DNA of 64,000 bases, taken from positions 17,947 through 81,946 of the forward strand of contig JBAYMJ010000002.1 in the NCBI GenBank assembly GCA_041663565.1, read 5' to 3'. Positions 1 to 64,000 of this stretch are shown in pieces. Positions within the stretch are counted from its first letter, which is position 1, and every line of letters begins with the position of its first letter. The position numbers and the translations under genes were made by a program. The notes under the pieces were generated by a model that was not told where the DNA came from, searched no databases, and saw only the letters and a list, made by a program, of their open reading frames with translations. The DNA is from Candidatus Micrarchaeia archaeon. GTDB taxonomy: Archaea; Micrarchaeota; Micrarchaeia; Norongarragalinales; CAINOH01.

Positions 1-336
1 AAACCCCGCCAACCACTTACCCAAAACGCTCATTTTGCGATGGGTAACTCCCCATCAGACTAGGTGCGGACTTTCCTTAAATAGATAATGAAAACCAAAA
101 AAATGCGAAAAAAGCGAAAAGAATTTACTTGAAAAACAACTGTTTGCGCGAAAAATAAGGCACGATAGAACCCCGTTTTTCAAAATAAGCATAATTTTCC
201 GCCCATTTTGAAAAAACAGGCAGGAAGATGGAAACTGAAAAAATACTGGAAGTGAGGTTTGCAAGGAGTAAAAAGCGGCAGAATACGAAATTAACGAAAA
301 ATATGGTTTATTTTGCCAAAACAAGCCATAAAACAG

Positions 337-1338
337 CTATTTCTTTCCAATCAAGGACATCTGAGCCAGCAAAGCCTCAAGTTGGATGGTTTCGTCCGCA
401 CCCATAACCATGCGGAAGTCGTATTCGCCAATCTTATCAACCAGCGCGACTTTCTGCTCGTCCGGGATTGGAAGCCCGGTGACTTCGCGGTAAATCGAAA
501 TCAGGACGTCTTCGCCAGCCAAGCCGTACTTGCCCATAATCTCCCAAAGCATCTTGCGGGCAGTTGAGAAGTCGCCCTTGACCGCAGTTGTGACCATTGT
601 TGCGACTTCTTTTGGAGTTGCGCGCGAGGCCACTTTGAAAATCGATTGCGCGGTGACTTTTGCGGAAAGCGAGCAGGCGCCCTGCAGCACGTTTGCGGCC
701 TTTCTTGCATCGCCTTCGGACACCGCGACTACCGCATCCCGAACGTCCTTTTCCAGGTGCAGGTTCTCGTGCTTTGCTATGTTGTCAACAATCTTTCCGA
801 TGTGCTCGTCGGATAGCGGAAGGAAGCGGAACACGGCGCACCTGCTCTGGATGGGCTCGATTACCCTGCTTGAATAGTTGCAGCTGAGTATGAAGCGCGT
901 GTTCTCCGAGTAGCGCTCCATTGTTCGCCTGAGCGCCTGCTGTGCCTCTGCGGTGAGCGCGTCGGCCTCGTCGAGGAAGATGATTTTGAAAGGCACGCTT
1001 GCAAGGGGTATTGAGCGCGCGAAGTCCTTGATTTTCCCGCGCACGATGTCGATGCCGCGCTCGTCGCTTGCGTTGAGCTCGAGGAAGCACTCCCTGTAGG
1101 CCTCGCCGTAAAGCTCGTGCGCAAGAGCAAGCACGCAGGTGGTCTTGCCTATCCCCGCGCGCCCCGCAAAGAGCATGTGCGGCATCTCCTTGGCGTGCAC
1201 GTAGGACTCGAGCCTGCTGACTATGTGCTCCTGGCCGACGACTTCGGACAGCTTCTTGGGCCGGTACTTCTCAATCCACGGCTCGTAATCCGCCTTGGTC
1301 CTTTCAGCCTTCGCCGGTTCCGCTTCCTTGAGAGTCAT
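337..1338 (-). CDS. rfcS: Replication factor C small subunit (clamp-loader AAA+ ATPase)
   Basis: Translation has WIEKYRPKKLSEVVGQ, Walker A GRAGIGKTT, Walker B IIFLDEADALT and the SRC motif QSRCAVFRF. ATG at 1336-1338 preferred over the upstream TTG of ORF 337..1353. Confidence 0.93.
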   Translation of the reverse strand: MTLKEAEPAKAERTKADYEPWIEKYRPKKLSEVVGQEHIVSRLESYVHAKEMPHMLFAGRAGIGKTTCVLALAHELYGEAYRECFLELNASDERGIDIVRGKIKDFARSIPLASVPFKIIFLDEADALTAEAQQALRRTMERYSENTRFILSCNYSSRVIEPIQSRCAVFRFLPLSDEHIGKIVDNIAKHENLHLEKDVRDAVVAVSEGDARKAANVLQGACSLSAKVTAQSIFKVASRATPKEVATMVTTAVKGDFSTARKMLWEIMGKYGLAGEDVLISIYREVTGLPIPDEQKVALVDKIGEYDFRMVMGADETIQLEALLAQMSLIGKK

Positions 1339-1462
1339 TTTCCTGCACCGCAATGAACGTAAAATCAGACAGAACTGTTTTCGCTCGGAAAGTTAATAAT
1401 CCGAGCGTGACAAATGCAATCGCCGCCCAGAGGCGGCAACTTGAACCAAAGGTGATTTGCTT

Positions 1463-1813
1463 ATGCAGGCTACTGACCCGGACGTGCTCATCTCAACTAC
1501 CGAGGAAATCTCAGGATTCCGGACCAAAAAGTACGTCGGCGTGGTGTGGGCGTCAAGCGCGCGCACCCTGGACACCGCAAGCGAGATTGGCGCGATGCTG
1601 AAAAGCATCGGCGGCGGCGACCTCCCGGCTTTCCGCAAGTTGCTCAACGAAGGCAGGCACTCGGTGCTGCACGAGATTGCCGCAACCGCAAAGGCACGAG
1701 GCGCAAACGCAATCGTGGGCGTAAGGATGGAAAGCGCAAGCATCGTCGGAGGCACAATAGACGTCTATGCCTATGGGACCGCAGTTGTTGTCGAGAAGGA
1801 AACCAAGAAGTAG
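1463..1813 (+). CDS. YbjQ/UPF0145 family protein
   Basis: ISTTEEISGF...GANAIVGVRMESASIVGGTIDVYAYGTAVV matches the YbjQ-type pentameric domain pattern. ATG at 1463 lies 8 nt after an AAAGGTGA Shine-Dalgarno-like site. Confidence 0.8.
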   Translation: MQATDPDVLISTTEEISGFRTKKYVGVVWASSARTLDTASEIGAMLKSIGGGDLPAFRKLLNEGRHSVLHEIAATAKARGANAIVGVRMESASIVGGTIDVYAYGTAVVVEKETKK

Positions 1814-1868
1814 GCCGTTGGGAAAATTAGAAAAAATCCTGAAAAAAGAAGATATGGAAAAAGGGAAA

Positions 1869-2108
1869 CTAAGCCGCCTTGTAGGCGGTCCTCTTTGAGG
1901 GCGTGCCCCAGCAGGTCTTGCAGATTACGTGGCGCTCGCCCTTCACGCGCCTGCGCGAGAGCTTGCTTGACTTCTCGCACGCGTGGCAGACCTTGCGCTT
2001 GCACTGGCCGCACTCCTCGAGAAGATGGGCCTCGCGGCCGCACTTTTCGCACTTTTTGGAAGAAACTGGACGGACTATACGAATACACCCTTGTAACACA
2101 TTATTCAT
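1869..2108 (-). CDS. Small double zinc-ribbon protein, function unknown
   Basis: 79-aa ORF with four CxxC pairs (CEKC, CGQC, CHAC, CKTC). It is not overlapped by a better-supported gene. Confidence 0.5.
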   Translation of the reverse strand: MNNVLQGCIRIVRPVSSKKCEKCGREAHLLEECGQCKRKVCHACEKSSKLSRRRVKGERHVICKTCWGTPSKRTAYKAA

Positions 2109-2213
2109 TGACGGCCTAATGCCTTCAAAATGAGTATATTGTCTTTTGCGAAGAAAATTAATAAAGTTGCTTAAGAGGGCAAAATTGCCCGAAAAGCCGG
2201 TTGGACTGTTAAA

Positions 2214-3578
2214 ATGGCAAAAAACATTGCTGGGGCGGGAAAAAAGAAAAAAAACGGGCCAGATGTGACCGCCACTTCAAAGGTCTTTTTCCTCACATAC
2301 GGCTGCACGTTCAACGCCGCTGACACGGACGCATTGAAGGCCGCAGTTGCGAAAAAGTACGGGATTGCGGAGTCGGAAGCCGAGGCAGGCGTCGTGGTGA
2401 TGAACACCTGCTCGGTGAAGGACTCGACGCAGGAAAAGATACTCTTCAAGGCAAAGAAACTGGACGCCCAAGGAAAGAAGCTGGTGGTTACCGGCTGCCT
2501 TGCACAGGTGTCGCCCGAACTGGTCGAAAAGGCGGTTCCGGGTGCAAGCATTGTCGGAGTGTGGTCGAACGCCAAGATGGTGGATGCGATAGGGTGGGTG
2601 TTGGAAGGAAAAAAAGTCGTCCAAACCAAAAGAACCTCAATCCTTCCTTTCAACGTCACGGTTGACGGCATCTTTGCCCGCGTGCAAATCAGCCGCGGGT
2701 GCCTCGGAAGCTGCACCTACTGCTCGACAAAGATTGCGAGGGGCAGCCTGCAGAGCTTTCCGCAGGAAGAAATCGTGGCTGCAGTCGAGTCCGCGGTCCG
2801 GCAGGGAGCTAAGGAAATCCAGCTTACAAGCCAGGACACGGCCTGCTACGGTTTCGACTTTGGGGGCAACAGGAAGGGAGGCAGGAAAGGAGTAACGAAG
2901 AAACCCGAACATACCCTCGCAACGCTCCTTGAAAGCATATGCAATATTCCCGGCCGCTTCCGCGTGCGCATCGGGATGGGAAACCCGGAGCACTTCTGGA
3001 AGATAAGGAAGGAGCTTGCAAAGGCAATCTGCTCAACGGACAAGGTTTACCGTTTCCTCCACATACCTGTGCAGAGCGGAAGCGACCCCGTGCTTGCGGC
3101 GATGAACCGAGGATACAGGGCATCCGACTATGCAAGGCTCGTGGAATTCTTCCGCAAGAAAATACCAGACCTGACGGTTGAGACCGACGTCATCGTGGGC
3201 TTTCCCACCGAGACCGGGAAGGACTTTGAAGAGACTGTTGCGCTCGTTGAAAAAACGCGGCCGCAGATTACGAACATATCAAAATACAGCGCCAGGCCCA
3301 AGACCATTGCCGCAAGAATGAAACAAGTCGGCCGCAAGACCGTCAACGAGCGCAGCACCAAGATGAACGTGCTGTGCCGCAGTATTGCGCTGGAAGAAAA
3401 CGGGAAGCTGGCCGGAAAAACCTACGACGTGCTGGTCACGGAAAGGAAGGCCGGAGGATTTTCCGCAAGGGCGCCGAACTACAAGACCGTGCTCCTTGCA
3501 AGGGGCGCCATTGGCTCATTTATTACCGTCCGGACTACTGGTTACGGGCAATGCTACCTGAAGGGAAAAAGGCTGTGA
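2214..3578 (+). CDS. Radical SAM methylthiotransferase, MiaB/MtaB (CDKAL1-like) family
   Basis: N-terminal UPF0004 pattern FFLTYGCTFNAADTD, radical SAM cluster motif GCLGSCTYCSTKIARG and a C-terminal TRAM-like region. Confidence 0.88.
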   Translation: MAKNIAGAGKKKKNGPDVTATSKVFFLTYGCTFNAADTDALKAAVAKKYGIAESEAEAGVVVMNTCSVKDSTQEKILFKAKKLDAQGKKLVVTGCLAQVSPELVEKAVPGASIVGVWSNAKMVDAIGWVLEGKKVVQTKRTSILPFNVTVDGIFARVQISRGCLGSCTYCSTKIARGSLQSFPQEEIVAAVESAVRQGAKEIQLTSQDTACYGFDFGGNRKGGRKGVTKKPEHTLATLLESICNIPGRFRVRIGMGNPEHFWKIRKELAKAICSTDKVYRFLHIPVQSGSDPVLAAMNRGYRASDYARLVEFFRKKIPDLTVETDVIVGFPTETGKDFEETVALVEKTRPQITNISKYSARPKTIAARMKQVGRKTVNERSTKMNVLCRSIALEENGKLAGKTYDVLVTERKAGGFSARAPNYKTVLLARGAIGSFITVRTTGYGQCYLKGKRL

Positions 3579-3586
3579 ACAGTCGA

Positions 3587-4252
3587 ATGGAAAAGACGCA
3601 AGCGGGCAACAAGAAAAAGGAAAACCCGGCCACTATGAGAAAAATTGTCGCAGTAGTTGCGGCAATCGTAGTCCTCCTGGTTTTTGCGACTATCTTTTTC
3701 CTTGGAATCCCGACGGACAGCCATCGGGGAGTGGGTGAAACGCCCAATTCGGCACTGCAGCCAACGCCTTCAGCAAAAGCCCATGCGGCCTGCGTCACTT
3801 CGATTGAGGAGCGGACCGTTCGCGGAAGCTCGATGGAAGGGCTTCTTTCCGACGGCGACACCGTGACGGTCCAGTTTGGCTACTACGGCTGCAACGAGCC
3901 GCAAAGGGGTGAAGTTGCGCTCGTGCACTTTTCAGGCGACGCAAACCCGCTCATCAAGGTCATCAAGGCGGTGCCAGAAGACTCGTTCTCCCTTTCGCAG
4001 GCCTCCTGCGGCTGGAACATAATGGTCAACGGCAATGCATTGCAAAACTCCGAGGCGAAGGACTACTGCATAGGTTACTCCGGCTACCGGATGCTTTCGC
4101 TCTACGTGCAAAGCTACAACGGCATAATCCCGCAGGGCGCCTACCTCGTGCTCGGCAACCTCGTGCAGGGCTCCACCGACAGCACGCGCTTCGGCCTGAC
4201 AAGCAGGGGCAGCCTGCTGGGAAAGGTGGGAATGCCCGCCGACCCCGCATAG
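3587..4252 (+). CDS. Signal peptidase I-like serine peptidase (S26; bacterial-type Ser/Lys boxes)
   Basis: N-terminal TM helix, then GSSMEG (box B-like), LIKVIKAVPED (box D-like, Lys) and GNLVQGSTDSTRFG (box E-like). ATG at 3587 avoids overlap with the preceding gene; the 3374 start is rejected. Confidence 0.7.
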   Translation: MEKTQAGNKKKENPATMRKIVAVVAAIVVLLVFATIFFLGIPTDSHRGVGETPNSALQPTPSAKAHAACVTSIEERTVRGSSMEGLLSDGDTVTVQFGYYGCNEPQRGEVALVHFSGDANPLIKVIKAVPEDSFSLSQASCGWNIMVNGNALQNSEAKDYCIGYSGYRMLSLYVQSYNGIIPQGAYLVLGNLVQGSTDSTRFGLTSRGSLLGKVGMPADPA

Positions 4253-4328
4253 CTCACGGCTCGTGGAAGCTATTGGTTTTAAATCCGCAAAGCAAGAAGT
4301 CTTTATCTAATTTCAAGGGCGAATTGGT

Positions 4329-5072
4329 ATGAAGAGGATTGCGGACATTTTCAACAAGACGTTCGAGGCATACGGCGCGAACTTCAAGACGATTTCGTTC
4401 TTCTCGATACCGTTTTTGATAGCGTTCCCGGTAGCGCTGTTCCTGTCCAACTACGCCGCGATGGGCTCCATATTCATGCGCCTTGACAGCATCAAGTGGG
4501 ACATGACCCCGCTCGACCTGGGCATCGTCATCCTCCTGCCAATCGTATCGATGCTTTTGTTTTCCTTTGCGCTCGTCGCAATCAACATGATAATCACGAG
4601 CCAAAGGTCGATGAACAAGATTGCGTTCTACGAGATGGAAAAAATCGAGCAGCGCACCTACCACCTGTTCGAGGTGTTCCTTGCCGCGTTCGCGCTCACG
4701 TTCATCGCTGACGTCGTGCTTTACCAGTATGGGCTGCACCAGACCGTCGGAGCGCTGGTTGCAGCACTCGTCGCGCTCGCAATATTGTTCGTGCCGCAGG
4801 CCATCGTAATCGACGGCTTCCGTGGATGGACCGCGATAAGGAAGAGCGTCTCGACTGTGACGCGCCGCTTTTCCTACGTAATCCTGTTCCTAGTAGTGTC
4901 CGCGGTGCTCATCCTGCTCAACGACATCATCTTCCTCAACATCTCAGCCGACCCCGGGATATTCGCCTACGGCCGCTACGCGGCCATCGTCATCAACGCG
5001 CTCGTCATCCTGCCGTTCCTTGAGGTGTTCAAGGTGCAGGTCTATCTCAGCAAGTACACGATACTCAACTAG
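4329..5072 (+). CDS. Polytopic membrane protein, unknown function
   Basis: 247-aa ORF with about 6 hydrophobic segments. No motif recognised. Confidence 0.55.
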   Translation: MKRIADIFNKTFEAYGANFKTISFFSIPFLIAFPVALFLSNYAAMGSIFMRLDSIKWDMTPLDLGIVILLPIVSMLLFSFALVAINMIITSQRSMNKIAFYEMEKIEQRTYHLFEVFLAAFALTFIADVVLYQYGLHQTVGALVAALVALAILFVPQAIVIDGFRGWTAIRKSVSTVTRRFSYVILFLVVSAVLILLNDIIFLNISADPGIFAYGRYAAIVINALVILPFLEVFKVQVYLSKYTILN

Positions 5073-5168
5073 GCCAAAGCCTGCGAAAACATTAAAACCG
5101 CCATTCACACTTAGGTTTACCCACCAAGATTTGCCTGCGAGGCAAAACAGGCGTGAAAGGATATTGCC

Positions 5169-7460
5169 ATGGAAACCGTAATGATCATCACCGAAAAGCC
5201 GCGCGTGGCAGAGAAGATGGCTGCCGCGCTAGCGGAAGGCCCTGTCAAGCAGTCGGCAGGCGCGGGTGTAAAATCCTACGAGCTTGCGCGCGGCGGAAAG
5301 AGAATACTCATCGCTCCGGCAGTGGGCCACGTCTATTCGCTCAAGCAGAAGGAGGCCGGCGGGCGCTACCCGGTCTTTGACATAGAGTGGGTGCCGGCAT
5401 CGGAATCAAGCGAGTCCGCCGCGTTCACCAAGAAGTACCTCGAGTCCATAAAGAAGCTTGCAAAGAACGCCGACTCAGTTGTGAACGCCTGCGACTGGGA
5501 CATCGAAGGAAGCCTGATTGGAGGCAACATCATCCGCTATGCGGTGAAGAAGCCCGCAAAGCGGATGCTATTCTCGACGCTGACAAAGGAGGACCTTGTT
5601 GACGCTTATTCGGAATTGAAACCCCTCGACACGCCACAGATAGACGCCGGCGAGGCGCGGCACTACCTTGACTGGTACTGGGGCATCAACACGTCGCGCG
5701 CTCTCATGTCCGCGATAAAGAAGGCGGGGATTTTCCGCATCATGAGCATCGGAAGGGTGCAGGGCCCGGCGCTCGCGATACTTTCCCAGCGCGAGCTTGA
5801 GATACAGAAGTTCGTGCCCGAGCCGTACTGGACGATTACCGCGGTGCTAAAGGGAGTCGAGTTCTCCTGCCAGGAGGGCAACATCTTCGACGAAAAAAAG
5901 GCCAAGGAAATAGCGGGCAAGGTCGCAAAGGCCGTGAAAGACAAAGCACTTGTCGAGAAAGTCGAGGAGAAGGAGTTCGCGCAGAACCCGCCTTTTCCGT
6001 TCGACCTGACCTCGATGGAAATCGAGGCCTACCGCGCGTTCGGATTCAAGCCGTCGATGACGCTTTCGCTTGCGCAGGACCTCTACGAGGCAGCCCTCAT
6101 CAGCTATCCCCGCACGTCGTCACAGAAGCTCTCGTCAAAGCTCAACCTGAAAAAAATCATCACCGACATCGGAAAGAACCCCGTTTACGCGGACCTGTCC
6201 GCAAAACTCATCTCCAAAAACAAGACCGTCCCCCGCGAGGGCGAGAAGGACGACGCGGCGCACCCCGCAATCCACCCGACTGGGCTGGTGCCAAGCGGGC
6301 TGAACCCGTACCAGGCCAAGCTTTACGACCTCATTGTCCGCAGGTTCCTGTCCTGCTTTGCAGACCCGGCAAAGAGGGCACGAATGAACGTCGCGGCAAA
6401 AATAGGCGAAGTGGGTTTTGCAGCAGGAGGCTCGCGCACTGTTGAGAGGGGCTGGTTTGAGTTCTACGGAAAGTACGTGGACTTGGAAGAGGAAGTCCTG
6501 CCCAAGTTCGAGGTAGGCGAGCGCGTGCCTGTTGACAAGCACGAGCTTGAAAAGAAGATGACCAAGCCGCCCAAGCGCTACACCGAAGCCTCGCTTGTCA
6601 AGAAGCTCGAGGACGAGGATTTGGGGACAAAGGCGACCCGGTCGGAAATAGTGGAGACGCTTTTCCGGAGAGGGTACGTTTCAGGAAAGAGCATCGAGGT
6701 GTCCGCGCTCGGGCTTTCGGTTTACGAGACGCTCACAAAGCACGCGGACGAAATCCTTTCCGAGCAGCTTACGCGCGACTTTGAGAAGGAGATGGAGGAC
6801 ATCCAGTCCGGCAAGATAACAAAGGAAAAAGTCATCGCCGAGGGAAGGGTCGCACTTGAGAAGATTCTCGAGAAGTTCCGCTCGAAGGAGGAAAGCATCG
6901 GAAAGGAACTCGTGGATGCAGTGAAGCAGACGCAGAAGGAGGAAAGCGTGTTGGGCCCGTGCAACGTGTGCGCAAAGGAAGGCCGCACAGGGCAGCTGCA
7001 AATCCGCAAGTCGCGCTTCGGGCTCTTCGTGGGCTGCGGCGCGTACCCCGCCTGCAGGAACCTCTATCCGCTCCCGAAGATGGCGCTCATAAAGAACGCG
7101 CAGAAAATCTGCCCGGAGTGCGGCACGCCCATAGTCACCGTGATTCGCAGGGGCAAAAAACCATTCAACATGTGCCTTGACACCAAGTGCAAGACCAAGG
7201 AGTCGTGGGGAAAGAAAAGCTATACGGTCAACAACTCCGACGGCACGGTCACCGAGAATAAGAGCGTGGTTGTTGCGCAGGGGGCTGCGGACGCGCAGGA
7301 TGCGCCAGTGAAAAAGCCGGCGGCGATTGCGAAGGCAAAGGCCGCAACCGCGCCGACGAATTACACAAGCACCGCAGCCGTAACGCCTGCGGCCAAAGCT
7401 GCGAGGAAGCCCGCATCCAAAAAGCCTTCGGCAAAGGCAACGGCAAAGAAAAAAGCCTGA
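5169..7460 (+). CDS. topA: DNA topoisomerase I (type IA) with C-terminal zinc ribbons and a Lys/Ala-rich tail
   Basis: Toprim start MIITEKPRVAEK, acidic motif CDWDIEGSLIG, active-site region ISYPRTSSQKL, Cys4 ribbons (CNVC...CGAYPAC; CPECG...C..KC) and tail AAKAARKPASKKPSAKATAKKKA. Confidence 0.93.
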   Translation: METVMIITEKPRVAEKMAAALAEGPVKQSAGAGVKSYELARGGKRILIAPAVGHVYSLKQKEAGGRYPVFDIEWVPASESSESAAFTKKYLESIKKLAKNADSVVNACDWDIEGSLIGGNIIRYAVKKPAKRMLFSTLTKEDLVDAYSELKPLDTPQIDAGEARHYLDWYWGINTSRALMSAIKKAGIFRIMSIGRVQGPALAILSQRELEIQKFVPEPYWTITAVLKGVEFSCQEGNIFDEKKAKEIAGKVAKAVKDKALVEKVEEKEFAQNPPFPFDLTSMEIEAYRAFGFKPSMTLSLAQDLYEAALISYPRTSSQKLSSKLNLKKIITDIGKNPVYADLSAKLISKNKTVPREGEKDDAAHPAIHPTGLVPSGLNPYQAKLYDLIVRRFLSCFADPAKRARMNVAAKIGEVGFAAGGSRTVERGWFEFYGKYVDLEEEVLPKFEVGERVPVDKHELEKKMTKPPKRYTEASLVKKLEDEDLGTKATRSEIVETLFRRGYVSGKSIEVSALGLSVYETLTKHADEILSEQLTRDFEKEMEDIQSGKITKEKVIAEGRVALEKILEKFRSKEESIGKELVDAVKQTQKEESVLGPCNVCAKEGRTGQLQIRKSRFGLFVGCGAYPACRNLYPLPKMALIKNAQKICPECGTPIVTVIRRGKKPFNMCLDTKCKTKESWGKKSYTVNNSDGTVTENKSVVVAQGAADAQDAPVKKPAAIAKAKAATAPTNYTSTAAVTPAAKAARKPASKKPSAKATAKKKA

Positions 7461-7503
7461 AGGGAAAAACAACGACCCGAACGACAAAGGCGACGATGCA
7501 CTT

Positions 7504-8157
7504 ATGCCCAAGACGACAATCTACCTTATTCGCCACGCCGAGACCATAGGCAACGCCGAGGGCATCATACAGGGCCAGACCATGGGAGGCACGCTCTCAA
7601 AGCACGGCACGCGCCAGGCGCAGGCGCTTGGAAGGTGGGCTGCCGCAAAGGACGTTTCGGCGGTGTATTCAAGCCCGTTGTCCCGAGCAGCGGATACTGC
7701 AAAGATTGCGTTCCCAAATGCCACAATAATCGAAAAGGACGGGCTGATGGAACAGGACGCGGGGGAACTGTCCGGAAAGACCATCGAGGAGGCGTTCAGG
7801 ATATTCCACAAGATGAACCTGTCCGGAGCGCGCGAACCGGAACGCACAATCGACTACTTCCTGCTGCGTTACGGCCACGAGCTTTCAGGCGAGTCCGCAA
7901 AGGACGTTGCGGAGCGCGGGATGAAGGCGCTTGGGGAAATCGCAAAGGTAAATGCCGGAAAGTCCGTCGCAGTAGTGTCGCACGGCAACCTGAACAAGTG
8001 CGTGCTGTGCGCAATCACGGGCTACGCACTTTCGTACGAAAACTTCAAGAAAATGGTGCAGGGAAACTGCTGCATAAACACGATTGAATTCGGCTCCGAC
8101 GGCCCAAGCGTAGTGGCTATAAACGATACCCGCCACCTTGATTCTGTTGAAAGATGA
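7504..8157 (+). CDS. Histidine phosphatase (phosphoglycerate mutase-like) family protein
   Basis: IYLIRHAETIGN (RHG-type motif), SSPLSRAADTA and VVSHGN, typical of the histidine phosphatase superfamily. Confidence 0.8.
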   Translation: MPKTTIYLIRHAETIGNAEGIIQGQTMGGTLSKHGTRQAQALGRWAAAKDVSAVYSSPLSRAADTAKIAFPNATIIEKDGLMEQDAGELSGKTIEEAFRIFHKMNLSGAREPERTIDYFLLRYGHELSGESAKDVAERGMKALGEIAKVNAGKSVAVVSHGNLNKCVLCAITGYALSYENFKKMVQGNCCINTIEFGSDGPSVVAINDTRHLDSVER

Positions 8158-8978
8158 AAATCGCGCTCGACGCATCCAAGACCGCCCAGCAGAACGCCGC
8201 CGACTACTATTCCAAGGCAAGCAAGCTGCGCGCAAAGGCGGATGGCGCAAAAAAGGCGCTTGAGGATACGCTCAAGCTGATTGCAAGCGAAGAGCGGCGC
8301 GAGCTTTACAAAAAGCCGGAAGACGAAGCCGCTTCCAAGAAGAAGTTCCGCATAAGGCGCGACCTGGAGTGGTTCGAGAAATACCGCTGGTTCTACACAA
8401 GCTCCGGGCTTTTGGTTGTCGCAGGGCGCGACGCCTCGCAGAACGAGCACGTCTTTTCAAGGCACGCGGAAAAAACGGATTTGTATTTCCACGCCGACGT
8501 GACTGGCGCTCCCACGACCATACTCAAGGAGGGAAACACGCCTAAGGCTGCAGAGCAGGACAAAAAGGAGGCGGCCCAGTTTGCGGTAAGCTACTCGTCC
8601 TCGTGGAAGAACGGCTTCGGCAGCGTGGACGCTTATTGCGTGCCTGTTGAGAGCGTCTCGCGAACTGCAAAGGCAGGCGAATACGTTTCAAAGGGCGGTT
8701 TCATCATCGCAGGAAAACGCGAGTACTTCCGCGGCACGGCGCTTGGGCTGCGCATCGGCCTGGACGAAAAGGAAAGGGTCGTCGCAGTCCCGGCAATCTC
8801 GACTAGGGTACTCAAGAACGCAGTGTCAATACTTCCTGCCGGCACCAAGGAGAAGGGCGCTGTTGCAAAGGAGATCATGGCGCGGCTTGGGACCGACAAC
8901 CTCGACGACCTGCTGTTGGTGATTCCGGCTGGAAAATCGGAAGTGGAACGGGCAACGAAACAGGCCCCGAAAGCCTAG
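8154..8978 (+). CDS. NFACT-R (DUF814) domain protein, short form lacking the NFACT-N domain
   Basis: Coiled-coil N-terminus, then RWFYTSSGLLVVAGRDASQNEHVFSRH...LYFHADVTGAPTTIL, the DUF814/NFACT-R signature. ATGA overlap with the upstream gene. Confidence 0.7.
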   Translation: MKIALDASKTAQQNAADYYSKASKLRAKADGAKKALEDTLKLIASEERRELYKKPEDEAASKKKFRIRRDLEWFEKYRWFYTSSGLLVVAGRDASQNEHVFSRHAEKTDLYFHADVTGAPTTILKEGNTPKAAEQDKKEAAQFAVSYSSSWKNGFGSVDAYCVPVESVSRTAKAGEYVSKGGFIIAGKREYFRGTALGLRIGLDEKERVVAVPAISTRVLKNAVSILPAGTKEKGAVAKEIMARLGTDNLDDLLLVIPAGKSEVERATKQAPKA

Positions 8979-9078
8979 AGGGCAGACAAACCAGCCGAAC
9001 CGATTATTCAATTATTTAAACCGAGACGACACTACATACTTTCAGGCCAAAAACCGATTCTCACTAGTTACTGGATGA

Positions 9079-13002
<3,924 letters not shown>

Positions 13003-13052
13003 GCTTTCAATTCGTTTTTCTTTTTTGGATTCAAGTGGGAAGTGACTGGAAA

Positions 13053-13508
13053 ATGAACATCAAGTTATTCGCACAATGCACTGTTGCGCTGCTTACCGCA
13101 TCGCTATTAGGTTACGCGTTCAGCTACATAGGCGTTGCCGGGACGGTCATCGACTCGTTCTGGAAGCTTGTTGCCTTTGACTTGGGTGCGTCAATCCTTT
13201 TTGCATTTGCCTGGCCGCATGTGCGGGGAGTGCGCAAGGGCGACACCCTTGCAACCGACCTTTCCATGGGAAACCTGCGCATGCCGGGGATAAACGTAAT
13301 GGTCGGCACGTTCGGGATTGGAAACGCGCAGGCAGCTGGAAACGGCAGGATTGGGCAGAAGATACGCATCCACCTTGCCGACGGAAGGAGGGGCGAGGCA
13401 AGGATAGTGGAATATGCCGGCACGTTCTCGCCTGCGCGCGTGCAAATCCTTGAGATGGAAAAGCCTGCTCCCCAGCACATAGTTGAGAACGACGAGCGGC
13501 TGCTCTGA
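13053..13508 (+). CDS. Membrane-anchored hypothetical protein
   Basis: Two N-terminal hydrophobic helices followed by a soluble beta-rich region. Start ambiguous between ATG 13053 and GTG 13035. Confidence 0.5.
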   Translation: MNIKLFAQCTVALLTASLLGYAFSYIGVAGTVIDSFWKLVAFDLGASILFAFAWPHVRGVRKGDTLATDLSMGNLRMPGINVMVGTFGIGNAQAAGNGRIGQKIRIHLADGRRGEARIVEYAGTFSPARVQILEMEKPAPQHIVENDERLL

Positions 13509-13571
13509 AAAAAAAGACGGCGAACCTGCCGGGTCCGCAGCAACTTCTTTTGCTTTCCTGTTTTTTCAATC

Positions 13572-14630
13572 CTACCGGAAAGGCCTTTCGTTTCTTCGTA
13601 GCCTTCGCAAGGATACCGCATCGGGGCCCACTTTTGCGCACAGCCTAGCGTAAGCGACTTCAAGCTCTTTCGGGTCCATCGCAGCACGCAAGTCCGCCTC
13701 GATGAGTATCGCGGGGTAGGCGTAGCGCGAGTTGCCCTTGCACAGGCCGCAGACTGCTTTGCTTGCGGCGTCCGCTTTCGTGTAATCTGAAAACTCGAGC
13801 CTGAGCGGGCGGTCGTATTTTGACGCCTTCACGTAGGTCGCCGCTGGTGTGGTGCGGCACAGGTCGCGTCCAAGGTCCTGGCGCTCGATTTTGACAAGGC
13901 CGCTGCGCTCGTTCTCCTCCAGGGCCATCGAAAGGAAGGCTGAGTCGTTTGTCGATGAGAGGAATTTCGCGTGCTGGGAATAGAAGTCGGAAAGGTCTTC
14001 GGACTTTCTCATCGCGTCCAGGTAGTTGCGGCTCTTGGTGTCCTTGACTACCCCGACAAGCGTGACGTCTGCCGCACTGCACTCCGCAAATAGGAAGCGG
14101 TATTCCGCAAGGAGGCGCTCGAAGCCCTCGAACGCCGGCGAGTCCTTTTGCGGCCGGTCCTGGGGGTTTGGGAAGATGCTGCCATCAAGAAAGACCATCG
14201 AGGGCGAGAAGAGCTTCACCGACTCCCGCGCACGCGCAATCTCCGAGCGCAGCCGGATTATGGAGTCGCGCTGCATCGTGTCCGACTCGTCGAAGGAGTC
14301 AAGTAGCGCGGTCTCGAACCCATCCAGCCCGGACGGGTGGTTTGCCTTGCGGCAGACCTTGCCGTTTTCGTAGCCGAACGCGGTGCACACCGCGCGGAAG
14401 AGTACGAGCTCGCAGGACTGGTAGACCTCGGACACTATGCCGCCGTCGATTGCTGCGATTGTACCGGTAAAAGTTGCGTTTGGAGGGCATGAAACAACCG
14501 ATGACTCGCCGAGGAACGCTTCCTTCCCCGCGGTTGCCTGCAGTTGGCGCAGGCCCGATGCGGCGGCGGACAGGCCGGACTCTAGGGTGCGTATCCTCGC
14601 AATCACTTCCGAGGTGTTGTCCGTAATCAT
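13572..14630 (-). CDS. nurA: NurA-type 5'-3' DNA nuclease
   Basis: IAAIDGG, VFLDGSIFP and YPAILIEADLRA match NurA catalytic motifs. Start trimmed to ATG 14628-14630, because the upstream 139 codons of ORF 13572..15047 run antisense to a pilin gene. Confidence 0.8.
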   Translation of the reverse strand: MITDNTSEVIARIRTLESGLSAAASGLRQLQATAGKEAFLGESSVVSCPPNATFTGTIAAIDGGIVSEVYQSCELVLFRAVCTAFGYENGKVCRKANHPSGLDGFETALLDSFDESDTMQRDSIIRLRSEIARARESVKLFSPSMVFLDGSIFPNPQDRPQKDSPAFEGFERLLAEYRFLFAECSAADVTLVGVVKDTKSRNYLDAMRKSEDLSDFYSQHAKFLSSTNDSAFLSMALEENERSGLVKIERQDLGRDLCRTTPAATYVKASKYDRPLRLEFSDYTKADAASKAVCGLCKGNSRYAYPAILIEADLRAAMDPKELEVAYARLCAKVGPDAVSLRRLRRNERPFR

Positions 14631-14741
14631 TGTAAGGCGCCTAGCGGTCTCAAGCTTGACCCTGGATATGACTTGACGGGATTGTAATTTATTACGGATA
14701 GGCCAGGACGAGTTCCGGTGACGTGCTCGCGAGGCGCATCG

Positions 14742-14748
14742 TTTATAT
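14742..14748 (+). promoter_or_regulatory. TATA box for a leaderless pilin-like gene
   Basis: TTTATAT centred about 27 nt upstream of ATG 14770, the spacing expected for an archaeal leaderless transcript. Confidence 0.4.
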
Positions 14749-14769
14749 CGGCGTGCGGCATACTGGTAT

Positions 14770-15222
14770 ATGCATATGACACACCGTGGCCAGGGCGCAT
14801 TCGAATACCTGCTGATGCTTGGCGGCGTAGTGCTAGTGGCGGTCATGGTCATCCTCATAATGCAGGGTTCTGCGCAGGGCGCGGACAACGCCCTGCTGCA
14901 GAACCAGAACCAATACAACAGCATAGTGGCCGGCGGGGTGAAGAACACGCTCACGAACGCGCCGCTTTCGTTCATACTCTCGTGCACCGCAGGCTCTGCC
15001 ACCACCTCGTACATAAGCAACAACTCGAACTGCGACGCCGCGTGCAAGGCGGTCGGCTACACCAACGGCACAACGGTGTGCTACACGAGCGGCTGCGCCG
15101 CATCCTGCAACGCCTGCACGACCATAACTTGCAACGGCATCGCGTGGAACGTCATCACGGGGTGCAGCGCGCCTGGAAGCTGCAACATGGACTCGTGCAA
15201 CTGCACGCGCACCGCCGGCTAG
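14770..15222 (+). CDS. Class III signal peptide (type IV pilin-like) protein with a Cys-rich head
   Basis: N-terminus MHMTHRG/QGAFEYLLMLGGVVLVAVMVIL (K/R-G cleavage context plus hydrophobic helix). The C-terminal 80 aa contain 14 Cys. Confidence 0.8.
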   Translation: MHMTHRGQGAFEYLLMLGGVVLVAVMVILIMQGSAQGADNALLQNQNQYNSIVAGGVKNTLTNAPLSFILSCTAGSATTSYISNNSNCDAACKAVGYTNGTTVCYTSGCAASCNACTTITCNGIAWNVITGCSAPGSCNMDSCNCTRTAG

Positions 15223-15280
15223 TACGCGCATAACTTCTGCCATTTTAAACGGCAAATCCCCTTCTTGTTCCGGTGGAAAA

Positions 15281-15850
15281 ATGAAAGGCCAGACGTCACT
15301 TGAGTACCTGCTGATACTTGCAGGGACCGTGATGCTCGTGCTCCTCGTCTCGACCATAGTTAACTCCGCCATGGCGCCCGGGCTGGAGAACGCGAGAAAC
15401 AACAGCACCGCCCAGCTTTGGAACGCGTCAAACGACTGGGGGACGCCGACAATCCCGTCAACCACTGCCACCCCGACGCCCACGGTGGGCCCGATTGAGT
15501 TCTTCTTCCAGGTGCAGGACAACGGCGGCAGCAGCGTCGCATTGTTCCTGCCTACGGGCGACGTCGTCCTCAAGACCGGCTGCTACGCGGGGGCTGCGGG
15601 AAGCTGCGCCAACCCGCCGGATGGGTCGTTTGCGGTGAGGGACCCTGCGGGCGTCTCGCACGCGTTCATCAACCCGTCCGGAAGCCTCTGCATCGAGGAC
15701 GCAAACTGCAACGGGAACGACGCGAGCTGCAACAGCCCGCCCGACGACTCGTTTACGACGCAGAACTCCGCAGGCACTACTGTATCATACATAAGCCCGG
15801 CTGGCGCGCTTTGCCTTACGGGCAGCCTTGTCCAGTATGGGAACCCCTAG
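15281..15850 (+). CDS. Class III signal peptide (pilin-like) protein with an internally repeated head
   Basis: MKG/QTSLEYLLILAGTVMLVLLV and a Thr/Pro linker. Two clear repeats of about 40 aa follow (C..SC..PPD.SF.....AG......I.P.G.LC), preceded by a weaker third copy. Confidence 0.8.
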   Translation: MKGQTSLEYLLILAGTVMLVLLVSTIVNSAMAPGLENARNNSTAQLWNASNDWGTPTIPSTTATPTPTVGPIEFFFQVQDNGGSSVALFLPTGDVVLKTGCYAGAAGSCANPPDGSFAVRDPAGVSHAFINPSGSLCIEDANCNGNDASCNSPPDDSFTTQNSAGTTVSYISPAGALCLTGSLVQYGNP

Positions 15851-15858
15851 ATGATTTG

Positions 15859-17421
15859 ATGGACCGCTTCAGGATTTCGTTGACTGTCGCACTTTTCCTG
15901 TGCCTGCTGCAAGGCGCCTGCGCGGGAAACCTCAGCGTGAAGAGCGGACAGCTCAACATGACAGGCAACCTCTACGTCGGGCCCAACTATCTCTTCGTCA
16001 ACTCAACTTCGGGACTCGTCGGAATCGGCACAACTGCACCGGGAACGATTCTGGAAATCTCGTCAACAAACAACCCGCTAGCCGCGGGGTCCGCATCTAT
16101 ACTCCTGGCCGGCGACGTCAACAAGGAGCGCGTGGCGATACGCTCAAGCCAGGCTGCGGTATTCATTGCGGCCGGCCACCGGGGCACCGTTACGTCCCCG
16201 TCGGCCTTGCTTGCGGGCGACGCGATGGGTTACTACCAGCTCGGGGGGTACACGGGCACGGGATACACGCGAGCTGCGTGGATTACCGGATATGCAGAAG
16301 AGAACTGGAACGCAACGAACTGGGGAGGCAACCTCATATTCTCCACCATATCCCCCGGGACCACGTCCATCACCGAGAAGGTGAGGATAACCGGTGCGGG
16401 CAACGTCGGCATCGGCACGACGAACCCGGCAGCAAAGCTCCATGTCAATGGGGACGTGCGCATTACTGGGGATTCGTTTGATTCCATATTCATAAACCAG
16501 GGCGGGGCGTTGTATATCAGCGCTCCAAGTTCAAAGAAGATATATTTCGACACGACTGGAGTCGGACCGAAGGTTTCCTTTGATATGACTAGTGGCAACG
16601 TCGGCATCGGGACAACCGCACCGGCATCAAAGCTTCAGGTCTCCGGAGGCGAAATCCAGACCGGGACCAGCGGCACTGCCTGCTCGGGTTCCAATGCCGG
16701 CGCGATTCGTTGGAGCGGCTCGCACTTCTACGGGTGCACCGGCAGCTTCTGGATCCAGCTGGACTCGGGCGCGTACTCGTCATGCAACGAGATAAAGGCA
16801 GCAAGCCCTGGAGCCGGTGACGGCGCGTACACCATCTATCCGTCGGGCGTTGCAATCAACGTCTATTGCGACATGACCACCAACGGCGGCGGGTGGACAA
16901 TCGTAACTGCGCAGTCCGGAGCGGGGCAATACGGCCTTGCCGACGACACGGAAGCGACTGGCAACCCGTTGTCATACCAGGCGTACAACCTGAACCTGAT
17001 TAAAAAGATGTACATAAGCTCGGTCTCGTCGGAGTCGCTGATAAAGCGCAGCACCGGCGCCTGGATAAAGGCAAGCCACGCGCTGTTCGACAACAACCTT
17101 GTGGGCATGGGCAACCAGCACCCCCATTGGCAAGTCACTGTGACCGCCAGCAATGGTGCAACTGCTGCAAACTGCCAGATGGGCTACTCGAACTTCTATA
17201 ATTCGAATGGCGGCGACTTCGGCATAACCACCTCGGGGGTCGTCTTCGACCACCACAACCCCAGCACGTATTACCACTTGAACGCCGGCTGCGCAAGCAT
17301 GTACTTTTACAATTATGGCACTACATACAACGTGAACACCGCCTTGGGAGATTGGCCGGTGACGAATGCCTGCGTTCCCAGCGGGACCGAACTGGGCAGC
17401 TGGTACGCCGCGATGAGATGA
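15859..17421 (+). CDS. Secreted stalk protein with a C-terminal fibrinogen-related-domain-like head (paralog 1)
   Basis: Leader [40 protein letters not shown] and [16 protein letters not shown] motifs, neck [24 protein letters not shown], then CNEIKAASPGAGDGAYTIYPSGVAINVYCDMTTNGGGWTIV. Start set by paralog alignment. Confidence 0.85.
   Translation: MDRFRISLTVALFLCLLQGACAGNLSVKSGQLNMTGNLYVGPNYLFVNSTSGLVGIGTTAPGTILEISSTNNPLAAGSASILLAGDVNKERVAIRSSQAAVFIAAGHRGTVTSPSALLAGDAMGYYQLGGYTGTGYTRAAWITGYAEENWNATNWGGNLIFSTISPGTTSITEKVRITGAGNVGIGTTNPAAKLHVNGDVRITGDSFDSIFINQGGALYISAPSSKKIYFDTTGVGPKVSFDMTSGNVGIGTTAPASKLQVSGGEIQTGTSGTACSGSNAGAIRWSGSHFYGCTGSFWIQLDSGAYSSCNEIKAASPGAGDGAYTIYPSGVAINVYCDMTTNGGGWTIVTAQSGAGQYGLADDTEATGNPLSYQAYNLNLIKKMYISSVSSESLIKRSTGAWIKASHALFDNNLVGMGNQHPHWQVTVTASNGATAANCQMGYSNFYNSNGGDFGITTSGVVFDHHNPSTYYHLNAGCASMYFYNYGTTYNVNTALGDWPVTNACVPSGTELGSWYAAMR
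16594..16640 (+). repeat. 47-nt cassette identical to 18132..18178 (mid-gene, paralog 1 vs paralog 2)
   Basis: Direct comparison: ggcaacgtcggcatcgggacaaccgcaccggcatcaaagcttcaggt is identical in both genes, while the flanks diverge. Confidence 0.9.
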
Positions 17422-17501
17422 TTGGAATCTCGGAACGTTGACTTTAAGGAGAATTGTTGCCGGACAAATGAAACGACTCTAGGAAAATGGACATGCGATT
17501 T

Positions 17502-18860
17502 ATGGACCGCTTCAGGATTTCATTGGCCGCCGCGCTTTTCCTGTGCCTAGTGCAGGCCGCGTGCGCGGGCAACCTAAGCGTGAAGAGCGGACAGCTCAAC
17601 ATGACTGGCAACCTCTACGTGGGCGCTTCTGGGTCCGCGCTCTTTGTAAACTCAACGTCGGGTTACGTTGGAATTGGGACGACGAACCCAATCCGCGCAT
17701 TGCATATCTATGGCAACCCAGTTGTCGAACTCATACTTGAGGATGGCGCGGCAAATGCCGACTACCGGAAATGGAATTTCGTTGTCAACGGCGGCGCGGG
17801 GTCGAACAGCAGCTTTTACCTCCGCCAGCTCAACGACGCTGGAACTGCTGGCGCAGTCCCGTTCATGGTCAGCGGCGCAGGCAACGTCGGCATAGGCGCC
17901 AGCCCAATCAGCAAGCTGGAAGTCGCCGCATTGAACAGTTCCGTGGCAATCGGCGGTTACCTGGGGAACCCGCCGACATACCAGACAGGAATCCAGTTCC
18001 TCAACTACGGGGTATATCACGTCGGCTTGCGCTACGACGGCCAGGGCAACCTGATTTATGAAAGTGCGGGAAACAGCGTAAACCCGATGCTGTGGTATAA
18101 TGGCCAGCCCGCCAACTTCCTAGTGAGGAACGGCAACGTCGGCATCGGGACAACCGCACCGGCATCAAAGCTTCAGGTTTCCGGTGGCGAAATCCAGACG
18201 GGAACAAGCGGAGCGTCCTGCACGAGCGCCAACACCGGTGCAATACGCTGGGATGGCTCGTATTTCCTCGGGTGCACCGGCTCCGGGTGGGCGCGACTGA
18301 GCTACGGCACGTATTCCGCCTGCAATGCCATCAAGGTCGCCACGCCAAGCGCGGCCAACGGCACGTATACGGTATACATCAACAACACGGCAACACAGGT
18401 CTACTGCGACATGACCTCAGATGGCGGCGGGTGGACGCTGATTGTCGGCATCGGCCCGGACAACAACCACGACACCGCAAGCGCAGTCACCCCGGAGAAC
18501 CTCGTCTCGGCAACAGGCAAGGGCAAGTTCAGCGACGCCTGGATAAACCTCCTGCGGACCGCCCCGGGGACAGAGGGGATAGTAAGGCTGAACTGCGGCA
18601 CCTCAGTTGATTATTTCGACTACAGGACAACCGCGTGGCAGGCCACGTATACCGCCAACCCGAACGGGGTCGGCTGGGACGTGTACACCCAGCCGTGGGG
18701 GACCGCGCCGTACAGCGGCGGAGGGGCGAGCTACCCGAACCAGCCCGGGCCGTGGGCGTACTCGGTATGGGGCCAGAACACGATTTATGGCTATAGCGGG
18801 TGGACCGGCTGCTACACCGGTTCCGCAACTGGCGGCCCCGGCACGGTTTGGATGAGATAA
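17502..18860 (+). CDS. Secreted stalk protein with a C-terminal fibrinogen-related-domain-like head (paralog 2)
   Basis: [94 protein letters not shown] and CNAIKVATPSAANGTYTVYINNTATQVYCDMTSDGGGWTLIV. In-frame upstream ATGs at 17487 and 17493 are possible alternatives. Confidence 0.85.
   Translation: MDRFRISLAAALFLCLVQAACAGNLSVKSGQLNMTGNLYVGASGSALFVNSTSGYVGIGTTNPIRALHIYGNPVVELILEDGAANADYRKWNFVVNGGAGSNSSFYLRQLNDAGTAGAVPFMVSGAGNVGIGASPISKLEVAALNSSVAIGGYLGNPPTYQTGIQFLNYGVYHVGLRYDGQGNLIYESAGNSVNPMLWYNGQPANFLVRNGNVGIGTTAPASKLQVSGGEIQTGTSGASCTSANTGAIRWDGSYFLGCTGSGWARLSYGTYSACNAIKVATPSAANGTYTVYINNTATQVYCDMTSDGGGWTLIVGIGPDNNHDTASAVTPENLVSATGKGKFSDAWINLLRTAPGTEGIVRLNCGTSVDYFDYRTTAWQATYTANPNGVGWDVYTQPWGTAPYSGGGASYPNQPGPWAYSVWGQNTIYGYSGWTGCYTGSATGGPGTVWMR
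17511..17569 (+). repeat. 59-nt 5' cassette identical to 18902..18960 (leader region, paralog 2 vs paralog 3)
   Basis: ttcaggatttcattggccgccgcgcttttcctgtgcctagtgcaggccgcgtgcgcggg is identical in both copies. Paralogs 1 and 4 carry diverged versions at 15859.. and 20357.. Confidence 0.9.
18132..18178 (+). repeat. 47-nt cassette identical to 16594..16640
   Basis: See the partner copy; verified base by base. Confidence 0.9.
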
Positions 18861-18892
18861 ATATAATGATGTTTTGAGCCAGAGATGATTTC

Positions 18893-20320
18893 GTGAACAG
18901 CTTCAGGATTTCATTGGCCGCCGCGCTTTTCCTGTGCCTAGTGCAGGCCGCGTGCGCGGGAAACCTCAGCGTGAAAAGCGGCCAGCTCAACATGACAGGA
19001 AACCTCTACGTCGGCGCATCGGGCAACGCACTTTTTGTCAATACCGCATCGGGACTTGTGGGCATCGGAACGACAAGCCCTTCGCAGAGGCTCGACGTGA
19101 CTGGAACGGTCAATGCGTACGCTTTCACGGTCAACGGCTCGGCCTTCAGCACCAGCCAGTGGACGACTGCGGGCTCTAACATATACTATTCCTCAGGCAA
19201 CGTCGGCATCGGCACGACGAACCCGGCAACGGTGTTGCACATCTCCGGCCCGAACGAGGGAACCTCGACGTACTACTCCCAACTGAGGGTCGATGGGACC
19301 GGAGCCTACCCTTGGAACATTGCAGGAATTTCGTTGAACCCCAACGGGGCAGTCCAATCCCACCTTCGTTTTCTCGAGAATGGCGTAGTCAAGTTCCAAA
19401 TACGATACAACAACGGAAACACGCAGGATAGCAAACTGAAATTTTACAGCTTCATCACAGGTACGGACATGGCGACGTTTGATGCGACAAGCGGCTACGT
19501 CGGCATCGGGACAACCAGCCCCGCTTCCAAACTGCAAGTCTCCGGTGGGGAAGTCCAGGTGGGAAACAGCGGCGCCTCGTGCACAAGCGCCAACGCGGGC
19601 GCAATCCGCTGGAGCGGCACGCACTTCTATGGTTGCACAGGCAGCGGCTGGGCGCAGCTGGACTCCGCGGTATACCCGTCGTGCGGCGCCATAAAGACTG
19701 CAAACCCGAGCCTTTCCGACGGGGTATACACGATATACCCTTCGGGCATCGCCATGCAGGTTTACTGCGACATGACCACGCTGGGAGGGGGGTGGACGCT
19801 CGTTCTTCTCAACAGCCAGTATTCCGTCCCTCCGAAGCCGACCTGGACAAACGTCACAACCGGGAACGTCATTACCGGCACGTTCGGCTCAACCCTTGAC
19901 AGCGCGTTCGACCAGTTCCTTGGCGTCGCATATTGGAACACGCTGGGAACGCAGATGCGGGTCGAGGCGGGCAGCTCGTCCGCGTCGATTTCGCACCGGG
20001 CGCGCTACAACTTCACGCTCAACTCGGCGAACAACTATGCCCTGACCATGACGAACGCAATCCTTGACATAGGCTCGACCTACCCGGGAATGGCCACGTA
20101 CCACGCTGCGGGCAATTATCAGCTCTCGACCTTTGACGCGGACCACGACGTGTACTCCGCAAACTGCGCCAATTCCTACGGAAACACCGCCTGGTGGTAT
20201 GGAGCCTGCTGGGATGGGAACTTCTGGGGCGGCGGAGAATCGGGAAGCCACCAGAACAAGCCATTCTGGACCGGCAGCAGCGCGGACTACTACGACTGGG
20301 GCGCAATCTGGATACGGTAA
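18893..20320 (+). CDS. Secreted stalk protein with a complete fibrinogen C-terminal-like domain (paralog 3)
   Basis: GTG start; leader [23 protein letters not shown]. FReD hallmarks [41 protein letters not shown] and the distal [37 protein letters not shown]. Confidence 0.88.
18902..18960 (+). repeat. 59-nt 5' cassette identical to 17511..17569
   Basis: See the partner copy; verified base by base. Confidence 0.9.
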
Positions 20321-20356
20321 ATTAAACAGCAGTTCATCTAAACTAGTAACGATATC

Positions 20357-21697
20357 ATGGACCGGTTCAGATTCTCATTGTCTGTCACTCTCTTCTTGTG
20401 CATCGTGCAGGCCTCTTGCGCGGGCAACCTCAGCGTGAAGAGCGGACAGCTCAACATGACAGGAAACCTCTACGTGGGTCCTGCCGGAAACGCGCTTTTT
20501 GTAAACTCCACGTCGGGACTTGTGGGCATCGGCACCGCAAGCCCCTCGGCACAACTGCACGTTGTGGGCAACGCAGTCATCACCGGCAGCATCGGAATCG
20601 GGACAACCAACTCCCTTGCGAAAGAACACATCCTTTTGGGGTCTGCAGGGACTACGCCAAACTTCACCATCGCACCTTCCTTGATTTTGGAGCATTCCGG
20701 GTACGACGGCCAACTGCAATTTTTAGCCCCGTCAACAAGGGCATCTTACATCATGTTCGGCGACGAGCGGAATTATGCCCGTGGAAGCATAGTCTACGAC
20801 CATCGCGCCGGTTCGGAAATGCTGGCGCTTTCCAGCCAGAACGGAAGCATAACAATACTTGCAGGAGGCAACGTCGGCATAGGAACGACGAGTCCGGCGT
20901 CAAAGCTGCAAGTCACGGGAGGCGAAATCCAAACTGGCAACAGCTCCGCAGCCTGCTCAAGCGCCAATGCAGGAGCAATCCGCTGGACGGGCGTGGTGTT
21001 CCAGGGGTGCACGGGCACGAACTGGACGACGTTCAGTTTCGGCGGGCAGGACGGGTCGACCCAGCAGCGGGCGGGCATAAGCTGCAAGGCGATAATCAAC
21101 GCCGGCTTCTCGAAGGGCAACGGCAACTATTGGGTCGACCCCGACGGCGGGGACACGGTCAACGCGTTCCAGGCATATTGCGACATGACAACGGACGGCG
21201 GAGGCTGGACGAAAGTCTATCACGGGACACCGGACCAGGCGTCCACGACGATTGCGTACATTACGGGGACCGCGCCCCTAGTCACCACGTCGTCGACGAT
21301 GATGTTCGCGTTCTTTGACGAGACTACGAACGCCACGTCAAGCGCGTGGAAGTTCCAGACGCCGTCCGCATTCACCACCAACACGCCGATGGCGAACGTC
21401 CAATGCGGGTACGTGACAATCACTGCCACGAGGATAAGCGACAGCCTGACGGTCAGCAACGTCCTCCGGTACGGGTATGGCAGCTTCGGCAGCAGGTGCG
21501 ACGAAGGATGCAGCAGCACCTGGGGGCAAATCTGCCTGAAAAGCACCTCGGCCCAGGGAACCGCCGGCGGGTACGCCGATTTCCCGATGTACACGTCTTT
21601 TGCGTGGGCGGGATACGACAATTGCGCTAGGTCTGATGAGACGTATTCTACTACGCAGTGCCCGACGACCAAGAGGTTCGTGATATTCGTAAGATGA
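20357..21697 (+). CDS. Secreted stalk protein with a C-terminal fibrinogen-related-domain-like head (paralog 4)
   Basis: [94 protein letters not shown] and CKAIINAGFSKGNGNYWVDPDGGDTVNAFQAYCDMTTDGGGWTKV. Confidence 0.82.
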   Translation: MDRFRFSLSVTLFLCIVQASCAGNLSVKSGQLNMTGNLYVGPAGNALFVNSTSGLVGIGTASPSAQLHVVGNAVITGSIGIGTTNSLAKEHILLGSAGTTPNFTIAPSLILEHSGYDGQLQFLAPSTRASYIMFGDERNYARGSIVYDHRAGSEMLALSSQNGSITILAGGNVGIGTTSPASKLQVTGGEIQTGNSSAACSSANAGAIRWTGVVFQGCTGTNWTTFSFGGQDGSTQQRAGISCKAIINAGFSKGNGNYWVDPDGGDTVNAFQAYCDMTTDGGGWTKVYHGTPDQASTTIAYITGTAPLVTTSSTMMFAFFDETTNATSSAWKFQTPSAFTTNTPMANVQCGYVTITATRISDSLTVSNVLRYGYGSFGSRCDEGCSSTWGQICLKSTSAQGTAGGYADFPMYTSFAWAGYDNCARSDETYSTTQCPTTKRFVIFVR

Positions 21698-21756
21698 AGG
21701 CGGCCACAAACACGCGGCTGCCAAAGCCATTTTTATTCCGCGGCCCGCTGTAATGT

Positions 21757-21921
21757 ATGATGGAACGGGCGCAGACTTCGCTTGAATACCTGCTGATACT
21801 CGCGGGCGCAATAATGCTCGTCCTGCTGGTGGCGCAGGTGATCACCGGCGCGATGCTGCCCTACAACTCCGCAAACAACGCGGCTGTGGCGACGGTCTGG
21901 CCGACGGGAATGAACGGTTGA
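21757..21921 (+). CDS. Mini class III signal peptide (pilin-like) protein, 54 aa; absent from the supplied ORF track
   Basis: Hand translation gives MMERA/QTSLEYLLILAGAIMLVLLVAQVITGAMLPYNSANNAAVATVWPTGMNG, stop TGA at 21919-21921. The N-terminal motif matches the other pilin-like genes here. Confidence 0.7.
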   Translation: MMERAQTSLEYLLILAGAIMLVLLVAQVITGAMLPYNSANNAAVATVWPTGMNG

Positions 21922-21926
21922 TTCTC

Positions 21927-22283
21927 ATGACTGAATACAAGCAGGCAATAGTGCTCCGCGCCGACCTTGGCATGGGCAAGGGAAAGCTGGTGGCGCAGGG
22001 ATGCCACGCAAGCATCGACGCGTTCGAGAAGGCCAAGTCCTCCAAGCCGGAATGGGTGGAGGCGTGGAAGGACGGCGGGTGCAGGAAGATTGCCGTGAAG
22101 GTCCAGTCGGAGCGCGAGCTTGTTGGGATATTCATGGCAGCAAAGAAGGCCAGGCTGCCCTGCTCGCTGATTACAGACGCGGGCCACACGCAGGTCGAGC
22201 CGGGAAGCAAGACTGCAGTTGCGATAGGGCCTGCACCGGAAAGCGAAATTGATGAAATTACTGACAAGCTCAAACTGCTTTGA
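21927..22283 (+). CDS. pth2: Peptidyl-tRNA hydrolase, archaeal/eukaryotic type (Pth2)
   Basis: YKQAIVLRADLGMGKGKLVAQGCHAS...DAGHTQVEPGSKTAVAIGP is the Pth2 signature. ATG 21927 preferred to TTG 21918. Confidence 0.92.
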   Translation: MTEYKQAIVLRADLGMGKGKLVAQGCHASIDAFEKAKSSKPEWVEAWKDGGCRKIAVKVQSERELVGIFMAAKKARLPCSLITDAGHTQVEPGSKTAVAIGPAPESEIDEITDKLKLL

Positions 22284-22307
22284 TTAATTCTGTCGCCTAT
22301 CCGCCAA

Positions 22308-22580
22308 TTATTTCTCGTCGTCGTCCTGCTTCCACAGCGTGCGCTTCTTGTTGATTAGTTCCTTGGATAGCTGGCACAAAAGGGAGCTCACGCGCAATGC
22401 CTCGTCGGGGGAGAGACGGAAACCGACCGTGCCGATGGTGTTTGCGATTCGGACGGTGATTGTGCCGTCGCGCGGGTAGCCGTTTGCGGAAGTGGGCTCG
22501 GCGGTCTCGAGCTTGAGCGCGCTCTTGTGCGACACGCCGTCGTCGTCCTTGTACCAGTGCACCAGCTCGTCTTCAATCAT
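22308..22580 (-). CDS. Small hypothetical protein (90 aa)
   Basis: MIEDELVHWYKDDDGVSHKS... Trimmed to ATG 22578-22580, because the upstream part of ORF 22308..22850 is antisense to the pilin leader at 22735. Confidence 0.45.
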   Translation of the reverse strand: MIEDELVHWYKDDDGVSHKSALKLETAEPTSANGYPRDGTITVRIANTIGTVGFRLSPDEALRVSSLLCQLSKELINKKRTLWKQDDDEK

Positions 22581-22734
22581 TACTGTGGATTCACTTTGTT
22601 GGGTGGGTTGCAAGTAGCACTTGGACGGCGAATATAAACAAAAGCTGACGCGATTTCCGGTGAAGCCGCCGGAACCCCGTCCAACAAAGCTGCAGATGCA
22701 GAACCAATAAAACGCCGTGCGCGATTGCATTAAT

Positions 22735-24447
22735 ATGGCAATACGCGGCCAGGGCGCCTTCGAGTATCTTCTGCTGCTTGGCGGGACGGTTCTTGTCGCG
22801 ACCATAGTCCTTGTGATGACGCAGGGGTCGATCCAAAACGCGAACAACACCTACGGTGCGGCGTCAGGCAATTACGCAGATTTTGTAACGGGCAGCGTAA
22901 ACGACATCTTCGCAAACGGCTCGCTCACGCACGAGGCGCCGACGGGCTGCATATACGGCAACCCGGCCTGCGATGCAGGCTACTACTGCGACAACGGAAC
23001 CTGCAAACAGGCTAATGCACTGCTCAAAGGGTACGCGCTCGACCCGGCCGGAGTTCCGCTTCTTGGAGTGACAATCCACCTTGTCGGCGGCAATACCGCA
23101 GACGCGCTCACCAACGCGTCCGGGTATTACGAGATGGCCTTCGCAATCAACGGCTCGTCCGCGATGTACGCTGCCACTGCCGCAAGAAGCCCCGCAAACG
23201 TGCAAGCCGGTGCGACGGTCAACCTTACTGCCGGCTTTGCAACAATCCAGAAATTCACCTTGAGTTATAACCCCGCGTCGCTTTCCGGTTTCGTGCGCGA
23301 CCCGGCAGGCAACGGGATTGCGGGCGTCGCGCTTTCGTGCGGTTCCTATTCGGCTACGTCCGGGAGCGACGGTTCCTATGCCATAGGCAACGTGCCAATG
23401 GCTTCCGCAAGCACGACCAGTACCCTTGCGGGGTCGAAGACTCCGACTTTCGTTTCCAACTCAACGCCGGCGACGTTCAACGCGGGCGTAACCAACTCGC
23501 AGAACTTGCAAATGTCCTATTCCAACGCGAATGTTTCAGGGTACGTACGTGACGTGTCAAGCGCAGGCGTAGCCGGCGCTGCGGTAAGCTGCGGCGGCGT
23601 GTCGACGACTACCGCAAGTGACGGCGCGTATTCGATAAGCGGCCTTTTGATGTCCGCTGCTTCTTCTTCGTGCACCCTCGCGGCCTCCAAGTCCGGTTAC
23701 ACTTCTGCAAGCGCAACAGCAACTCTTACTGCAGGCGCAATCACTTCGGGCCAGAACCTTGCCATCAATCTCATAGTCGTTGGCGCCTGCGGTTCAAGCA
23801 ACGGCGCGGCTTTCTATTCCGCCCCGTCCTCGGGCCTTTGCACTGCTGGAAGCGCTTCCGCATTGTCGGGCGCAGGGCCTTGGTCGTGGACTTGTGCCGG
23901 TACGTATGGCGGCTCAACCGCAAGCTGTTATGCAAACCTCATCGTGAACGGCGCGTGCGGCGCAGCTGCAACAAGCTATGCCTATTCTGCCGGCGGCTTC
24001 TCCGGCGCATTGTGCAATGCCGGGACGGCAAGCCCGAGCAGCCCATCGTTTCCTGCCGCGGGAGGGTCAACTAGTTGGGCCTGCCTTGGCTTGAATGGCG
24101 GAAGCGGCGCTTCCTGTTCGGCATCAAGGGCAAACCACCCCTGTGCAGTTGCAGGAGGAACGATATACGGGTCGTTCTGCCGTTTTAGCGGTTCGTCTTG
24201 CCCTGGCGGATGGACACAATATGGCAGCTGGTCAACGACAACGGCAGGACACAGCTCTTCTTGCGGCTGGGTAAGTTCGCCTTGGCCGGAACCGAGCTGC
24301 TGCAGCACCGGCTCCCACGACTTTTCCAATACCGCAGTGGAATCCTGCGGGTATTGGCAGTATTGTTGCACTTCGTGGACTTGCCCGACCAACTGTTGGC
24401 AGACCGCATCTGCAATCGTGACGGAAGTCGGGTGTTACCAGCCTTGA
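22735..24447 (+). CDS. Large class III signal peptide (pilin-like) adhesin with CarboxypepD_reg-like repeats and Cys-rich modules
   Basis: MAIRG/QGAFEYLLLLGGTVLVATIVLV; three G(Y/F)VRD..G.G(I/V)AGA.(L/V)SCG....T.SDG.Y.I repeats; two GACG...LC..G...........W.C.G..GG...SC modules; a Cys/Trp-rich terminal domain. Confidence 0.82.
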   Translation: MAIRGQGAFEYLLLLGGTVLVATIVLVMTQGSIQNANNTYGAASGNYADFVTGSVNDIFANGSLTHEAPTGCIYGNPACDAGYYCDNGTCKQANALLKGYALDPAGVPLLGVTIHLVGGNTADALTNASGYYEMAFAINGSSAMYAATAARSPANVQAGATVNLTAGFATIQKFTLSYNPASLSGFVRDPAGNGIAGVALSCGSYSATSGSDGSYAIGNVPMASASTTSTLAGSKTPTFVSNSTPATFNAGVTNSQNLQMSYSNANVSGYVRDVSSAGVAGAAVSCGGVSTTTASDGAYSISGLLMSAASSSCTLAASKSGYTSASATATLTAGAITSGQNLAINLIVVGACGSSNGAAFYSAPSSGLCTAGSASALSGAGPWSWTCAGTYGGSTASCYANLIVNGACGAAATSYAYSAGGFSGALCNAGTASPSSPSFPAAGGSTSWACLGLNGGSGASCSASRANHPCAVAGGTIYGSFCRFSGSSCPGGWTQYGSWSTTTAGHSSSCGWVSSPWPEPSCCSTGSHDFSNTAVESCGYWQYCCTSWTCPTNCWQTASAIVTEVGCYQP

Positions 24448-24502
24448 AAGGAGTTACTCCCGTGTTTTTCGGTGCGTGAAAGACGGACATGCATCGTAAG
24501 AG

Positions 24503-25027
24503 CTATTTCCTGTAGCCTGCAATCCTTGCCTTCTCGCTCGGCTGCGTCACGCGCTTTCCGATGAAGTAGTTTACGGTGCGCTCGCCGAAGGCCCGCGCGC
24601 GGGCGAAGTCTATTTCGTCAAGCCTGCCCTTGCCCAAAAACGAGAGGTTTCCCTTGACGTTGAGCGTGAGCGTGTTGCGGACCACTGCCCCGCGCTTCTC
24701 GAACTCGACTGAAACCTGCTTGAACGACTCGCGCGACTGCTTGGAGTTTGAGCACAGCGCAAAAGGCGCGACGTTCCTTGTCTTCCAGTCGAAGCCCTTG
24801 GTCTGGCCGAAGAGGTCGCGCTTTGTGAACATGTGCGCGAGGTCGGCTTCCACAAAGAACAGGTCGTAAAACCCGTTGTCGGGCTGGTATCCTGATGCAG
24901 TCCACTGGCCGTAGGACATCAATGTAGCTTCGGCTCCCGCAATGGTCGCTCCTGCGTGCACTGCCTGGGCTACCGGGAGGAGGCGGGCGTCGGCCTCGAA
25001 ATAAAGCACAAGGCAACGCACAGCCAT
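24503..25027 (-). CDS. Hypothetical protein (174 aa)
   Basis: Clean ATG-initiated ORF with no competing gene. No motif recognised. Confidence 0.5.
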   Translation of the reverse strand: MAVRCLVLYFEADARLLPVAQAVHAGATIAGAEATLMSYGQWTASGYQPDNGFYDLFFVEADLAHMFTKRDLFGQTKGFDWKTRNVAPFALCSNSKQSRESFKQVSVEFEKRGAVVRNTLTLNVKGNLSFLGKGRLDEIDFARARAFGERTVNYFIGKRVTQPSEKARIAGYRK

Positions 25028-25067
25028 TCAGCACCAAACCCCATTCAAGTTCTCGTCCCTTCCTGCT

Positions 25068-25784
25068 TTACGCGACACGGGCTGCGGGCTTTGCGAGCGA
25101 GTAAGCCCGCTCGACTTTAAGCTCGGAAAAGTCCGCGCGCTTGGAAGCCCAGTCCAAGACCGTGGTGAATGCCACGTACGAGACTGCGATTCCCGCTGCG
25201 AACATCAGCCGCTCGTAAGCCGTGACGGGCACAAGAGCGGTCCACTGGGCCGAGGTGTAGGGCAGCGAGTAGGCAAAGATTACCGAGCCTACCGCGTGGG
25301 CCGTGAATGTCGCGCCCAAGCTGCGTGCAACCAGGTTCTTGCTCCACCCAAAGACACGGACTGCAACAGGGATGAGCCAGTAGAGTGAGTAATACCACGC
25401 GCCCGCGCCAGCCGGGGTCATCACAAAGAGCGCCATGCAGGCAAGGGGAACTCCGAGTCCTACTGCGTCAAGCTTCTTGAAGTCGATGCGGGCGAAGTAG
25501 TACGCCGCAAAGAGCATGGTTGAAAGGCGAAGGACGTTCAACAGGGTGATTGCCTTCCCAAGCACCACCATGTTGACCACCTGCGAAGCCGCAAGCGCGA
25601 CCAGTCCGAGGCCGAGGCCGAGGAAGGATGCCACTATTGGGCCGAAGAACTGGAAGAGCGTAAAGTAGGACGCGTTCGAGCCTATGATTGGCGCGAAGTT
25701 GATTTGCTCGGCTATTGCCGCAAACACCGCGAAAGCCCCCAGGAATAGGAGCTTGCGCTTCGTAAGACCCATCGACAAATCCAT
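25068..25784 (-). CDS. Six-TM membrane protein, possible vitamin/substrate-capture transporter component (speculative)
   Basis: Roughly 6 hydrophobic helices in a 238-aa protein, same strand and directly downstream of folC. The function is a context inference only. Confidence 0.5.
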   Translation of the reverse strand: MDLSMGLTKRKLLFLGAFAVFAAIAEQINFAPIIGSNASYFTLFQFFGPIVASFLGLGLGLVALAASQVVNMVVLGKAITLLNVLRLSTMLFAAYYFARIDFKKLDAVGLGVPLACMALFVMTPAGAGAWYYSLYWLIPVAVRVFGWSKNLVARSLGATFTAHAVGSVIFAYSLPYTSAQWTALVPVTAYERLMFAAGIAVSYVAFTTVLDWASKRADFSELKVERAYSLAKPAARVA

Positions 25785-25932
25785 AGTTACAAAACCCCCC
25801 TGAACTGGATTGAAAAGAAAGCAAGTATTGTTGGAAGAAACGACAAATATTAACCCTATTGTTTATGGCGGGCCCGGAACGGCGTAGAAGCATTTTCCGA
25901 GTCCGATAGAGGCAAAATGCGAAGAAGTTTGA

Positions 25933-27306
25933 CTAGCATTTTGCCGTAGTTTTGCCAACTGGCTGCTTGGAAAGCCCGGCCTTGATTTCACCAACCAAGT
26001 AGAGGGAACCTGCCACCAGGACCATCCCGTCTGCATCCGAGTTGGCGTGCTTTACAGCAGCCCGCAAGGCCTCACCTGCTGACCAGAAATCCAAGACCAC
26101 CGGACAATGCGGCCTTGCCGCTTCCGCCACCCGCACCGCAGTTGCCGTGCGGTGGTAGGAAACCGGGGCCGCGTAGAAGGACGTTGCAAGAGGCGCCAGA
26201 AGGCCCACAGTTGACTCGACGTCCTTGTCGTCCATCATCCCGCAGACTAGGGATATCCTTTTGCCTGCAAAAAGCGCCTTGACCGAAGCTGCAAGAGCCC
26301 TTGCGCCGTCGGGATTGTGCGCGCCGTCAAGCACAACTAGAGGTTCCGTGGAGACTATTTCGAGCCTGCCGGGCCATTTCGCGGCCTGGAAACCTTTTTG
26401 GATTGCAGTTGAAGGGATTGAAAGCGCCCCTTGCTCATCCAGCTTGCGCAAAGCCGCATAGGCGACGGCCATGTTGAAGCACTGGTAGCTTCCAAGCAAG
26501 CTGGAAGAAAGCCGCGTAGTGCCTAACTTTGACGAGATTTCGACCTGCGTTCCTGAAAGGGAAACGCTTTTTCCTGAAAAAGTAAATTCGGCATCGCCGG
26601 CCGCGTCCTCCTTTCCGCCGCTTTTCCTTTCGCCGACGACAACGACCCCGCTGTTCTTTTCACCCGCGACCTTTCTGATTACCCCAAGCGCCGCGCCGTC
26701 GCACCCGGTCACAACCGGCCTGCCTGCGCGGATTACCCCGGCTTTCTCAAAAGCAATCTTCTCAACCGTGTAGCCGAGCGCCTTGGTGTGGTCGAGGCTG
26801 ACGCGCGTGATTATCGAAAGAACGGGCTCGGCCACGTTTGTTGAGTCCAGCCTGCCGCCCATCCCGATTTCAAGTACCGCAAAATCAACTTTCGAGTCCA
26901 AAAAGAACTTGAGCGCTACTGCGGTGTTGACCTCGAACTGGCTGAGTGTTTCGGTGTGGGCTTGGTTGTAAGTTTCGACGGCCTTTTTTGCATCCAAGAT
27001 TATCCTTGCAAAATCCGCCTTCGAAATATCCTTTCCATCCACGCTGACCCTTTCGGTGTAATCAACCAAATGAGGAGAGATGTATCGGCCGGTCCTGTAA
27101 CCTGCGTTCCTGATTGCGGACTCACAGAACGCTGCGACCGAGCCCTTGCCGTTGGTGCCGGTGACGAGGATGCAGGGAACCGCCTTGGGGTCGAAGCCAA
27201 GGATTTCACACAAGTCGCGAACAGGCGCAAGCGTCCACTCGTTCTTCGGAGGCAGCGCCTCGAGGAAGGCTATTGCTGCAAAGTAGTCGTCGGGTTGGCG
27301 TTCCAT
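25933..27306 (-). CDS. folC: Folylpolyglutamate synthase / dihydrofolate synthase family (Mur ligase fold)
   Basis: ILVTGTNGKGSVAAFCESAIRNAGYRTGRYISPHLVDYTERV (P-loop plus the SPHL motif typical of FolC). ATG at 27304-27306. Confidence 0.88.
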   Translation of the reverse strand: MERQPDDYFAAIAFLEALPPKNEWTLAPVRDLCEILGFDPKAVPCILVTGTNGKGSVAAFCESAIRNAGYRTGRYISPHLVDYTERVSVDGKDISKADFARIILDAKKAVETYNQAHTETLSQFEVNTAVALKFFLDSKVDFAVLEIGMGGRLDSTNVAEPVLSIITRVSLDHTKALGYTVEKIAFEKAGVIRAGRPVVTGCDGAALGVIRKVAGEKNSGVVVVGERKSGGKEDAAGDAEFTFSGKSVSLSGTQVEISSKLGTTRLSSSLLGSYQCFNMAVAYAALRKLDEQGALSIPSTAIQKGFQAAKWPGRLEIVSTEPLVVLDGAHNPDGARALAASVKALFAGKRISLVCGMMDDKDVESTVGLLAPLATSFYAAPVSYHRTATAVRVAEAARPHCPVVLDFWSAGEALRAAVKHANSDADGMVLVAGSLYLVGEIKAGLSKQPVGKTTAKC

Positions 27307-27345
27307 TGGCAAAACCAGCAATTGGATTTTGCACGGCCGGATTAA

Positions 27346-29079
27346 TCAGGCCTTCTTTGACTGCTCAAGGCACGCCTTCACAAAGCCCAAAAAGAGCGGA
27401 TTCGGGTTGAACGGCCTGCTTGAAAGCTCGGGGTGGAACTGCGTGCCCACGAAGAACGGGTGTGATGGGATTTCCATCACCTGCATTATGGGCTGGTTGG
27501 GCGCCTTCCCTGAGAAAACCATGCCCGCTTTCTGGATGCGGTCGATGTAATCGGGGTTGACCTCGTAGCGGTGGCGGAAGCGCTCGCGAATCTTGAGCTT
27601 TCCGTAAAGCTCCGCTGCCATCGAGCCCTTGACAAGCTCGACGTCCTTCCCGCCAAGCCGCATGTTGCCTCCGAGTCCCTCGATTTTCTTTTGTTCCGGA
27701 AGGATGTCAATGACCATGTCAGGGGTGTCCGGGTCAATCTCGGTTGAGTTTGCCTTGGACAGCCCTAGGACGTTCCTGCAGAACTCCACAACCGCCATCT
27801 GCATGCCATAGCACAAGCCTAGGTAGGGCAGCTTGTTCTTTCGCGCATACTCGATGCACTTGATCTTGCCTTCTGTTCCGCGCGAGCCGAAGCCGCCGGG
27901 AACGATTATGCCGTTGACGCCATCAAGCACCTTCGCGACTTCCGCATCAGTTGACTTGGGGGTGAGCTTGCTCGTCTCAATCCAGACAAGCTCGACTTTG
28001 CACCCTGCTTTTGCGCGCGAGTGCTCGATTGCCTGGATTATGCTCGCGTAAGAGTCCTTGACTTCGGTGTACTTTCCGGTGATTCCAATCTTTATGGACT
28101 TGGTGGGCTTCGCGAGAGCCTCGCAGAAGTCCTCCCAGCGCCTCATCGCAGCCTCAGTGCGAACGGCAGGGGCGCGCTTTATGCCTAAAAGCTCAAGAAC
28201 CGCCTTGTCCAGGCCCTTTTCGTGGAGCATTATCGGGACTTCGTAGATTGACTGGGCGTCAGGCACGCACACCACGCGCTCAAGAGGCACGTTGGAGTAG
28301 ATGCTGATTTTCTCGCGCACCTTCTCTCCTACCTCGCGGCCAGCGCGCACCACCACAATCTCAGGTTGAATTCCCAAAGACATAAGGGTGCGAATGCCGC
28401 TCTGCGCGGGCTTGCTCTTGAACTCACCAAGCGAGCTGGGGTTGAAAGCGTAAGTGACGTTGGAGAAAATGACGTTGCTGCGGCCTTCCTCGTACTGGAG
28501 CTGGCGCATCGCTTCCATGAAGTAGCCGTTTTCGAGGTCCCCTACTGTGCCTCCGACTTCGATTATGACCACGTCTGTCTTGGTGGTGATTGCGCACTCG
28601 CGCACGAACGCCTTGATTTCACCTGTTACGTGGGGGATGAACTGCACGTCGCGTCCAAGATACTCGCCCTTGCGCTCCTTGGTAAGAACCGTGTTGAATA
28701 TCTTGCCGCCGGTGATGTAGTTGAGCTTTGAGAGGTTCTTGTCGAGGAAGCGCTCGTATGCTCCGAGGTCCATGTCGGTTTCCGCGCCGTCGTCAAGCAC
28801 GAATACTTCGCCGTGGCGGTAAGGGTTCAAGGTGCCTGCGTCCTGGTTGAGGTAGCCGTCGAACTTGATTGGCTCGACTTTGAGCCCCGCTGCCTCGAGG
28901 AGCGCGCCCATGCTGGATGAGAAGATTCCCTTGCCTACTCCGGAGATTACGCTTCCGGTGATTACGAGGTACTTGGTCTTTCCGGGCTCGTAGCCCTTCG
29001 GGACTGGGGTGTAGAACTCGTGGTCACTGGACTTGTTTGAAAGCGATGAAAGAATGCCACAAGAGTCCTCAGCTGCCAT
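27346..29079 (-). CDS. pyrG: CTP synthase
   Basis: KYLVITGSVISGVGKGI, LNQDAGTLNPYRHGEVFVLDDGAETDMDLGAYERF and the glutaminase part GLCYGMQ...QFHPE. Confidence 0.95.
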   Translation of the reverse strand: MAAEDSCGILSSLSNKSSDHEFYTPVPKGYEPGKTKYLVITGSVISGVGKGIFSSSMGALLEAAGLKVEPIKFDGYLNQDAGTLNPYRHGEVFVLDDGAETDMDLGAYERFLDKNLSKLNYITGGKIFNTVLTKERKGEYLGRDVQFIPHVTGEIKAFVRECAITTKTDVVIIEVGGTVGDLENGYFMEAMRQLQYEEGRSNVIFSNVTYAFNPSSLGEFKSKPAQSGIRTLMSLGIQPEIVVVRAGREVGEKVREKISIYSNVPLERVVCVPDAQSIYEVPIMLHEKGLDKAVLELLGIKRAPAVRTEAAMRRWEDFCEALAKPTKSIKIGITGKYTEVKDSYASIIQAIEHSRAKAGCKVELVWIETSKLTPKSTDAEVAKVLDGVNGIIVPGGFGSRGTEGKIKCIEYARKNKLPYLGLCYGMQMAVVEFCRNVLGLSKANSTEIDPDTPDMVIDILPEQKKIEGLGGNMRLGGKDVELVKGSMAAELYGKLKIRERFRHRYEVNPDYIDRIQKAGMVFSGKAPNQPIMQVMEIPSHPFFVGTQFHPELSSRPFNPNPLFLGFVKACLEQSKKA

Positions 29080-29223
29080 TACCCACACACCCCGTTCAAA
29101 AAAAGAACTAATGATTGAATTGCTATAATAAAAAGAAGACGGTGGCTTTCGGTTGTTAAAAACGTATTGTTGGACGGCAGGATTGAAGTAGGACTTTTAT
29201 TCCGCAACGCACCCACCCAAATT

Positions 29224-30336
29224 ATGGAAAACACCTATCATGGGCTTCCCATAACAATCAGGGGCGAAAACCCCGGTCCGACATGGAGGCACAACAATGC
29301 CGCTGAAAAACGGGCGAGAAGGAACTGGCCCAAGGACTACGACCACGACATATTGCTTACTGTAGAGACAACGGACAAGTGCACCCTGCGCTGCGACCAC
29401 TGTTTTGCCGAGTCCGGGCCTGAAAAGAACACGTTCATAGACCACAAAAAAATCGAGGAAATCGCAAAGGAATGCGAGACGATATTCCCGCAATATGGCC
29501 AGAAAATTATCCGGATTACCGGAGGGGACCCGTTCCTGCACCCGAAGATTTTTGGCATCGTCAAGTCGTTCTCCAAGAGGAAAAAGAAGCTTGGATACAA
29601 GCTCCTCGACGTTGAGACCAACGGCTGGTGGGCAACCGACGACGAAACGGCGAGAAAGTACATAAAGAAGCTCAAGGCATCCGGCGCGGACCTCTTGAGC
29701 ATGACCAATGATTACTTCCACTGCAAGCAGGGCGTATTCGACATCCATGAGCATATGCACAGGATAGACCACATCGCCTCGGAGGAAGGCCTTAGGTTCC
29801 GAAACATCCTGACCGGGTATGGCACTGACACTCCTGACGAAAATACTGCAAAAGAAATAGAGGAGCACAAAAAGCGCTGCAATCACTGCCACGGCATCCC
29901 AAACATCACGCCAATTGGCCGGGCGCGGGAACTTCCTGAAGAAACGTGGGGTTCGCACGTAACCTGCGGCCTGACAGGCTGCAGGCTGACCCCGCCATTG
30001 TTCATGCCCTTAATCGGGGCTGAAAAATACACGCATAGGGACGAGATTACCCTCGGCCCGAACGGGAACGTCTATCCCTGCAATAGCGGAAAGGAGTTCG
30101 AGCACGCGTCGCTTGCAATCGGAAACATCTACAGGAGGCCTCTTGCGCACATAATACAGGACCCGCAAAACAAGATAGTCGACATAATCCGCAAGGAAGG
30201 GCTGCGGGGAGTAAGCAAACGGGCAGGGATAACCTCACCGAATCATTGGGGAACCTACTGGAAGATGTCGCCCTGTGGATTATGCCACGAACTTTTGAGG
30301 ACTCGCGGAAAGCAGATACAGAAGAACATCAAATGA
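29224..30336 (+). CDS. Radical SAM protein with a Cys-rich (SPASM/twitch-like) C-terminal extension, substrate unknown
   Basis: CTLRCDHC (CxxxCxxC) in LLTVETTDKCTLRCDHCFAESG, plus additional C-terminal Cys clusters (CNHC, CGLTGC, PCNSG, CGLC). Confidence 0.8.
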   Translation: MENTYHGLPITIRGENPGPTWRHNNAAEKRARRNWPKDYDHDILLTVETTDKCTLRCDHCFAESGPEKNTFIDHKKIEEIAKECETIFPQYGQKIIRITGGDPFLHPKIFGIVKSFSKRKKKLGYKLLDVETNGWWATDDETARKYIKKLKASGADLLSMTNDYFHCKQGVFDIHEHMHRIDHIASEEGLRFRNILTGYGTDTPDENTAKEIEEHKKRCNHCHGIPNITPIGRARELPEETWGSHVTCGLTGCRLTPPLFMPLIGAEKYTHRDEITLGPNGNVYPCNSGKEFEHASLAIGNIYRRPLAHIIQDPQNKIVDIIRKEGLRGVSKRAGITSPNHWGTYWKMSPCGLCHELLRTRGKQIQKNIK

Positions 30337-30367
30337 CGCGCTTACGCTGAAGCAAAATGAAAAGAGA

Positions 30368-30387
30368 CCCCCTCCTTTCGGAGGGGG
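30368..30387. terminator. Bidirectional terminator-like hairpin between convergent genes
   Basis: CCCCCTCC-TTTC-GGAGGGGG, a perfect 8-bp stem, followed by a T-run (ctgttttt) on the plus strand. Confidence 0.55.
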
Positions 30388-30463
30388 CTTCATCTGTTTT
30401 TCCAAGGGGGGCTTGGAGGATTTGATGAAGGATAAATGCCGCAAAAGCGGCTGGTTGTTGAAA

Positions 30464-30847
30464 CTACTGTCCCCACATGACCTTACGGCCCGATGTCAGC
30501 CGGTCCTTGCGGAACTCTCCCTGCATGTGGTAGTAGGAAGCGCCGAAAAGCGCCGCTACCCCGACTACGGGCATTGGCATGAGGGTGACTACGCCGATGA
30601 GCGCGAGCACCAGCGAGTACGACCGGAAGCGCAGGGCCTCCTTCCAAAGGGGAAGGTAGCTCTGGGTGTAGTTGTACCGGTTGGTGAGCTTCATCATGGG
30701 CTCCTTTGCGTCCGCAGGCACCGAAGTCATCTGGATGTCCCAGTTCTTTTCCGACGGCGCCTTGCCAGCTGGCGCTACCGAGTCCCCTACGGTAATCTGG
30801 TCCCCGCTTTTTGGGTTCAGCTTTGAAAGCATGTCCTGTATTGCCAT
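30464..30847 (-). CDS. Small membrane protein, member 1 of a five-gene paralogous cluster
   Basis: 127 aa; soluble N-terminal part, then a Gly-rich TM hairpin (SLVLALIGVVTLMPMPVVGVAALFGASYY). Lies 14 nt downstream of the preceding gene. Confidence 0.65.
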   Translation of the reverse strand: MAIQDMLSKLNPKSGDQITVGDSVAPAGKAPSEKNWDIQMTSVPADAKEPMMKLTNRYNYTQSYLPLWKEALRFRSYSLVLALIGVVTLMPMPVVGVAALFGASYYHMQGEFRKDRLTSGRKVMWGQ

Positions 30848-30861
30848 ATTTCATTCCCCCT

Positions 30862-31467
30862 CTACTGTGCGACTATTACCGAGCGTCCCTTCTGCCAAGT
30901 GACCTCGCTTCCGAACCCGTTCATGTGCTGCCCCCAGTAGTGGCCCCAAAGGTAGGCGAACACCACCGAGACAATCGGGTTGATGAAGTACGTCACTATC
31001 ATCATGAGAAAGCACACCATGGCCCAGAAGAAGCTGTTGTACTCTCCGGTCCAGCTGTCCTGCATCTCGATTCCCTTGAACTGGAAGCCCAACCGCTTTC
31101 CGAGGAAGTGGCCACGGGTGTCGATGTTGAACATGTGCATTGGCCGCGGCTCGCCTGTGAACGAGTCGTTGGGGCCCATCACGTCCCCCGAGCCGTCTAT
31201 CATCGCCGGGCCTTCCTTGTTGGTTGGCACGAACATCGGCATGTCGTAGCTCTCGTTGCCCGAGGCCTTCGCCGGAGCCTGCGCTCCTGCTGCCGGCTTT
31301 GCGGCTGCCGAGACTGCGTTGACCTTCTCGGAGTAGACTACCTTGTTGTTCCCGACCTTGTCCGCAGTGACCGGTATGGGCCACGACGCGGGTCCGTTGT
31401 AGATGTACTTTATCTCCTGCGGAGTGCCGGTAGCCTTTTTTGCCTGTGAAAGGTTGAGCAATGCCAT
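30862..31467 (-). CDS. Small membrane protein, member 2 of the cluster
   Basis: 201 aa from ATG 31465-31467. Contains MPMFVPTNKEG (shared with member 5) and C-terminal TM helices. The upstream part of ORF 30862..31650 overlaps member 3 and is rejected. Confidence 0.65.
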   Translation of the reverse strand: MALLNLSQAKKATGTPQEIKYIYNGPASWPIPVTADKVGNNKVVYSEKVNAVSAAAKPAAGAQAPAKASGNESYDMPMFVPTNKEGPAMIDGSGDVMGPNDSFTGEPRPMHMFNIDTRGHFLGKRLGFQFKGIEMQDSWTGEYNSFFWAMVCFLMMIVTYFINPIVSVVFAYLWGHYWGQHMNGFGSEVTWQKGRSVIVAQ

Positions 31468-31472
31468 TTTTC

Positions 31473-31727
31473 TCACAACACGAACGCCACAAGGAGCGCG
31501 TAAATCAGGCAGCCGAATGCGAGTATGTTTATCGGCGTGTCCGTAAGCCCGAACGGCCGGCCAAGCGAGTGGGTATCCCAAATCTCGCCCATGGTCGGGA
31601 TTGTGTCCGGGTTGTCGAGCACGCTGACAATCCCCGCGTCCTCTAGCCACATCACGATTTGGCTCGTGAGGGGCGCGTAGTAGAACGGCGCCTTGTTTTT
31701 GAATACTCCTTTTCCTGCCATAATCAT
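31473..31727 (-). CDS. Small tail-anchored membrane protein, member 3 of the cluster
   Basis: 84 aa with a single C-terminal TM (INILAFGCLIYALLVAFVL). 5-nt and 7-nt gaps to its neighbours. Confidence 0.55.
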   Translation of the reverse strand: MIMAGKGVFKNKAPFYYAPLTSQIVMWLEDAGIVSVLDNPDTIPTMGEIWDTHSLGRPFGLTDTPINILAFGCLIYALLVAFVL

Positions 31728-31734
31728 TTTCGCC

Positions 31735-32205
31735 TTAATCGACTGTCATGATTGTACGCTTTACTCCGAACGTCCAGCATCCCCAGCGCAGCCCTGCGCC
31801 GATTGCGCGGAAGCGCGCTGCGAGTGCGAACATCAATAGCGACCCTGCCGGGAACACCGTGAAAGTGAATATTGCCGCTGCCATCCAGAACACGAAGATG
31901 CACCAGGAAATCTTCTCCTTGCGCCACCCGTCGATGTATTCCATGACGAAGCCGTACCGGGTGTGGGTGCGCATCACCGGGAAGTCCTTCGGGTTGACTT
32001 CACAGCCCGCAGTAGTCATGACCGAGGTCGGCTCGTTGATCCCGCCCTTTCTCGGCTCTGCCTTGGCTGCAACGTCGGCCTTCTGCTTGGCGTAAGTGCC
32101 GTGGTATGCGCTCTCCTGGATGCCCGGAGCTACCGGCCGCTTGCCGTAGCCCGCCGGGTCGCCGAAACCGGAATTGTCCTGTCCTGGAGTGTGAAGTGAA
32201 ATCAT
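31735..32205 (-). CDS. Small membrane protein, member 4 of the cluster
   Basis: 156 aa; FPVMRTHTRYGFVMEYIDGW followed by a TM hairpin, alignable by eye to member 5. Confidence 0.6.
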   Translation of the reverse strand: MISLHTPGQDNSGFGDPAGYGKRPVAPGIQESAYHGTYAKQKADVAAKAEPRKGGINEPTSVMTTAGCEVNPKDFPVMRTHTRYGFVMEYIDGWRKEKISWCIFVFWMAAAIFTFTVFPAGSLLMFALAARFRAIGAGLRWGCWTFGVKRTIMTVD

Positions 32206-32215
32206 TTACATCAAC

Positions 32216-32599
32216 TTATGTAGCTTCGTAGAGCATACGCTGTTTCCAGTTGTTGCTCACGTAGAAGTCCTGCCACAGGTAACGGCCGTAGGCAAAGCCC
32301 GATGCCAGGCCGAATGCGCCTGCGACGAACACGTTACGCGGTATGAGAACGATTGCCATTATTGCAAGAAAGATTGCCGCAGCCTTGGCCACCTGCCATT
32401 CCTTGTAGATTCCTATTGACTCGTTGAGGTAGTCCTGGCGGCGCTTGATGTGCATTACCGCGTGCCCGTGGGTGTCAGTAGGCACGAACATCGGGATGTG
32501 GTTGTAGCCGCGCTTGGGGACGGTCTCGTCCGGAGTCTGGACCTGGCCGTAAGTGAGCATTTCCCTGCGGGCCTTTGAAAGTGAATAGTCTTTTTCCAT
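32216..32599 (-). CDS. Small membrane protein, member 5 (first gene) of the cluster
   Basis: 127 aa from ATG 32597-32599, preceded by the SD-like GAGGGGGA. HIPMFVPTDTHGHAVMHIKR, then the TM hairpin AAAIFLAIMAIVLIPRNVFVAGAFGLASGFAYG. Confidence 0.65.
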   Translation of the reverse strand: MEKDYSLSKARREMLTYGQVQTPDETVPKRGYNHIPMFVPTDTHGHAVMHIKRRQDYLNESIGIYKEWQVAKAAAIFLAIMAIVLIPRNVFVAGAFGLASGFAYGRYLWQDFYVSNNWKQRMLYEAT

Positions 32600-32647
32600 G
32601 TTCAACAAATCCCCCTCGATTTGCGTAACTATCTTTGGAATGACGAA

Positions 32648-32656
32648 ATATATAAA
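32648..32656 (-). promoter_or_regulatory. Candidate TATA box for the five-gene membrane operon
   Basis: Minus-strand GTTTATATAT about 50 nt upstream of ATG 32599, with an SD-like site in between. Confidence 0.35.
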
Positions 32657-32875
32657 CTGTTCGGTAGTAACAAACATTAATATCTAGTAGTCAATTGACG
32701 TAGTATTGAAATGGCATGAAAACAATAGTCGTCAAAAGACGTATTTTGTGGGGTTTTGCTGAGTGCCCTAGAGGCAAGCCACTACTCGCCAAACCGGCCA
32801 AGCCGGCGGTCCGAAGGGACGCAGCTCCATCAAACCACCCCGTTTTGAGGCCGCAAAGGCCGGCCGGGATACCGG

Positions 32876-32885
32876 ATTATATTTT
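32876..32885 (+). promoter_or_regulatory. TATA box for leaderless folD
   Basis: ATTATATTTT centred about 27 nt upstream of ATG 32907, with no SD in between. Confidence 0.45.
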
Positions 32886-32906
32886 CCCGCGCCCAGAAAC
32901 ACTACT

Positions 32907-33776
32907 ATGTCCGCCCCAACGCCGACCAAGGCAAAGCTGATTTCGGGTAAGCCCATAGCAGATTCGATGCTTGAGGCGGTTGCCCAAAAGGTTGCCAAGC
33001 TTGCGGAAAAGCCGACTCTTGCAGTAATCATAGCAGAAGGCGACCCGGCATCCGAGCTTTACGTTTCAAAGAAGCAGGCAGCTTGCAGGAAAGTGGGCGT
33101 GCACTCGCTGCGCTTTGACATCCCCCGCACCGAGACTACGGCAAAGCTCCTGGCACTCATCCACAAGCTCAACGCCGACCCCAAGGTGGATGGAATACTT
33201 GTCCAGCTTCCTCTTCCAAAGCAGATAGACGAGGACAAAGTAATCGAGGCCATTGACCCGCAAAAGGACGTGGACGGCTTCCACCCCATAAACCTCGGAA
33301 GGCTCTCAAGAGGGGACGAGGACGCGGCGCTCATCTCCGCAACACCGAAAGGCATAATCAAGCTCCTAGAATCAATAGGCTGCGACGTGTCAGGCAAAGT
33401 CTGCACAGTAGTTGGCACAAGCAACATAGTGGGAAAGCCAGTTGCGTACTTGCTGATGAACCGCAAGGCAACGGTAATCACCGCAAACAGCAGGACTCCC
33501 GATTTGGGAGCCGTGACCCGCCAGGCGGACGTGCTGGTTGTCGGAGTTGGCAAGCCGGGGCTTGTGCGCGGCGACATGGTGAAGCCGGGCGCAACAGTCA
33601 TTGACGTTGGCACGAGCAAGCTTGCGAATGGAAAGCTTGCAGGGGACGTTGATTTTGAGTCCGCCTCGCAGGTGGCATCCGCAATAACCCCGGTCCCCGG
33701 CGGGGTGGGGCCGATGACGATTGCGAGCCTTCTTGACAACACACTGGTTGCGTACGGACGAAGAAGGAAAAAATAG
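32907..33776 (+). CDS. folD: Bifunctional methylenetetrahydrofolate dehydrogenase / methenyl-THF cyclohydrolase
   Basis: GDPASELYVSKKQAACRKVG, VDGILVQLPLP, DVDGFHPINLG and GVGPMT are FolD hallmarks. Confidence 0.93.
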   Translation: MSAPTPTKAKLISGKPIADSMLEAVAQKVAKLAEKPTLAVIIAEGDPASELYVSKKQAACRKVGVHSLRFDIPRTETTAKLLALIHKLNADPKVDGILVQLPLPKQIDEDKVIEAIDPQKDVDGFHPINLGRLSRGDEDAALISATPKGIIKLLESIGCDVSGKVCTVVGTSNIVGKPVAYLLMNRKATVITANSRTPDLGAVTRQADVLVVGVGKPGLVRGDMVKPGATVIDVGTSKLANGKLAGDVDFESASQVASAITPVPGGVGPMTIASLLDNTLVAYGRRRKK

Positions 33777-33841
33777 GAAAAAGCGGGCCACTGTTGCCAA
33801 AAGACGCGGGGTGGCATCGAAGGTAATCGTTGGTTTTTCTA

Positions 33842-34429
33842 ATGCAACCTTCCTTTTCGGACAAAATCCAGTTGCGTAACCTAATGAAAAAGATGCGCAG
33901 GGAGCACCCCAAAAAGGAAAGGGACGAGAAAAGCTGCCTGATTTGCAAGAAGCTCATCGCCAGCCCCGAATTCCAGAACTCTAAAACAATCCTTCTCTAC
34001 TGCCCGAAAGCCGACGAGGTTGATGCCTGGACCGCAATCACCGCGGCGCTGGTGCAGAAAAAGACAGTATGCCTTCCCTGCACGGACGAGGAAAAAAAGG
34101 AGATTACCGCCTGCAGAATCATCGGGTCCGAAAAACTGGAGAAGGCCGCGTACGGAATCTTCGAACCAAGAAGGGACGAAAAGAAAGTCATCGCCCCCGA
34201 AAAAATAGACTTGATTGTAGTTCCGGGCGTTGCGTTCGACGTCCACGGCAACAGGGTCGGCCACGGCCTAGGCTATTATGATAAGTTTCTTTCAGCAGCA
34301 ACGAACGCCTTGAAGGTCGCAATCGCATTCGACTTCCAAGTGATTGATGAAAAGATAGTCTGCGAGTCGCACGACGTCCAAGTTGACCAGATAATAACCG
34401 AGAAAAGGCACATCGTTGTAAAGAAGTAG
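33842..34429 (+). CDS. 5-formyltetrahydrofolate cyclo-ligase (MTHFS)
   Basis: IVVPGVAFDVHGNRVGHGLGYYDKFL is the family signature. ATG 33842 preferred to TTG 33830. Confidence 0.88.
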   Translation: MQPSFSDKIQLRNLMKKMRREHPKKERDEKSCLICKKLIASPEFQNSKTILLYCPKADEVDAWTAITAALVQKKTVCLPCTDEEKKEITACRIIGSEKLEKAAYGIFEPRRDEKKVIAPEKIDLIVVPGVAFDVHGNRVGHGLGYYDKFLSAATNALKVAIAFDFQVIDEKIVCESHDVQVDQIITEKRHIVVKK

Positions 34430-34459
34430 AAGCAATAACGCTTGAACAGGCTGGTTTCA

Positions 34460-35080
34460 ATGAAAAAAATCCGCGTAGTCGTCCTCGCCTCGGGCAGGGG
34501 AAGCGACTTCGAGTCAATAGCAAAGGCTGCAAGGAAGGGCGGGATTGCCGCGGACATAACCTGCATGATTACCGACAACCCGCAGGCAGGCGCCCTGCAG
34601 AAGGCGATGGATTTCGGCGTTTCGTCCAAAGTCATCGACTACGGCAAGTTCCAGAACCGTGCGGAATACGAAAAAGTGCTGCTGAAGGCTATAGATTCGT
34701 TTGGCCCCGACCTCGTCGTCCTTGCGGGGTATATGAGGATAGTCCGCTCGCCCGAGCTGCTTTCCAGGTACGCCGGAAGGATAATCAACATCCACCCCTC
34801 GCTTCTCCCGAAGTACCCTGGCGCGCACGGCCAGCAGGACGCGTTCGATGCGAAAGAGAAGGAGTCTGGATACACCATCCACTTTGTGGATGCAAGCCTT
34901 GACGGAGGCCCAATAATCGTCCAGGAAAAGGTGGATGTCTCGGGCTGCAAAAACGGCGACGAAGTTGCCGCGAAAATCCTTGCCCGCGAGCACATCGGCC
35001 TTCCGAAGGTAGTGGGCATGTTTGCAACAGGAAAGTTTGAAATCAACGGAAAGAAAGTCACCTACACCCAGAACAGGTAA
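34460..35080 (+). CDS. purN: Phosphoribosylglycinamide formyltransferase
   Basis: VVLASGRGSDFESI, LVVLAGYMRIV, IINIHPSLLPKYPG and HFVDASLDGGPIIVQ. Confidence 0.9.
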   Translation: MKKIRVVVLASGRGSDFESIAKAARKGGIAADITCMITDNPQAGALQKAMDFGVSSKVIDYGKFQNRAEYEKVLLKAIDSFGPDLVVLAGYMRIVRSPELLSRYAGRIINIHPSLLPKYPGAHGQQDAFDAKEKESGYTIHFVDASLDGGPIIVQEKVDVSGCKNGDEVAAKILAREHIGLPKVVGMFATGKFEINGKKVTYTQNR

Positions 35081-35089
35081 CAACCACGA

Positions 35090-35647
35090 ATGCCCCAAAC
35101 CAGCAACCTCGACTTTTCGGAAACGATACAGATTATCGTCTCCGCGCTCGGAATATCCTACGCGTTCTCCTACGTCTGGCCCGACCAGCAGTTCTTCTCA
35201 ATCCTGCTTACCGTAGGCACCGCGTTCGTGCTCCACGAACTCGGGCACAGGTACATGGCAACAAGGTACGGCGCGCACGCGCGCTACCAGATGTGGACAA
35301 TCGGCCTGGTCGCGGCAATAGTGCTTGCGGTTGCCCTTGACTTCGTGTTCGCTGCTCCCGGCGCGGTGTACATCTACGGAAAGGAGCTTTCGCGCAGCCA
35401 AAGCGGCAGGGTCGCGCTTGCGGGGCCGGGAGTGAACATCCTGCTGAGCCTGCTTTTCGTGATTGCTGCAGGAACCGTTTATGGCGCGGGCGACGTGCTT
35501 CTTGTGGGCGCGCGAGTGAACGCGTTCCTTGCAGCGTTCAACCTCCTCCCGATGGACCCGTTCGACGGGGCCAAGGTGATGCGCTGGAACAAGCCTGTGT
35601 GGGCAGCTGCGTTCGCGCTCTCGGCGATACTGGTCCTGTTCACCTGA
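35090..35647 (+). CDS. Site-2 protease-like (M50) membrane metalloprotease, minimal form
   Basis: HELGH zinc motif in a TM helix (FVLHELGHRYMA) and the second motif NAFLAAFNLLPMDPFDGAKV. Confidence 0.82.
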   Translation: MPQTSNLDFSETIQIIVSALGISYAFSYVWPDQQFFSILLTVGTAFVLHELGHRYMATRYGAHARYQMWTIGLVAAIVLAVALDFVFAAPGAVYIYGKELSRSQSGRVALAGPGVNILLSLLFVIAAGTVYGAGDVLLVGARVNAFLAAFNLLPMDPFDGAKVMRWNKPVWAAAFALSAILVLFT

Positions 35648-35657
35648 GTGAATCCAC

Positions 35658-36068
35658 ATGGTCAAGTTCGAAAAGCTATCTTGGTCTGCTTTTGACGGCT
35701 CGTGCAGGAAAATAGCGCGTTTTGTCCGCGGCAGGCGAAAGGCCGGACTTGCAGTTGACAAAGTCTACGGCATCCCCCGCGGCGGACTTGGCATGGCGCT
35801 GCGCATCTCGCACCTTTTGGACATACAACTTATTGTTGACGAGGCAAAGGTTGACCGCCGCACGCTTGTCGTTGACGAGATATGCGACACGGGCCGCACG
35901 CTTTCTGAATTCTCCAAAAGGCACCGCGGCCGCTACGCTCTCATCGCGACAATCTACCACAGGAAGGACGCCGCGTTCACTCCGGACTACTACCTGAAGC
36001 TAAAGACGGACAAGTGGGTGCTGTTTCCGTGGGAGACCGCAAAGACCACGCGGATGGAAGACGGATAA
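35658..36068 (+). CDS. Purine phosphoribosyltransferase (Gpt-like)
   Basis: VYGIPRGGLGMA, PRPP-binding loop LVVDEICDTGRTL and C-terminal WVLFPWE, resembling xanthine-guanine PRTs. Confidence 0.8.
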   Translation: MVKFEKLSWSAFDGSCRKIARFVRGRRKAGLAVDKVYGIPRGGLGMALRISHLLDIQLIVDEAKVDRRTLVVDEICDTGRTLSEFSKRHRGRYALIATIYHRKDAAFTPDYYLKLKTDKWVLFPWETAKTTRMEDG

Positions 36069-36070
36069 GA

Positions 36071-36649
36071 CTAGTTTTCAAAACCAAAGGCAGGTACTTG
36101 GCCGTCCGTAAGGTTGGAAGTCGAATACAGCCCCTCGCCGAAGATGAACAGTTGCGAGCTGTTTGCTGACTCCAGGCCAAGACCGACATCCACCTTCGCG
36201 CACCCAAGTGCCTCGATTGCGGAGTCGTTGCCCCAGTACTTGACCTTGAGCACGGACTGGTTCGAGTCAAATGAAAGAACTTTTGAAAACGTGGCTTTTG
36301 CATCGCCGGCAAAAAAATCCACGTGCTTCGAAGGCTCTGCCCCACAACCCACCCACAGCGAAGGGACCAGCCCGCGTCTTTCCGACGCCTCAAACGCAAC
36401 CGAGGCCCATCGTGCGAGTTTTTCTGCCGCATCCTGTGCAACCTGCGCTGGCGTCGCGCCCCTTGCGCTTGCAAGCACCGCAAGGAAGGACTGCCGCAGG
36501 TTGGCCTCGAAAAAACGCGAGCGGGACAGCAAGACAAAGGTTGCCGCAGTATCGGCCTCGGCATCCGAGCGCGCCGAGGAATATGCTGCTGCCTTGAGCG
36601 CGAAGGGAATCACTATGAAAAGAAGCACCAGGCCGAGGAAACCGCGCAT
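36071..36649 (-). CDS. Pilin-like operon gene 6: MRG/F-type class III signal peptide protein
   Basis: MRG/FLGLVLLFIVIPFAL then a 170-aa soluble domain. ATG 36647-36649 lies 4 nt after the stop of gene 5. Confidence 0.6.
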   Translation of the reverse strand: MRGFLGLVLLFIVIPFALKAAAYSSARSDAEADTAATFVLLSRSRFFEANLRQSFLAVLASARGATPAQVAQDAAEKLARWASVAFEASERRGLVPSLWVGCGAEPSKHVDFFAGDAKATFSKVLSFDSNQSVLKVKYWGNDSAIEALGCAKVDVGLGLESANSSQLFIFGEGLYSTSNLTDGQVPAFGFEN

Positions 36650-36653
36650 AAAA

Positions 36654-37064
36654 TCAGTCGCCCCCGGCTTTCGCCTCGAAAACCACAAGCATCGCCCCGC
36701 CGTCCCTTGGCACGATTATGCGGTTGGTGGAAATGACTTTGGAAGATTTAGAAGGGGCTGCCGCAAATTCTGACAGTAAAATTTCCTTTCCGTCCGGACA
36801 ATGGACCGAAAACGCACTCGCGGCAAACGTGTCCGTTGCCTGCCTGAACTTTTCCCTCAATGCAATTTCCCCTTCCGCGCTTTCGCACGCCGACAATACC
36901 AGGTCGGGCTGCGACGAGGCCGCCAGTGCGATGTCTTCAAGCGCGGTTGAAAGCGCGACCGACTCTAGCGCGTGAACCGGCCGCGTCGCGTGCGGCATCA
37001 GGACCAAAAGCGCGCAGGCAACGGCGAATACTGCGGCGTCAACGAGCATCCAAAACCCCCTCAA
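36654..37064 (-). CDS. Pilin-like operon gene 5 (TTG start overlapping the upstream stop)
   Basis: TTG-RG/FWMLVDAAVFAVACALLVL. The TTG at 37062-37064 overlaps the TGA of gene 4 (TTGA). The only in-frame ATG would delete the RG cleavage context. Confidence 0.55.
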   Translation of the reverse strand: MRGFWMLVDAAVFAVACALLVLMPHATRPVHALESVALSTALEDIALAASSQPDLVLSACESAEGEIALREKFRQATDTFAASAFSVHCPDGKEILLSEFAAAPSKSSKVISTNRIIVPRDGGAMLVVFEAKAGGD

Positions 37065-37411
37065 CGGAAACAATACCTCCAGATGGAAATGCCGTTGACC
37101 GGGGTAGTGATTACGCGGTTCACGCAATAATCTCCACTTGCTTGCGCGGACTGCCCGGCTGGACGCAACGGCAACAGGAGCCCCGACTTGCACGATGCGA
37201 ACGCGCCCGAACACGACCACGCCTCCTTTTCGGACGCAAGGAACGCCTTGAGGTAGTTGTCCGACCGCGTTGCGACCTCGGCATACTGGCTTGCATCCCG
37301 GTGCATCGAGGAAAGAAGGACCGCAAGGCAAGCTATGACTATGGAAAAGGAGACTGCAGCCTCGGCCGTTGAAAACCCCCTGTTCCCATTGCACAGCAAC
37401 CCAAAGCTCAC
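37061..37411 (-). CDS. Pilin-like operon gene 4 (GTG start overlapping the upstream stop)
   Basis: No in-frame ATG exists upstream of the motif NRG/FSTAEAAVSFSIVIACLAVLL. The GTG at 37409-37411 overlaps the TGA of gene 3 (GTGA). Confidence 0.55.
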   Translation of the reverse strand: MSFGLLCNGNRGFSTAEAAVSFSIVIACLAVLLSSMHRDASQYAEVATRSDNYLKAFLASEKEAWSCSGAFASCKSGLLLPLRPAGQSAQASGDYCVNRVITTPVNGISIWRYCFR

Positions 37412-37764
37412 GCCGTTGGCACCCCTCCCGAAAGGTCGCTTACGATTGCGTTCTCGGCCCCGGAAATCTTCACGGGGCACTGCACCTCTTGGATTGCTTT
37501 GGACAGGTTCAAACCCGAAGTGCTTTCCGAAAACGGAAAACCCATCGACAAAGTTGAAGAGCGGAGCGAATAGCTTCCCAAAGTGACGCACGCAAGGCTT
37601 GCAGCTGAAAGCGGGGCGACCTTTCCCAGCCCTTCCGAGTCCAGGCGAAAGAGTGCGCTTTTGCTTGCGCCTACAAGTATGAACGCAGCGGCTGCGTAGG
37701 TTGCAAAGACAAGCAACGCCTCCAGCACCGCCTGACCCTTCCGTTTCCCTTTCATGGCTTCCAT
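37408..37764 (-). CDS. Pilin-like operon gene 3
   Basis: MEAMKGKRKG/QAVLEALLVFATYAAAAFILVG. A 39-nt tandem duplication of the leader lies at the 5' end. Confidence 0.65.
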   Translation of the reverse strand: MEAMKGKRKGQAVLEALLVFATYAAAAFILVGASKSALFRLDSEGLGKVAPLSAASLACVTLGSYSLRSSTLSMGFPFSESTSGLNLSKAIQEVQCPVKISGAENAIVSDLSGGVPTA

Positions 37765-37819
37765 AACCGCCTGTCCCTTTCGTTTTCCTTCCGTGGCTGC
37801 CCGCCCCCGCTGCCGACAA

Positions 37820-38257
37820 CTATCCTGCAAGGAAAATCCTGCACCCTGAATCATAGTAAACGCGGTAGGAGCAGGCCCCTTCGCAGGAACCTGATAGGAC
37901 GCAGTCGTTGGCAACCAAAAAGCTCGCCGGGCCGTCCCTTGAAGCGAATGAGACCACAACCGCCGACCTTTCGAAGTCGTAAGCTATTGCCGCCCCATCG
38001 GGAATGGACACCTTCCCGGAATACTCCGAGCTCTCTCCTGTTGCCTTCGCAAGCTCTGTAGCCGAATGCAGCTCCGCTGCAGCCCTCCTGCACTGCGAGG
38101 CCCTGCTTGCATCCAGCGACAGGCCGTAGGCTTGCGTGTAGGCCGGCGCAAGCAGCGCAACCAGCGCGGCTGACGCGCACAGCACAAGCATCGAGTCAAG
38201 CAGGCCTTGGCCGCGCTGTGCCCGGCAAGCTAAAGGGAGCATATGGCCAACCACCAT
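37820..38257 (-). CDS. Pilin-like operon gene 2
   Basis: ...CRAQRG/QGLLDSMLVLCASAALVALL, then a Cys-containing soluble domain. Start ambiguous between ATG 38257, ATG 38242 and TTG 38263. Confidence 0.62.
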   Translation of the reverse strand: MVVGHMLPLACRAQRGQGLLDSMLVLCASAALVALLAPAYTQAYGLSLDASRASQCRRAAAELHSATELAKATGESSEYSGKVSIPDGAAIAYDFERSAVVVSFASRDGPASFLVANDCVLSGSCEGACSYRVYYDSGCRIFLAG

Positions 38258-38277
38258 CGTCAATCCCTTTCCCCCAA

Positions 38278-38454
38278 CTATGGTTCGAATCCAGTCTGGT
38301 TCAGCAGGCCAACCGCGCGCTGCGAAGTCGAGTTGAGCTGACCCGAGAAATCCGATGCCGTACCCCGCACCTGGCCCAGGAACGCTATGGCAAGCGCCAC
38401 CAGCACGCCTATTATCAGCAGCATCTCCACCGAGACCTGCCCCTTTTCATCCAT
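38278..38454 (-). CDS. Pilin-like operon gene 1: 58-aa candidate major pilin; absent from the supplied ORF track
   Basis: Hand translation of the minus strand gives MDEKG/QVSVEMLLIIGVLVALAIAFLGQVRGTASDFSGQLNSTSQRAVGLLNQTGFEP, stop TAG at 38278-38280. Confidence 0.72.
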   Translation of the reverse strand: MDEKGQVSVEMLLIIGVLVALAIAFLGQVRGTASDFSGQLNSTSQRAVGLLNQTGFEP

Positions 38455-38564
38455 AGGGATTAAGACTGCCTGCGGACGGACAATAAGCTGGCGTGTAACT
38501 ATGCTAAACGCAAAGTTGCTCGCCCTGCTAGGCTTATTTATTCCCCGGTTGAGTAAATTTCTTG

Positions 38565-39323
38565 ATGAAATACCCGCTAGCCCTGCTGGCTGTTGCGCTC
38601 CTGCTCGCGATACCGCTAGCGCAGGCCTACACCGACCACTCGCTTTCGGTCACGGTCACCATCAAGAAGGACGGCACCGCGCACGTGCGCGAAAAGGCCA
38701 TATTCTACGTGGACAGCGACGCCGAGATAGAGGCGTTCAAGGACAACCTCAAGCTGGGAAAGAGCACCATACTCGCGTGGAAGAAGTTCTCCGACAACAT
38801 CCGCTACCACATAGGCGGGGTGCAGAGCCCGGTTGACAACCTCACCATCACCGCGGGCCCGGAGTACGACATCAAGCAGAACGCGCGCTCGGTCACGCTC
38901 GACTACGAGCTCGTTGACAAGTTCGTCGAGGGCCAGAAAATCGGCAGCAGGACGACCCACTTCACGCTCAACGAGGAAATCCTCGGGTTCGACAAGTCGG
39001 AGACGCGCCAGACGATACTCGGGAGCAACGTGTACTTCACCATCGCCCTGCCCCAGACGTCCTCGCTTGCCAAGAAGGACGGCGCGGTTCTCGTCGGGCC
39101 TTCGCCGTACGTGTACGACGAGTCAAACAGGACAATAACCTGGTTCGGGCCCAGCACCGGCCGCTGGGTGCTCGAATACGACGTGGAGGAGCCCCTGAGC
39201 GATGAGGTTTATGGCTTCTTCTCCGACCTCTACAACACCGCAGTCGAGCTCCTGCCGCTTGCCGTTCTCCTGATTTCAGCGGGCATCATCCTGACGATGC
39301 TCGTGAAGATGAAGCGCTTCTAG
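38565..39323 (+). CDS. Secreted protein with a C-terminal membrane anchor, unknown function
   Basis: Sec-type leader MKYPLALLAVALLLAIPLAQA/YT and a C-terminal TM (LLPLAVLLISAGIILTMLV) plus KMKRF. Divergent from the pilin-like operon. TATA-like CTTATTTATT lies about 27 nt upstream. Confidence 0.65.
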   Translation: MKYPLALLAVALLLAIPLAQAYTDHSLSVTVTIKKDGTAHVREKAIFYVDSDAEIEAFKDNLKLGKSTILAWKKFSDNIRYHIGGVQSPVDNLTITAGPEYDIKQNARSVTLDYELVDKFVEGQKIGSRTTHFTLNEEILGFDKSETRQTILGSNVYFTIALPQTSSLAKKDGAVLVGPSPYVYDESNRTITWFGPSTGRWVLEYDVEEPLSDEVYGFFSDLYNTAVELLPLAVLLISAGIILTMLVKMKRF

Positions 39324-40474
39324 AGCTTCCCGTAGGCGTCCTCGATGGCGCCTTTCTCTTCCTTTTCAAGCCCGTAGCCCTCGGCCTGCTGGGCTGAGAT
39401 GTACGGCAGGACGTCCTTTTTCGCGCGCTTGGACGAGATGTGGGCTATCTTTCCCACCTTGAGTCCGGCTGACTTGAGAGCAGCGCGCGTCCCGCGCGAG
39501 GAAGCCATCTTGGAAAGCTTGCTGGGAAACGAGTATTTCGCGAACTTCATGTACCTGTTCTTCTTCGCAAGAGCCGTGCCCGTCAGCGCGAGCGTGCGCG
39601 CGTACTTCCAGAACGAGTAGTCGTTGGTCTTGCGCACGTGGCCCAAAAACATGTCCGAGCGCGAGATTATGTCAAGCGCCTTGGCAACTTCTTCGGGGTT
39701 CTCGTATTCTATCGGCACGTTCTCGCAGAACCACGCAAGCATCGTCGATATCTCCTCGTCAACCCCGTCGGATGCCTTGAGCGCCTCCTTGTAGTTGTCC
39801 GCCTTGAGCGTGCGCCTCACAGCGTCGAACATGCCCGCCTCGCGCTCGCGCTCCGACGAGATGGATTTGCCTCCCGATGACTGCAAGTCTATTAGCGCTG
39901 CTCGCATGTCGCCCGAGCTTTGCTTGGCGATTTCGTCTATGTACTCGCCTTCCGCCATGCCCTCGGCCTTTGCGATTTTCTTTAGGGCTGCCGCAATCGA
40001 CCTTGAGTTGAGCTTCTTGAACTCAACTGGCTTCGTGAGAAATCGCAGGGGCTTTACCGCGTCGTCCCACGCGTCGTTTGCGATGAATATGATCGGCTGA
40101 GCTGACTCCCTCGCAAGGGCCGCGAGTGCCGACGAGCTCCCGCGGTCCGAGGTGGAGCCAATCTCATCGACTATGAGCAGCCGACGCGAGCCGAACAGCG
40201 AGCCGTAGCCTGCAGACGCGCCAAGCACTTCCTTGATGTCGTTTGCCGAGCGGAGCCTCGAGGCATCCGACTCGACTGTTTCCCAGCCCATCTCAACAGC
40301 AAGCGCCCTTGCAACCGCGGTCTTGCCGGTGCCCGGCGGGCCGAACAGCAGCAACGGCTTTTCCTTTTTTCCGGACTCGACGCTTGCGGCCCACTGCCTG
40401 ATTTCCTGGCGCGGCTCCTCGTTCCCGATGAACTCGGCGACGGTCTTGGGCAGGTGCTTGATTGTCCAGAGCAT
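39320..40474 (-). CDS. rfcL: Replication factor C large subunit (short form)
   Basis: [36 protein letters not shown] and LLIVDEIG, with a C-terminal basic region typical of RfcL. Confidence 0.85.
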   Translation of the reverse strand: MLWTIKHLPKTVAEFIGNEEPRQEIRQWAASVESGKKEKPLLLFGPPGTGKTAVARALAVEMGWETVESDASRLRSANDIKEVLGASAGYGSLFGSRRLLIVDEIGSTSDRGSSSALAALARESAQPIIFIANDAWDDAVKPLRFLTKPVEFKKLNSRSIAAALKKIAKAEGMAEGEYIDEIAKQSSGDMRAALIDLQSSGGKSISSEREREAGMFDAVRRTLKADNYKEALKASDGVDEEISTMLAWFCENVPIEYENPEEVAKALDIISRSDMFLGHVRKTNDYSFWKYARTLALTGTALAKKNRYMKFAKYSFPSKLSKMASSRGTRAALKSAGLKVGKIAHISSKRAKKDVLPYISAQQAEGYGLEKEEKGAIEDAYGKL

Positions 40475-40606
40475 TTGGGAAAACCTGAAAGGAAAATCGA
40501 ACGGGTTGAAAAAATTATAATAGAAAAAGGAAGGGCAAGAAATAAAATGGAAAACGGGCCAAACTGCAGGGAAATCACCGACTCCGCCCGCAGCCCGGCT
40601 GCAAGC

Positions 40607-40714
40607 TTACTTCTTCTTTGCCGGTTTCTTCGCCGCCTTCTTTGCAGCCTTCTTTGCAACTACCTTCTTGGCAGCCGGCTTTGCGCCGCAGGTGCATCCG
40701 CAACCACAGTTCAT
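40607..40714 (-). CDS. 35-aa microprotein: Cys cluster plus Lys/Ala-rich tail; absent from the ORF track
   Basis: MNCGCGCTCGAKPAAKKVVAKKAAKKAAKKPAKKK. GGGGTGA SD-like site 6 nt upstream, TATA-like CCTATATC further upstream, and a hairpin GCAGCC-c-GGCTGC just after the stop. Confidence 0.6.
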   Translation of the reverse strand: MNCGCGCTCGAKPAAKKVVAKKAAKKAAKKPAKKK

Positions 40715-40821
40715 TCTCTTCACCCCGATATAGGTAATATCGCGTTTGGGACTTTTAATAACGATTAAAACGCTTCCCAAGCATTATTTGTATCCGCATG
40801 TCCAACTAGTAATGCGTTTTT

Positions 40822-40895
40822 GCCTCAGTAGCTCAGCCTGGGAGAGCGTTCGGCTGAAGACCGATGTGTCGGGTGTTCAAATCACCCCTGAGGCA
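40822..40895 (+). tRNA. tRNA-Phe (anticodon GAA), no intron, CCA not encoded
   Basis: Cloverleaf by hand: acceptor GCCTCAG/CTGAGGC, D arm GCTC..GAGC, anticodon loop CTGAAGA, T arm GGGTG-TTCAAAT-CACCC, discriminator A. One T:T mismatch at 27:43. Confidence 0.88.
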
Positions 40896-40949
40896 TTTTT
40901 CACCACACCCCCAGCGCGGCACAGATACAATTAATTTCCCCAGACGCTA

Positions 40950-41222
40950 ATGGTAAACGGGTGTTGTCCAATGGCAAAGGGAAAATCGTCAGCAAGCATA
41001 AAGATAACCGGCCTTGAGAACCTCAAGAAGATGAACTGCAAGCCGTCGGGCTGTGGCGGCTGCGGCTGTTCGGGCGCGCTCTATGGCGTCGGGTTCCTCG
41101 GCGCGCTGTACTACTTCCTGACAACCGCGACCAGCCTCTGGATGGGAGTCGTGGGAGTGGTCAAGGCGATATTCTGGCCCGGCGTGCTTGCTTGGCTCGC
41201 GCTCAAGTCCCTCGGCGCATAG
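40950..41222 (+). CDS. Small membrane protein with an N-terminal Cys cluster
   Basis: Contains MNCKPSGCGGCGCSG followed by two TM helices (ALYGVGFLGALYYFL; AIFWPGVLAWLAL). Start ambiguous between 40950, 40971 and 41031. Confidence 0.6.
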   Translation: MVNGCCPMAKGKSSASIKITGLENLKKMNCKPSGCGGCGCSGALYGVGFLGALYYFLTTATSLWMGVVGVVKAIFWPGVLAWLALKSLGA

Positions 41223-41352
41223 GGGGGAAGGCAGGAGTTCCGGCGGGAAGGGACCGCCGGCCTGCAACTACTTATTTTTGGGTAAAGGCCATTTTTGGGT
41301 AAAAGCTATTTATCCGGCCGCCGCGCAATCATTTCCGCAGGAGTGATTGCCG

Positions 41353-42312
41353 ATGGACTTCTTTTCAAAGATGCTCTCAAAACAGAACGCCCCGCGCATA
41401 GGCGCGCTCGCGGTGATTTTCGCCGCTTTCCTTTGGGGCGTTGACGGGGTGCTGCTCACCCCGCAGCTTTACACGCTTGACGTGGTCAACGTCGTGTTCC
41501 TCGAGCACAGCCTCGCGTTCCTTTTCATGATTCCCCTGCTGTGGAGGGAAATCTCCGAGCTGAGGAAGCTCAACGCAAAGGACTGGCTTGCGTTCGTATG
41601 GATTGCGCTTTTCGGCGGGGCGATTGGCACGATGGCAATCACCCAGGCGCTGTTCCTCGTAGGGTTCATACCACTGTCCGTTCCCATACTCATCCAGAAG
41701 CTCCAGCCGCTGTTCGCCATAGGACTTGCGCTAGTGCTGCTCAAGGAAAAGCCGGCAAAGGAGTTCTACGCCTACGCTGCGCTTGCGCTTTTGGGAAGCT
41801 ACCTCATCACGTTCGGCTTCGAGTCGCCGGTGGTGAGCCTGGAGAACAAGACGCTCCTTGCGGCGCTGCTGGGCCTGGTCGCCGCTTTCGCGTTCGGCAC
41901 GTGCACGACAGTCGGGAGGTACGCGGTTGAGAAGGTCAACTACCGCGTCTCGACCTACCTGCGCTTCGGCCTCACCGCGCTTATCATGGGCGCGCTGGTG
42001 CTTGCGCTTGGCAAGCTCGGAAACTTCGCGGCAGTCACGCAGTTCCAGTGGCTCGTCCTGTTTGTCATAGTCTTCACGACCGGCGGCCTCGCAATCGGGA
42101 TTTACTACTACGGCCTGCGCTTCGTCACCGCATCCAAGGCCACGTTCTACGAGCTCGCGTTCCCGTTCACGGTAATCGTGCTCGACTGGCTGCTCAACGG
42201 CAAGTTCCTCTCGCCCGGCCAGCTGCTTGGCGCGGCAATCCTTGTCTATGCGGTGCTCAAGATAAACCGGGCCAAGGTGGCGCTGGGACCGGGCGAAGAA
42301 GTTAAGGCCTAG
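41353..42312 (+). CDS. EamA/DMT-superfamily transporter
   Basis: About 10 TM helices in two EamA-like halves. No substrate inference is possible. Confidence 0.75.
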   Translation: MDFFSKMLSKQNAPRIGALAVIFAAFLWGVDGVLLTPQLYTLDVVNVVFLEHSLAFLFMIPLLWREISELRKLNAKDWLAFVWIALFGGAIGTMAITQALFLVGFIPLSVPILIQKLQPLFAIGLALVLLKEKPAKEFYAYAALALLGSYLITFGFESPVVSLENKTLLAALLGLVAAFAFGTCTTVGRYAVEKVNYRVSTYLRFGLTALIMGALVLALGKLGNFAAVTQFQWLVLFVIVFTTGGLAIGIYYYGLRFVTASKATFYELAFPFTVIVLDWLLNGKFLSPGQLLGAAILVYAVLKINRAKVALGPGEEVKA

Positions 42313-42337
42313 GCTGCGCACAAGAGTGCGTGATTTT

Positions 42338-42511
42338 ATGGAGCGTGCTGCGCGCAGTGCCGGGAACCGCTTGAGGCAGGAGAACGAAAAACTGCTGCGA
42401 ATCCTCATCAAGCTTGCAAAGAACGCAGGCGGGTTCGGCAAGCTGAAAAAGCAGGGCCTGGACGACGAGGACGTCGCATTTCTCAGAGAAAAGTTCCAAG
42501 CCAAGGAATAG
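42338..42511 (+). CDS. Small hypothetical helical protein
   Basis: MERAARSAGNRLRQENEKLLRILIKLAKNAGGFGKLKKQGLDDEDVAFLREKFQAKE. No competing gene. Confidence 0.35.
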   Translation: MERAARSAGNRLRQENEKLLRILIKLAKNAGGFGKLKKQGLDDEDVAFLREKFQAKE

Positions 42512-42612
42512 GCAAAAGCACCCTTAGGCACAAACCAATCAACTTGCCGCACAAACGACGCTGTTGGCCTTTGCTCAAAAGGCATAAAAAGCAATACCTG
42601 CATTAAGAATAT

Positions 42613-42733
42613 CCGGTCAGCGGTCATAGGAGAGGGGTCACGCCCGTTCCCTTTTCGAACACGGAAGCTAAGCCCTCTTACGACGTTGCTTGTACTGCCC
42701 GCATGGGTGGGAACGCATGTTTCCGCTGCCACT
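42613..42733 (+). rRNA. rrf: 5S ribosomal RNA, not linked to 16S/23S genes in this window
   Basis: GGTCAGCGGTCATAGGAGAGGGGTCACGCCCGTTCCCTTTTCGAACACGGAAGCTAAGCCCTC...GTACTGCCC...GGGAAC...CCGCTGCC resembles archaeal 5S (helix I pairing, the loop C TTCGAAC..GGAAGTTAAGC pattern, GTACTG). The ends are approximate to within a few nt. Confidence 0.85.
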
Positions 42734-42787
42734 CATATTCCTCCCTAGTCTTAAGTTTAAATTTGATGCAGGCCTAGTGATTAGCGT

Positions 42788-43807
42788 ATGGCAATCATAG
42801 AGTTCCAGCACCCGTACATCCTGACCGCAGTCATAACCTTCATCGCCACCTTCGCGGCCACCTGGCTCATGATCCCCCGGCTCAAGCGCGCGGGGCTCGT
42901 GGGCGTTGACATAAACAAGGTCCCCTCGTCATTCAGCCGCGACAGGATAAAGGGCCTCAAGGACAAAGGCTACCCCGGCCTGCCGGTAGTCCCCCGCTCG
43001 GGCGGAATAGCGATGATAATGGGCTTCTCTGCCGGCATGCTCGTGTCGCTTCTCATCTACCCCTACAACAACCTTGCGGGCATACTCGCCGCTCTCCTTA
43101 CCGCAACGCTCATCTCGATGATAGGCGTGGTGGAGGACTTCCTGCCCATCCGCCAGGTTTACCGCACGCTCCTTCCCGCAATCGCCGCGCTCCCGCTGAT
43201 GGTGGTCACCGCAGGCCACACCGCGATGACGCTTCCACTCTTTGGCAACGTGGAGTTCGGTATAATCTATACGCTCGTCCTCATCCCGATTGGCGTGATG
43301 GCCGCGTCCAACCTGGTCAACCTGCTTGCAGGGTTCAACGGGCTTGAGGCCGGAGTCGGCGCGATAGCAGGCGCGGCGCTGTTCTGGGTCGCGTATTCAA
43401 CGGGCGCGTCCGAGGCCGCGTTCATCGCAATGGCGCTCTCGGCAGCATGCATCGCGTTCCTCGTGTTCAACTTCTACCCTGCCCGGATATTTCCCGGAAA
43501 CGCCGCGACATACATGATTGGCGCGGTGATTGCCGCAATAGCAATCATAGGCAACATGGAGCGCGTTGCGGTGATTGCCCTTGCGCCGCAAATCGCCGAG
43601 TTCTTCCTCAAGGCAACCGGCTGGTTCAAGGCCGAGAACTTCGGCAAGCTCGGAAAGGACGGCCGGCTCTCCTACGAAGGCCCCACGCAGTCGCTCACGC
43701 ACCTTTTGATGAAGGCGTTCAGGCCAACTGAGCGGCAGCTCGTGATGATGCTTCTTGCGATACAGGCGGTGTTTGCCGTGATTGCAGTCCTTTCGGTTTC
43801 GTGGTAA
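42788..43807 (+). CDS. aglH: Glycosyltransferase family 4, UDP-GlcNAc:dolichyl-phosphate GlcNAc-1-P transferase-like (AglH/MraY-WecA superfamily)
   Basis: Polytopic protein with VVEDFLP and NLVNLLAGFNGLEAG motifs characteristic of polyprenyl-phosphate sugar-1-P transferases. Confidence 0.8.
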   Translation: MAIIEFQHPYILTAVITFIATFAATWLMIPRLKRAGLVGVDINKVPSSFSRDRIKGLKDKGYPGLPVVPRSGGIAMIMGFSAGMLVSLLIYPYNNLAGILAALLTATLISMIGVVEDFLPIRQVYRTLLPAIAALPLMVVTAGHTAMTLPLFGNVEFGIIYTLVLIPIGVMAASNLVNLLAGFNGLEAGVGAIAGAALFWVAYSTGASEAAFIAMALSAACIAFLVFNFYPARIFPGNAATYMIGAVIAAIAIIGNMERVAVIALAPQIAEFFLKATGWFKAENFGKLGKDGRLSYEGPTQSLTHLLMKAFRPTERQLVMMLLAIQAVFAVIAVLSVSW

Positions 43808-43843
43808 GCGGAAAAAGAAATTGTTTAGCTGAGAAAGCCGAGC

Positions 43844-44926
43844 TTATGCTTTCCTTACTTTGAAGTCAATGACTACCTGCACGACGTAAGCGGCGAACGG
43901 CCTCACCACGCGTTTTCCGGTAATCCTGCAGGACATCCCCGCATTCCTGGCCTTTTCCTTGACCAGCTTGACAAGCGGAGCGTAGATGTCCTTGTGGAAT
44001 TCGGTCTCGCCCTTTGCCTTGGTCTCGACGAAGCCGTAGAAGTGTATTGTGCAGCCTTCAGGGTTTGCGCCAATCAGCGCCGCGTCAAGGAAGTCGCCTG
44101 CGGAGTGCGGAAGCGGCATCATTATGCGGTCGGCCCAGCCGCGGTACTTTTGCGGCACGACTTTCTTCACGTCGCCAAGGATTGCCTTGACGTTTGGCGT
44201 CTTGTTGAGCAGGATGTTTTTTTCAAACGAGCGCACGGCGTCCGGATTCAGTTCGATGCCAACGACTTCCGTCTTGGGCTTTCTCTTTGCAATCACTATC
44301 GCAAAAGGCCCGACACCAGCAAAGAGCGCGAGGATTTTTTCGCGGGGCTTTACAAGCGACGCTATGCGGAGCCGCTCGTGCGACAGGCGCACGGAAAAAT
44401 ACACTTTGGCCACGTCGAACGCAAAGGAGCAGCCGCTTTCGCGGTAAGTTGTTGTCGTGCGCTTCTCCCCTGCAATCACGGTGATTTTCCGCACGCGGAA
44501 CTCGCCGAGCATCGGACTGTCCTTTCGCGCAACGACTTTGATGTGGCCGTTCTGGGCCATTATGGCCTGTGCAATCACTTCCTGCTTTGGGACAAGCTCG
44601 TCTGGAATCTCCGCAATCGCGATGTCGCCGACGCAGTCGTAGGAGCGTATGACTTTCGCCACGTCGGAGTCCGAAAGCGCGTGCCTCGCGGCGAGCGCGT
44701 CCTTTACCGAGCCGGTTGCCTGAGTGGAATGAGGTTCAAATTCTTTTTTTGCTATTGAGACCCCAAGGGCCTTTGGAAGCTTTGCTTCCCCAGTCAATGG
44801 AAAATATATGAAGCCGTCCGCATCGCGGATTATCTTGTAGCCCTTTGCGAGGATGCCGAGGTCGAAAAGCCTCTTGCGCACGCTCTCGGCATTCCTTGCT
44901 GATACTTTTGCGCAACTCAATTCCAT
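43844..44926 (-). CDS. trm5: tRNA (guanine37-N1)-methyltransferase Trm5 (Met-10+ family)
   Basis: ILALFAGVGPFAIVIAK, VVGIELNPDAV and ADRIMMPLPHSAGDFL match Trm5/Taw22-type class I methyltransferases. Confidence 0.85.
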   Translation of the reverse strand: MELSCAKVSARNAESVRKRLFDLGILAKGYKIIRDADGFIYFPLTGEAKLPKALGVSIAKKEFEPHSTQATGSVKDALAARHALSDSDVAKVIRSYDCVGDIAIAEIPDELVPKQEVIAQAIMAQNGHIKVVARKDSPMLGEFRVRKITVIAGEKRTTTTYRESGCSFAFDVAKVYFSVRLSHERLRIASLVKPREKILALFAGVGPFAIVIAKRKPKTEVVGIELNPDAVRSFEKNILLNKTPNVKAILGDVKKVVPQKYRGWADRIMMPLPHSAGDFLDAALIGANPEGCTIHFYGFVETKAKGETEFHKDIYAPLVKLVKEKARNAGMSCRITGKRVVRPFAAYVVQVVIDFKVRKA

Positions 44927-45020
44927 TGGAAAAAAGCACCAAACCCCTGGATTAGCTTAGGTCTTGCAAAGCACTTTAACCTGCCTTGGAGAAATAACTT
45001 TTGAACCGTGGGGTCTGAAA

Positions 45021-45878
45021 ATGGCTTTTGATGTCGCAGCGTTCATCAACGAGTATTTCATCTACCCGATGCGGTACCCGGGGCAGTACGCGCCGTACAA
45101 CGCCTACAACACCGCCGCGTTTGCGATTGTGGCGATGGTGGCGGTTTACTGCATCTATTGGGCCATCACCAAGAAACTCAAGCTGAAAATCGACGGGGAG
45201 TTCTTCTTTGCCGCGGTCCCGTTCGTTCTTTTCGGCGCGTTCTTGCGCGTAATACAGGACGCGTCCCTTCTTCCGCGCGAAGTGGTCGTTGCTGGAGTCT
45301 CGCTGTTCCCATTCATCACCCCAGGAATATATTTCCTGGTCTTTTTCGCGCTGGCCGCGGGCTTTGTCGCAAGCTGGATTGTTGACAGGAAGAGCGTGGT
45401 CAGGAACACCAAAAGAATCGGCTGGCTCTTTGCTCTTGCCTCTTTCTTTGTCTTGGTTTCGAGGATGAGTTTTCCCAACGCCATTATTGGCGTCGGCATA
45501 ATCGCATTGGCAACAGTCTGCGCGCTTGCATTCCGGTTTGCCGACAGGAAGTTCTTCAAGAAAAAGACCGAAAACATAGAACTTGCCACGGTGTTTGGTC
45601 AGTGCCTCGACGGCGCGGCCACTTTCCTGGGGGTCGGCTTTGCAGGCTACGGCGAGCAGCACGTCGTCGGCAACGCGGTGATGGCAAACCTGGGCGGCCC
45701 GGTGGCATTCTTTTTGCTCAAGGTCGCATTCGCATTTGTAGTCATCCACGTCGCACGCCGCGAGTTCTCGAAAAAACCCGAGGATGCCCAAGCGAGGGCG
45801 TTCCTCCTGCTGCTGATTGCGATATTCGGCGCAGGGCCTGGGACGCGCGACCTTTCAAGGATAGTCCTCGGAGTATGA
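45021..45878 (+). CDS. DUF63 family membrane protein
   Basis: Polytopic protein with GYGEQHVVGN and conserved N-terminus FINEYFIYPM. ATG 45021 chosen. Confidence 0.7.
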   Translation: MAFDVAAFINEYFIYPMRYPGQYAPYNAYNTAAFAIVAMVAVYCIYWAITKKLKLKIDGEFFFAAVPFVLFGAFLRVIQDASLLPREVVVAGVSLFPFITPGIYFLVFFALAAGFVASWIVDRKSVVRNTKRIGWLFALASFFVLVSRMSFPNAIIGVGIIALATVCALAFRFADRKFFKKKTENIELATVFGQCLDGAATFLGVGFAGYGEQHVVGNAVMANLGGPVAFFLLKVAFAFVVIHVARREFSKKPEDAQARAFLLLLIAIFGAGPGTRDLSRIVLGV

Positions 45879-45939
45879 TGGGAAAAGACAAAAAATCGGA
45901 TTTTGGCCTGAAGCCCTGGAGAGCCGCAACCCTCGTAGC

Positions 45940-46200
45940 CTAGACTACGAGTATGATGAACATTATGACCACGCCAAGTGCGGCGAGGTCCTTGACTCCG
46001 AAGTTCGAGCTGACTGCGAAGGAGCCTACAAGCAAAAGCAAGAGTATGCCGGGAATCAGCGCTGCGCCGGATGCGCCAAGGAACAAGCCGGTGACGCTTC
46101 CAAATACTGCCGTCGGGTTGATGCCGTACCCGTCGCCCATGAGCAACAGGAATATCATCATCGCGCCAACGACTGTGTATACGTCTATCCGGTCGTCCAT
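45940..46200 (-). CDS. Small membrane protein (86 aa)
   Basis: Three hydrophobic segments. Trimmed to ATG 46198-46200. Confidence 0.45.
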   Translation of the reverse strand: MDDRIDVYTVVGAMMIFLLLMGDGYGINPTAVFGSVTGLFLGASGAALIPGILLLLLVGSFAVSSNFGVKDLAALGVVIMFIILVV

Positions 46201-46395
46201 CGTCCAGTTCCCACTGCCTTCACCGCAGCAACGCAAGCCCCCCGGAAGCGTCCTACAATGCAAGTTGACTGTATCCCGTTCTCTATAAATACAAGTACGG
46301 GCAAGAAAGTATTCCAAGCCGCTTGCATAACTTGCTTTTGAACTACTAGATAGTAGTTACAAAAAAGTATATATTACTGTGCCCGACGGCCGGAC

Positions 46396-46403
46396 ATTTA
46401 TAA
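46396..46403 (+). promoter_or_regulatory. TATA box for leaderless rpl21e-rpoF
   Basis: ATTTATAA centred about 26 nt upstream of ATG 46425. Confidence 0.45.
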
Positions 46404-46424
46404 CGCTCAAAAAAGGTGCTGAAA

Positions 46425-46769
46425 ATGAAGAGAAGTCACAGCAAATACTCGAAACAGGGACGCAATCTCAAGAGCAAGGGCCGCAGGCCCATCACCCACC
46501 AGCTCAAGACGCTGGAGGTGGGAGACCTCGTGCGCATCGACGTGGACCCGCGCTTCGCGGCCGGGATGCCCCACCTGCGCTTCAACCACCGCTCGGGCTT
46601 CATCAAGGCCAAGCGCGGCAAGGCCTACGAGGTCCAGTTCAACGACGGCAACAAAGCAAAGATACTGCTCATGACCAACGTCCACCTCAAGAAGCTCACC
46701 GCAACTGCGAAGATGGAGCAGACCGAGGCCAAGGTCGCGACTGCGGCAAAGAAAATAGGCAAGAAGTGA
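46425..46769 (+). CDS. rpl21e: Ribosomal protein L21e
   Basis: MKRSHSKYSKQGRNLKSKGRRPIT...GDLVRIDVDP...GMPHLRFNHRSG...VHLKKL is the L21e pattern. The overlapping ORF 46379..47230 is a frame artefact in this region. Confidence 0.92.
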   Translation: MKRSHSKYSKQGRNLKSKGRRPITHQLKTLEVGDLVRIDVDPRFAAGMPHLRFNHRSGFIKAKRGKAYEVQFNDGNKAKILLMTNVHLKKLTATAKMEQTEAKVATAAKKIGKK

Positions 46770-46774
46770 TTTTG

Positions 46775-47230
46775 ATGAAACTCGTATCCGAAAAACCAAT
46801 TACCCTCATTGAGATAAACGAGCTGCTCAAGAAGAGGCAGAAGGAGTCCACTGGCGAGTTTCCGTACGAGCAGCAGAACACGCTCGACTACTCCGAAAAG
46901 TTCGTCGACAGGATAACGCCTGCCAAGGCAAAGGAGCTCAAGAAGGAGCTTGTTGCTCTGGGCTTTTTGTCAGGCGAGCAGGTTTCCACCCTTGTCAACA
47001 TCCTTCCCAAGAAGGACGACGTGACCAAGGCGTGCCTTACCGGCGAGAAGCTTGACGTGACCGAGGAGCAGGTCAAGGAAGTCACCAAGGTAATCAAGCC
47101 CTACGCGAAGGACGCCAAGGACCCCGTGCCGACCAAGGCAGAGGCCAAGGAGGCAGCGAAGGAAGCGGCAAAGGAGGCCGCTGCCAAGGAAGCTAAGGAG
47201 TCCAAGGCGGAAAAGGAAGCCAAGGAATAA
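46775..47230 (+). CDS. rpoF: DNA-directed RNA polymerase subunit F (Rpo4/Rpb4-like) with a Lys/Glu/Ala-rich tail
   Basis: MKLVSEKPITLIEINELLKKRQ...EQQNTLDYSEKF...AKELKKELVALG.LSGEQVSTLVNILPK. The conserved archaeal order L21e-RpoF-DUF655 supports the call. Confidence 0.82.
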   Translation: MKLVSEKPITLIEINELLKKRQKESTGEFPYEQQNTLDYSEKFVDRITPAKAKELKKELVALGFLSGEQVSTLVNILPKKDDVTKACLTGEKLDVTEEQVKEVTKVIKPYAKDAKDPVPTKAEAKEAAKEAAKEAAAKEAKESKAEKEAKE

Positions 47231-47240
47231 GCTTCGGAAA

Positions 47241-47268
47241 CCGGGCTTTGCTTTCCCGGACATTTTTT
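47241..47268 (+). terminator. Hairpin plus T-run terminator after rpoF
   Basis: CCGGG-ctttgcttt-CCCGG followed by acaTTTTTT. Confidence 0.5.
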
Positions 47269-47434
47269 ACGACCCCAGCCTATGGCCCTTGCAATAGGCT
47301 AAAATACTTACAACAGCCTAAAAACTACAACCAAGGAAACAAGGGCAATTACTGGCGGAACGTGCTGACCGGACGAATACAACCGCGATTACTTTCAGCC
47401 TTTATTGCCCCTTTGAATTGACGGTGTAAAGATT

Positions 47435-48106
47435 ATGAACGAAGTTCCTGTTGCAACCCGAAAGGAAGACTACGCTCTCGTGCTCGATTACCTTCCCATA
47501 GGCAACTCGGGCGAGGCGCGCAAGGAGCCCATAATCCAGGTGATTGGCGAGCACTACTTCACTCTCTTGGAGATAGTAGTCACGCCGGGAAAGGCGTTCG
47601 CGCCGCTTGAGCGGGTTTACATCGGCAAGGGCGAGCGCCAGAACATCGCGCAGATACGCGGCCGCATCAACTACGACAAGCTCACAAGCACTGCCCAGCG
47701 CGAAATCGACACCGCAGTGCGCCAGATTGTCAAGTCGCGTGAGGCCGAGTTCGTGGCGTTCCTCAACCGCGCGGGCTCGATCAACATCCGCGCGCACTCC
47801 TTGGAACTCCTTCCGGGAATCGGCAAGAAGTACTTGGAAGAACTACTCCGCCAGCGCGAGCAGAAGCCGTTCGAGAGCTTCGCCGACGTCTCAACCCGCG
47901 TGTCGCACCTGGGAGACCCTACTGAAATATTCGTCTCGCGCATCCGCGAGGAGCTCAAGGGCAACGAGAAGTACTACATGTTCTCCAAGGCGCCCGCAGA
48001 GGAGCACTTCGACCGCGGCTACGACCGGCGCGAAGGGCACGGGTACACTCCCCGCGAAGGAAGCTACAGGCCGACCTACGGCTCACGCGACAGCTATCGC
48101 AGATAA
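47435..48106 (+). CDS. DUF655 family protein (OB plus helix-hairpin-helix; putative nucleic-acid binding)
   Basis: EDYALVLDYLP.G, GEHYFTLLEIV, YDKLTSTAQ and NIRAHSLELLPGIGKK. Sits in the conserved position after rpoF. Confidence 0.8.
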   Translation: MNEVPVATRKEDYALVLDYLPIGNSGEARKEPIIQVIGEHYFTLLEIVVTPGKAFAPLERVYIGKGERQNIAQIRGRINYDKLTSTAQREIDTAVRQIVKSREAEFVAFLNRAGSINIRAHSLELLPGIGKKYLEELLRQREQKPFESFADVSTRVSHLGDPTEIFVSRIREELKGNEKYYMFSKAPAEEHFDRGYDRREGHGYTPREGSYRPTYGSRDSYRR

Positions 48107-48157
48107 AACAAAAAATTAGATTAAGCGGCAATGAGTGCCGCGCTCTTTTTCTTTTAT

Positions 48158-48358
48158 TTAACGGCTGGCAAGCTTGATATCCTCGCTCGTCACGGTCTTC
48201 CTTCCAGCGTGCTTTGCAAGCTGGACCGCCTTCTGCGAGATGTCAATGGCCATGTCCTCGAGCACGTCCGCAAGTGCTTCCGAGGCATCCTCGGACACGC
48301 GCTCCGCGCCGGCTTTACGAATGAGGCGCTCTACTGGCGCCAAAGGAACGTCACCCAT
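48158..48358 (-). CDS. Archaeal histone (HMf family)
   Basis: 66 aa: [22 protein letters not shown]...[18 protein letters not shown] is a canonical histone fold. Confidence 0.93.
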
Positions 48359-48508
48359 CTTAAACGACCTCCGTTAGTTGAAATATACCATAGGAACGCT
48401 TATTATTTAATTTTGCGGAAGGATTGGGCGGCGATTCTGGCGCGTGCTTGTGACCGGAAAGCCGGTAGGCAACAATAGATAATTCTGCAAACAGTGTAAG
48501 TTTTTCGT

Positions 48509-50218
48509 ATGGATGACGGTGTGGCCAATGCCGGCCTTTCGCTGAAGAACGCTGATTCCGTCCAGCTGCGGCAATACCAGCTTGCTGCGGCAAAGACCGC
48601 GCTTGAAAAGGGCAACACGCTTGTTGTGATGCCAACTGCGCTGGGAAAGACTTTCGTCGCAATACTGGTAATCGCAAGGATGCTTTTCATTGAAAGGGAC
48701 GCCGCAAGGAAGGCAGCGGAAAAAGGGACAAAGGAAACCGCCGCAAGTGCAACAGCACAACCAGGCGCAACGGCCCAAGGCCCAAAGGCCGAAACAGGGC
48801 CGAAGGAAGGGAAATATCTTTTCCTCACTCCCACCAAGCCCCTGGCAATCCAGCAGGAGCGGGTGCTTCTGGAGACTCTTGACATCTCGGACGAGGAGTC
48901 CTGCGTGCTCACAGGCGAGACCGCGCCTGCAAACCGTGAGGCGCTGTGGAAGGAGCGCAAGTTCTTCTGCTCAACCCCGCAGACCGTTGAGCACGACATC
49001 CTTACCGGAAAGGTTGACCTGAAGGACTTCAAGCTGATTGTGTTTGATGAAGTCCACCACGCGGTGAAGAACTACGCCTACTCGTTCATAGCAAGGCAGG
49101 CTACTGCGCAGAGCCCATCCTGCCTCCTGCTCGGCTTGACAGCATCGCCTTCAGCTGACAAGGAAAAGGTTGCAGAAATCTGCTCCAACCTCAACATCAA
49201 GAACATCGAAGTTGTCACGGGCGAGGAAAAAAACGTCGAGGCATACTCCAAGGATTTGGATGTTGACAAGATTTTCGTCGATATGTACCAAGAGCAGAAG
49301 GAAATATCGCAAGTGCTGCGCGAGATGCTTTCGGACTGCCTCAAGGAGCTCAAGAAGATGGGGCTTGCAAAGTCAGCGGCAATATCCATTGACAAGCACG
49401 AATTGCTTGAGATGCGCACCCTGCTTTTGTCCGAGCTTGCGAAGGGCAACACGAACGCCTACCGCGGCCTGAGCCTGCAGGCAAAGGCGATGAACATACT
49501 GCACGCAATCGACCTGCTTGAGGCCGAAGGAATCAACTCGCTCAAGCGCTTCCTTGACTCGCTTACCGGCCGCGAGAAGAAGACCAAGGCAATACGCGAG
49601 CTGATGGCAGACTCGAGGTTTACAACAGTCAGGTCAACTGCTGACCTTGCGCTTCTCAAGGGACTCAACCACCCCAAGATGGGAAAGCTGAGGGCAATAC
49701 TTGAGGAAGTTGCAGACAAAGGACAGTCCGCAATAGTGTTTGCGCACTACAGGCATTCAGTTGAATCAATACTCGAGGAAATCAAGGCAAACCCCAAAAT
49801 CCGAGCCGCAGCTTTCGTCGGCAAGTCCAACGAGGGGATGAGCCAGAAGAAGCAGCACGAGACCCTTGAGAAGTTCAGGGCAGGAGAATACAATGTGTTG
49901 ATATCGACTTCGATCGGAGAAGAAGGCCTCGACATTCCAAGAGTTGACCTCGTAGTATTCTACGAATCAGTCCCTTCTGAAATCCGCCTCATCCAACGCC
50001 GGGGCCGCGCTGGCCGCGTGCGTGCGGGAAATGTGCTGATGCTTGTCACCCGCGGCACCAAGGACGAGGCGTTCCTGTGGATTGCAAAGCGCAAGGAAAG
50101 GCAGATGCACGAGAACATGCGCGAGCTCAAAAAAAGCATCGACCGGGGAGACAAGGACGCGGCTTTTGCGGGAACAAGCTTTGACAAGCGGCAGAAGAAG
50201 ATTGACGAGTTCTTCTGA
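48509..50218 (+). CDS. hef: Hef/FANCM-like superfamily 2 helicase (helicase part only, no ERCC4 nuclease domain)
   Basis: LRQYQL, VVMPTALGKT (motif I), VFDEVHHAV (motif II), GLTASP, and helicase C motifs TSIGEEGLDIP and QRRGRAGR. A Lys/Ala/Thr-rich insertion follows motif I. Confidence 0.82.
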   Translation: MDDGVANAGLSLKNADSVQLRQYQLAAAKTALEKGNTLVVMPTALGKTFVAILVIARMLFIERDAARKAAEKGTKETAASATAQPGATAQGPKAETGPKEGKYLFLTPTKPLAIQQERVLLETLDISDEESCVLTGETAPANREALWKERKFFCSTPQTVEHDILTGKVDLKDFKLIVFDEVHHAVKNYAYSFIARQATAQSPSCLLLGLTASPSADKEKVAEICSNLNIKNIEVVTGEEKNVEAYSKDLDVDKIFVDMYQEQKEISQVLREMLSDCLKELKKMGLAKSAAISIDKHELLEMRTLLLSELAKGNTNAYRGLSLQAKAMNILHAIDLLEAEGINSLKRFLDSLTGREKKTKAIRELMADSRFTTVRSTADLALLKGLNHPKMGKLRAILEEVADKGQSAIVFAHYRHSVESILEEIKANPKIRAAAFVGKSNEGMSQKKQHETLEKFRAGEYNVLISTSIGEEGLDIPRVDLVVFYESVPSEIRLIQRRGRAGRVRAGNVLMLVTRGTKDEAFLWIAKRKERQMHENMRELKKSIDRGDKDAAFAGTSFDKRQKKIDEFF

Positions 50219-50291
50219 AGGCCAAGGACGGCAACGCCCCCGGCAAACACGCCTTGCACTTTCCGGCAGAAGCCGCAGAATCGCCCATTTT

Positions 50292-50319
50292 ATTAATATA
50301 AGCGTTTTCTTATATTAGT
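50292..50319. promoter_or_regulatory. Inverted-repeat operator overlapping the arsR promoter and start
   Basis: ATTAATATAAG-n6-CTTATATTAGT (10 of 11 positions complementary). The AT-rich left arm doubles as a TATA-like element about 25 nt upstream of the GTG start at 50318. Confidence 0.5.
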
Positions 50320-50569
50320 GGACACTAAAACCAAGACCCTGAAGGCAGTCTCCGACCCCACGCGGCTTTCTCTCCTGCAGAGGATTGCAAAGGGAGAAAT
50401 CTGCGCCTGCAAGCTCAAGTGCGGCAAGGTAAGCCAGCCCGCTGTTTCGCAGCACCTCTCGACATTGCTTTGCGCGGGGCTTGTGAGGGTGCGCAATGAC
50501 GGCGCAAAAAGATTCTACTCGATTACCCAGAAGGCAACAAAAATACTGGATGACATTTCAGGATGGTAA
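50318..50569 (+). CDS. ArsR/SmtB family metalloregulator
   Basis: LKAVSDPTRLSLLQRIAKGEICACKL....VSQPAVSQHLSTLLCAGLV: winged HTH with a CxC metal-site motif. Confidence 0.88.
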   Translation: MDTKTKTLKAVSDPTRLSLLQRIAKGEICACKLKCGKVSQPAVSQHLSTLLCAGLVRVRNDGAKRFYSITQKATKILDDISGW

Positions 50570-50594
50570 ACCCAATCGGGGATGCAGAACGCAA

Positions 50595-50909
50595 ATGAAA
50601 ATCGAAATATTCGGAACCGGATGCCCCGCCTGCCTGGAGCTTGAAAAGAGGGCCAAGGCGGCTGTTGCAAAGCTCAAGGCAAAGGCTACGGTCTCGCACG
50701 TATTTGACATCAACGAAATCGCCGACCGCGGAGTCTATGCAGTGCCTGCAATCGCAATTGACGGCAAGGTAGTACTCTCAGGAAAGGTCGCCTCGCAGGA
50801 AGAGATTGAGAAGGCGATTGCAAAGAAGTCGAAAGAAAAGACAACAGGAAAAACAAAGCCGACAAAGAAGGCCAAGACAACTGCAAAGAAAAAACAAAAA
50901 TCGAAGTAG
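50595..50909 (+). CDS. Thioredoxin-fold redox-active disulfide protein with a Lys-rich tail
   Basis: MKIEIFGTGCPACLELEKR...VPAIAIDGKVV matches the small CPxC thioredoxin-like family commonly paired with ArsR and a permease. Tail KKSKEKTTGKTKPTKKAKTTAKKKQKSK. Confidence 0.8.
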   Translation: MKIEIFGTGCPACLELEKRAKAAVAKLKAKATVSHVFDINEIADRGVYAVPAIAIDGKVVLSGKVASQEEIEKAIAKKSKEKTTGKTKPTKKAKTTAKKKQKSK

Positions 50910-50912
50910 ACG

Positions 50913-51962
50913 ATGCAAATGGACTTTTCACTCTTGTTTATCGCAGGGCTTTCCGCAATCTGGGACTATATAGCACTGCACACGCTCTTCTGCCTCATCC
51001 CCGCATTCTTCATAGCTGGAGCGATGAGTGCACTCATACCAAAGGACCTGCTCTTGCCCTACCTGGGAAAGAAGGCGTCGAACTTCGTCTCGTACCCGAT
51101 AGCGGTGCTTGCGGGGTTGCTCCTTGCAGTATGCTCGTGCACCGTGCTTCCTTTGTTTGCGGGAATCAGAAAGAGCGGAGCTGGAATCGGTCCGGCAATC
51201 GCGTTCCTATACACCGCGCCTGCAACCAACATCCTTGCAATCACCTACACAAGCAGCCTGATTGGCTGGGACATAGCGCTGTGGAGAATCGCGTTTTCAA
51301 TAGTCTTTGCAATTGCAATCGGAATCATCATTGACAAGATTTTCAAGGACGAAGACGTAAAGGCGGCTGCGAACCTGTTTGGCAAAAAGAAAAAGGACAA
51401 GAACACCGTCAAGAGGCTCCTGATGCTCTTCGTGCCCCTTGTTGCGATACTGCTTGCAGGGACGCGGCTTGAGGAGGGAATAATCAAGTACGCGGCGATA
51501 GCGGCGCTTGTAGCGGCAACGGCCTTTGCTGCAAAGAAATACTACACCAGAGAAGAAATCGACTATTGGATGTCGGAGTCCTGGCGCTTCTTTGCAATGA
51601 TATTCCCGATGCTAGTTGCAGGAGTGTTCATCGCAGGGGTCCTGGGCGCTGCCCTGCCCGCTGACCTGGTCGCACAATACGTCGGCAACAATGGATTCCT
51701 TGCAGTTCTCATCCCAGTTGTGTTCGGGCTGTTCATGTACTTCCCGACCCTGGTAGAAGTGCCGATGGCAAAGACGTTCCTCGAACTGGGGATGGCAAAG
51801 GGCCCGCTCTTGGCATACCTGCTTGCCGACCCGGTAATTTCGCTTCCCAGCATGCTTGCAGTCAACAAGATAATGGGAACGCACAGGACCATAGTCTACG
51901 CGGGATTGATATTGGTGTTCACAGTTGCGGCGGGACTCCTGTATGGGGCCATTGCGGCGTAA
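50913..51962 (+). CDS. Permease of the DUF318/ArsP-like family
   Basis: Polytopic protein with LLAVCSCTVLPLFAGIRKSGAGIGPAIAFLYTAPATN (vicinal Cys motif) and a second half ending in the PTLVEVPMAK region. Confidence 0.75.
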   Translation: MQMDFSLLFIAGLSAIWDYIALHTLFCLIPAFFIAGAMSALIPKDLLLPYLGKKASNFVSYPIAVLAGLLLAVCSCTVLPLFAGIRKSGAGIGPAIAFLYTAPATNILAITYTSSLIGWDIALWRIAFSIVFAIAIGIIIDKIFKDEDVKAAANLFGKKKKDKNTVKRLLMLFVPLVAILLAGTRLEEGIIKYAAIAALVAATAFAAKKYYTREEIDYWMSESWRFFAMIFPMLVAGVFIAGVLGAALPADLVAQYVGNNGFLAVLIPVVFGLFMYFPTLVEVPMAKTFLELGMAKGPLLAYLLADPVISLPSMLAVNKIMGTHRTIVYAGLILVFTVAAGLLYGAIAA

Positions 51963-52028
51963 TGCGAATGGGACTGCAACAGGTAAAAAATCCGATTAAA
52001 CAGAATAAATGGAGAAAAAAGGTCGATT

Positions 52029-53261
52029 ATGATGATAAAAGGCGCAAAGGACTTCCTCTCAATCCCGTTCAACCGCAACCTGTTCATAGCACTAGCTGTG
52101 ATTGGCTTTTTCTTGCTTGCATTCGAGCAGGCGCAGATGCCGACAACAGGCACGGTTGCAAACAACGGCACCTGCATTGACAACCTCACAGTTCACTTCT
52201 TCTACCTGCCCACGTGCCCGCACTGCGCCGAGCAAAAACCGTTCAACGCCGAGCTGATGAAGGAATACCCGCAAGTCACGTGGATACAGCACGACATCTC
52301 AAAGACATCCGAAGCGCAAGTCATGTCGCAGATGATGATTGACCACGGAATGGAGGGAGACAACCTGCGCGTGCCCATGACGTTCATCGGCAACAAGTAC
52401 ATCCTCGGATATGAGTCCAAGATAACGACCGGAGTCCAGCTCAAGGCGATGCTTGCGGACTACGTCGCAAAGAACCCGCAGGCTTCAAACAACTCGGCAA
52501 ACGCCAACGAAAGCAGGTTCACCCTCGACATACCTTTCCTTGGAAAGACCAACCTGGCCGAGATGTCCCTTCCGGCCCTTGCAGTTGTCCTCGGCCTGGT
52601 TGACGGCTTCAACCCGTGCGCGATGTGGGTGCTCGTGTACCTGATTGCGCTCGTGATGGAGCTCAACGACAAGAAAAGGATGTGGCTCATCGTGGGGACG
52701 TTCCTGCTTGCTTCGGGAATACTCTACTTCCTGTTCATGACCGCCTGGCTCAACCTGTTCCTATTGGTCGGCTACCTGCGTCCGATAATGATAATCATCG
52801 GCCTGATTGCGCTTGGCAGCGGAATACTTGCAGTCAGGGAGTACCTGCTTACAGGCGGAAGGCCGGTTTGCAAGATTGGTGACGAGGAGGAGAAGCTTGG
52901 CACGATGGGCAGGATGAAGGAAATCATCGCCTCGCCCCTTACGGTCTCTACGGTCCTTGCCATAATCGCGCTTGCCTTTGCGGTGAATTCGGTCGAGTTC
53001 ATGTGCTCAGCCGGGATTCCCGCGGTGTTCACCCAGATTCTTGCGCTGTCCAACCTCGGCGGCCTGGAATACTACGGCTACATACTACTCTACACGCTGT
53101 TCTTCATGCTGGACGACCTGGTAATATTCGGGGTCGCCGCATTCGCGCTCTCGTCCTCGGACGTAATGGACCGCTACGCCGGATTTTCCAAGATTGTGGG
53201 CGGCTCGATTCTGTTCATACTGGGGCTGCTGATGCTTTTCGCTCCGGGACTGTTAAGGTAA
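52029..53261 (+). CDS. Thioredoxin-like domain (CPHC) fused to a DsbD/CcdA-like thiol-disulfide membrane module
   Basis: Signal anchor, then FFYLPTCPHCAEQKP (thioredoxin/glutaredoxin-like). A 6-TM domain follows with GFNPCAMWVL and FMCSAGIP Cys motifs. Confidence 0.65.
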   Translation: MMIKGAKDFLSIPFNRNLFIALAVIGFFLLAFEQAQMPTTGTVANNGTCIDNLTVHFFYLPTCPHCAEQKPFNAELMKEYPQVTWIQHDISKTSEAQVMSQMMIDHGMEGDNLRVPMTFIGNKYILGYESKITTGVQLKAMLADYVAKNPQASNNSANANESRFTLDIPFLGKTNLAEMSLPALAVVLGLVDGFNPCAMWVLVYLIALVMELNDKKRMWLIVGTFLLASGILYFLFMTAWLNLFLLVGYLRPIMIIIGLIALGSGILAVREYLLTGGRPVCKIGDEEEKLGTMGRMKEIIASPLTVSTVLAIIALAFAVNSVEFMCSAGIPAVFTQILALSNLGGLEYYGYILLYTLFFMLDDLVIFGVAAFALSSSDVMDRYAGFSKIVGGSILFILGLLMLFAPGLLR

Positions 53262-53291
53262 GCTTTTATTGATTGAACGCGTGGTCGAACT

Positions 53292-53702
53292 ATGGACCCG
53301 TTCAATATTCAAATAGAAAAAATTGAAGGCGTGACCTTGGTAGTATCAACAATCCTTTTCCCAGGGTATTTATTGTACGAATTGTTTTTTCCAACACATG
53401 ATATTGCTACAAAGCTACTTGCCAGCGTCTTTCTTGGAAGTATGATATTTACAATGGTAAACTTTTGCGATAGTTTTACCAACTACTTCAAAAAAATAAA
53501 AACACAAAATAAAGCGATTACATACTATTTTTTGTTTCTAGTTACGTTACTTTTGCTAGGGCTGAATATCCAACAAAAGATAACTATTTCAACACCCGAC
53601 TTAATTTTGACACTAGCGCTAGGTGTTGTTTCAATTCTCGTAATGGCAATAGTGTTCAAGTATGTTTTCAGAAAAACTAAGTCTCAAAGAAAGAAAAAAT
53701 AA
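53292..53702 (+). CDS. AT-rich orphan membrane protein (compositionally foreign)
   Basis: 136-aa ORF with 3-4 TM helices. G+C is about one third (20 of 60 in a counted stretch at 53341-53400) against well over half in the flanks. The stop abuts the tRNA-Gly 3' end. Confidence 0.55.
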   Translation: MDPFNIQIEKIEGVTLVVSTILFPGYLLYELFFPTHDIATKLLASVFLGSMIFTMVNFCDSFTNYFKKIKTQNKAITYYFLFLVTLLLLGLNIQQKITISTPDLILTLALGVVSILVMAIVFKYVFRKTKSQRKKK

Positions 53703-53703
53703 A

Positions 53704-53866
53704 TGCAGCCGCCGGGATTTGAACCCGGGTTTCGAGATTGGCAACCTCACGTCCTAGTGCCCGCCAAACCGATAAAGCGTTGGAGATTAGTCCAAAGACA
53801 GAATTCGGCGGCTCCAGGTTGTCCGGCCAAAGCCCCGAAGAGATAAGACCTCTGGACTACGGCTGC
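53704..53866 (-). tRNA. tRNA-Gly (anticodon GCC) carrying an insertion of about 90 nt (putative non-canonical intron) in the D-loop
   Basis: Minus strand reads GCAGCCG-TA-GTCC-AGAGGTC[about 90 nt]TA-GGAC-G-TGAGG-TTGCCAA-TCTCG-AAAC-CCGGG-TTCAAAT-CCCGG-CGGCTGC-A. All stems pair once the insert is removed. The exact intron borders were not resolved by eye. Confidence 0.7.
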
Positions 53867-53975
53867 ATCCTAGCTATTTGTTGGAAGAATAATTGTGAAA
53901 AGAAAGGTTAAAACGATTGCTGTGGGGGTGCAAAGCAGGCGCCTGCCGCAAAGGGCGCGCCGGAACGCAGCCCGC

Positions 53976-54158
53976 TCAGTGGGACACGTTGCTCATGTTC
54001 TGGAGGAAGTCGACGAAGCTGTGCGTCTGGTCGGTTATGGCGTTGTTGGCCTGGCCTGCGGAGCCTTGGACTATCATTATGACTATTGCCGCTATGAGAA
54101 CGCTGCCGCCCAGTATCAGGAGGTATTCGAATGCGCCCTGTCCGCGGAACCTTGCCAT
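53976..54158 (-). CDS. Small class III signal peptide (pilin-like) protein, 60 aa
   Basis: MARFRG/QGAFEYLLILGGSVLIAAIVIMIVQGSAGQANN... from ATG 54156-54158. The upstream part of ORF 53976..54239 is not needed. Confidence 0.72.
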   Translation of the reverse strand: MARFRGQGAFEYLLILGGSVLIAAIVIMIVQGSAGQANNAITDQTHSFVDFLQNMSNVSH

Positions 54159-54257
54159 AGAAACCAAAAATACTAACTGCTCGGCGCTATAAATAAGCCA
54201 TACCCACTCGGGGGGTGTCGGGACAACCGCAAGGCCCATGTGCCCACCAGCCCGGGA

Positions 54258-55934
54258 CTAACGCCTCTTCTTCCGGTAGCCAAACGCAAGCATCAGGCTG
54301 GCCAGCACAACTGCAAGCGCGGCCAACGCAAACTGCGGGGACGAAAGGACAGAGGACAGCTCCTGCCCGAGGGGGTCGGAGGTCGGGGCCGCTGTCGGGC
54401 GTTCGGAAAGGTCAACAGTAACCTCGCGGGCATATGTGATTTCGCCTATCTTGACCGAAAGGTTGGTCTCCAGCGGACCTGTTCCTGCCACGAGCGGGTA
54501 CGGCACCAGGAACTCCACGCGGGTGGTGTCGCCGACCGCAAGGTAGCTTATTGCCTGCGAAAAGTTGGAGCCCGGAACGGAAAGCGACACAACTGCGTCG
54601 GAGACCGGCGCGTTTCCGGTGTTGTGCAGCCAGAAGTAGAGCTGCACGCCGTCCGAAAGCTGCTTTGCGGCGAAGTTCTCAACTGCAACGGAAGCCGACG
54701 CCCGCGCCGAATCATCCTGCGAAGCAAGGAGGTACCCCGTCTGTTCGGACCCGTAAGCCGACACCGTTGAGGAATAGTTGTAGGAGTACCCGCCAACAAC
54801 CTTGAAGGGATACACCACGTCCCAGGATGCCGTTGCCTGCGAGCCAGCTGGGATTACGAGCACCTGCTCCTTTTCGCTTGGCGTTGAGAAGTCGGGGTGC
54901 AGCAAAAGAGAGACGGGCACCGCGATTGTCCGCGAAAGCAGGTTTTGCACTGTGGCGTTGACTATTGCAGTCTGGGACGCGCCGTGGACTTCGCCGGGAA
55001 ACGAGGCGGAAAGCAGAAAGAACTGCGAATAACCCGGCTGCGAGATGAAGGAGAAGCTGTTTGCCGCGCTGATCGTCGTGCCGGACAGGTCGCTTGTGCC
55101 GGTTGCCTTGAGGGAATACTTCGTGTCCTCCTGGTCGCGTCCGACTGCCAGGCGAAGGTGCGAAGCGTCGATGAAGAAAATCTCGTTGAAAGTCGGGTCT
55201 ATGGGCACCCACTTGCCATCGACCGCAGCTTCCACCCACGCGTGCGGCTGCCAGTCCTCGCCCGAGTACGCGAAGCCGACAACGTGCCGCGCGGGAATCT
55301 TCCGAGAACGCAGCAGCGCCTCCAGAAGGTGCGCCTTCTCGTCGCACGTGCCGCGGCCTGCCGCAAGAGTTGCAGTCGAGTCAAGCGCTTCGTCCTTGTA
55401 CTTGGAGTCGTAGACTATGTTTTCATAAACCCAGGAGGAAAGCGCCGCAACCGCTTCGCCTGCGCCTGTCGCATTCGACGCAATTGACGCGGCAAGCGAC
55501 TCGGCCTGCGAATCTACTATCACGAGCTTGCTTTGGGAAAGGTAATCGGCGCCCGAACCCGCCACTGGCTCGAAATCGCACCGCGACGGGTCGTAGGAGA
55601 CGTTGACCAAGGCGTCGATGGCAATCCTGTTCGGCTCGTTTGGGACGGGCTTGTAGTGGAAGGATAGCACGGTGTTGCCGAAAGAATCGGTTGAAACGGA
55701 GTACGCGCCGGACGAGTTGAAGGTAGCGGACTGGGCCGAAAAGTTGCCGAACGCGTAGGTTGAGAATATGACGTCGGTTGCCGCTGGCGGGACGAGGATG
55801 GAATACTCGAGCCGGGCCGCAACGATGGAGGAGCCGATTGCGCCTGATGATTGGGCGAAGGCAAATGGGACAAGGACTGCAACGGTGACAAGAAAGACCG
55901 CTAGAGCCTGAAATTTCCCCTTGGCAGCAATCAA
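54258..55934 (-). CDS. Secreted transglutaminase-like cysteine protease-fold protein with a C-terminal membrane anchor
   Basis: Signal KFQALAVFLVTVAVLVPFAFA/QS. Transglutaminase core GRGTCDEKAHLLEALLRSRKIPARHVVGF...HAWVE...WVPIDPT (Cys-His-Asp). C-terminal SPQFALAALAVVLASLMLAFGYRKKRR. TTG start 55932-55934 overlaps the rpr2 stop. Confidence 0.8.
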   Translation of the reverse strand: MIAAKGKFQALAVFLVTVAVLVPFAFAQSSGAIGSSIVAARLEYSILVPPAATDVIFSTYAFGNFSAQSATFNSSGAYSVSTDSFGNTVLSFHYKPVPNEPNRIAIDALVNVSYDPSRCDFEPVAGSGADYLSQSKLVIVDSQAESLAASIASNATGAGEAVAALSSWVYENIVYDSKYKDEALDSTATLAAGRGTCDEKAHLLEALLRSRKIPARHVVGFAYSGEDWQPHAWVEAAVDGKWVPIDPTFNEIFFIDASHLRLAVGRDQEDTKYSLKATGTSDLSGTTISAANSFSFISQPGYSQFFLLSASFPGEVHGASQTAIVNATVQNLLSRTIAVPVSLLLHPDFSTPSEKEQVLVIPAGSQATASWDVVYPFKVVGGYSYNYSSTVSAYGSEQTGYLLASQDDSARASASVAVENFAAKQLSDGVQLYFWLHNTGNAPVSDAVVSLSVPGSNFSQAISYLAVGDTTRVEFLVPYPLVAGTGPLETNLSVKIGEITYAREVTVDLSERPTAAPTSDPLGQELSSVLSSPQFALAALAVVLASLMLAFGYRKKRR

Positions 55935-56257
55935 GCCTTTTTCACCGCCGTTGCCTTTCCCACCATGCGCCTTTTTCCGCACGAGCCGCACACCCTGTAG
56001 GCCTTTCCGGATATCACGCGCACCTTGTGCGTTTCGCCCTGCCTGCAGAAGATTTGGTTGCAGTGCTTGCAGAATGATGCGACGCCGACCTTGAGCCTGT
56101 GGCGCATCGCAATCTTTCGCGCAAGCTGGACGTAACGTGTTGAAAGCTTCGGCTCTCCTGCAGAGTACATCTCCCCTGCAAGGGAGAGCAGGACCGCTAT
56201 CCGCTTCCTTGCGGCCTGGTCCTCGAACGACGACTGTGATGCGGCTTTCCGTTTCAT
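55931..56257 (-). CDS. rpr2: RNase P protein component 4 (Rpr2/Rpp21)
   Basis: RKRIAVLLSLAGEMY...YVQLARKIAMRHRLK....FCKHCN......RV.....YRVCGSCG: Rpr2 helical region plus zinc ribbon. Confidence 0.85.
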   Translation of the reverse strand: MKRKAASQSSFEDQAARKRIAVLLSLAGEMYSAGEPKLSTRYVQLARKIAMRHRLKVGVASFCKHCNQIFCRQGETHKVRVISGKAYRVCGSCGKRRMVGKATAVKKA

Positions 56258-56308
56258 CGCGTGCACTACCTGCCCACACCTTACGGTTGGAGCATTGAAA
56301 AAAGGGTA

Positions 56309-56422
56309 TGGGCCTGGTGGGATTTGAACCCACGAACTTCCAGTTCGCCTAGAACCATAGTCCCTGAGGGGCTATGGCGTCATATAAGACTGGCACTCTG
56401 GACCAAGCTGAGTTACAGGCCC
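56309..56422 (-). tRNA. tRNA-Ile with anticodon UAU and a 37-nt intron at the canonical 37/38 position
   Basis: GGGCCTG-TA-ACTC-AGCTTGGTCCA-GAGT-G-CCAGT-CTTATA[TGACGCCATAGCCCCTCAGGGACTATGGTTCTAGGCG]A-ACTGG-AAGTTC-GTGGG-TTCAAAT-CCCAC-CAGGCCC-A. The intron holds a CCATAG/CTATGG hairpin. The variable region parses as 6 nt, which is atypical. Confidence 0.62.
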
Positions 56423-56586
56423 TAAAATACGGTGATTTACAATAGTGTTTAGCAACCAATAAAACCCGATTAGAAGGCCTGCCCGGCCGTTGCAGGGGCG
56501 ACCTGCCCCTTGCAGTCACGGCGGCGCCGGGTGCTTGCGGAAAGGCCCTTCGTCAGGTTTATTACCAGCCGATTCTTCTACAATTT

Positions 56587-57156
56587 ATGACATTGCTTAA
56601 CAGGAAGGCTGGGGAACTTGCAATCAAGGACGCGTTCACGTTCGCAAGCGTCGCGTTCGGAATACTCGCAATAGTGCTGTCGCTTCAGGGAATCGCCTGG
56701 GCGCCAGGCCTCATCGTGCTTGCGATAATCGCCGACTTCCTCGATGGAAAGGTCGCGCGCTGGACCAAGCAGAACAACGACTTCGGCCTGCAGCTCGACT
56801 CGCTTGCGGACGCAATCTCGTTCGGTGCAGTTCCCGCGGTGATGGGAATGCTCCTTTCCGGCGCAATCTTTGACGCGGTCACCGTCGCGTGCGCGGTATT
56901 CTTCGCAATCTGCATCGTGATGCGGCTTGCCTGGTTCAACCTGCAGGACCCCAAGGCTGAGAAGGGAGTCTACTACGGCCTGCCCAGCCCGCTTGCCGCG
57001 CTCTTTGCGGTGTTCGTGCCTTGGTACTTCGGATGGGGGGCCGCGGCAACTGCCGCATCGTTCCTCGTGTTTGGGGTGCTTGCAATAGCCGGGTTCAAGA
57101 CAAGCAAGAAGGCGCTCAAGGCAATGCTCGGGCCCCTTGGGATAATCTTTTCGTAG
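56587..57156 (+). CDS. CDP-alcohol phosphatidyltransferase (archaetidylserine synthase-like)
   Basis: DFLDGKVARWTKQNNDFGLQLDSLADAISFG equals the D(x)2DG(x)2AR(x)8G(x)3D(x)3D motif. Small 189-aa PssA-like size. Confidence 0.8.
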   Translation: MTLLNRKAGELAIKDAFTFASVAFGILAIVLSLQGIAWAPGLIVLAIIADFLDGKVARWTKQNNDFGLQLDSLADAISFGAVPAVMGMLLSGAIFDAVTVACAVFFAICIVMRLAWFNLQDPKAEKGVYYGLPSPLAALFAVFVPWYFGWGAAATAASFLVFGVLAIAGFKTSKKALKAMLGPLGIIFS

Positions 57157-57196
57157 CGAGCTGACACTGTCCTTGCAGAAGCCGAAAAAGGAAAAA

Positions 57197-57535
57197 ATGG
57201 CCGTCCGGCACCTCGGCGAGGTTGCGCAGGAGGACGCGCACGGCGGGTCGGGAAAACGCCGGATGGTCTTCCGAAATTCCGATGCGCCAAAAAGCAGGCT
57301 CGAAGCAGTCTCCGTAGGCTACCTGCCAAAAGGCGGGACGTTCGAATGGCACAGGCACGATGGCATTGACGAAATAATCGCAATCATGCGCGGAAAGGCA
57401 ACAGTCAAGTCGGGAGGCAGGACGTTTCCAGTCAAGGCCGGCGACTTCCTGCTGGTGCCGTCGGCCACGATGCACAAAATCATAAACACCGGGCCGAAAA
57501 AAATGCAGGCCCTGTTCGTGCGCGTTTACAGGTAA
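57197..57535 (+). CDS. Cupin domain protein
   Basis: GTFEWHRHDGIDEIIAIMRG...AGDFLLVPSATMHKIINTG (cupin motifs 1 and 2). Confidence 0.75.
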   Translation: MAVRHLGEVAQEDAHGGSGKRRMVFRNSDAPKSRLEAVSVGYLPKGGTFEWHRHDGIDEIIAIMRGKATVKSGGRTFPVKAGDFLLVPSATMHKIINTGPKKMQALFVRVYR

Positions 57536-57605
57536 TCGGCCGCTTTTTCTTGCTTTGCGTCGCAAAATACTATGCGAACACATTTAGCATTCTCGTGGAA
57601 TCTCA

Positions 57606-58925
57606 ATGGACCTGGGCCAGGGCATACGAAAGGCGCTTGCACGCATCACGGGAGCTGCGCTTGTAGATGAGAAGGCGGTAAGGGAGTTCAGCAAGGACCT
57701 CCAGCGCGTGCTCATCACAAACGACGTCGAAGTAAGACTGGTCTCGACGCTGTGCAAGAAAATCGAGGAGCGCATACTCAACGAGAAGATACCCGCAGGC
57801 TCAAGCATCAGGGAACACGCAACCCGGGTCGTTTACGAGGAGCTCTGCAACCTCATGGGCGGAGAAGCGTACGTCCCGACTGTACAGAAGAAGAAAATCC
57901 TTCTCCTCGGGCTGTTCGGCTCCGGAAAGACCACCACTGTTGCCAAGCTTGCGAAGCTCTACCAGTCCAAGGGCCTGAAAGTCGCCGCAATCGCTGGCGA
58001 CGTGCACCGTCCGGCTGCAATTGACCAGCTTGAACAAGTCTGCAAGTCGGTGAACGCGGGATTCTATGCCGAGCGCGGGCACAAGGACGCCGCAAGCATT
58101 GCACGCAAGGGAGCCGAGGCGCTTTCGCCGCACTATGACGTCATAATAATGGACACCGCTGGACGCTCGGCTTTCGACGACGAGCTTGCGACCGAGCTCA
58201 AGCAGATTGACGAAACCATCAAGGCTGACGAGAAGTTCCTCGTAATAAGCGCGGACATAGGACAGGTCGCTGCAAAGCAGGCGAGGCAGTTCGACGAGGC
58301 AGTGGGGCTCACTGGAGTAATAATCACCAAGATGGACGGCAGCGGAAAGGGAGGCGGCGCGCTCTCGGCGGTTGCCGCGTCAAAGGCCGCAAAGATTGCA
58401 TTCATAGCATCGGGCGAGAAGCCCGAAGCGTTCGAGGCGTTCGACGCCAAGAAGTTCGTCGCCCGGCTGTGCGGCTTCCCCGACCTGGAGGCGCTCCTTT
58501 CCAAGGCAAAGGAGATGTCAACCGAGGAGAACCTGCAGAAGGCGATGGAGGACGGCAAGCTCGACTATGAGACGTTCCTTGCACAGAGGAAGGCGATGAA
58601 GAAGATGGGTCCGCTCAAGCAAATCATGCAGATGGTGGGCGCCTACGACCTGCCGGAAGAGATGGTGGGAAAAAGCGAGGAGAAGATGAAGTCATTCGAG
58701 TCTGCCATAAACTCGATGACCCCAGCTGAGCGCAAGGACCCCAAGCTGATGAAGATTCGCACGCGCCAGGAGCGCATCGCCAAGGGCTCGGGCCAGAAGA
58801 TGGACGACGTCCGCGAGATGGTTGAAAACTTCGAACGCGTGCAGAAGATGATAAAGGGAATGCGCGGCAACCGCGGGTTCCTCAAGGGGCTTTCGAAGAT
58901 GATGCCGGGCGCAGGGATGAGATGA
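57606..58925 (+). CDS. srp54: Signal recognition particle protein SRP54
   Basis: N domain, G domain LLGLFGSGKTTTVAKLA, DTAGR and TKMDG, then a Met-rich M domain (MGPLKQIMQMVG). Confidence 0.95.
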   Translation: MDLGQGIRKALARITGAALVDEKAVREFSKDLQRVLITNDVEVRLVSTLCKKIEERILNEKIPAGSSIREHATRVVYEELCNLMGGEAYVPTVQKKKILLLGLFGSGKTTTVAKLAKLYQSKGLKVAAIAGDVHRPAAIDQLEQVCKSVNAGFYAERGHKDAASIARKGAEALSPHYDVIIMDTAGRSAFDDELATELKQIDETIKADEKFLVISADIGQVAAKQARQFDEAVGLTGVIITKMDGSGKGGGALSAVAASKAAKIAFIASGEKPEAFEAFDAKKFVARLCGFPDLEALLSKAKEMSTEENLQKAMEDGKLDYETFLAQRKAMKKMGPLKQIMQMVGAYDLPEEMVGKSEEKMKSFESAINSMTPAERKDPKLMKIRTRQERIAKGSGQKMDDVREMVENFERVQKMIKGMRGNRGFLKGLSKMMPGAGMR

Positions 58926-59236
58926 TGCCTGCGCACGCTGAAAACAAAAGCCTCGCCAAGATGCGTTATTTCGTGGAAAGCTGCGTCACGTGCAAAGATG
59001 TGGGGGTTCCGGAAACCGAAGGCCACGTAGTCCAGTTGGTGGAAGAACGCGGCGGGGAAAAAATCAAAAGAATGTATTACTCTCTTGAACGCTACGAGAA
59101 ATATACGTCATTCGAAGAGCCGCCGGAGACAATGAACCCGATTCCACTCATTCACTGCAATAAGGACTATAAAACAATCCGGAATTTCCTGCTGGAACGG
59201 AAAGCCGCAAAGGGAGCCGAAGGCCGCACAGAATAA
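58922..59236 (+). CDS. Hypothetical protein (104 aa)
   Basis: ATGA overlap with srp54. Contains one CxxC pair. No family recognised. Confidence 0.4.
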   Translation: MMPAHAENKSLAKMRYFVESCVTCKDVGVPETEGHVVQLVEERGGEKIKRMYYSLERYEKYTSFEEPPETMNPIPLIHCNKDYKTIRNFLLERKAAKGAEGRTE

Positions 59237-59245
59237 AACCCCCGC

Positions 59246-60172
59246 TTGCTAATTATTGCGGTGTCCATACAGTTGAACTTCGAGCTCATCCGCATCGCAG
59301 CCGCCCTGCTTGGAACGGGCGCCGCGGCATACCAGGACGCGAAGACCAGCTTCATCGACGACAAGCTCACGCTGTCGATGATTGCGCTTGGGACTCTTTT
59401 CAATATCCTCATGTTCGACTGGGACTTCGCGCTCTACTCCATCGGAATCACCGCAATCATTTTTGCAATCGGCTACGTGCTCTACCGCGCGGGCCAGCTT
59501 GGCGGGGGAGACGTGCTGCTTTTCTGCGGCCTGCAGGCGCTGCTCCCGTACTACCCTGCAGGCGCGATGGCGCAAATCCTTTCAACCGCGGGGCTTGCGG
59601 CTCAGCAGCAAATCGTCTTCTTCGAGCCCATGCTCCCGTTCTTCGTGTCCATTTACCTTGCGTGCTCGTTTCTGGGGATGGCAATCAGCGGCTACATATA
59701 CGCGTGGAAGCTGTACCAAAAGACCGGATTTCGGAAGCTGCACCCGAACTATCTGATGGGCGGCGCGACGCTTGCCGCAGCATTGTTCATAATCTACTGG
59801 CTTAACTTCGTGTTCGGGGTCGCGAAGGAAAAGACCGCGCTCATCTGCCTGCTCCTTGCGCCGGCGGTGTTCCTTGTAATCTTCAAGAAGGACGTCTCCG
59901 AAAAGGTCGCGCTCAAGTGGGTGGCGCGCAAGGAGTTCGAGGACGAGGACATAATCAGCACCGAGATGCTTCCGGCAAGAATAGTCGAAAAGTACGGCAT
60001 AGACCGCGTGCTGACCGAGTCGCAGCGAAAAATACTGGAAAAAGTCGAGCAACAGGAAGGCATCCACAAGTTCCCGGTGCAGAAGGACCTGCCGAGGTTC
60101 GGGCCGTACATCCTCGTGGGCCTGGTTGTCTGCCTCCTGGTGCCTGACTTGCTGTCGCTGCTCTTTTATTAG
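59246..60172 (+). CDS. A24-family aspartic prepilin/preflagellin peptidase (PibD/FlaK/EppA-like) with a C-terminal extension
   Basis: Two catalytic Asp contexts, AAYQDAKTSFIDDKL and QLGGGDVLLFCGL, in a polytopic protein. TTG start; GTG 59261 is also possible. Confidence 0.8.
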   Translation: MLIIAVSIQLNFELIRIAAALLGTGAAAYQDAKTSFIDDKLTLSMIALGTLFNILMFDWDFALYSIGITAIIFAIGYVLYRAGQLGGGDVLLFCGLQALLPYYPAGAMAQILSTAGLAAQQQIVFFEPMLPFFVSIYLACSFLGMAISGYIYAWKLYQKTGFRKLHPNYLMGGATLAAALFIIYWLNFVFGVAKEKTALICLLLAPAVFLVIFKKDVSEKVALKWVARKEFEDEDIISTEMLPARIVEKYGIDRVLTESQRKILEKVEQQEGIHKFPVQKDLPRFGPYILVGLVVCLLVPDLLSLLFY

Positions 60173-60196
60173 ATTTCCCGGCCACTAATACTACCT

Positions 60197-61648
60197 ATGG
60201 CACAAAGCGATTTCCCCTACTTGTCAGCCGAGACCACCGAGGACATAGAGATACCAAGGAACCCCTTGGAGCAGGTCATCGGCCAGGACGAGGCGGTGAA
60301 GTACTGCAAGATTGCCGCGCTCCAGCGAAGGCACGTGCTGATGGTCGGCCCGCCGGGCACCGGCAAGTCGATGCTCGCGCAGGCCACCGCGTACTGCCTC
60401 CCGAAGCCGGAGCACGAAATCAGCGTATTGCACAATCCCGAGAACCCCGAACGTCCGATTATAGAGATTCTTTCAAGGGAGCAGATACTCCGCGAGAAGA
60501 AGCTTGCAAAGCAGCTTGAGGGAAAGCTCGTTGACGCGCGCGAAGTGCCCTCGTTTGTAGCCGAGCGCCTCGGGTACAGGTGCAGGCGTTGCGGGAAACT
60601 CTCGCGGCCGCAGGACGGTGCATGCCCCTCGTGCGGCATGGACAAGTACGCGACCGAAAGCTCGCCATTCGGCGACCTGCTGTTCCCGCACGTGCCAACC
60701 GGCCAGAAGGCGCGCGTGCACACCACCCGCGCGACCGAGGACGGCCGCGAGGAAATCATAGTCTACGAGGGCGCGGGGGACAAAATCCGCGTGATGGACC
60801 AGGTGTCGCTCGAGAAGCTGGACACGCAGAAGAAGAAGGCGCCAAGAAAGACCATCATCCCACTTTCCCGCAAGAACTTCATAGTCGCAACCGGAGCCTC
60901 GGAGACCGAACTGCTTGGTGACGTGCGCCACGACCCGTACGGCGGTCACGCGCAAATCGGCACCCCGCCGTACACGCGGGTAGTCGCAGGCGCGATACAC
61001 GAGGCGCACGAGGGCGTGCTCTTCATCGACGAGATTTCCTCGCTCCACAACATCCAGCGCTTCCTTCTCACCGCGATGCAGGAAAAGAAGTACCCCATAG
61101 TCGGAAGGAACCCGCAGTCAAGCGGCGCGTCCGTTCGGGTTGACGACGTTCCCTGCGACTTCGTGCTTATGGGCGCATCCAACATCAATGATATTCCATA
61201 CATCCTACCGCCGCTCCGCTCGCGCATCATCGGCAACGGCTACGAGCTCTTGCTGCAGACCACGATGCCCGACACTCCCGCGAACTGCCAGAAGCTCGCC
61301 CAGTTCGTCGCGCAGGAAATCAAGAAGGACGGCAAGATACCGGCGGCGACGCTTGCCGCAGTCGAGGCGGTAATCCAGGAAGCGCGGAGGCGCGCGAAGA
61401 AAGTCGACACCACCGATGACGCGCTCACCCTTCGCCTGCGCGAGCTTTCGGGAGTGGTCAGGCTTGCAGGCGACCTTGCAGTTACCGAGAACGCGCCGCT
61501 CATCGACGAGGGCATGATTGCGCGCTCAATCATACGCAGCAAGAACATCGAGGAGCAGCTCTCGGAGCGCTACGGCTCGGTGTGGAACGCCAACAGGTCC
61601 GAGGTAATCCAGACGGAGACGCGCAAGGACCACAAGGAGATACGCTGA
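60197..61648 (+). CDS. LonB-like AAA+ ATPase lacking the protease domain, with a zinc ribbon where LonB has its membrane anchor
   Basis: TTEDIEIPRNPLEQVIGQDEAVKY..., MVGPPGTGKSMLAQA, LLGDVRHDPYGG..GTPPYTRVVAGAIHEAHEGVLFIDEI are LonB-type motifs. CRRCG...CPSCG lies between Walker A and B. The protein ends after the AAA lid, and a terminator hairpin follows. Confidence 0.72.
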   Translation: MAQSDFPYLSAETTEDIEIPRNPLEQVIGQDEAVKYCKIAALQRRHVLMVGPPGTGKSMLAQATAYCLPKPEHEISVLHNPENPERPIIEILSREQILREKKLAKQLEGKLVDAREVPSFVAERLGYRCRRCGKLSRPQDGACPSCGMDKYATESSPFGDLLFPHVPTGQKARVHTTRATEDGREEIIVYEGAGDKIRVMDQVSLEKLDTQKKKAPRKTIIPLSRKNFIVATGASETELLGDVRHDPYGGHAQIGTPPYTRVVAGAIHEAHEGVLFIDEISSLHNIQRFLLTAMQEKKYPIVGRNPQSSGASVRVDDVPCDFVLMGASNINDIPYILPPLRSRIIGNGYELLLQTTMPDTPANCQKLAQFVAQEIKKDGKIPAATLAAVEAVIQEARRRAKKVDTTDDALTLRLRELSGVVRLAGDLAVTENAPLIDEGMIARSIIRSKNIEEQLSERYGSVWNANRSEVIQTETRKDHKEIR

Positions 61649-61666
61649 TTATAAAAAATAATGGAG

Positions 61667-61686
61667 AGGGCGCCGCGCGCCCTTTT
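61667..61686. terminator. Hairpin plus T-run between convergent genes
   Basis: AGGGCGC-cgc-GCGCCCT followed by TTTT. Confidence 0.5.
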
Positions 61687-61720
61687 CACACGACATTCGT
61701 GCGCTACCAACAACAGCCCA

Positions 61721-63007
61721 CTACTCTGCGGGGCAGTTGTACGCGACCTTGATTAGGTACGAGTTCAGGACGTTGTTGCTTGCGTCCAGGAAAGTCACGT
61801 CCGTGAACGCGGTCGGCAGGTACGTGTTGATGGTCGAACAGGAGCTCCCGACCGACTTGGTGGTTATGGTGGCGTCCTTGATGCAGTTCCTGCTCGTCGG
61901 GTCGTAAATGGGGTGGTCGGTCGCGCAATAGATGCAGGTGTTCTCGGCGGTGTTGTACTGTATGAACGTCTCGCCCGAGCCGGCTGCGTTGCAGCGCGTG
62001 GTCGCATAGCAGACGTGGTTCGTGGAGTCGTATGACGGGTAGCCTGCGTGGTTGCAGCTATAGCAGTAAGTGCCGTCATCGCTATACCCGTTCAGGCAGC
62101 AGTACGAGCCCGAAGATGCACAGTACATGCCGCTAGAGGTGCAATAATAGTAATTCGAATTATAGTTATACAGCCCGCAAGTCACCCCGGAACTGGTCGA
62201 CGTGGTAATCGAATAGTGCCCGGTGACATTGTTGCTGGGGTCGTTGTTGGCCGCCCTGGTGACCCTCGCAACCGGGTCAGCTCCGATTACCATCTTTGCT
62301 GGCGGGCTGTAGCACGCGGTAATCTTCACCCCGCATCCGGATTTCGGAAGCGAGATTGGTATGGTGTTGAAGGCATAATTGACAATCGGCGAACTGTAGT
62401 CGATGACTCCCTGCAGGGGCATGCCGACATTCAGGGTCGAGTTGAAGAGCACGGTGGTGTTTCCGCCCGAACTTCCCGCTGCATCCACGTACGCCTTGTT
62501 CGCCGCGTCGGTGTCGTTGATTGGCGCGGCGAGGCCCGTCAGGACGTTGCCGGAAGCGTTGACCGTGTTGTTGAACCTGGTGACGCCCGAAACGTACACG
62601 TCATTGCCGAAAGTCGCGTTGCCTACCACGTTCAGTCCGCGCGAAATGTTGGCCGCCCCGCCTATGATCGCGTCGCCATCGACGTTCAGACCGCCTGAAA
62701 GGTTCGTTGCGCCGCCGACCTTCACGCCGCCGTTGACCTCGAGCTTGGCCTGCGGGTCGGTTGTCCCTATGCCCACGTTTCCGGGCACGCCGGAGTACTG
62801 GTTGCTTCCGACGATTATCCAGTCGCCGTCATCGGCGCCGGTCCCGCTTGAGAGGTAGTTTTGCAGGCGGGTGGAATATTCGGACGAAATCACCGACTCG
62901 GACGCCGAGTTTAGGTTGGCGTTCACGACCACCATCACTATTGCCGAAAGCAGCACGCCCCCGGCTATCAACAACAAATATTCCAAAGCAGTCTGTCCAC
63001 GCGACAC
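61721..63007 (-). CDS. Class III signal peptide (pilin-like) protein fused to a tail-fibre-like stalk and a Cys/Tyr-rich head
   Basis: GTG start; [47 protein letters not shown] is the same stalk motif as the FReD paralogs. LTGLAAPINDTDAANKAYVD follows, and the C-terminal region is rich in Cys and Tyr. Confidence 0.8.
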   Translation of the reverse strand: MSRGQTALEYLLLIAGGVLLSAIVMVVVNANLNSASESVISSEYSTRLQNYLSSGTGADDGDWIIVGSNQYSGVPGNVGIGTTDPQAKLEVNGGVKVGGATNLSGGLNVDGDAIIGGAANISRGLNVVGNATFGNDVYVSGVTRFNNTVNASGNVLTGLAAPINDTDAANKAYVDAAGSSGGNTTVLFNSTLNVGMPLQGVIDYSSPIVNYAFNTIPISLPKSGCGVKITACYSPPAKMVIGADPVARVTRAANNDPSNNVTGHYSITTSTSSGVTCGLYNYNSNYYYCTSSGMYCASSGSYCCLNGYSDDGTYCYSCNHAGYPSYDSTNHVCYATTRCNAAGSGETFIQYNTAENTCIYCATDHPIYDPTSRNCIKDATITTKSVGSSCSTINTYLPTAFTDVTFLDASNNVLNSYLIKVAYNCPAE

Positions 63008-63108
63008 GGCAATCTACCCCGAATAGGACAACGCGGGATGAAATAAAAAGAAGGCTGTGGGTTCCGAAATCAAGGAAAACAAAAAAGGAAAAAGAATGAA
63101 AAGGAAAA

Positions 63109-63663
63109 TCAGCGCCTGTACGCCGGCCTCTTTGCGGCCGCGCTCTTTGCTGCCGCCTCGCGCGCCAGCTTCTCGCGGTGCGCCCTGACGGCCTCGACTA
63201 TGGCCTGCCTGTGGCGCTCGGGAACCGTCTGCGTGTCCTCCTCTACCGGGAACACGAACTTGCCCGCCTGGTAAAGCATCAATGCGAAGACAAGGAGCCC
63301 CAGCCAGAGCATGAAGTCGGCGGTCGGGTTGAGGAGCACGCCTATTAGGTCCTGCATCGAGAACGCGGCGGGGCTCGAAGGATATGCCGTCGCGCCCATC
63401 GTCCAGCCGAAGAACTGCGATATGAGCGCGGGGTTGACCTCGGCAGCGCGCACCTTCTCCATGGTGAGGAAGATGTTGTACGCCGCCTGCATCACCTTGA
63501 GCATGAAGGTGACTATCAAAAACGAGCCTGCGAGCTTGAGAAGGTGGAACTTCGTGTCGCCTACCTTGAACCACATCATCCTGCGCATATGAAACACATC
63601 CCCCGGCTGCCCAAATGACTGCCATCTGGCGCCCGGACTACGGAAGCGATTACTTTTTGGCAC
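63109..63663 (-). CDS. Membrane protein with a basic C-terminal tail, unknown function
   Basis: Three hydrophobic segments. Start ambiguous: ATG 63663 or the internal MRRMMW. Confidence 0.45.
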   Translation of the reverse strand: MPKSNRFRSPGARWQSFGQPGDVFHMRRMMWFKVGDTKFHLLKLAGSFLIVTFMLKVMQAAYNIFLTMEKVRAAEVNPALISQFFGWTMGATAYPSSPAAFSMQDLIGVLLNPTADFMLWLGLLVFALMLYQAGKFVFPVEEDTQTVPERHRQAIVEAVRAHREKLAREAAAKSAAAKRPAYRR

Positions 63664-63769
63664 AATTTAAGCCTTTGTCAGCCGGGGGAAAGGGGTGGGA
63701 AAGGCCCGGGAAAGGAAGGCTTAAATACCACTTTGACAATATGTTACTACATACAAAGAGTGACAAATA

Positions 63770-64000
63770 ATGAGGACTTACGAATCCGCTTTGGACATCA
63801 TCTTCGTCACCATCGACTTCATAGTGGGAGCGCTCACGATACCCCTACGCTGGTTCACCAAGGGCATCCCCGGGCTGTCGCTGAACGCCGAGCTGGTATT
63901 CGGCAAGTTTTTTGGAAGCGCCATAGAATACACCAAGTCAGACTCCTGGGGAGTCTGGTTCTGGGTAATGCTTTTGGGCCTGGTCCTAGTATACCTGTAG
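63770..64000 (+). CDS. Small membrane protein (76 aa)
   Basis: Two hydrophobic helices. The stop codon coincides with the window end. Confidence 0.4.
   Translation: MRTYESALDIIFVTIDFIVGALTIPLRWFTKGIPGLSLNAELVFGKFFGSAIEYTKSDSWGVWFWVMLLGLVLVYL

Follow-up and report, generated by a model that had tools for sequence, protein, structure and literature searches.

Introduction

Several described systems resemble parts of the locus reported here. Bdellovibrio bacteriovorus makes mosaic adhesive trimer (MAT) fibres, including Bd1334, Bd2133, Bd2439 and Bd3182, whose common design sets swappable adhesive tips on a trimeric stalk behind an invariant N-terminal domain (PMC10769870). Modular type IV pilins, among them Streptococcus sanguinis PilB (vWA) and PilC (lectin), have been surveyed in bacteria, and the survey also includes a bacterial architecture that joins a pilin to an S74 tail-fibre chaperone (PMC8179133). 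The Epd pili of Methanococcus maripaludis, or type IV filament System 1, depend on a dedicated EppA/EpdA-type peptidase. An Epd-type System 1 has been reported in DPANN archaea (preprint 10.64898/2026.04.22.720090). Of the two type IV pilus systems in the cultured Micrarchaeon Mia14, one is of Methanococcus type, and the adhesin-like proteins of this archaeon have been proposed as mediators of host contact (PMC5498576). Here we compare a locus from a Candidatus Micrarchaeia (DPANN) archaeon with these systems and with the fibrinogen-related (FReD) lectins of animals.

Results

Locus layout and backbone

The window, meaning the whole stretch of DNA that was analysed, is 64 kb long. The adhesin locus spans positions 14770-24447 and encodes four class III-leader proteins and four tandem Sec-leader fibres. 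Profile cutoffs were 23.7 bits for Pfam PF04021 (Class_IIIsignal), 30 bits for NCBIfam NF040941 ('fibrinogen-like YCDxxxxGGGW') and 22 bits for Pfam PF00147. Its genes are as follows.

14770..15222, plus strand: w150, 150-aa class III protein; PF04021 26.9 bits
15281..15850, plus strand: w189, 189-aa class III protein; PF04021 23.7 bits, exactly at the cutoff
15859..17421, plus strand: F1, 520-aa Sec-leader fibre; NF040941 61 bits; PF00147 27.8 bits, positions 13-151 of 221
17502..18860, plus strand: F2, 452-aa Sec-leader fibre; NF040941 55 bits; PF00147 positions 13-46 only
18893..20320, plus strand: F3, 475-aa Sec-leader fibre; PF00147 59.9 bits, positions 14-201 of 221
20357..21697, plus strand: F4, 446-aa Sec-leader fibre; NF040941 62.9 bits; PF01410 and PF00147, first ~45 positions only
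21757..21921, plus strand: w54, 54-aa headless class III mini-pilin; PF04021 21.3 bits, below the cutoff
21927..22283, plus strand: Pth2 peptidyl-tRNA hydrolase; PF01981 145 bits; syntenic and 86-87% identical in relatives
22308..22580, minus strand: w90, 90 aa, without a leader; at the same position in relatives A and B, 94-97% identical
22735..24447, plus strand: w570, 570-aa modular class III protein; PF04021 25.9 bits

A sequence-only reading had placed every gene at these positions and had described a co-oriented series with short spacers and one small exception. Both descriptions hold: w90 is the sole minus-strand gene, and the spacers measure 5-65 bp except for one of 154 bp ahead of w570. 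F1 starts 8 bp past the end of w189, and w54 ends 5 bp ahead of Pth2. The F2 start is probably 17502, giving the 452 aa of the deposited P0014, rather than 17487. NCBI assigns proteins with the exact sequences of F1 and F4 to a Candidatus Micrarchaeia archaeon, the F1 match being P0013. TATA-like, AT-rich elements lie at -26 to -39 ahead of six locus genes (TTTATAT at -28 of w150; others at -27 of w54 and -29 of w570), which suggests that the locus is transcribed as several units.

The backbone runs Cdc48, a 151-aa gene, NurA, the slot, Pth2, the 90-aa gene, more conserved genes and FolC. Backbone proteins are 78-97% identical across relatives, and the content of the slot differs in each of three lineages. 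As these are close relatives, the agreement of the three syntenic genomes reflects shared ancestry and not independent support. Pth2 and w90, which interrupt the adhesin series, are conserved backbone residents outside the adhesin set; w90 has no match in Pfam or NCBIfam. Relatives A and B lack w570 at the corresponding position, and it is therefore a separate insertion. We interpret the locus as a slot of variable content within a conserved housekeeping backbone and reject a mobile element. The synteny check did not find the genes scattered among relatives. The earlier view of a dedicated, co-regulated toolkit or island nevertheless gives way to that of a variable slot with two conserved residents and, in w570, a separate insertion.

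Class III proteins

The four leaders have glutamine at +1 and glutamate at +5. Glutamine at +1 of a PF04021 leader is the signature of EppA substrates. The class III assignment made from sequence alone is borne out by PF04021 for w150, w570 and, at the cutoff, w189, but the w54 score falls short. In w150 the leader (MHMTHRG/QGAFEYLL, the slash marking the predicted cut) precedes a hydrophobic helix and a head of ~85 aa with 12 Cys; its orthologue in relative B, in the same slot, has 147 aa and is 74% identical. The w189 leader (MKG/QTSLEYLL) is followed by a head of three ~41-aa repeats (F.v.d..G..v..I.p.G.LC...). Searches of PDB, PHROG and NCBIfam returned nothing for w189; relative B has a 186-aa orthologue with 61% identity. 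The headless w54 (MMERA/QTSLEYLL) is a candidate filament subunit of Epd/Flp type, and its 57-aa counterpart in relative A (50% identical) also adjoins Pth2.

The largest of the set, w570 (MAIRG/QGAFEYLL), contains 27 Cys, three CarboxypepD_reg (Ig-like) domains (PF13620, 65 bits, three stretches), two GxCG...W.W.C repeats and a Cys-rich 'CPGGWTQ' C-terminal head. A PDB search with it gave no match. Its repeats and head are 36% identical over 360 aa to a 481-aa class III protein of relative A, and they also resemble the C-terminus of P0012, which itself bears a FReD.

A regular expression for class III leaders with glutamine at +1 finds eight in the 64-kb window and 0.02 in shuffles. Four of the eight fall within the 9.7-kb locus, a modest enrichment (p ~0.02 by a rough binomial estimate). 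With class III genes this dense across the window, adjacency alone is weak evidence of association. The remaining leaders and the relevant peptidases are encoded as follows.

3374..4252, plus strand: S26 signal peptidase I; PF10502 59 bits
36071..38454, minus strand: cluster of six small genes, two with Q+1 class III leaders by regular expression (a 58-aa headless pilin and a 115-aa protein)
53976..54158, minus strand: 60-aa headless class III mini-pilin (MARFRG/QGAFEYLL), downstream of a transglutaminase-like gene
59246..60172, plus strand: A24 prepilin peptidase, 308 aa; PF01478 44.6 bits; YQDAKT and GGGD motifs
61721..63007, minus strand: w428, with class III leader (VSRG/QTALEYLL), GNVGIGTT stalk motif and Cys-rich head; PF04021 21.3 bits, below the cutoff

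Two further N-termini in the six-gene cluster look class III-like by eye, and its 58-aa protein scores 23.0 bits with PF04021 and 29.3 bits with Flp1_like, each below cutoff. The A24 peptidase, encoded 35 kb from the locus, is a candidate processing enzyme for all of the class III leaders. The S26 enzyme, whose true start probably lies inside the listed ORF, is likewise a candidate for the Sec leaders of F1-F4.

The locus shares with Epd System 1 its PF04021 leaders with glutamine at +1; in that system, short headless major pilins are typical and several minor pilins lie at separate loci. It differs in that the ATPase and two platform genes which define that system were not encountered: neither the locus, as already remarked from the sequence, nor the scanned or synteny-annotated ORFs of the window include an assembly ATPase or a platform gene. 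The pairing of a pilin N-terminal module with a grafted, presumptive binding module in w150, w189, w570, w428 and the pilin::FReD fusions of relatives recalls the modular pilins of bacteria. The Micrarchaeia proteins are, in contrast, archaeal, with PF04021-type leaders and no pilus assembly genes at hand, whereas the survey covers bacterial IPR012902 pilins only; in its text, fibrinogen figures only as a ligand tested for binding (PMC8179133).

Fibre proteins

All four fibres exceed the NF040941 cutoff (55-64 bits) and the PF00147 cutoff (23-60 bits), and the deposited copies already carry the NF040941 name at NCBI. That model describes only a 46-residue domain signature; stalk, pilin linkage and locus all lie outside it. 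F1 illustrates the plan: an invariant N-terminal module, a stalk of GNVGIGTT repeats, a conserved neck and a head with the signature YCDMTTNGGGWT. In F2 the signature YCDMTSDGGGWT leads into a rare, divergent C-terminal half; in F4, which has 12 Cys in the entire protein, YCDMTTDGGGWT is followed by a divergent Cys-rich half.

The first 18 residues of the mature proteins are invariant in all four paralogues. The N-terminal module is under purifying selection (dN/dS ~0.1, dS 0.28-0.78), and dS among the paralogues reaches 1.3; the module values point to old paralogues and to constraint on the module, not to recent conversion. The Sec leaders end in ACA/G, and Micrarchaeia homologues have AYA/G or ATA/G at the same place. 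These leaders and the class III leaders bear out the two export routes first read from the sequence. We considered the conserved leader cysteine as part of a lipobox and rejected this on account of the AYA and ATA homologues. No C-terminal anchor is evident in the Sec-leader fibres.

Sequence comparison indicates that the stalks are homologous to the MAT prey-recognition fibres of Bdellovibrio and to phage tail fibres: the F1 stalk matches MAT structures 8oml (E 5e-15), 8ond (5e-12), 8ol4 (1e-9) and 8ojn (2e-5) and the PHROG tail fibre phrog_9942 (E 3e-19). The resemblance to MAT fibres extends from stalk repeats to logic, with a signal peptide, a paralogue-invariant N-terminal domain, a fibre stalk and seemingly exchangeable C-terminal adhesive tips, and to the setting of a multigene family in an organism obliged to recognise another cell. 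The Micrarchaeia fibres differ in being archaeal, in their length (446-520 aa against about 1000 for MAT) and in their fibrinogen-type tips, the word fibrinogen having no occurrence in the MAT paper (PMC10769870). In relatives, moreover, such stalks and tips also occur behind class III pilin leaders.

Fibrinogen-type heads

The four fibre genes had been described as a FReD array with lectin heads. The signature is present in all four, but only F3 appears to have the complete domain, and the term lectin suits F3 and not F1, F2 or F4. Aligned to the FReD profile with hhalign, the heads of these three match over ~50 residues (45 columns in F2, 52 in F4), and PF00147 covers only the first ~35-45 positions of F2 and F4. 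AF2 gave no usable model of the F2 neck and head (pLDDT 49). The F2 head type has only four detectable homologues, the best being the Paceibacterota type IV pilin P0121 (66% identical).

The F3 head (residues ~255-475) matches ficolin-3, tenascin-R, MFAP4 and tachylectin 5A in PDB sequence searches (E ~1e-10). It keeps DADHD, NCA and WWY..C, which are invariant or nearly so among 21 family members. Its AF2 model (pLDDT mostly 85-97) retrieves ANGPTL6, FGL1, ficolins, tachylectin 5A and FIBCD1 with Foldseek (E ~1e-13, TM 0.70-0.76). On this predicted structure, the F3 tip is a complete ficolin-like FReD that retains the Ca2+-site motif (DxDxD in the animal lectins) and the adjacent disulphide. 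An oligomeric stalk tipped by FReD heads is a further likeness to animal lectins if, as we infer, the stalks trimerise. The stalk itself differs, being a predicted tail-fibre-like beta-helix and not collagen or coiled coil, and F3 head identity to the animal proteins is ~25%. F1, F2 and F4 retain no more than the signature of the N-terminal subdomain. Among archaea, FReD proteins are found mainly in DPANN lineages; many free-living bacteria (such as Bacteroidota, Myxococcota and Spirochaetes) also have homologues.

Pilin-head fusions

The link between pilin-like and FReD proteins extends beyond this genome. In two related Micrarchaeia lineages, the NurA-Pth2 slot encodes a 277-aa protein that joins a class III pilin part directly to a FReD head (P0002 and P0003, whose heads are 70% and 66% identical to that of F3). 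One of the two lineages also has the 150-aa and 189-aa pilin-like orthologues in the slot, and the pilin part of P0002 (residues 1-104) is 53% identical to w150 residues 3-98. P0048, from a relative, has a mosaic make-up, with a pilin leader ahead of an F4-like stalk and an F2-like head: residues 1-80 are nearest to w428, residues 161-240 are 85-90% identical to F4 stalk windows, and residues 401-556 are 72-95% identical to the F2 head in 40-residue windows. In relative A, class III-leader fibres form an array with a Sec-leader fibre at its head.

Class III leaders joined to FReD occur in P0002, P0003 and P0018. Other archaeal pilin-type N-termini are found in P0004, P0005, P0009, P0010, P0011, P0015 and locus L016, and bacterial pilin N-termini in FReD-type fusions in P0026, P0029 and P0121. 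Such fusions recur in Aenigmatarchaeota, other archaeal MAGs and Paceibacterota, where type IV pilins bear both F3-type and F2-type heads. They are a minority of the FReD family, ~10 among the best 150 representative clusters.

Discussion

We lean towards reading the region as a hypervariable locus for surface adhesins, whose heads are shuffled between two scaffolds, pilins and trimeric fibres. The slot in the housekeeping backbone would be prone to recombination. On one scaffold, Epd-type class III proteins would probably be cut by an A24 peptidase; the headless mini-pilin could polymerise, and three modular pilins would present Cys-rich, repeat or Ig-like heads. The other scaffold would be made up of the four ancient paralogues in tandem, which Sec would export and signal peptidase I would probably cut at ACA/G. 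In each, the invariant N-terminal module would be followed by a beta-helical, trimeric stalk of tail-fibre type, then by the conserved neck, and lastly by a divergent C-terminal tip with the fibrinogen YCDxxxxGGGW subdomain at its start. Recombination may swap tips between the two scaffolds, and CPR type IV pilins have such tips in common with them. Most likely, the tips would recognise ligands, with glycans or acetylated groups as the probable kinds, and an episymbiont would probably use such proteins to recognise its host or another surface. The cell-cell contact role suggested for the locus takes its cue from the DPANN lifestyle.

Alternatively, the locus might encode one machine, in which the class III proteins next door form pili and the fibres attach to them by the invariant N-terminal module; the filaments would then carry exchangeable lectin fibres. 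The 18 invariant residues and the constraint on the module would fit a shared docking partner, F1 lies just past w189, relative A repeats the association of a Sec-leader fibre with class III-leader fibres, and a possible interplay of fibres and type IV pili has been raised for MAT (PMC10769870). Yet relatives fuse a head, or stalk and head, directly onto a pilin leader (P0002, P0048), as expected of alternative scaffolds rather than docking partners; several genes have promoter-like elements of their own; and an S-layer or membrane is an equally plausible docking target. We regard a single machine as unlikely, and the data fit two parallel display scaffolds with a common head pool at least as well as fibres mounted on pili.

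It is also improbable, in our judgement, that these proteins act independently, at the surface or after secretion, to capture nutrients or glycans (as bindosome-like class III binding proteins or secreted lectins) or to build the envelope, with no part in host attachment. Substrate-binding proteins of the bindosome in other archaea do use class III leaders, with thousands of bindosome-type candidates reported (preprint 10.64898/2026.04.22.720090); FReD lectins bind small acetylated ligands; and free-living bacteria have FReD homologues. On the other hand, no transporter genes adjoin the locus, the long stalks, probably trimeric, are homologous to prey- and host-recognition fibres, archaeal FReD proteins cluster in DPANN with the same heads on CPR pilins, and rapid replacement of tips among close relatives is a usual trait of recognition proteins. 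Descent of the four fibre genes from an integrated virus, as a tail-fibre or receptor-binding-protein module, seems very unlikely. PHROG tail-fibre families do match the stalks, and 19 IMG/VR viral contigs carry distant FReD relatives (31-36% identical), but the IMG/VR search gave no close viral match. The flanks (NurA, Cdc48, Pth2, FolC) are free of capsid, terminase, integrase or other viral hallmarks, the GC content of the locus is uniform with the rest of the window, the paralogues are old by their dS, and all four have cellular Sec leaders and an N-terminal module common to other chromosomal Micrarchaeia proteins.

As the same kind of tip sits straight on pilus proteins in relatives, the proteins of this locus are good candidates for host-surface recognition by such tiny symbiotic archaea. 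In this genome, w428 indicates that pilin leader and fibre stalk can combine in a single protein; it shares 40% identity with a class III fibre of 460 aa in relative A and has a weak PDB match to the tail fiber gp9 (E 0.007).

Layout of the locus

The interval at window positions 14770-24447 is best read as a hypervariable adhesin locus in which a pool of binding heads is shared by two kinds of display scaffold: modular pilins of the Epd type, and MAT-like fibres that are predicted to be trimeric (MAT, mosaic adhesive trimer of the Bdellovibrio prey-recognition fibres). Its genes are listed below; w followed by a number denotes a class III (prepilin-type) protein by its length in residues, and F1-F4 are four tandem fibre proteins with Sec leaders and fibrinogen-like tips.

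Genes of the locus, in window coordinates
14770-15222, + strand: w150, class III protein, 150 aa
15281-15850, + strand: w189, class III protein, 189 aa
15859-17421, + strand: F1, paralogue of F2-F4
17502-18860, + strand: F2, paralogue of F1, F3 and F4
18893-20320, + strand: F3, paralogue of F1, F2 and F4
20357-21697, + strand: F4, paralogue of F1-F3
21757-21921, + strand: w54, headless class III protein, 54 aa
between w54 and the 90-aa gene, + strand: Pth2
between Pth2 and w570, - strand: 90-aa gene
22735-24447, + strand: w570, class III protein, 570 aa

Proteins identical to F1, F2 and F4 have been deposited. NCBI places F1 and F4 in a Candidatus Micrarchaeia archaeon and names these copies 'fibrinogen-like YCDxxxxGGGW domain-containing protein', which assigns the window to a DPANN archaeon; one ENA metagenome contig also carries the same sequence. 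TATA-like AT-rich elements lie 26-39 nt 5' of w150, w189, F3, F4, w54 and w570, a range in which such an element occurs at only 4.2% of random positions. Together with the gene spacing, which narrows to 8 bp between w189 and F1 and to 5 bp between w54 and Pth2, these elements suggest several short transcription units and not a single operon. A diversity-generating retroelement or cassette repeats were also considered and rejected, as the Pfam annotation of the called genes holds no reverse-transcriptase match. Direct repeats within 14000-25000 are paralogous segments only, 60-86% identical.

Synteny with related lineages

The genes around the locus form a backbone whose order is kept, at 78-97% amino-acid identity, in two related Micrarchaeia lineages (relatives A and B). 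Its 5' part comprises TopoI, His_Phos, NFACT, Cdc48, a 151-aa gene and NurA(-), and its 3' part Pth2, the 90-aa gene(-), a 138/184-aa gene(-), a 238-aa gene(-), FolC(-), CTP synthase(-) and a radical SAM gene. In relative A the NurA-Pth2 slot holds one 277-aa gene, and a 57-aa mini-pilin follows Pth2. In relative B a 277-aa gene is followed in the slot by orthologues of w150 and w189, at 74% and 61% identity respectively. The same slot in the window is filled by w150, w189, F1-F4 and w54, with w570 inserted further on.

Both 277-aa proteins, P0002 and P0003, carry a class III leader and helix fused directly to a fibrinogen-related domain (FReD) head. P0002 matches w150 at 53% identity over its first ~100 residues, and the F3 head is 70% identical to the head of P0002 and 66% to that of P0003. 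Given slot contents that differ within a conserved backbone, and these fusions at the slot itself, the locus is a variable slot among housekeeping genes at which the association of pilin with FReD is conserved.

Fibrinogen-type heads

All four fibre proteins score above the cutoffs for NF040941 (55-64 bits; cutoff 30) and PF00147 (23-60 bits; cutoff 22). The sequence-only reading had called them four FReD proteins, a description that holds for the Pfam and NCBIfam signature in F1-F4 and is established for the complete fold only in F3. In F3, positions 14-201 of the 221 in PF00147 are covered, making this a complete fibrinogen-related domain, and sequence matches in the PDB include ficolin-3, tenascin-R, MFAP4 and tachylectin 5A. 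The AF2 model of the F3 head has pLDDT mostly at 85-97, and Foldseek places it at TM 0.70-0.76 to ANGPTL6, FGL1, ficolins, tachylectin 5A and FIBCD1. Its Ca2+-site motif (FDADHD, followed by 16 protein letters not shown) aligns to ficolin-3. By alignment, F3 conserves both the DxDxD Ca2+ site, as DADHD, and the disulphide next to it, which frames the ligand pocket, in NCA...WWY..C; across 21 relatives these positions show little or no variation.

In F1 the motif is degenerate (FDHHN), and in F2 and F4 no equivalent aligns. Only the first ~50 residues of the F1, F2 and F4 heads align to the FReD profile, and the tips are not alignable beyond that length. The AF2 model of the F2 head, built from a 29-sequence alignment, has a pLDDT of 49, too poor for a fold search.

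Fibre leaders, stalks and necks

F1-F4 share a common architecture. A Sec-type leader (MDRFRISL...LFLCL.Q..CA/G, the slash marking the predicted cut) is followed by an N-terminal module that, in the mature protein, opens with 18 invariant residues (24-41); over residues 1-41 pairwise identity is 78-93%. A variable stalk of repeats (11 protein letters, not shown) leads to a conserved neck, GGEIQTG.S...C...N.GAIRW.G..F.GCTG..W, and the head begins at YCDMT..GGGWT. The F1 stalk matches the MAT fibre structures 8oml (E = 5e-15), 8ond (5e-12), 8ol4 (1e-9), 8on4 (1e-8) and 8ojn (2e-5), and PHROG tail-fibre families match the stalks of all four proteins. MAT fibres are trimeric, function in prey recognition and combine an invariant N-terminal domain with swapped adhesive tips (PMC10769870). 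The likeness to F1-F4 thus extends from homology of stalk sequence to layout, in which the paralogues share an invariant N-terminal domain and differ in their C-terminal tips. In the AF2 monomer model, stalk residues 71-180 have low confidence, with pLDDT at 43-57.

Recent gene conversion as the cause of the identical N-termini is ruled out by dS values of 0.28-0.78 in the N-terminal module, where dN/dS is ~0.1, indicating purifying selection. These values and a dS of 0.6-1.3 in the neck imply that the paralogues are old.

The cleavage site in F1-F4 reads [GA][AS]CA/G, and in Micrarchaeia homologues AYA/G (P0043) or ATA/G (P0119). We therefore predict an AxA signal peptidase I site, and reject a lipoprotein anchor in which the Cys of 'ACAG' would form a lipobox, since the homologues have AYA/G and ATA/G there. 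An S26 signal peptidase is encoded in the window. The lipobox reading had been suggested by that Cys and by an AliA_AliB-family gene (PF01889) at 44964-45878(+); this family has recently been linked to archaeal lipoprotein biogenesis.

Module exchange and distribution of heads

Elsewhere in its genome (L010, 3398-11671 and 19172-20617 of JGI 3300027419 contig Ga0209340_1000123), relative A carries a further array, of five fibre genes in one orientation, with a gene for a 481-aa w570-like protein nearby. The first array gene encodes a fibre with a Sec leader, Gly_rich_2 and an S74 chaperone; fibres 2-5 combine class III leaders with tips of Cys-rich, Gly_rich_2 or FReD type. The last fibre, P0048, is a mosaic: its residues 1-80 are nearest to w428, its residues 161-240 share 85-90% identity with the stalk of F4, and its residues 401-556 share 72-95% with the head of F2. 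The class III protein w428 itself combines a class III leader, a GNVGIGTT stalk motif and a Cys-rich head, and the Cys-rich 'CPxGW' head of w570 recurs in other proteins, where it follows a class III leader, a plain membrane anchor or a FReD. Taken together, the mosaic, w428, the second array and the recurring CPxGW head indicate that leaders, stalks and heads recombine freely in this lineage.

The same heads occur beyond Micrarchaeia. About 12 of the closest relatives of the F3 head have type IV pilin-like N-termini, of archaeal class III, archaeal KGITPVIA or, in Paceibacterota, bacterial FTLIELL type. The F2-type head is rare, with only four detectable relatives, the best of which is a Paceibacterota type IV pilin (P0121, 66% identical); across Paceibacterota pilins, heads are 48-66% identical to those in the window. 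Among GTDB representative genomes, all three archaeal matches whose N-termini were read (L014, L015 and L016) are pilin-like, and bacterial matches, from Bacteroidota, Myxococcota, Spirochaetes and Bdellovibrionales, carry mainly Sec or lipoprotein-type leaders. In the family as a whole, pilin fusions are a minority, at ~10 of the best 150 of 17,098 representative clusters (E <= 0.001). In Candidatus Nealsonbacteria (CPR; L013, 3635-7431), the gene directly upstream of one for a ~880-aa FReD protein encodes a bacterial type IV pilin; the FReD protein's head is 63% identical to that of F3.

Class III proteins and filament machinery

The class III leaders proposed from sequence alone are borne out by PF04021 matches at or above the curated cutoff of 23.7 bits for w150 (26.9), w189 (23.7) and w570 (25.9), and by the leader pattern in all four proteins of the locus; w54 and w428 fall below the cutoff, each at 21.3 bits. 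The predicted leaders of w150, w189, w54 and w570 are RG/QGAFEYLLMLGGVVLVAVMVILI, KG/QTSLEYLLILAGTVMLVLLV, RA/QTSLEYLLILAGAIMLVLLV and RG/QGAFEYLLLLGGTVLVATIVLV. Each predicted cut is preceded by a basic and then a small residue, and followed by Q at +1, E at +5 and a ~20-residue hydrophobic helix. The Epd/EppA system of Methanococcus has the PF04021 leader with Q at +1 as its signature. At 59246-60172 the window encodes an A24 prepilin peptidase with a GGGD motif, which would be expected to cleave these leaders.

A regular expression for the leader finds eight N-termini in the window, compared with 0.02 in shuffled sequence. The four outside the locus belong to the 58-aa and 115-aa proteins of a gene group at 36071-38454(-), a 60-aa protein at 53976-54158(-) and w428 at 61721-63007(-). 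The group at 36071-38454(-) consists of six small genes, encoding a 58-aa Flp-like headless pilin and then proteins of 147, 115, 116, 131 and 205 aa, several of them with class III-like N-termini; it resembles a set of major and minor pilins, with no adjoining ATPase or platform gene. The 60-aa protein is a headless class III mini-pilin directly downstream of a 691-aa transglutaminase-like membrane protein (54258-56333(-)).

Like the sequence-only reading, which saw no assembly ATPase or platform protein in the locus, we found no gene for either in our coverage of the 64-kb window, which took in the ORFs scanned and those annotated through synteny. The archaeal type IV filament 'System 1' occurs in DPANN too and has a main pilin without a globular head (preprint 10.64898/2026.04.22.720090), which the three headless mini-pilins here fit. 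Mia14, a Micrarchaeon in culture, possesses two type IV pilus systems, of which one is of Methanococcus type (PMC5498576). Modular type IV pilins, in which a pilin N-terminal module is joined to an identifiable non-pilin domain, are represented by w570 (PF04021 and three PF13620 domains) and by P0002, P0003 and P0018 of the relatives (class III leader and PF00147). The heads of w189 and w570 have no sequence match in the PDB, and those of w150, w189 and w570 no PHROG or NCBIfam family. A homologue search with the C-terminal part of w570 returned mostly a GxCG repeat that is widespread in bacteria and CPR.

Function, origin and significance

The way of life of DPANN archaea, the homology with recognition fibres and the lectin fold found in F3 make a role in host or surface recognition likely. 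Capture of nutrients is a less likely function. A stronger version of the sequence-only reading, with the fibres mounted on pili, is improbable, and we rank it below a locus with two scaffolds drawing on one pool of heads. The most far-reaching reading also strikes us as improbable: DPANN and CPR would share a horizontally exchanged pool of receptor-binding heads, placed interchangeably on type IV pilins or on Sec-exported trimeric fibres related to those of predators and phages, and the invariant N-terminal module of the fibres here would attach them to Epd-type filaments of the neighbouring mini-pilins, yielding a pilus with swappable lectins that sets host range. Less likely even than nutrient capture is a viral origin of the fibre genes. 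Hallmark genes and integration signatures were not found next to the fibre genes, the flanking Cdc48, NurA, Pth2 and FolC genes are conserved in the relatives, GC is uniform, and viral contigs hold only distant FReD relatives (31-36% identical), the nearest at only 36%. On the lack of hallmark genes there and of any close viral relative, a prophage origin was rejected.

Every part of the locus comes from known families, its FReD signature has already been named by NCBI, and Micrarchaeota have been proposed to possess adhesins linked to type IV pili (PMC5498576). For these reasons, the locus refines an existing picture and adds no new principle. In the searchable literature we found no description of archaeal MAT-like fibres with fibrinogen-type tips, of exchange between fibre heads and pilin-borne heads at a fixed genomic slot, or of both head types being shared with CPR pilins; searches combining fibrinogen, DPANN and pili returned nothing, and those on fibrinogen-related domains in archaea nothing relevant.

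How DPANN archaea and CPR bacteria, most of them uncultured, recognise and attach to hosts is largely unknown, and the locus gives concrete, testable candidates. F1-F4 are a fibre family homologous to the Bdellovibrio prey-recognition fibres, and the complete ficolin-like head of F3 is a candidate for expression and glycan-array screening. The comparative evidence points to movement of the same heads between pilins and fibres as scaffolds, and across the boundary that separates archaeal from bacterial episymbionts. If heads set partner specificity, turnover at the fixed slot could mark host range in metagenomes.

Other features of the window

The Cdc48/VCP gene (9085-13002(+), 1305 aa) contains an intein with a LAGLIDADG endonuclease; its orthologues in both related lineages are intein-free, at 713-714 aa. 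Five consecutive small proteins of 127, 201, 84, 156 and 153 aa, encoded at 30464-32677(-) in an order conserved in the relatives, each have a C-terminal hydrophobic segment and no family match. At 50496-53261(+), genes for a thioredoxin-domain protein and an ArsP-type permease precede one for a 410-aa membrane protein with a CPHC motif, an NPC-containing transmembrane part and no Pfam match. These genes could form an extracytoplasmic disulphide-handling system, which would bear on the many heads rich in Cys (w570 has 27 Cys). GC is lower, at 0.50, over the 52-54 kb stretch. Rfam identifies a 114-nt tRNA at 56309-56422(-) that ARAGORN missed, probably an intron-containing archaeal tRNA.

Follow-up and report, generated by a model that had tools for sequence, protein, structure and literature searches.

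Related fibre and lectin systems

The mosaic adhesive trimeric (MAT) fibres of Bdellovibrio bacteriovorus, including the NS74 subgroup, carry tips that bind prey glycans, and in the NS74 type these tips stand in for the S74 chaperone; the same study raises an interplay of MAT fibres with type IV pili (Caulton et al. 2024, PMC10769870). The word "fibrinogen" is absent from the MAT paper and its supplements (PMC10769870). Fibrinogen-related (FReD) lectins of animals, i.e., the ficolins, tachylectin-5A, FIBCD1, and the tenascin/angiopoietin globes, correspond to PF00147. These animal lectins are soluble oligomers.

The window analyzed here is a 64-kb stretch of DNA, in which four adjacent genes encode proteins (P1–P4) that resemble MAT fibres in that a signal peptide and a conserved N-terminal stretch precede a GNVGIGT-type beta-helix stalk and an interchangeable C-terminal tip, and in forming a multi-paralogue repertoire. 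The tip variability typical of MAT fibres is seen in P1–P4 as four differing bodies, and the S74 domain (PF13884) is absent from all four. In contrast to MAT fibres, P1–P4 come from an archaeon, are much shorter (446–520 aa versus about 600–1000), have a conserved N-terminal part far shorter than the ~130-aa beta-rich MAT N-domain, are encoded among pilin genes, and bear FReD-superfamily tips, a kind not described for MAT fibres. Phage S74 tail fibres (PF13884) share the same stalk repeats (PHROG 9942 and 18345) with P1–P4, which differ in lacking S74, in carrying a Sec leader, and in their cellular rather than viral context. Relatives with an NF040941 domain in DPANN and CPR show the head on pilin or giant/lipoprotein scaffolds, unlike P1–P4.

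Genomic organization of the locus

The P1–P4 genes lie on the + strand and span 15859–21697, comprising P1 (15859–17421, 520 aa), P2 (17502–18860, 452 aa; NCBI uses an alternative start at 17487), P3 (18893–20320, 475 aa, with a GTG start), and P4 (20357–21697, 446 aa). A first-pass annotation made from the sequence had described four tandem same-strand genes of one architecture, and every motif it listed is present in our alignment. An archaeal host, also claimed there, agrees with the NCBI assignment of the contig to Candidatus Micrarchaeia and with the archaeal housekeeping genes in the neighborhood; the source organism is a freshwater-type Micrarchaeon (DPANN). The G+C content of the fibre genes is that of their surroundings, and the DNA divergence among the four paralogues is old.

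The fibre genes are flanked by genes for pilin-like proteins with archaeal class III (type IV pilin-like) signal peptides. The same-strand cluster opens with pilinA (14770–15222, +, 150 aa), which has a Cys-rich head and scores 26.9 bits against PF04021, the archaeal type IV pilin class (cut-off 23.7). PilinB (15281–15850, +, 189 aa, class III signal peptide), at 23.7 bits, lies 8 nt upstream of P1. The last gene of the cluster, before PTH2, is a 54-aa class III signal-peptide ORF (mini-pilin; 21757–21921, +, sequence MMERAQTSLEYLLILAGAIMLVLLV...), which at 21.3 bits falls under the PF04021 cut-off. PilinA, pilinB, P1–P4, and the mini-pilin all lie on one strand with gaps of 8–80 nt. Just past PTH2 lies pilinC (22717–24447, +, 576 aa), whose class III signal peptide is accompanied by three CarboxypepD_reg domains and a C-terminus rich in Cys; its match to L004 is limited to the first ~78 residues, and a full-length counterpart is absent from the syntenic relative. 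The genes at 14770, 15281, and 22717 thus pass PF04021. We rejected assignment of P1–P4 themselves as archaeal type IV pilins, since they show no PF04021 match and their leaders are of class I type. No pilus assembly ATPase or platform gene occurs within the 64-kb window, and its scanned ORFs gave no gene for a capsid, terminase, portal, or integrase.

In a relative whose flanking proteins are 75–96% identical to those of the window, the same NurA/PTH2 slot holds a single pilin-FReD gene (P0002). Residues 1–67 of pilinA are 70% identical to the N-terminus of P0002 while the heads differ, and it is the head of P3 that matches the P0002 head (71% identity). P1–P4 occupy a pilin-flanked variable slot.

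Leader and N-terminal module

All four proteins begin with the leader M[DN][RS]FR[IF]SL..LFLC..Q..CA followed by G (P1, 15859–15924; P2, 17502–17567; P3, 18893–18958; P4, 20357–20422), in which an n-region and a hydrophobic core of 14 residues precede AxA. The Sec-type leader and conserved Cys of the first-pass annotation are both present; the leader Cys residues, however, lie upstream of the predicted AxA cleavage site, and would thus be absent from the mature protein. Behind the leader is a 19-residue N-module that is identical in P1–P4 (15925–15981, 17568–17624, 18959–19015, and 20423–20479, respectively), then ~30 further conserved residues. Over the N-module, dN is 0 and dS is 0.4–1.0 in all paralogue pairs, indicating purifying selection rather than recent gene conversion. 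Description as sequon-rich did not hold over the whole length of the proteins, which contain 4–8 sequons versus 4.9–7.5 expected from shuffles, and only N24, N33, and N48/50 are conserved. P1–P4 lack a membrane anchor, a sortase-like signal, and any motif known to attach archaeal proteins to the surface, so that retention on the cell is an assumption.

Stalk and neck

The stalk (P1, 15982–16680; P2, 17625–18218; P3, 19016–19579; P4, 20480–20953) is ~150–250 aa long, much less than in the MAT fibres of Bdellovibrio, and contains three G[NYLS][VI]GIG units in each protein, with nine DNA copies. That it is tail-fibre-like, as had been proposed, is borne out by matches of all four proteins to PHROG tail-fibre families 9942 and 18345 (2.6e-19 for one family) and by matches of the P1 stalk to the solved trimeric MAT fibres Bd1334 (8OML, 3.1e-15), Bd2133 (8OND, 5.1e-12), Bd2439 (8OL4, 8.8e-10), and Bd3182 (8OJN, 1.7e-5) of Bdellovibrio; the P3 stalk match is weaker (8OND at 0.0024). 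These matches indicate that the stalk is homologous to the beta-helix repeats of MAT fibres, and by this homology the P1–P4 fibres are probably trimeric. The AF2 model of the stalk is a monomer of low confidence (pLDDT <55). A neck, C[ST][GS][SA]N[AT]GAIRW.G..F.GCTG..W, follows in all four (16681–16752, 18219–18290, 19580–19651, and 20954–21025).

Fibrinogen-related heads

The heads (P1, 16783–17418; P2, 18321–18857; P3, 19682–20317; P4, 21083–21694) have in common the motif C..I[KI]...YCDMT..GGGWT, represented in P1 by YCDMTTNGGGWT at 16864–16899. As the first-pass annotation had proposed to check, all four pass the 22-bit gathering cut-off of Fibrinogen_C (PF00147; P1 27.8, P2 24.4, P3 59.9, and P4 23.0 bits); they also pass the 30-bit cut-off of GGGWT_bact (NF040941; 61.1, 55.2, 63.9, and 62.9 bits, respectively). 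By these profiles, the four heads are placed in the fibrinogen-related superfamily. Their coverage of the 221-position PF00147 profile differs (P1, 13–151; P2, 13–46; P3, 14–201; P4, 5–46), and the claim of four FReD heads stands in full for P3 only; in P1, P2, and P4, sequence matches to the PDB end after ~55 residues, i.e., the A subdomain, past which no match to any solved FReD was found. Once the A subdomain is removed, profiles of the four head families bear no similarity to one another (E 0.06–0.46).

Judged by sequence, P3 is the only full, canonical FReD, and retention of the distal half of the domain, as first claimed, is confirmed. The best PDB match is ficolin-3 (7e-11 over query residues 264–455), followed by tenascin-R, MFAP4, and tachylectin-5A (7e-11 to 3e-8, the last at 3e-8), with 22–26% identity to animal FReDs. 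P3 shares with the animal lectins the full A+B+P domain with DxDxD, the region of the NC...WWY..C disulfide, and a hydrophobic-R strand at the end. It keeps FDADHD as the DxDxD Ca2+ motif and NCANSY..WWYGAC as the distal disulfide region, the distal segment aligning with STIDKDHDTHETHCAQTY..WWYDRC of tachylectin-5A, while Trp and Ala replace His220 and Arg218 of the tachylectin pocket, as read from the sequences. As in ficolins, the head ends a stalk, presumably trimeric in P3; in P1–P4 a beta-helix takes the place of collagen or a coiled coil as the stalk, and P1, P2, and P4 differ further from the animal lectins in keeping the A subdomain only. The heads of P3 and P4 were modelled. For P3 (AF2 block-mean pLDDT mostly 80–97, with two blocks at 62–75), the proposed Foldseek comparison upheld the FReD assignment, with FGL1 at 6.5e-13 (probability 1.0) and target-normalised TM-scores of 0.71–0.77 against FGL1, ficolins, and tachylectin-5A.

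The same comparison gave P4 TM-scores below 0.5. Its AF2 model (pLDDT 85, pTM 0.86) found XEEL, intelectin-1, and fibrinogen beta as best Foldseek hits, and all of its leading hits belong to the FReD superfamily, at TM-scores of 0.36–0.47 and rmsd 8–11 Å; the best query-normalised value was 0.47, against intelectin-1. On this confident model, the P4 head, which contains 8 Cys, appears to have a divergent FReD/intelectin-like fold. The X-type lectins (intelectin-1 and XEEL) and the P4 model appear alike in being divergent FReD-like folds, but show no sequence similarity past the A subdomain and only TM-scores <0.5. X-type lectins are also the best PDB sequence matches of the P1 (2e-10) and P2 (6.5e-8) A subdomains; the intelectin Ca2+/diol site was not identified in the window heads. 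P1 reads FDHHN..GC where P3 has the Ca2+ motif and P-domain disulfide, and a Ca2+ motif is not recognisable in the sequences of P2 or P4. At a threshold of E<1e-30, 102 representatives share the P1 head type. P4 also scores 32.1 bits against COLFI (PF01410; cut-off 26.2), a domain that nucleates collagen trimers. We rejected P4 as a fibrillar collagen C-propeptide, given that this match falls on the A-equivalent part only (profile positions 25–70 of 233), there is no Gly-X-Y region, and Foldseek TM-scores to C-propeptides are 0.26–0.30.

Head exchange among relatives

Head types of the window recur at 47–71% identity on archaeal pilins (P0002, P0004, P0125, and P0156) and bacterial type IV pilins (P0122, P0123, P0151, and P0158). 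A pilin-like protein of archaea and a bacterial pilin carry heads with 64–65% identity to that of P1, the Paceibacterota type IV pilin protein P0151 matches the P2 head at 66% identity, and the bacterial type IV (N_methyl) pilins P0122 and P0123 have heads with 66–67% identity to that of P4. One of the head-bearing bacterial pilins is assigned to CPR by name (Paceibacterota).

A fibre of a relative, P0048, combines a class III N-terminus and a P4-like stalk (74%) with a head whose A subdomain resembles that of P4 (68%) and whose body resembles that of P2 (86%), and is a chimera of P4 and P2 with its junction at the GGGWT motif. Such a tip-swapped chimera shows that head bodies move independently, and the heads are exchangeable cassettes. 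In a relative, MAT-like fibres seem to carry class III N-termini (RGQ..EYLL read by eye, with sub-cut-off Pfam matches), and in a related Micrarchaeon a fibre whose leader and N-module are similar ends in S74.

Distribution in prokaryotes

FReDs had been considered only sporadic in prokaryotes, which is contradicted by the existence of the curated family NF040941 and by at least 600 stretches matching CDM[TS]T[DN]GGG in GTDB species genomes, of which 509 were confirmed. The motif is present in Nanoarchaeota, Aenigmatarchaeota, and Pacearchaeota, and occurs both in predators (Myxococcota, Bdellovibrio, and Bacteriovorax) and in episymbiont-type lineages (DPANN and Patescibacteria, including Minisyncoccus archaeiphilus). 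Two phage proteins with fibrinogen-like domains are found in BFVD. The domain is thus common and already annotated in prokaryotes, and NCBI names P1–P4 (MFA6329163.1–MFA6329166.1) fibrinogen-like YCDxxxxGGGW domain-containing proteins. The architecture, in contrast, is rare; among 194 motif-bearing proteins fetched, stalk, neck, and head occur together only in the four of the window and P0048. The first-pass annotation, in proposing a new kind of archaeal surface lectin or adhesin, had asked whether the family was already common and characterised in archaea: common and annotated is true of the domain, while we found no characterisation of the family and no published description of the fibre architecture or of head swapping. 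A surface adhesin or lectin is still the best reading. As far as we found, archaeal MAT-type fibres tipped by FReD-like heads, the pilin-flanked slot, the 66–71% identity of the heads to ones borne by archaeal pilins and bacterial type IV pilins, and the chimera at GGGWT are undescribed.

Proposed function

With the architecture, homologies, synteny, and mosaicism observed here, we read P1–P4 as fibres of MAT-like build that a Micrarchaeia (DPANN) archaeon exports to its surface and that would serve in recognition of a partner or host surface, a reading to which we give a probability of about 0.6. The class I (Sec) leader is predicted to be cut after AxA, and the N-module would dock the fibre to one common cell-surface element, possibly pili that the flanking pilin genes encode. 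From there, three GxVGIGT units forming a short beta-helical stalk would lead through the disulfide-bracketed neck, as an adaptor, to a head that may nucleate trimer folding in place of the S74 chaperone. The head would probably also bind the ligand, most likely a glycan or other surface structure on a partner or host cell. The P3 head is ficolin-like, and those of P1, P2, and P4 are three unrelated bodies grafted on the YCDxxxxGGGW subdomain, in which any lectin pocket is putative. Unrelated head bodies on one chassis suggest that the array offers four specificities, and the same head types on pilins of ultra-small archaea and bacteria suggest that this is probably a kit for sticking to partner cells.

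P1–P4 could instead be released, as soluble ficolin- or tachylectin-like lectins or agglutinins acting outside a host to cross-link cells or biofilm matrix or to capture polysaccharide. A Sec leader with neither a C-terminal anchor nor a transmembrane segment, the solubility of animal FReD lectins, and the failure to identify an anchoring partner would all fit, but the invariant N-module (dN = 0) points to conserved docking, relatives carry homologous heads fused to pilin N-termini and so displayed on filaments, and the stalk is homologous to that of surface-located MAT fibres; we therefore consider release unlikely. Slightly less probable, in our estimation, is an anchoring variant of the surface-fibre reading, in which P1–P4 are accessory tip or side adhesins of a type IV-like pilus built from the flanking pilins, with the N-module plugging into the pilus. 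The placement of the fibre genes between same-strand class III signal-peptide genes points this way, as do the syntenic relative, where a pilin carries the head directly, the interplay with type IV pili raised for MAT fibres (PMC10769870), and the apparent class III N-termini of MAT-like fibres in a relative, which would be a Rosetta-stone fusion (motif by eye, sub-cut-off Pfam). Against it, the 64-kb window holds no assembly ATPase or platform gene, we found no precedent for a trimeric fibre docked to a pilus, and co-location could merely mark a hot spot of surface-protein genes.

It is improbable that the heads are mainly folding or trimerisation caps, akin to the collagen C-propeptide or a foldon, on fibres that are structural envelope parts with no specific ligand. 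Folding needs alone hardly explain four unrelated bodies on one chassis, the same head sits on monomeric pilins, and P3 retains its Ca2+ motif and pocket disulfide; the COLFI match of P4 (32.1 versus 26.2 bits), which would favor such a role, covers only profile positions 25–70 of 233, leaving the replacement of the S74 chaperone by NS74-type MAT tips (PMC10769870) as the other point for it. It is very improbable that the genes encode receptor-binding (tail-fibre) proteins of an archaeal virus, integrated or satellite. The stalks do match PHROG tail-fibre families and two phage proteins in BFVD have fibrinogen-like domains, yet P1–P4 carry Sec signal peptides, the housekeeping flanks are syntenic with the relative, the scanned ORFs include no capsid, terminase, portal, or integrase, and both the G+C content, which is as in the surroundings, and the old divergence of the paralogues speak against it.

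We tentatively suggest, at somewhat less than even odds, that ultra-small prokaryotes of episymbiont type in both domains, DPANN and CPR, share one horizontally exchanged pool of FReD-like recognition heads, in which the conserved YCDMTTDGGGWT subdomain would be the universal recombination joint for swapping binding bodies between scaffolds of three kinds: pilins of archaea, type IV pilins of bacteria, and MAT-type fibres. If so, the four-gene array would be a set of host-range or partner-range cassettes, and the fibrinogen fold known from animal innate immunity would reach far back among prokaryotes as a module of cell–cell recognition.

Genomic Context of the Fiber Cluster

Exact matches placed the four fiber proteins (P1–P4) on an 89-kb contig assigned by NCBI to 'Candidatus Micrarchaeia archaeon', where they already carry the name 'fibrinogen-like YCDxxxxGGGW domain-containing protein' (MFA6329163.1–MFA6329166.1). 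The rest of the window is archaeal housekeeping (RFC subunits, CDC48 with an intein, PTH2, NurA, SRP54, Trm5, and DUF63), and the G+C content of the cluster is in line with that of its surroundings. The cluster, transcribed in the forward direction, begins with two class III signal-peptide genes, pilinA (starting at nt. 14770) and pilinB (starting at nt. 15281), followed by P1 (nt. 15859–17421, 520 a.a), P2 (nt. 17502–18860, 452 a.a; the NCBI start is nt. 17487), P3 (nt. 18893–20320, 475 a.a, with a GTG start), and P4 (nt. 20357–21697, 446 a.a). A mini-pilin (nt. 21757–21921, forward strand, 54 a.a) lies between P4 and PTH2, and carries a class III (pilin-type) signal peptide with a PF04021 score of 21.3 bits, below the cut-off; the ORF is shorter than the length filters usually applied. 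All of these genes are tightly packed on the same strand, with intergenic gaps of 8–80 nt. After PTH2 lies a large pilin-like protein (nt. 22717–24447, forward strand, 576 a.a) with a class III signal peptide, three CarboxypepD_reg domains, and 28 cysteines (its C-terminus is very Cys-rich), for which no full-length counterpart was found in the syntenic relative described next.

A locus of a close relative (L004) is syntenic with the window, with identities of 93% for topoisomerase, 94–96% for CDC48, 78% for NurA, 86% for PTH2, and 96% for CTP synthase. Its NurA–PTH2 interval contains just one gene, a 277 a.a class III signal pilin (P0002) with an N-terminus 70% identical to pilinA and a fibrinogen-related domain (FReD) head 71% identical to that of P3. 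Given that one pilin-FReD gene stands in L004 where the window has the fiber cluster, the NurA/PTH2 slot is a variable surface-protein site, with the same head borne by a pilin in L004 and by a fiber in the window.

Several other features of the window were noted. The CDC48/VCP gene (nt. 9085–13002, forward strand) is split by an intein containing a LAGLIDADG homing-endonuclease domain, while the L004 homolog (714 a.a) is intein-free and matches residues 1–256 and 828–1305 of the window protein at 94–96%. A second further class III signal-peptide protein is encoded at nt. 61721–63007 on the reverse strand. A 90-nt inverted repeat (74% complementary) pairs nt. 14784–14873, within the signal-peptide coding region of pilinA, with nt. 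54058–54147, and the latter site may mark a further class III signal-peptide gene, encoded on the reverse strand. Rfam returned a 114-nt tRNA (nt. 56309–56422, reverse strand) absent from the ARAGORN output, the length of which suggests an intron-containing archaeal tRNA. A 5S rRNA gene stands alone at nt. 42616–42731 (forward strand), with no 16S or 23S rRNA nearby within the window.

Shared Architecture of P1–P4

The gene array and the leader, stalk, neck, and head motifs described in the first-pass annotation were all seen in the alignment of P1–P4. The four proteins have in common a 22-residue leader (MDRFRISL..LFLC..Q..CA), an invariant 19-residue segment after it (the N-module), three G[NYLS][VI]GIG units each, a neck of the form C..N[AT]GAIRW.G..F.GCTG..W, and a head that starts with C..I[KI] and YCDMT..GGGWT and ends with a hydrophobic strand and an arginine. 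DNA identity between the paralogs is only 65–80% in the leader and neck regions, indicating that the duplicates are old, neither recent nor produced by the assembly. Apart from the paralog repeats, no segment of any head has a template-like copy in the window, so a diversity-generating retroelement was discounted, and no reverse transcriptase occurs among the window ORFs scanned.

The leader cysteines are present, located upstream of the predicted AxA cleavage site; a lipobox (lipoprotein) reading was ruled out by the Gln at −3 and by a related leader at another Micrarchaeal locus (L001), which ends FAGA/GS with no cysteine near the cleavage site. The segment after the leader had been called sequon-rich, a description that does not hold across the proteins (4–8 sequons observed versus 4.9–7.5 in shuffles), with only N24, N33, and N48/50 conserved among the four.

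The N-module, comprising the first 19 mature residues, is under evident purifying selection, being identical in P1–P4 (dN = 0) at a synonymous divergence (dS) of 0.4–1.0, which rules out recent gene conversion as the source of the identity. This identity despite synonymous divergence argues for a shared, constrained interaction, which we read as docking at the cell surface. Searches of GTDB species genomes with the patterns VKSGQLNM and Q[AG][AS]CAGNLS yielded no confirmed N-module relative.

The stalk was aptly described as tail-fiber-like: all four proteins match PHROG tail-fiber families (best 2.6e-19), and the P1 stalk (residues 23–300) matches solved segments of the mosaic adhesive trimeric (MAT) fibers of Bdellovibrio, namely Bd1334 (8OML, 3.1e-15), Bd2133 (8OND, 5.1e-12), and Bd2439 (8OL4, 8.8e-10), along with Bd3182 (8OJN, 1.7e-5) over the final repeat and neck. 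MAT fibers are trimeric, prey-binding structures on the cell surface; their N-domain is conserved and their tips can be swapped (PMC10769870). Fibrinogen-like tips and archaea go unmentioned in that paper and in its supplements. The S74 intramolecular chaperone domain was absent from P1–P4 by domain search and, given this absence and the matches to solved MAT fibers, we class the four proteins, by sequence, as short, non-S74, MAT-type fibers.

One Conserved Subdomain with Four Different Bodies

The proposal that the heads are FReDs stands in part. All four exceed the Pfam cut-off of 22 bits for Fibrinogen_C (PF00147; P1 27.8, P2 24.4, P3 59.9, and P4 23.0 bits) and the cut-off of 30 bits for NCBIfam GGGWT_bact (NF040941; 55–64 bits), but P1, P2, and P4 are FReD-like in the first subdomain only. 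The P3 head is a canonical FReD, covering PF00147 profile positions 14–201 of 221, with PDB sequence matches to ficolin-3 (7e-11), tenascin-R, MFAP4, and tachylectin-5A (3e-8). Its AlphaFold model is mostly confident (block-mean pLDDT mostly 80–97, with two blocks at 62–75) and returned FGL1, ficolins, and tachylectin-5A in Foldseek at a probability of 1.0 and target-normalised TM-scores of 0.71–0.77. When the sequences are read side by side, a 24-residue segment of P3 shares with tachylectin-5A the Ca2+ motif (DxDxD), the disulfide at the pocket, and a Tyr, but has other residues in place of tachylectin His220 and Arg218.

For the heads of P1, P2, and P4, matches to solved structures stop after the first 45–55 residues (the A subdomain), the best for P1 and P2 being XEEL or intelectin. 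A profile of the P1-head family (22 sequences) found no match in the PDB beyond this subdomain. When head-family profiles built on clean head alignments were compared with and without the A subdomain, the four trimmed profiles displayed no mutual similarity (E 0.06–0.46). The P4 head model is of high confidence (pLDDT 85, pTM 0.86), and its top Foldseek matches all belong to the FReD superfamily (XEEL, intelectin-1, fibrinogen beta, FIBCD1, and collagen C-propeptide), with TM-scores of only 0.36–0.47. Since P3 is canonical, the P4 model divergent, and the trimmed profiles mutually dissimilar, the array is one conserved subdomain with four different bodies: one ficolin-like, one divergent FReD/intelectin-like, and two without an assigned fold.

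Distribution and Probable Exchange of Heads

The view that FReDs are unexpected or sporadic in prokaryotes was overstated, given the existing NCBI names and the occurrence of the motif CDM[TS]T[DN]GGG in at least 600 stretches of GTDB species genomes (509 confirmed). The bacterial taxa include Myxococcota, Bdellovibrio, Bacteriovorax, Bacteroidota, Auribacterota, and Patescibacteria, and the archaeal taxa are Nanoarchaeota, Aenigmatarchaeota, Pacearchaeota, and a bin labelled Methanosarcinales. At all four archaeal motif loci, the head sits on a pilin-like N-terminus with no stalk. Stalk, neck, and head occur together in only 5 of 194 fetched motif-bearing proteins, namely P1–P4 and P0048 from a relative; set against the number of motif stretches, this means that the domain is common and already annotated, while the fiber architecture is rare. 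We found no description of the stalk-neck-FReD architecture in the literature searched, and queries pairing archaea, Micrarchaeota, DPANN, or patescibacterial pili with fibrinogen, or on MAT fibers outside Bdellovibrio, returned nothing relevant apart from a brief reference to a patescibacterium whose giant surface proteins contain fibrinogen C domains.

In Minisyncoccus archaeiphilus PMX.108, a cultured CPR parasite of a methanogen, two type IV pilin-like proteins (1196 a.a, L048 nt. 3255–6845; 1246 a.a, L053 nt. 3240–6980) each carry two FReD-like GGGW domains and are candidate host-recognition pilins. Bdellovibrio bacteriovorus strain kdesi encodes a tandem pair of secreted proteins (474 and 488 a.a; L036 nt. 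3300–6203), each with two YCDMTTxGGGWT domains and no GIG-type stalk motif noticed on reading the sequences; Bdellovibrio thus has FReD-like modules outside MAT fibers as well.

Individual heads recur on other scaffolds. That of P4 is 66–67% identical to P0122 and P0123, 345 a.a proteins with a bacterial N-methyl pilin N-terminus, one of which belongs to a tandem run of Laminin_G_3-headed pilins at a bacterial locus that also holds FtsZ and FtsX. The same head shares 47% identity with a pilin-like protein from archaeon GW2011_AR5. A type IV pilin protein assigned by name to Paceibacterota (P0151) has a head 66% identical to that of P2. At E<1e-30, the P1 head family numbers 102 representatives, and its carriers are pilins of archaea and of bacteria, lipoproteins, and giant proteins. 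A bacterial array of six tandem type IV pilin genes (L007 nt. 2473–8048), with five Laminin_G_3 heads and one P4-type FReD-like head, is a pilin-based counterpart of the fiber array. A P4-type head (48% identity, including the FTIFVR end) also occurs in a eukaryotic transcriptome assembly (P0126, eukprot), which is contamination unless the head type has a member among eukaryotes.

P0048 is itself a chimera with a class III N-terminus, matching P4 in the stalk (74%) and A subdomain (68%) and P2 in the head body (86%), with the junction falling at GGGWT. Its locus in a related Micrarchaeon (L001 nt. 3398–11671) holds five tandem surface-protein genes, at least three of them MAT-like fibers with tips of Gly_rich_2 plus S74, Gly_rich_2, and FReD; four of the five N-termini are class III-type, and one has a Sec-type leader and an N-module resembling that of P1–P4. 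Together, the pilin-flanked variable slot, the 66–71% head identity to archaeal and bacterial pilin heads, and the GGGWT chimera suggest that, in DPANN/CPR communities, recognition modules pass from one scaffold to another and even cross between domains of life.

Interpretation and Significance

We favor, at a probability of roughly 0.6, the reading of P1–P4 as an exported repertoire of MAT-type surface fibers, presumably trimeric, in which the FReD-like tips recognise partner- or host-cell or surface structures, most likely glycans. The tips would probably also cap the fiber and nucleate the trimer. The architecture, homologies, purifying selection, synteny, and mosaicism are direct observations, while trimerisation, retention on the surface, the class of ligand, and the biological role are inferred. 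The adhesin proposed in the first-pass annotation, from FReD heads on a tail-fiber-like stalk, is accordingly a reasonable suggestion as to function. A repertoire of soluble secreted lectins would fit the leader and the ficolin-like P3 head, but we consider it unlikely; the constrained N-module is read here as surface docking. Slightly less probable is docking onto pili as accessory adhesins, a variant of the favored reading to which the neighboring pilin genes are relevant. That the heads are purely structural or folding caps seems less likely still, and viral receptor-binding proteins, which the PHROG matches might bring to mind, are very improbable, a prophage origin having been rejected on the syntenic housekeeping flanks and the lack of capsid, terminase, portal, or integrase genes among the ORFs scanned.

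MAT-type fibers and prokaryotic GGGWT domains are each already known, and the interest lies mainly in the occurrence in an archaeon, the linkage to pilin genes, and the evidence that heads are exchanged across scaffolds and domains. The findings correct a view of fibrinogen-related domains as essentially an animal invention. To our knowledge, the MAT fibers are the only structurally characterised bacterial prey-recognition fibers, and the chassis of P1–P4 is related to them. Little is understood of the way in which DPANN archaea and CPR bacteria locate and retain partner cells, and the locus offers concrete, testable candidates in four small heads that should be expressible, that of P3 with a putative ficolin-like Ca2+ pocket.

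Follow-up and report, generated by a model that had tools for sequence, protein, structure and literature searches.

Genes for phage tail fibres undergo mosaic (modular) evolution through recombination at conserved linker sequences. In systems of antigenic variation such as Neisseria pilE/pilS, Borrelia vlsE, Mycoplasma genitalium MgPa/MgPar and Treponema tprK, one expression site is supplied by many silent truncated donors and switches at high frequency. Attachment to host cells is the presumed way of life of DPANN-type archaea, whose host recognition is poorly understood. The mosaic adhesive trimer (MAT) fibres of Bdellovibrio bacteriovorus form a superfamily of 21 mosaic genes with a conserved base and diverse tips (Caulton et al. 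2024, PMC10769870). MAT fibres recognise prey, and two members share a 75% identical fibre region beyond which their tips diverge; tip swapping has been proposed (PMC10769870). Diversity-generating retroelements (DGRs) with C-type-lectin-fold targets occur in DPANN archaea (PMC5006420 and related papers).

The window analysed here, a stretch of 64,000 nt, belongs to a small archaeal genome of the DPANN type (1.28 Mb; a MAG, 81% complete, in 46 contigs). It contains an array of four neighbouring, complete and independently startable genes, p1–p4, all on the + strand (Table 1), with a start codon and signal peptide in each and A/T-rich TATA-like elements upstream of p2–p4. The encoded proteins run from the signal peptide through a conserved leader domain, stalk modules that vary in number and are each delimited by a GxVGIGTTxP motif, and a neck to a predicted ligand-binding head. 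NurA, PTH2 and pilin-like genes neighbour the array. The four genes are part of a ~17-member family of Sec-type fibre genes that have the leader in common, and whose tips are of fibrinogen-related domain (FReD), Peptidase_S74 (E=8e-18), Gly_rich_2 (E=4e-11) or FGE-sulfatase (E=6e-11) type, the latter a C-type-lectin-fold head. Besides the FReD genes, at least one further member has a Cys-containing neck. Several family genes are located at contig ends. All 26 matches of p3 across the genome fall inside stop-free open frames of 384-921 aa. The family probably encodes Sec-exported, modular, trimeric surface fibres, surface display and the trimer being predicted.

Table 1. Array genes, head regions and shared tracts, in window coordinates
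Feature	Position	Strand	Remarks
p1	15859..17421	+	ORF; signal peptide, leader, long unique stalk, neck, FReD-like head; PF00147 27.8 bits, NF040941 61 bits
p2	17502..18860	+	ORF; architecture as p1; PF00147 and NF040941 matches; alternative upstream ATG at 17487
p3	18893..20320	+	GTG start; sole paralog with full canonical FReD head
p4	20357..21697	+	ORF; architecture as p1; head with FReD/COLFI match only in first ~45 residues
p1 head	16900..17421	+	no nucleotide match elsewhere in genome
p2 head	18440-18860	+	no nucleotide match elsewhere in genome
p3 head	19800-20320	+	no nucleotide match elsewhere in genome
p4 head	21100-21697	+	no nucleotide match elsewhere in genome
61-nt run, p2 = p3	17509..17569 = 18900..18960	+	exact; signal-peptide part of leader; conversion patch
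47-nt run, p1 = p2	16594..16640 = 18132..18178	+	exact; start of neck
33-nt run, p1 = p3	16399..16431 = 19196..19228	+	exact; marginal, partly motif consensus coding string
38-nt run, p1 = p4	15928..15965 = 20426..20463	+	exact; leader
29-mer, p1, p2 and p4	15934 = 17577 = 20432		core of 38-nt run
29-nt run, p3 = p4	18983 = 20447		exact
p2 stalk module	17878..18154	+	93.1% identity over 277 nt to fibre gene on contig C44 (C44:3281-3557, minus strand)
p4 stalk module and neck start	20581..20987	+	85.3% identity over 407 nt to Gly-rich-headed fibre gene on contig C3 (about C3:34310-34716)
95-nt run inside the p4/C3 tract	20648-20742	+	exact; p4 = C3 gene

Like the Bdellovibrio MAT proteins, this is a multigene family of secreted fibres (~17 genes versus 21) in which the N-terminal base is conserved, the stalk is made up of repeats and the C-terminal tips vary; S74-chaperone and non-S74 subgroups exist in both. 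The stalk repeat, (S/T)GN(V/L)G(I/L)GTxxPxxxL(H/E)V, is detectably homologous: the leader and stalk of p2 match the repeats of Bd2133 (PDB 8ond; E=7e-8, three repeat motifs aligned), and p3 matches the same structure weakly. The two families differ in their organism, which in our case is archaeal (Sec signal peptide, class III pilin genes nearby), in the FReD-like tips, which are absent from the text of PMC10769870, and in having one fibre member that is a DGR target. Moreover, PMC10769870 argues from structures, whereas our case is built on nucleotide patches and their dS contrasts, and trimer and surface display are here predicted only.

As in phage tail fibres, modules appear to have been exchanged between diverged fibre genes across short conserved junctions, with receptor-binding tips re-assorted. 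However, these are chromosomal cellular genes of one small genome, and the exchange would be between paralogs rather than co-infecting viruses. The antigenic-variation systems likewise show patchwise, non-reciprocal transfer between paralogous surface-protein sequences via conserved flanks, but here all copies are complete genes, no silent cassettes were found and background dS is saturated. Gene conversion in patches between adhesin paralogs is a well-known process in a new setting, not a new mechanism. The array and its family provide concrete candidates for host-attachment proteins. With tips, stalk modules and bases re-assorted by recombination, in our reading demonstrably so, and one member hypermutated by a DGR, they offer a testable picture of binding diversity in a 1.3-Mb genome.

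Head domains and the DGR on contig C44

The array resembles the fibrinogen-related lectins (ficolins, tachylectin-5A, intelectins) and the bacterial 'fibrinogen-like YCDxxxxGGGW domain' proteins (NF040941) in that all four heads open with the NF040941 motif (55-64 bits, cut-off 30). PF00147 is also matched above its cut-off of 22 by every head (27.8, 24.4, 59.9 and 23.0 bits for p1, p2, p3 and p4). Fibrinogen-related lectins have a collagen or coiled-coil stalk, whereas the heads studied here sit on a prokaryotic fibre. In p3 the PF00147 match extends over profile positions 14-201 of 221, and the protein aligns over ~190 residues with ficolin-3 and tenascin FReDs (residues 264-455 with ficolin-3, E=7e-11). 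Inspection of its sequence also reveals a P subdomain block (DxDxD...NCA...WWY..C), which is ligand- and Ca-binding in FReDs. The match is confined to positions 13-151 in p1 and to ~5-46 in p2 and p4; these three heads match the first FReD subdomain only, and their remainder is unrecognisable by sequence. An AlphaFold2 monomer model of p1 from a four-sequence alignment was uninformative (mean pLDDT 33).

We found no nucleotide similarity of the four heads to each other or to the rest of the genome. Because of this, no recent head shuffling is visible, and the original prediction that variable heads would be shuffled onto a constant leader, stalk and neck is not supported. On long time scales heads do change scaffolds: other organisms have heads of the p3 type joined to class III pilin N-termini (66-71% amino-acid identity) and to a Gly-rich scaffold (55%).

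A complete DGR is present in the same genome, and its target belongs to the same fibre family as the array. This target is the fibre gene on contig C44, which has an FGE-sulfatase C-terminus; RT and Avd are both present, and all 13 TR/VR mismatches lie at TR adenines. Comparison of the p1–p4 heads at the nucleotide level gave no TR-like partner anywhere in the genome. We therefore rejected the DGR as a cause of head divergence in p1–p4, whose mosaicism is recombinational, not retroelement-driven.

Identical runs and synonymous divergence

The original prediction pointed to near-identical cassettes shared by different pairs of paralogs, and read them as ongoing gene conversion or recombination. 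All the runs it quoted are exact, its 59-nt run being part of a 61-nt one, and pair-specific runs were verified for p2–p3, p1–p2, p1–p3 and p1–p4. Run lengths were compared with two null models, a simulation in which the aligned peptides and the same-codon rate of each amino acid were held fixed, and an amino-acid-stratified permutation of same-codon status among codons for identical residues. The identical runs exceed chance, that is, they are longer than peptide conservation and codon bias predict (simulation and permutation P-values: <2e-4 and 0.0005 for the 61-nt run, 0.001 and 0.006 for the 47-nt run, 0.011 and 0.016 for the 33-nt run, 0.007 and 0.017 for the 38-nt run). The 33-nt and 38-nt runs are marginal and lose significance once corrected for six pairs. 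No significant run-length excess was found for p2–p4 and p3–p4, two of the six in-array pairs (same-codon permutation). At variable sites, p2 and p3 are identical at 19/24 positions of the 61-nt block versus 9/39 in the next block, and p1 and p2 at 17/19 positions of the 47-nt block. In a tandem FReD pair of another organism (L035) the N-part is conserved and the head diverged, and exact nucleotide runs reach 17 nt at most; long identical runs are hence not a general property of such pairs.

Across the shared leader and neck of p1–p4, dS ranges from ~0.8 to saturation and dN/dS is ~0.1-0.25. Since synonymous sites are near-saturated and dN/dS is low, purifying selection, and not ongoing homogenisation, is what maintains most of the constant leader and neck, and the extent of synonymous change indicates that p1–p4 are old paralogs. 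Embedded in this background are internal patches with dS of 0.1-0.35. Their synonymous divergence is 5-10 times below that of adjacent, equally conserved peptide, where selection on the peptide alone had been expected to leave cassettes as diverged as their surroundings. In the p2–p3 leader, codons 1-25 have a dS of 0.11 and the next 40 codons are saturated; in the p1–p2 neck, dS is 0.35 at the start versus 1.6 in the rest. Each patch lies inside the gene between stretches of diverged sequence, which is the signature of gene conversion. That part of the earlier claim is supported, but homogenisation is rare. Similarly, of the leader, stalk and neck that had been described as constant, leader and neck are alike through purifying selection, but the stalk is the most mosaic part and has its closest relatives in genes on other contigs.

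The strongest patches join array genes to paralogs on other contigs, not in-array pairs. The tract shared by p2 and the C44 gene extends from one GNVGIG motif to the next and has a dS of 0.21 versus 1.4-3.0 in its flanks, with 34 same codons in a run (same-codon permutation, P-value < 1e-4). The p4/C3 tract has a dS of 0.25 versus 1.1 to saturation in the flanks (same test, P-value < 1e-4). The nearest relative changes along each gene; for p2 the C44 gene gives way to p1 inside the motif, in the 47-nt run at 18132..18178. Internal low-dS tracts with partners that differ along the gene, the pattern by which we recognise ectopic gene conversion, are thus present. A PHI-like test (quartet-pattern autocorrelation, 108 informative sites) was weak (P-value 0.03-0.3), the 2+2 patterns of four saturated sequences carrying little information, and conclusions are based on the run-length and dS tests instead. 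Among 40 relatives of the same genus, family and order we found no orthologous array and one weak match only, and a wider scan of genome contigs returned only distant bacterial FReD proteins.

Overall, we suggest that the mosaic patches are probably explained by old paralogs under purifying selection among which ectopic gene conversion and module shuffling have occasionally taken place. Non-allelic homologous recombination would produce patches of ~60-400 nt, for which conserved motif strings of ~20-25 nt and the conserved leader and neck may serve as homology islands. Over evolutionary time, stalk modules would be exchanged and bases re-paired with heads, yielding a diversified repertoire of host-attachment fibres. 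The process would be evolutionary and episodic, with no programmed high-frequency switch.

Patch borders coincide with the conserved GxVGIGTT-coding motif (GNVGIG copies), and a string coding for GxVGIGTT occurs at ~50 sites in the 1.3-Mb genome. It is conceivable, if rather unlikely, that these strings, together with leader and neck, are built-in recombination joints at which bases, modules and heads continue to be re-assorted among the ~17 genes. Two features of the metagenomes described below, a C44 locus at half depth (X1) and a contig joining p1, p4 and C3 sequence (X2), might then be snapshots of present shuffling. If so, a host-dependent archaeon would have two tiers of adhesin diversification, combinatorial module exchange and retroelement hypermutation.

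One could also expect identical runs with no recombination at all, as a by-product of purifying selection on the peptide and codon bias in the motif, or of nucleotide-level selection on the mRNA. Motif codons are indeed strongly biased (AAC 32/32, GGC 26/32, GTC 25/32). Over its first 21-25 nt the 33-nt run coincides with GGCAACGTCGGCATCGGCACG, the consensus string that codes for the GNVGIGT motif and is present in 5 of 32 motif copies of the genome; one 21-mer is common to five genes. The GNVGIGTT coding string also draws contigs from numerous other organisms (identity >=85%), visible as depth spikes, the overall same-codon frequency is only 0.55 versus 0.45 expected at saturation, and the two in-array pairs lacking an excess fit as well. 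However, such selection does not account for patches that are pair-specific, p2 and p3 being identical where p1 and p4 encode the same peptide differently, and the permutation stratified by amino acid remains significant. Only 3 of 496 pairs of motif copies share at least 30 nt, two of the three being p1–p3 and p1–p2. The 61-nt signal-peptide run, which includes the minority leucine codon CTA, and the 277-nt and 407-nt tracts, with dS of 0.2-0.25 between saturated flanks, are likewise left unexplained, and we regard selection in place of recombination as improbable.

Population data and donor loci

The patches had also been taken for a cassette-type mechanism of surface variation. In a programmed system of this kind, frequent directed conversion or recombination would place heads on a constant base in the style of Neisseria pilE/pilS, Borrelia vlsE or Mycoplasma MgPa/MgPar. 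The mosaic, pair-specific character of the patches would suit it. Population data came from Logan unitigs and contigs (k=31) of two sequencing runs, X1 (landfill, ~30x) and X2 (groundwater), from which rare variants are dropped. Inside the C44 fibre locus, depth in X1 is 10-15, about half that of its flanks (genome ~28-30), and at least one family locus is therefore heterogeneous in the population. A Logan contig of X2 joins the 5' part of p1, the middle of p4 and the 3' part of the C3 gene, with junctions that fall precisely in the shared runs of 38 and 95 nt. We did not accept this triple chimera as a recombinant: its depth is 3.7, its junctions lie in repeats longer than k-1 and branches are missing from the k=31 graph, the condition under which graph chimeras arise, and it is probably an artefact. 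Apart from it, X1 and X2 share one arrangement, rare variants being invisible in Logan contigs, and the second metagenome contains the same runs in pieces that match the local linkages with 0-1 differences. No silent, truncated or promoterless donor cassettes were found in the genome, all family matches being long open frames with signal peptides; the heads lack a nucleotide-level donor, and no site-specific recombinase was found flanking the array. In addition, a constant-region dS of 0.8 to saturation means that homogenisation is rare. Programmed switching is accordingly very improbable, and the cassette-type mechanism of the original prediction is not supported.

An assembly or binning artefact, with MAG contigs chimeric at repeats or C44 derived from another strain, might be suspected from contigs that break at shared runs, the family genes at contig ends, the low depth of the C44 interior and a MAG that is incomplete and fragmented. 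Array sequences are nevertheless matched by X1 unitigs with zero differences, and shared nodes have about double depth (50.6 for the 38-nt node and 50 for the 95-nt unitig, versus 26-30 elsewhere), which argues for real copies rather than a collapsed assembly. Paralog-specific positions flanking the shared runs are each at about full depth, and C44 leads at either end into contigs of this genome that have full depth. For linkage across the shared runs we depend on the MAG assembly, as k=31 Logan contigs cannot confirm it, but the runs exist whichever way their flanks are joined, and the X2 pieces reproduce the local linkages. An artefact is thus highly doubtful as the source of the patches.

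Partial duplications might instead be recent, positive selection having then driven very rapid change outside the patches, with no conversion. This would suit heads and stalks that are extremely diverged as proteins, a state to be expected where diversifying selection acts on binding surfaces. It is scarcely credible, however, since saturation just beyond the patches extends to synonymous as well as replacement sites, and every patch of a gene would call for a partner of its own.

Organization of the array and its proteins

The four neighbouring fibre genes (p1–p4) belong to a genome of 1.28 Mb in 46 contigs, about 81% complete, with the window at C2:17947-81946 (C2 and the other C-numbers are contigs of this genome). 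It is assigned to an archaeon of the DPANN type, with small genomes, on the basis of class III signal-peptide pilin-like genes, relatives of 0.7–1.6 Mb, and a close homologue, labelled Aenigmatarchaeota, of the FReD (fibrinogen-related domain) head. Spacers between the genes measure 32–80 nt and are unrelated to each other in sequence; p2, p3 and p4 have an A/T-rich TATA-like element about 30 nt 5' of the start. Directly upstream of the adhesin island, a NurA-domain nuclease gene lies on the minus strand (13572 to about 14700); the ORF as listed has 491 aa and runs into the pilin gene, so the true start probably lies further in. In archaeal homologous recombination, NurA acts in the resection of double-strand break ends. 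Its position next to the island is probably a coincidence.

Each protein consists of a Sec-type signal peptide, a conserved leader, a stalk, a conserved neck and a head. The leader carries two or three N-glycosylation sequons, which suggests a glycosylated base domain of the fibres. NLS, NMT and NST (15928-16020 and the equivalents in p2–p4) are conserved, the third being absent from p3, and NAT and NST stand at equivalent places in family members outside the array. Stalks are very different in length and sequence from gene to gene. The neck includes the pattern C...NAGAIRW.G..F.GC.G..W, and the heads open with YCDM..GGGWT. All four proteins pass the PF00147 and NF040941 thresholds. A full canonical FReD is found in p3 only (ficolin-3 match, E = 7e–11, about 190 residues); in p1, p2 and p4 the match is limited to the first FReD subdomain.

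Array genes, low-dS patches and tracts, head types of the fibre family, and parts of the diversity-generating retroelement (DGR). Plain positions are those of the window; TR, template repeat; VR, variable repeat; RT, reverse transcriptase.
Feature	Location	Strand or orientation	Details
p1	15859-17421	co-directional with p2–p4	
p2	17502-18860	co-directional with p1, p3, p4	
p3	18893-20320	co-directional with p1, p2, p4	
p4	20357-21697	co-directional with p1–p3	
p2–p3 leader patch	codons 1-25		dS 0.11 versus saturated in next 40 codons
p1–p2 neck patch	neck start		dS 0.35 versus 1.6 in rest of neck
p2 stalk tract	17878-18154		93.1% identity over 277 nt to C44 gene; exact runs of 26, 54, 64, 48 nt
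p4 stalk and neck-start tract	20581-20987		85.3% identity over 407 nt to C3 Gly-rich-headed gene; 95-nt exact run
FReD heads	p1–p4, weakly one C22 gene		
Peptidase_S74 intramolecular chaperone heads	C39, C42, C32+C37, two on C4, one on C3		
Gly_rich_2 heads	two C3 genes		
FGE-sulfatase head	C44		C-type-lectin fold
Complete DGR	L022 (C44) 130-4266	minus	
DGR target fibre gene	C44:2506-4266	minus	FGE-sulfatase C-terminus
VR	C44:2511-2634	minus	
Avd-like ORFs	C44:1954-2382 and 1608-1949	minus	one bAvd-like, second weaker
TR	C44:1427-1550	minus	124 nt
RT	C44:130-1635	minus	

Identical runs and low-divergence patches

The original prediction had seen gene conversion or recombination in identical nucleotide runs shared by different pairs of paralogs. 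Every run it quoted is exact on re-checking: 47 nt in p1 and p2 (16594 = 18132), 33 nt in p1 and p3 (16399 = 19196), and a p2–p3 leader run given as 59 nt that in fact extends over 61 nt (17509-17569 = 18900-18960). We found a further 38-nt run in p1 and p4 (15928 = 20426) and several 29-mers. Longest runs were compared with a simulation in which the amino-acid alignment was fixed and same or different codons were drawn at family per-amino-acid rates (P-value < 2e–4 for p2–p3, 0.001 for p1–p2, 0.011 for p1–p3, 0.007 for p1–p4, and 0.04 for p2–p4 and p3–p4). A second null, in which same-codon status was permuted within each amino acid among the codons of identical residues, gave P-values of 0.0003–0.0007, 0.006, 0.016 and 0.017–0.018 for the first four pairs and no significant run excess for p2–p4 and p3–p4. 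After correction for six pairs, the p2–p3 and p1–p2 runs stand and those of p1–p3 and p1–p4 are marginal. Much of the 33-nt run is due to the strongly biased codons of the GNVGIGT motif, one 21-mer of which is common to five genes; nevertheless, at least 30 nt are shared by only 3 of 496 motif-copy pairs, two of them inside the array. The GNVGIGTT-coding string (16384-16450, 18129-18180, 19196-19230 and 20866-20915) draws many contigs of foreign organisms at ≥85% identity, with depth spikes of 150–330 in all three metagenomes. Nucleotide-level conservation of the motif extends far outside this genome.

The same codon is used at 55% of identical residues across all pairs, versus 45% expected at saturation. 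In the conserved leader and neck, dS is 0.8–1.6 or saturated and dN is 0.1–0.38 (Nei-Gojobori). Hence, the proposed constancy of leader and neck mostly reflects purifying selection on the protein and not homogenisation; the stalk is not constant. Purifying selection as the sole cause of the identical cassettes would, however, leave their synonymous sites as diverged as those elsewhere. They are far less so in both the p2–p3 leader and the p1–p2 neck patches (see the table), which supports a recombinational origin. At variable sites p2 and p3 agree in 19 of 24 cases in leader block 1 versus 9 of 39 in block 2, where p3–p4 is the closest pair, and p1 and p2 agree at 17 of 19 at the neck start. 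The patches are internal, with diverged sequence on either side, and the intergenic DNA 5' of them is unrelated between genes; this argues for non-reciprocal conversion and away from unequal crossing-over.

Population evidence came from Logan contigs and unitigs (k = 31) of the two runs that hold the region: a landfill metagenome (depth about 30, probably the MAG source) and a groundwater metagenome from a separate study (depth about 3). Landfill unitigs have zero differences from the window and break at the shared runs, with shared nodes at doubled depth. Groundwater pieces with 0–1 differences cover 16399-16640, including both p1 motif runs, and 18446-18960, from the p2 head through the spacer into the p3 leader. 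Since the groundwater population carries the same patches, these predate the split of the two populations. One groundwater contig of 1106 nt joins p1 (15738-15977), p4 (20426-20742) and the 3' part of the C3 Gly-rich fibre gene (L021:5311-6071), with junctions inside the shared runs of 38 and 95 nt. Real shuffling would give rise to molecules of this kind, and the contig is possibly a true recombinant; given its depth of 3.7, the k of 31 and uncovered competing branches, it is probably a graph chimera. Position 16590, 4 nt upstream of the 47-nt run, is T in the window and C in Logan contigs of the landfill (depth 13 of about 27) and groundwater runs; this synonymous difference (ACT to ACC) is a polymorphism or consensus difference beside a conversion patch.

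Probable module exchange across the genome-wide fibre family

A motif scan of the genome yielded about 20 ORFs with GxVGIGT repeats, of which about 17 share the Sec leader. Array genes share their longest similar stretches with members outside the array. In the p2–C44 and p4–C3 tracts, dS is 0.21 and 0.25 versus 1.1 to saturated in the flanks, and identical-codon runs reach 34 and 31 codons (P-value < 1e–4). Painting in 90-nt sliding windows resolves every array gene into a patchwork of nearest relatives; for p2 these are, 5' to 3', p3, p4, none, C44, p1, p3/p1 and none (head). The C44-like tract of p2 spans the GNVGIG motif at 17880 to the next at 18132, where the partner changes to p1, and the C3-like tract of p4 starts at a GSIGIGTT motif (about 20585) and loses identity at a GNVGIGTT motif (20867). 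From these coordinates, the motif-coding strings may act as crossover points. The pattern recurs in other members: two C3 genes are 87% identical across 365 nt, and S74 modules are 80–87% alike between genes with otherwise different stalks. Overall, there is good support for recombination or gene conversion as an episodic process in evolution that acts mainly on segments of the leader, stalk and neck in a family spread over the genome.

The same holds for C16 and C42: each contig has an end just 5' of a fibre gene, and the two genes are 96% identical over their first 476 nt, in the leader. The end of C32 overlaps the start of C37 by 123 identical nt, and each of these contigs carries one half of a single S74-type fibre gene. 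Repeats of the family are a main reason why the MAG is fragmented.

In a phmmer search of PDB, the p2 leader and stalk match Bd2133 (8ond) of Bdellovibrio bacteriovorus (E = 7e–8), with the repeat motif aligned three times. This is the closest known system. It comprises 21 mosaic adhesive trimer (MAT) fibres, divided into S74 and non-S74 subgroups, which combine an N-terminal domain that is invariant with trimeric beta-prism stalks and tips of diverse kinds; one end is kept constant for retention, and the other has diversified. Two members share 75% identity in the fibre before their sequences part, and tip swapping was suggested by the authors (Caulton et al., PMC10769870). The archaeal family follows the same logic of conserved base and diversified tips. 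Beyond this, it has tips of the FReD type, one member that is the target of a DGR, and direct evidence at the nucleotide level for the exchange of modules.

Heads and hypervariation

Heads of p1–p4 have no nucleotide similarity among themselves beyond the GGGWT region and none elsewhere in the genome, and all genome matches to p3 lie within long uninterrupted frames. The genome thus lacks silent donor cassettes and shows no trace of a recent exchange of heads. Of the mechanism originally proposed, recombination is well supported by patch dS and shared runs, but a programmed cassette switch shuffling heads is not supported. Whole-protein identity between p3 and its tandem neighbours (41–49%) resides mostly in leader and neck, the heads being far less alike. 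On a long time scale, heads do move between scaffolds, because the p3-type head occurs on pilin, fibre and Gly-rich ones: it is 66–71% identical in amino acids to 277-aa proteins of other organisms (P0002/P0003), in which a class III pilin N-terminus leads straight into the head, and 55% identical on the Gly-rich scaffold. The pilin-like gene neighbouring the array (14770-15222) has an N-terminus, RGQGAFEYLLMLGGVVLVAV..QGSAQGADNAL, nearly the same as that of P0002/P0003. Another organism's contig (L035, Logan SRR14092352) carries tandem FReD genes (2-946 and 1013-2170) in which N-part and neck are conserved (220 residues at 56% amino-acid identity), the heads have diverged and the longest exact nucleotide run is just 17 nt; its upstream break point is identical in contigs from three samples.

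C44 carries the genome's sole RVT_1 match, which is located downstream of the fibre gene with a stalk module in common with p2. TR and VR differ at 13 positions, all 13 at TR adenines. Given this complete DGR with adenine-specific mismatches, hypervariation does exist in the fibre family, via a retroelement on a sibling gene and not via cassettes of the FReD array. In the landfill run, the C44 interior (215-4352, fibre gene and DGR) has a depth of 10.6–15.3, about half of that of the flanks, and the contig ends (1-123 and 4323-4445) continue into contigs of depth 27–30; C44 1-123 is an exact overlap with the C43 end. The locus is heterogeneous in this population: it seems that either about half of the population lacks the segment or an alternative haplotype exists. 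Sequences resembling the C44 TR/VR occur at C3:16410-16525, C31:10892-11009 and C43:2202-2241, the last a 40-nt fragment. In the C3 and C31 copies, no more than half of the mismatches fall at TR adenines, which makes neither copy an obvious current target of the C44 TR. A 50-nt copy of the VR 3' end and downstream sequence lies at C44:127-176.
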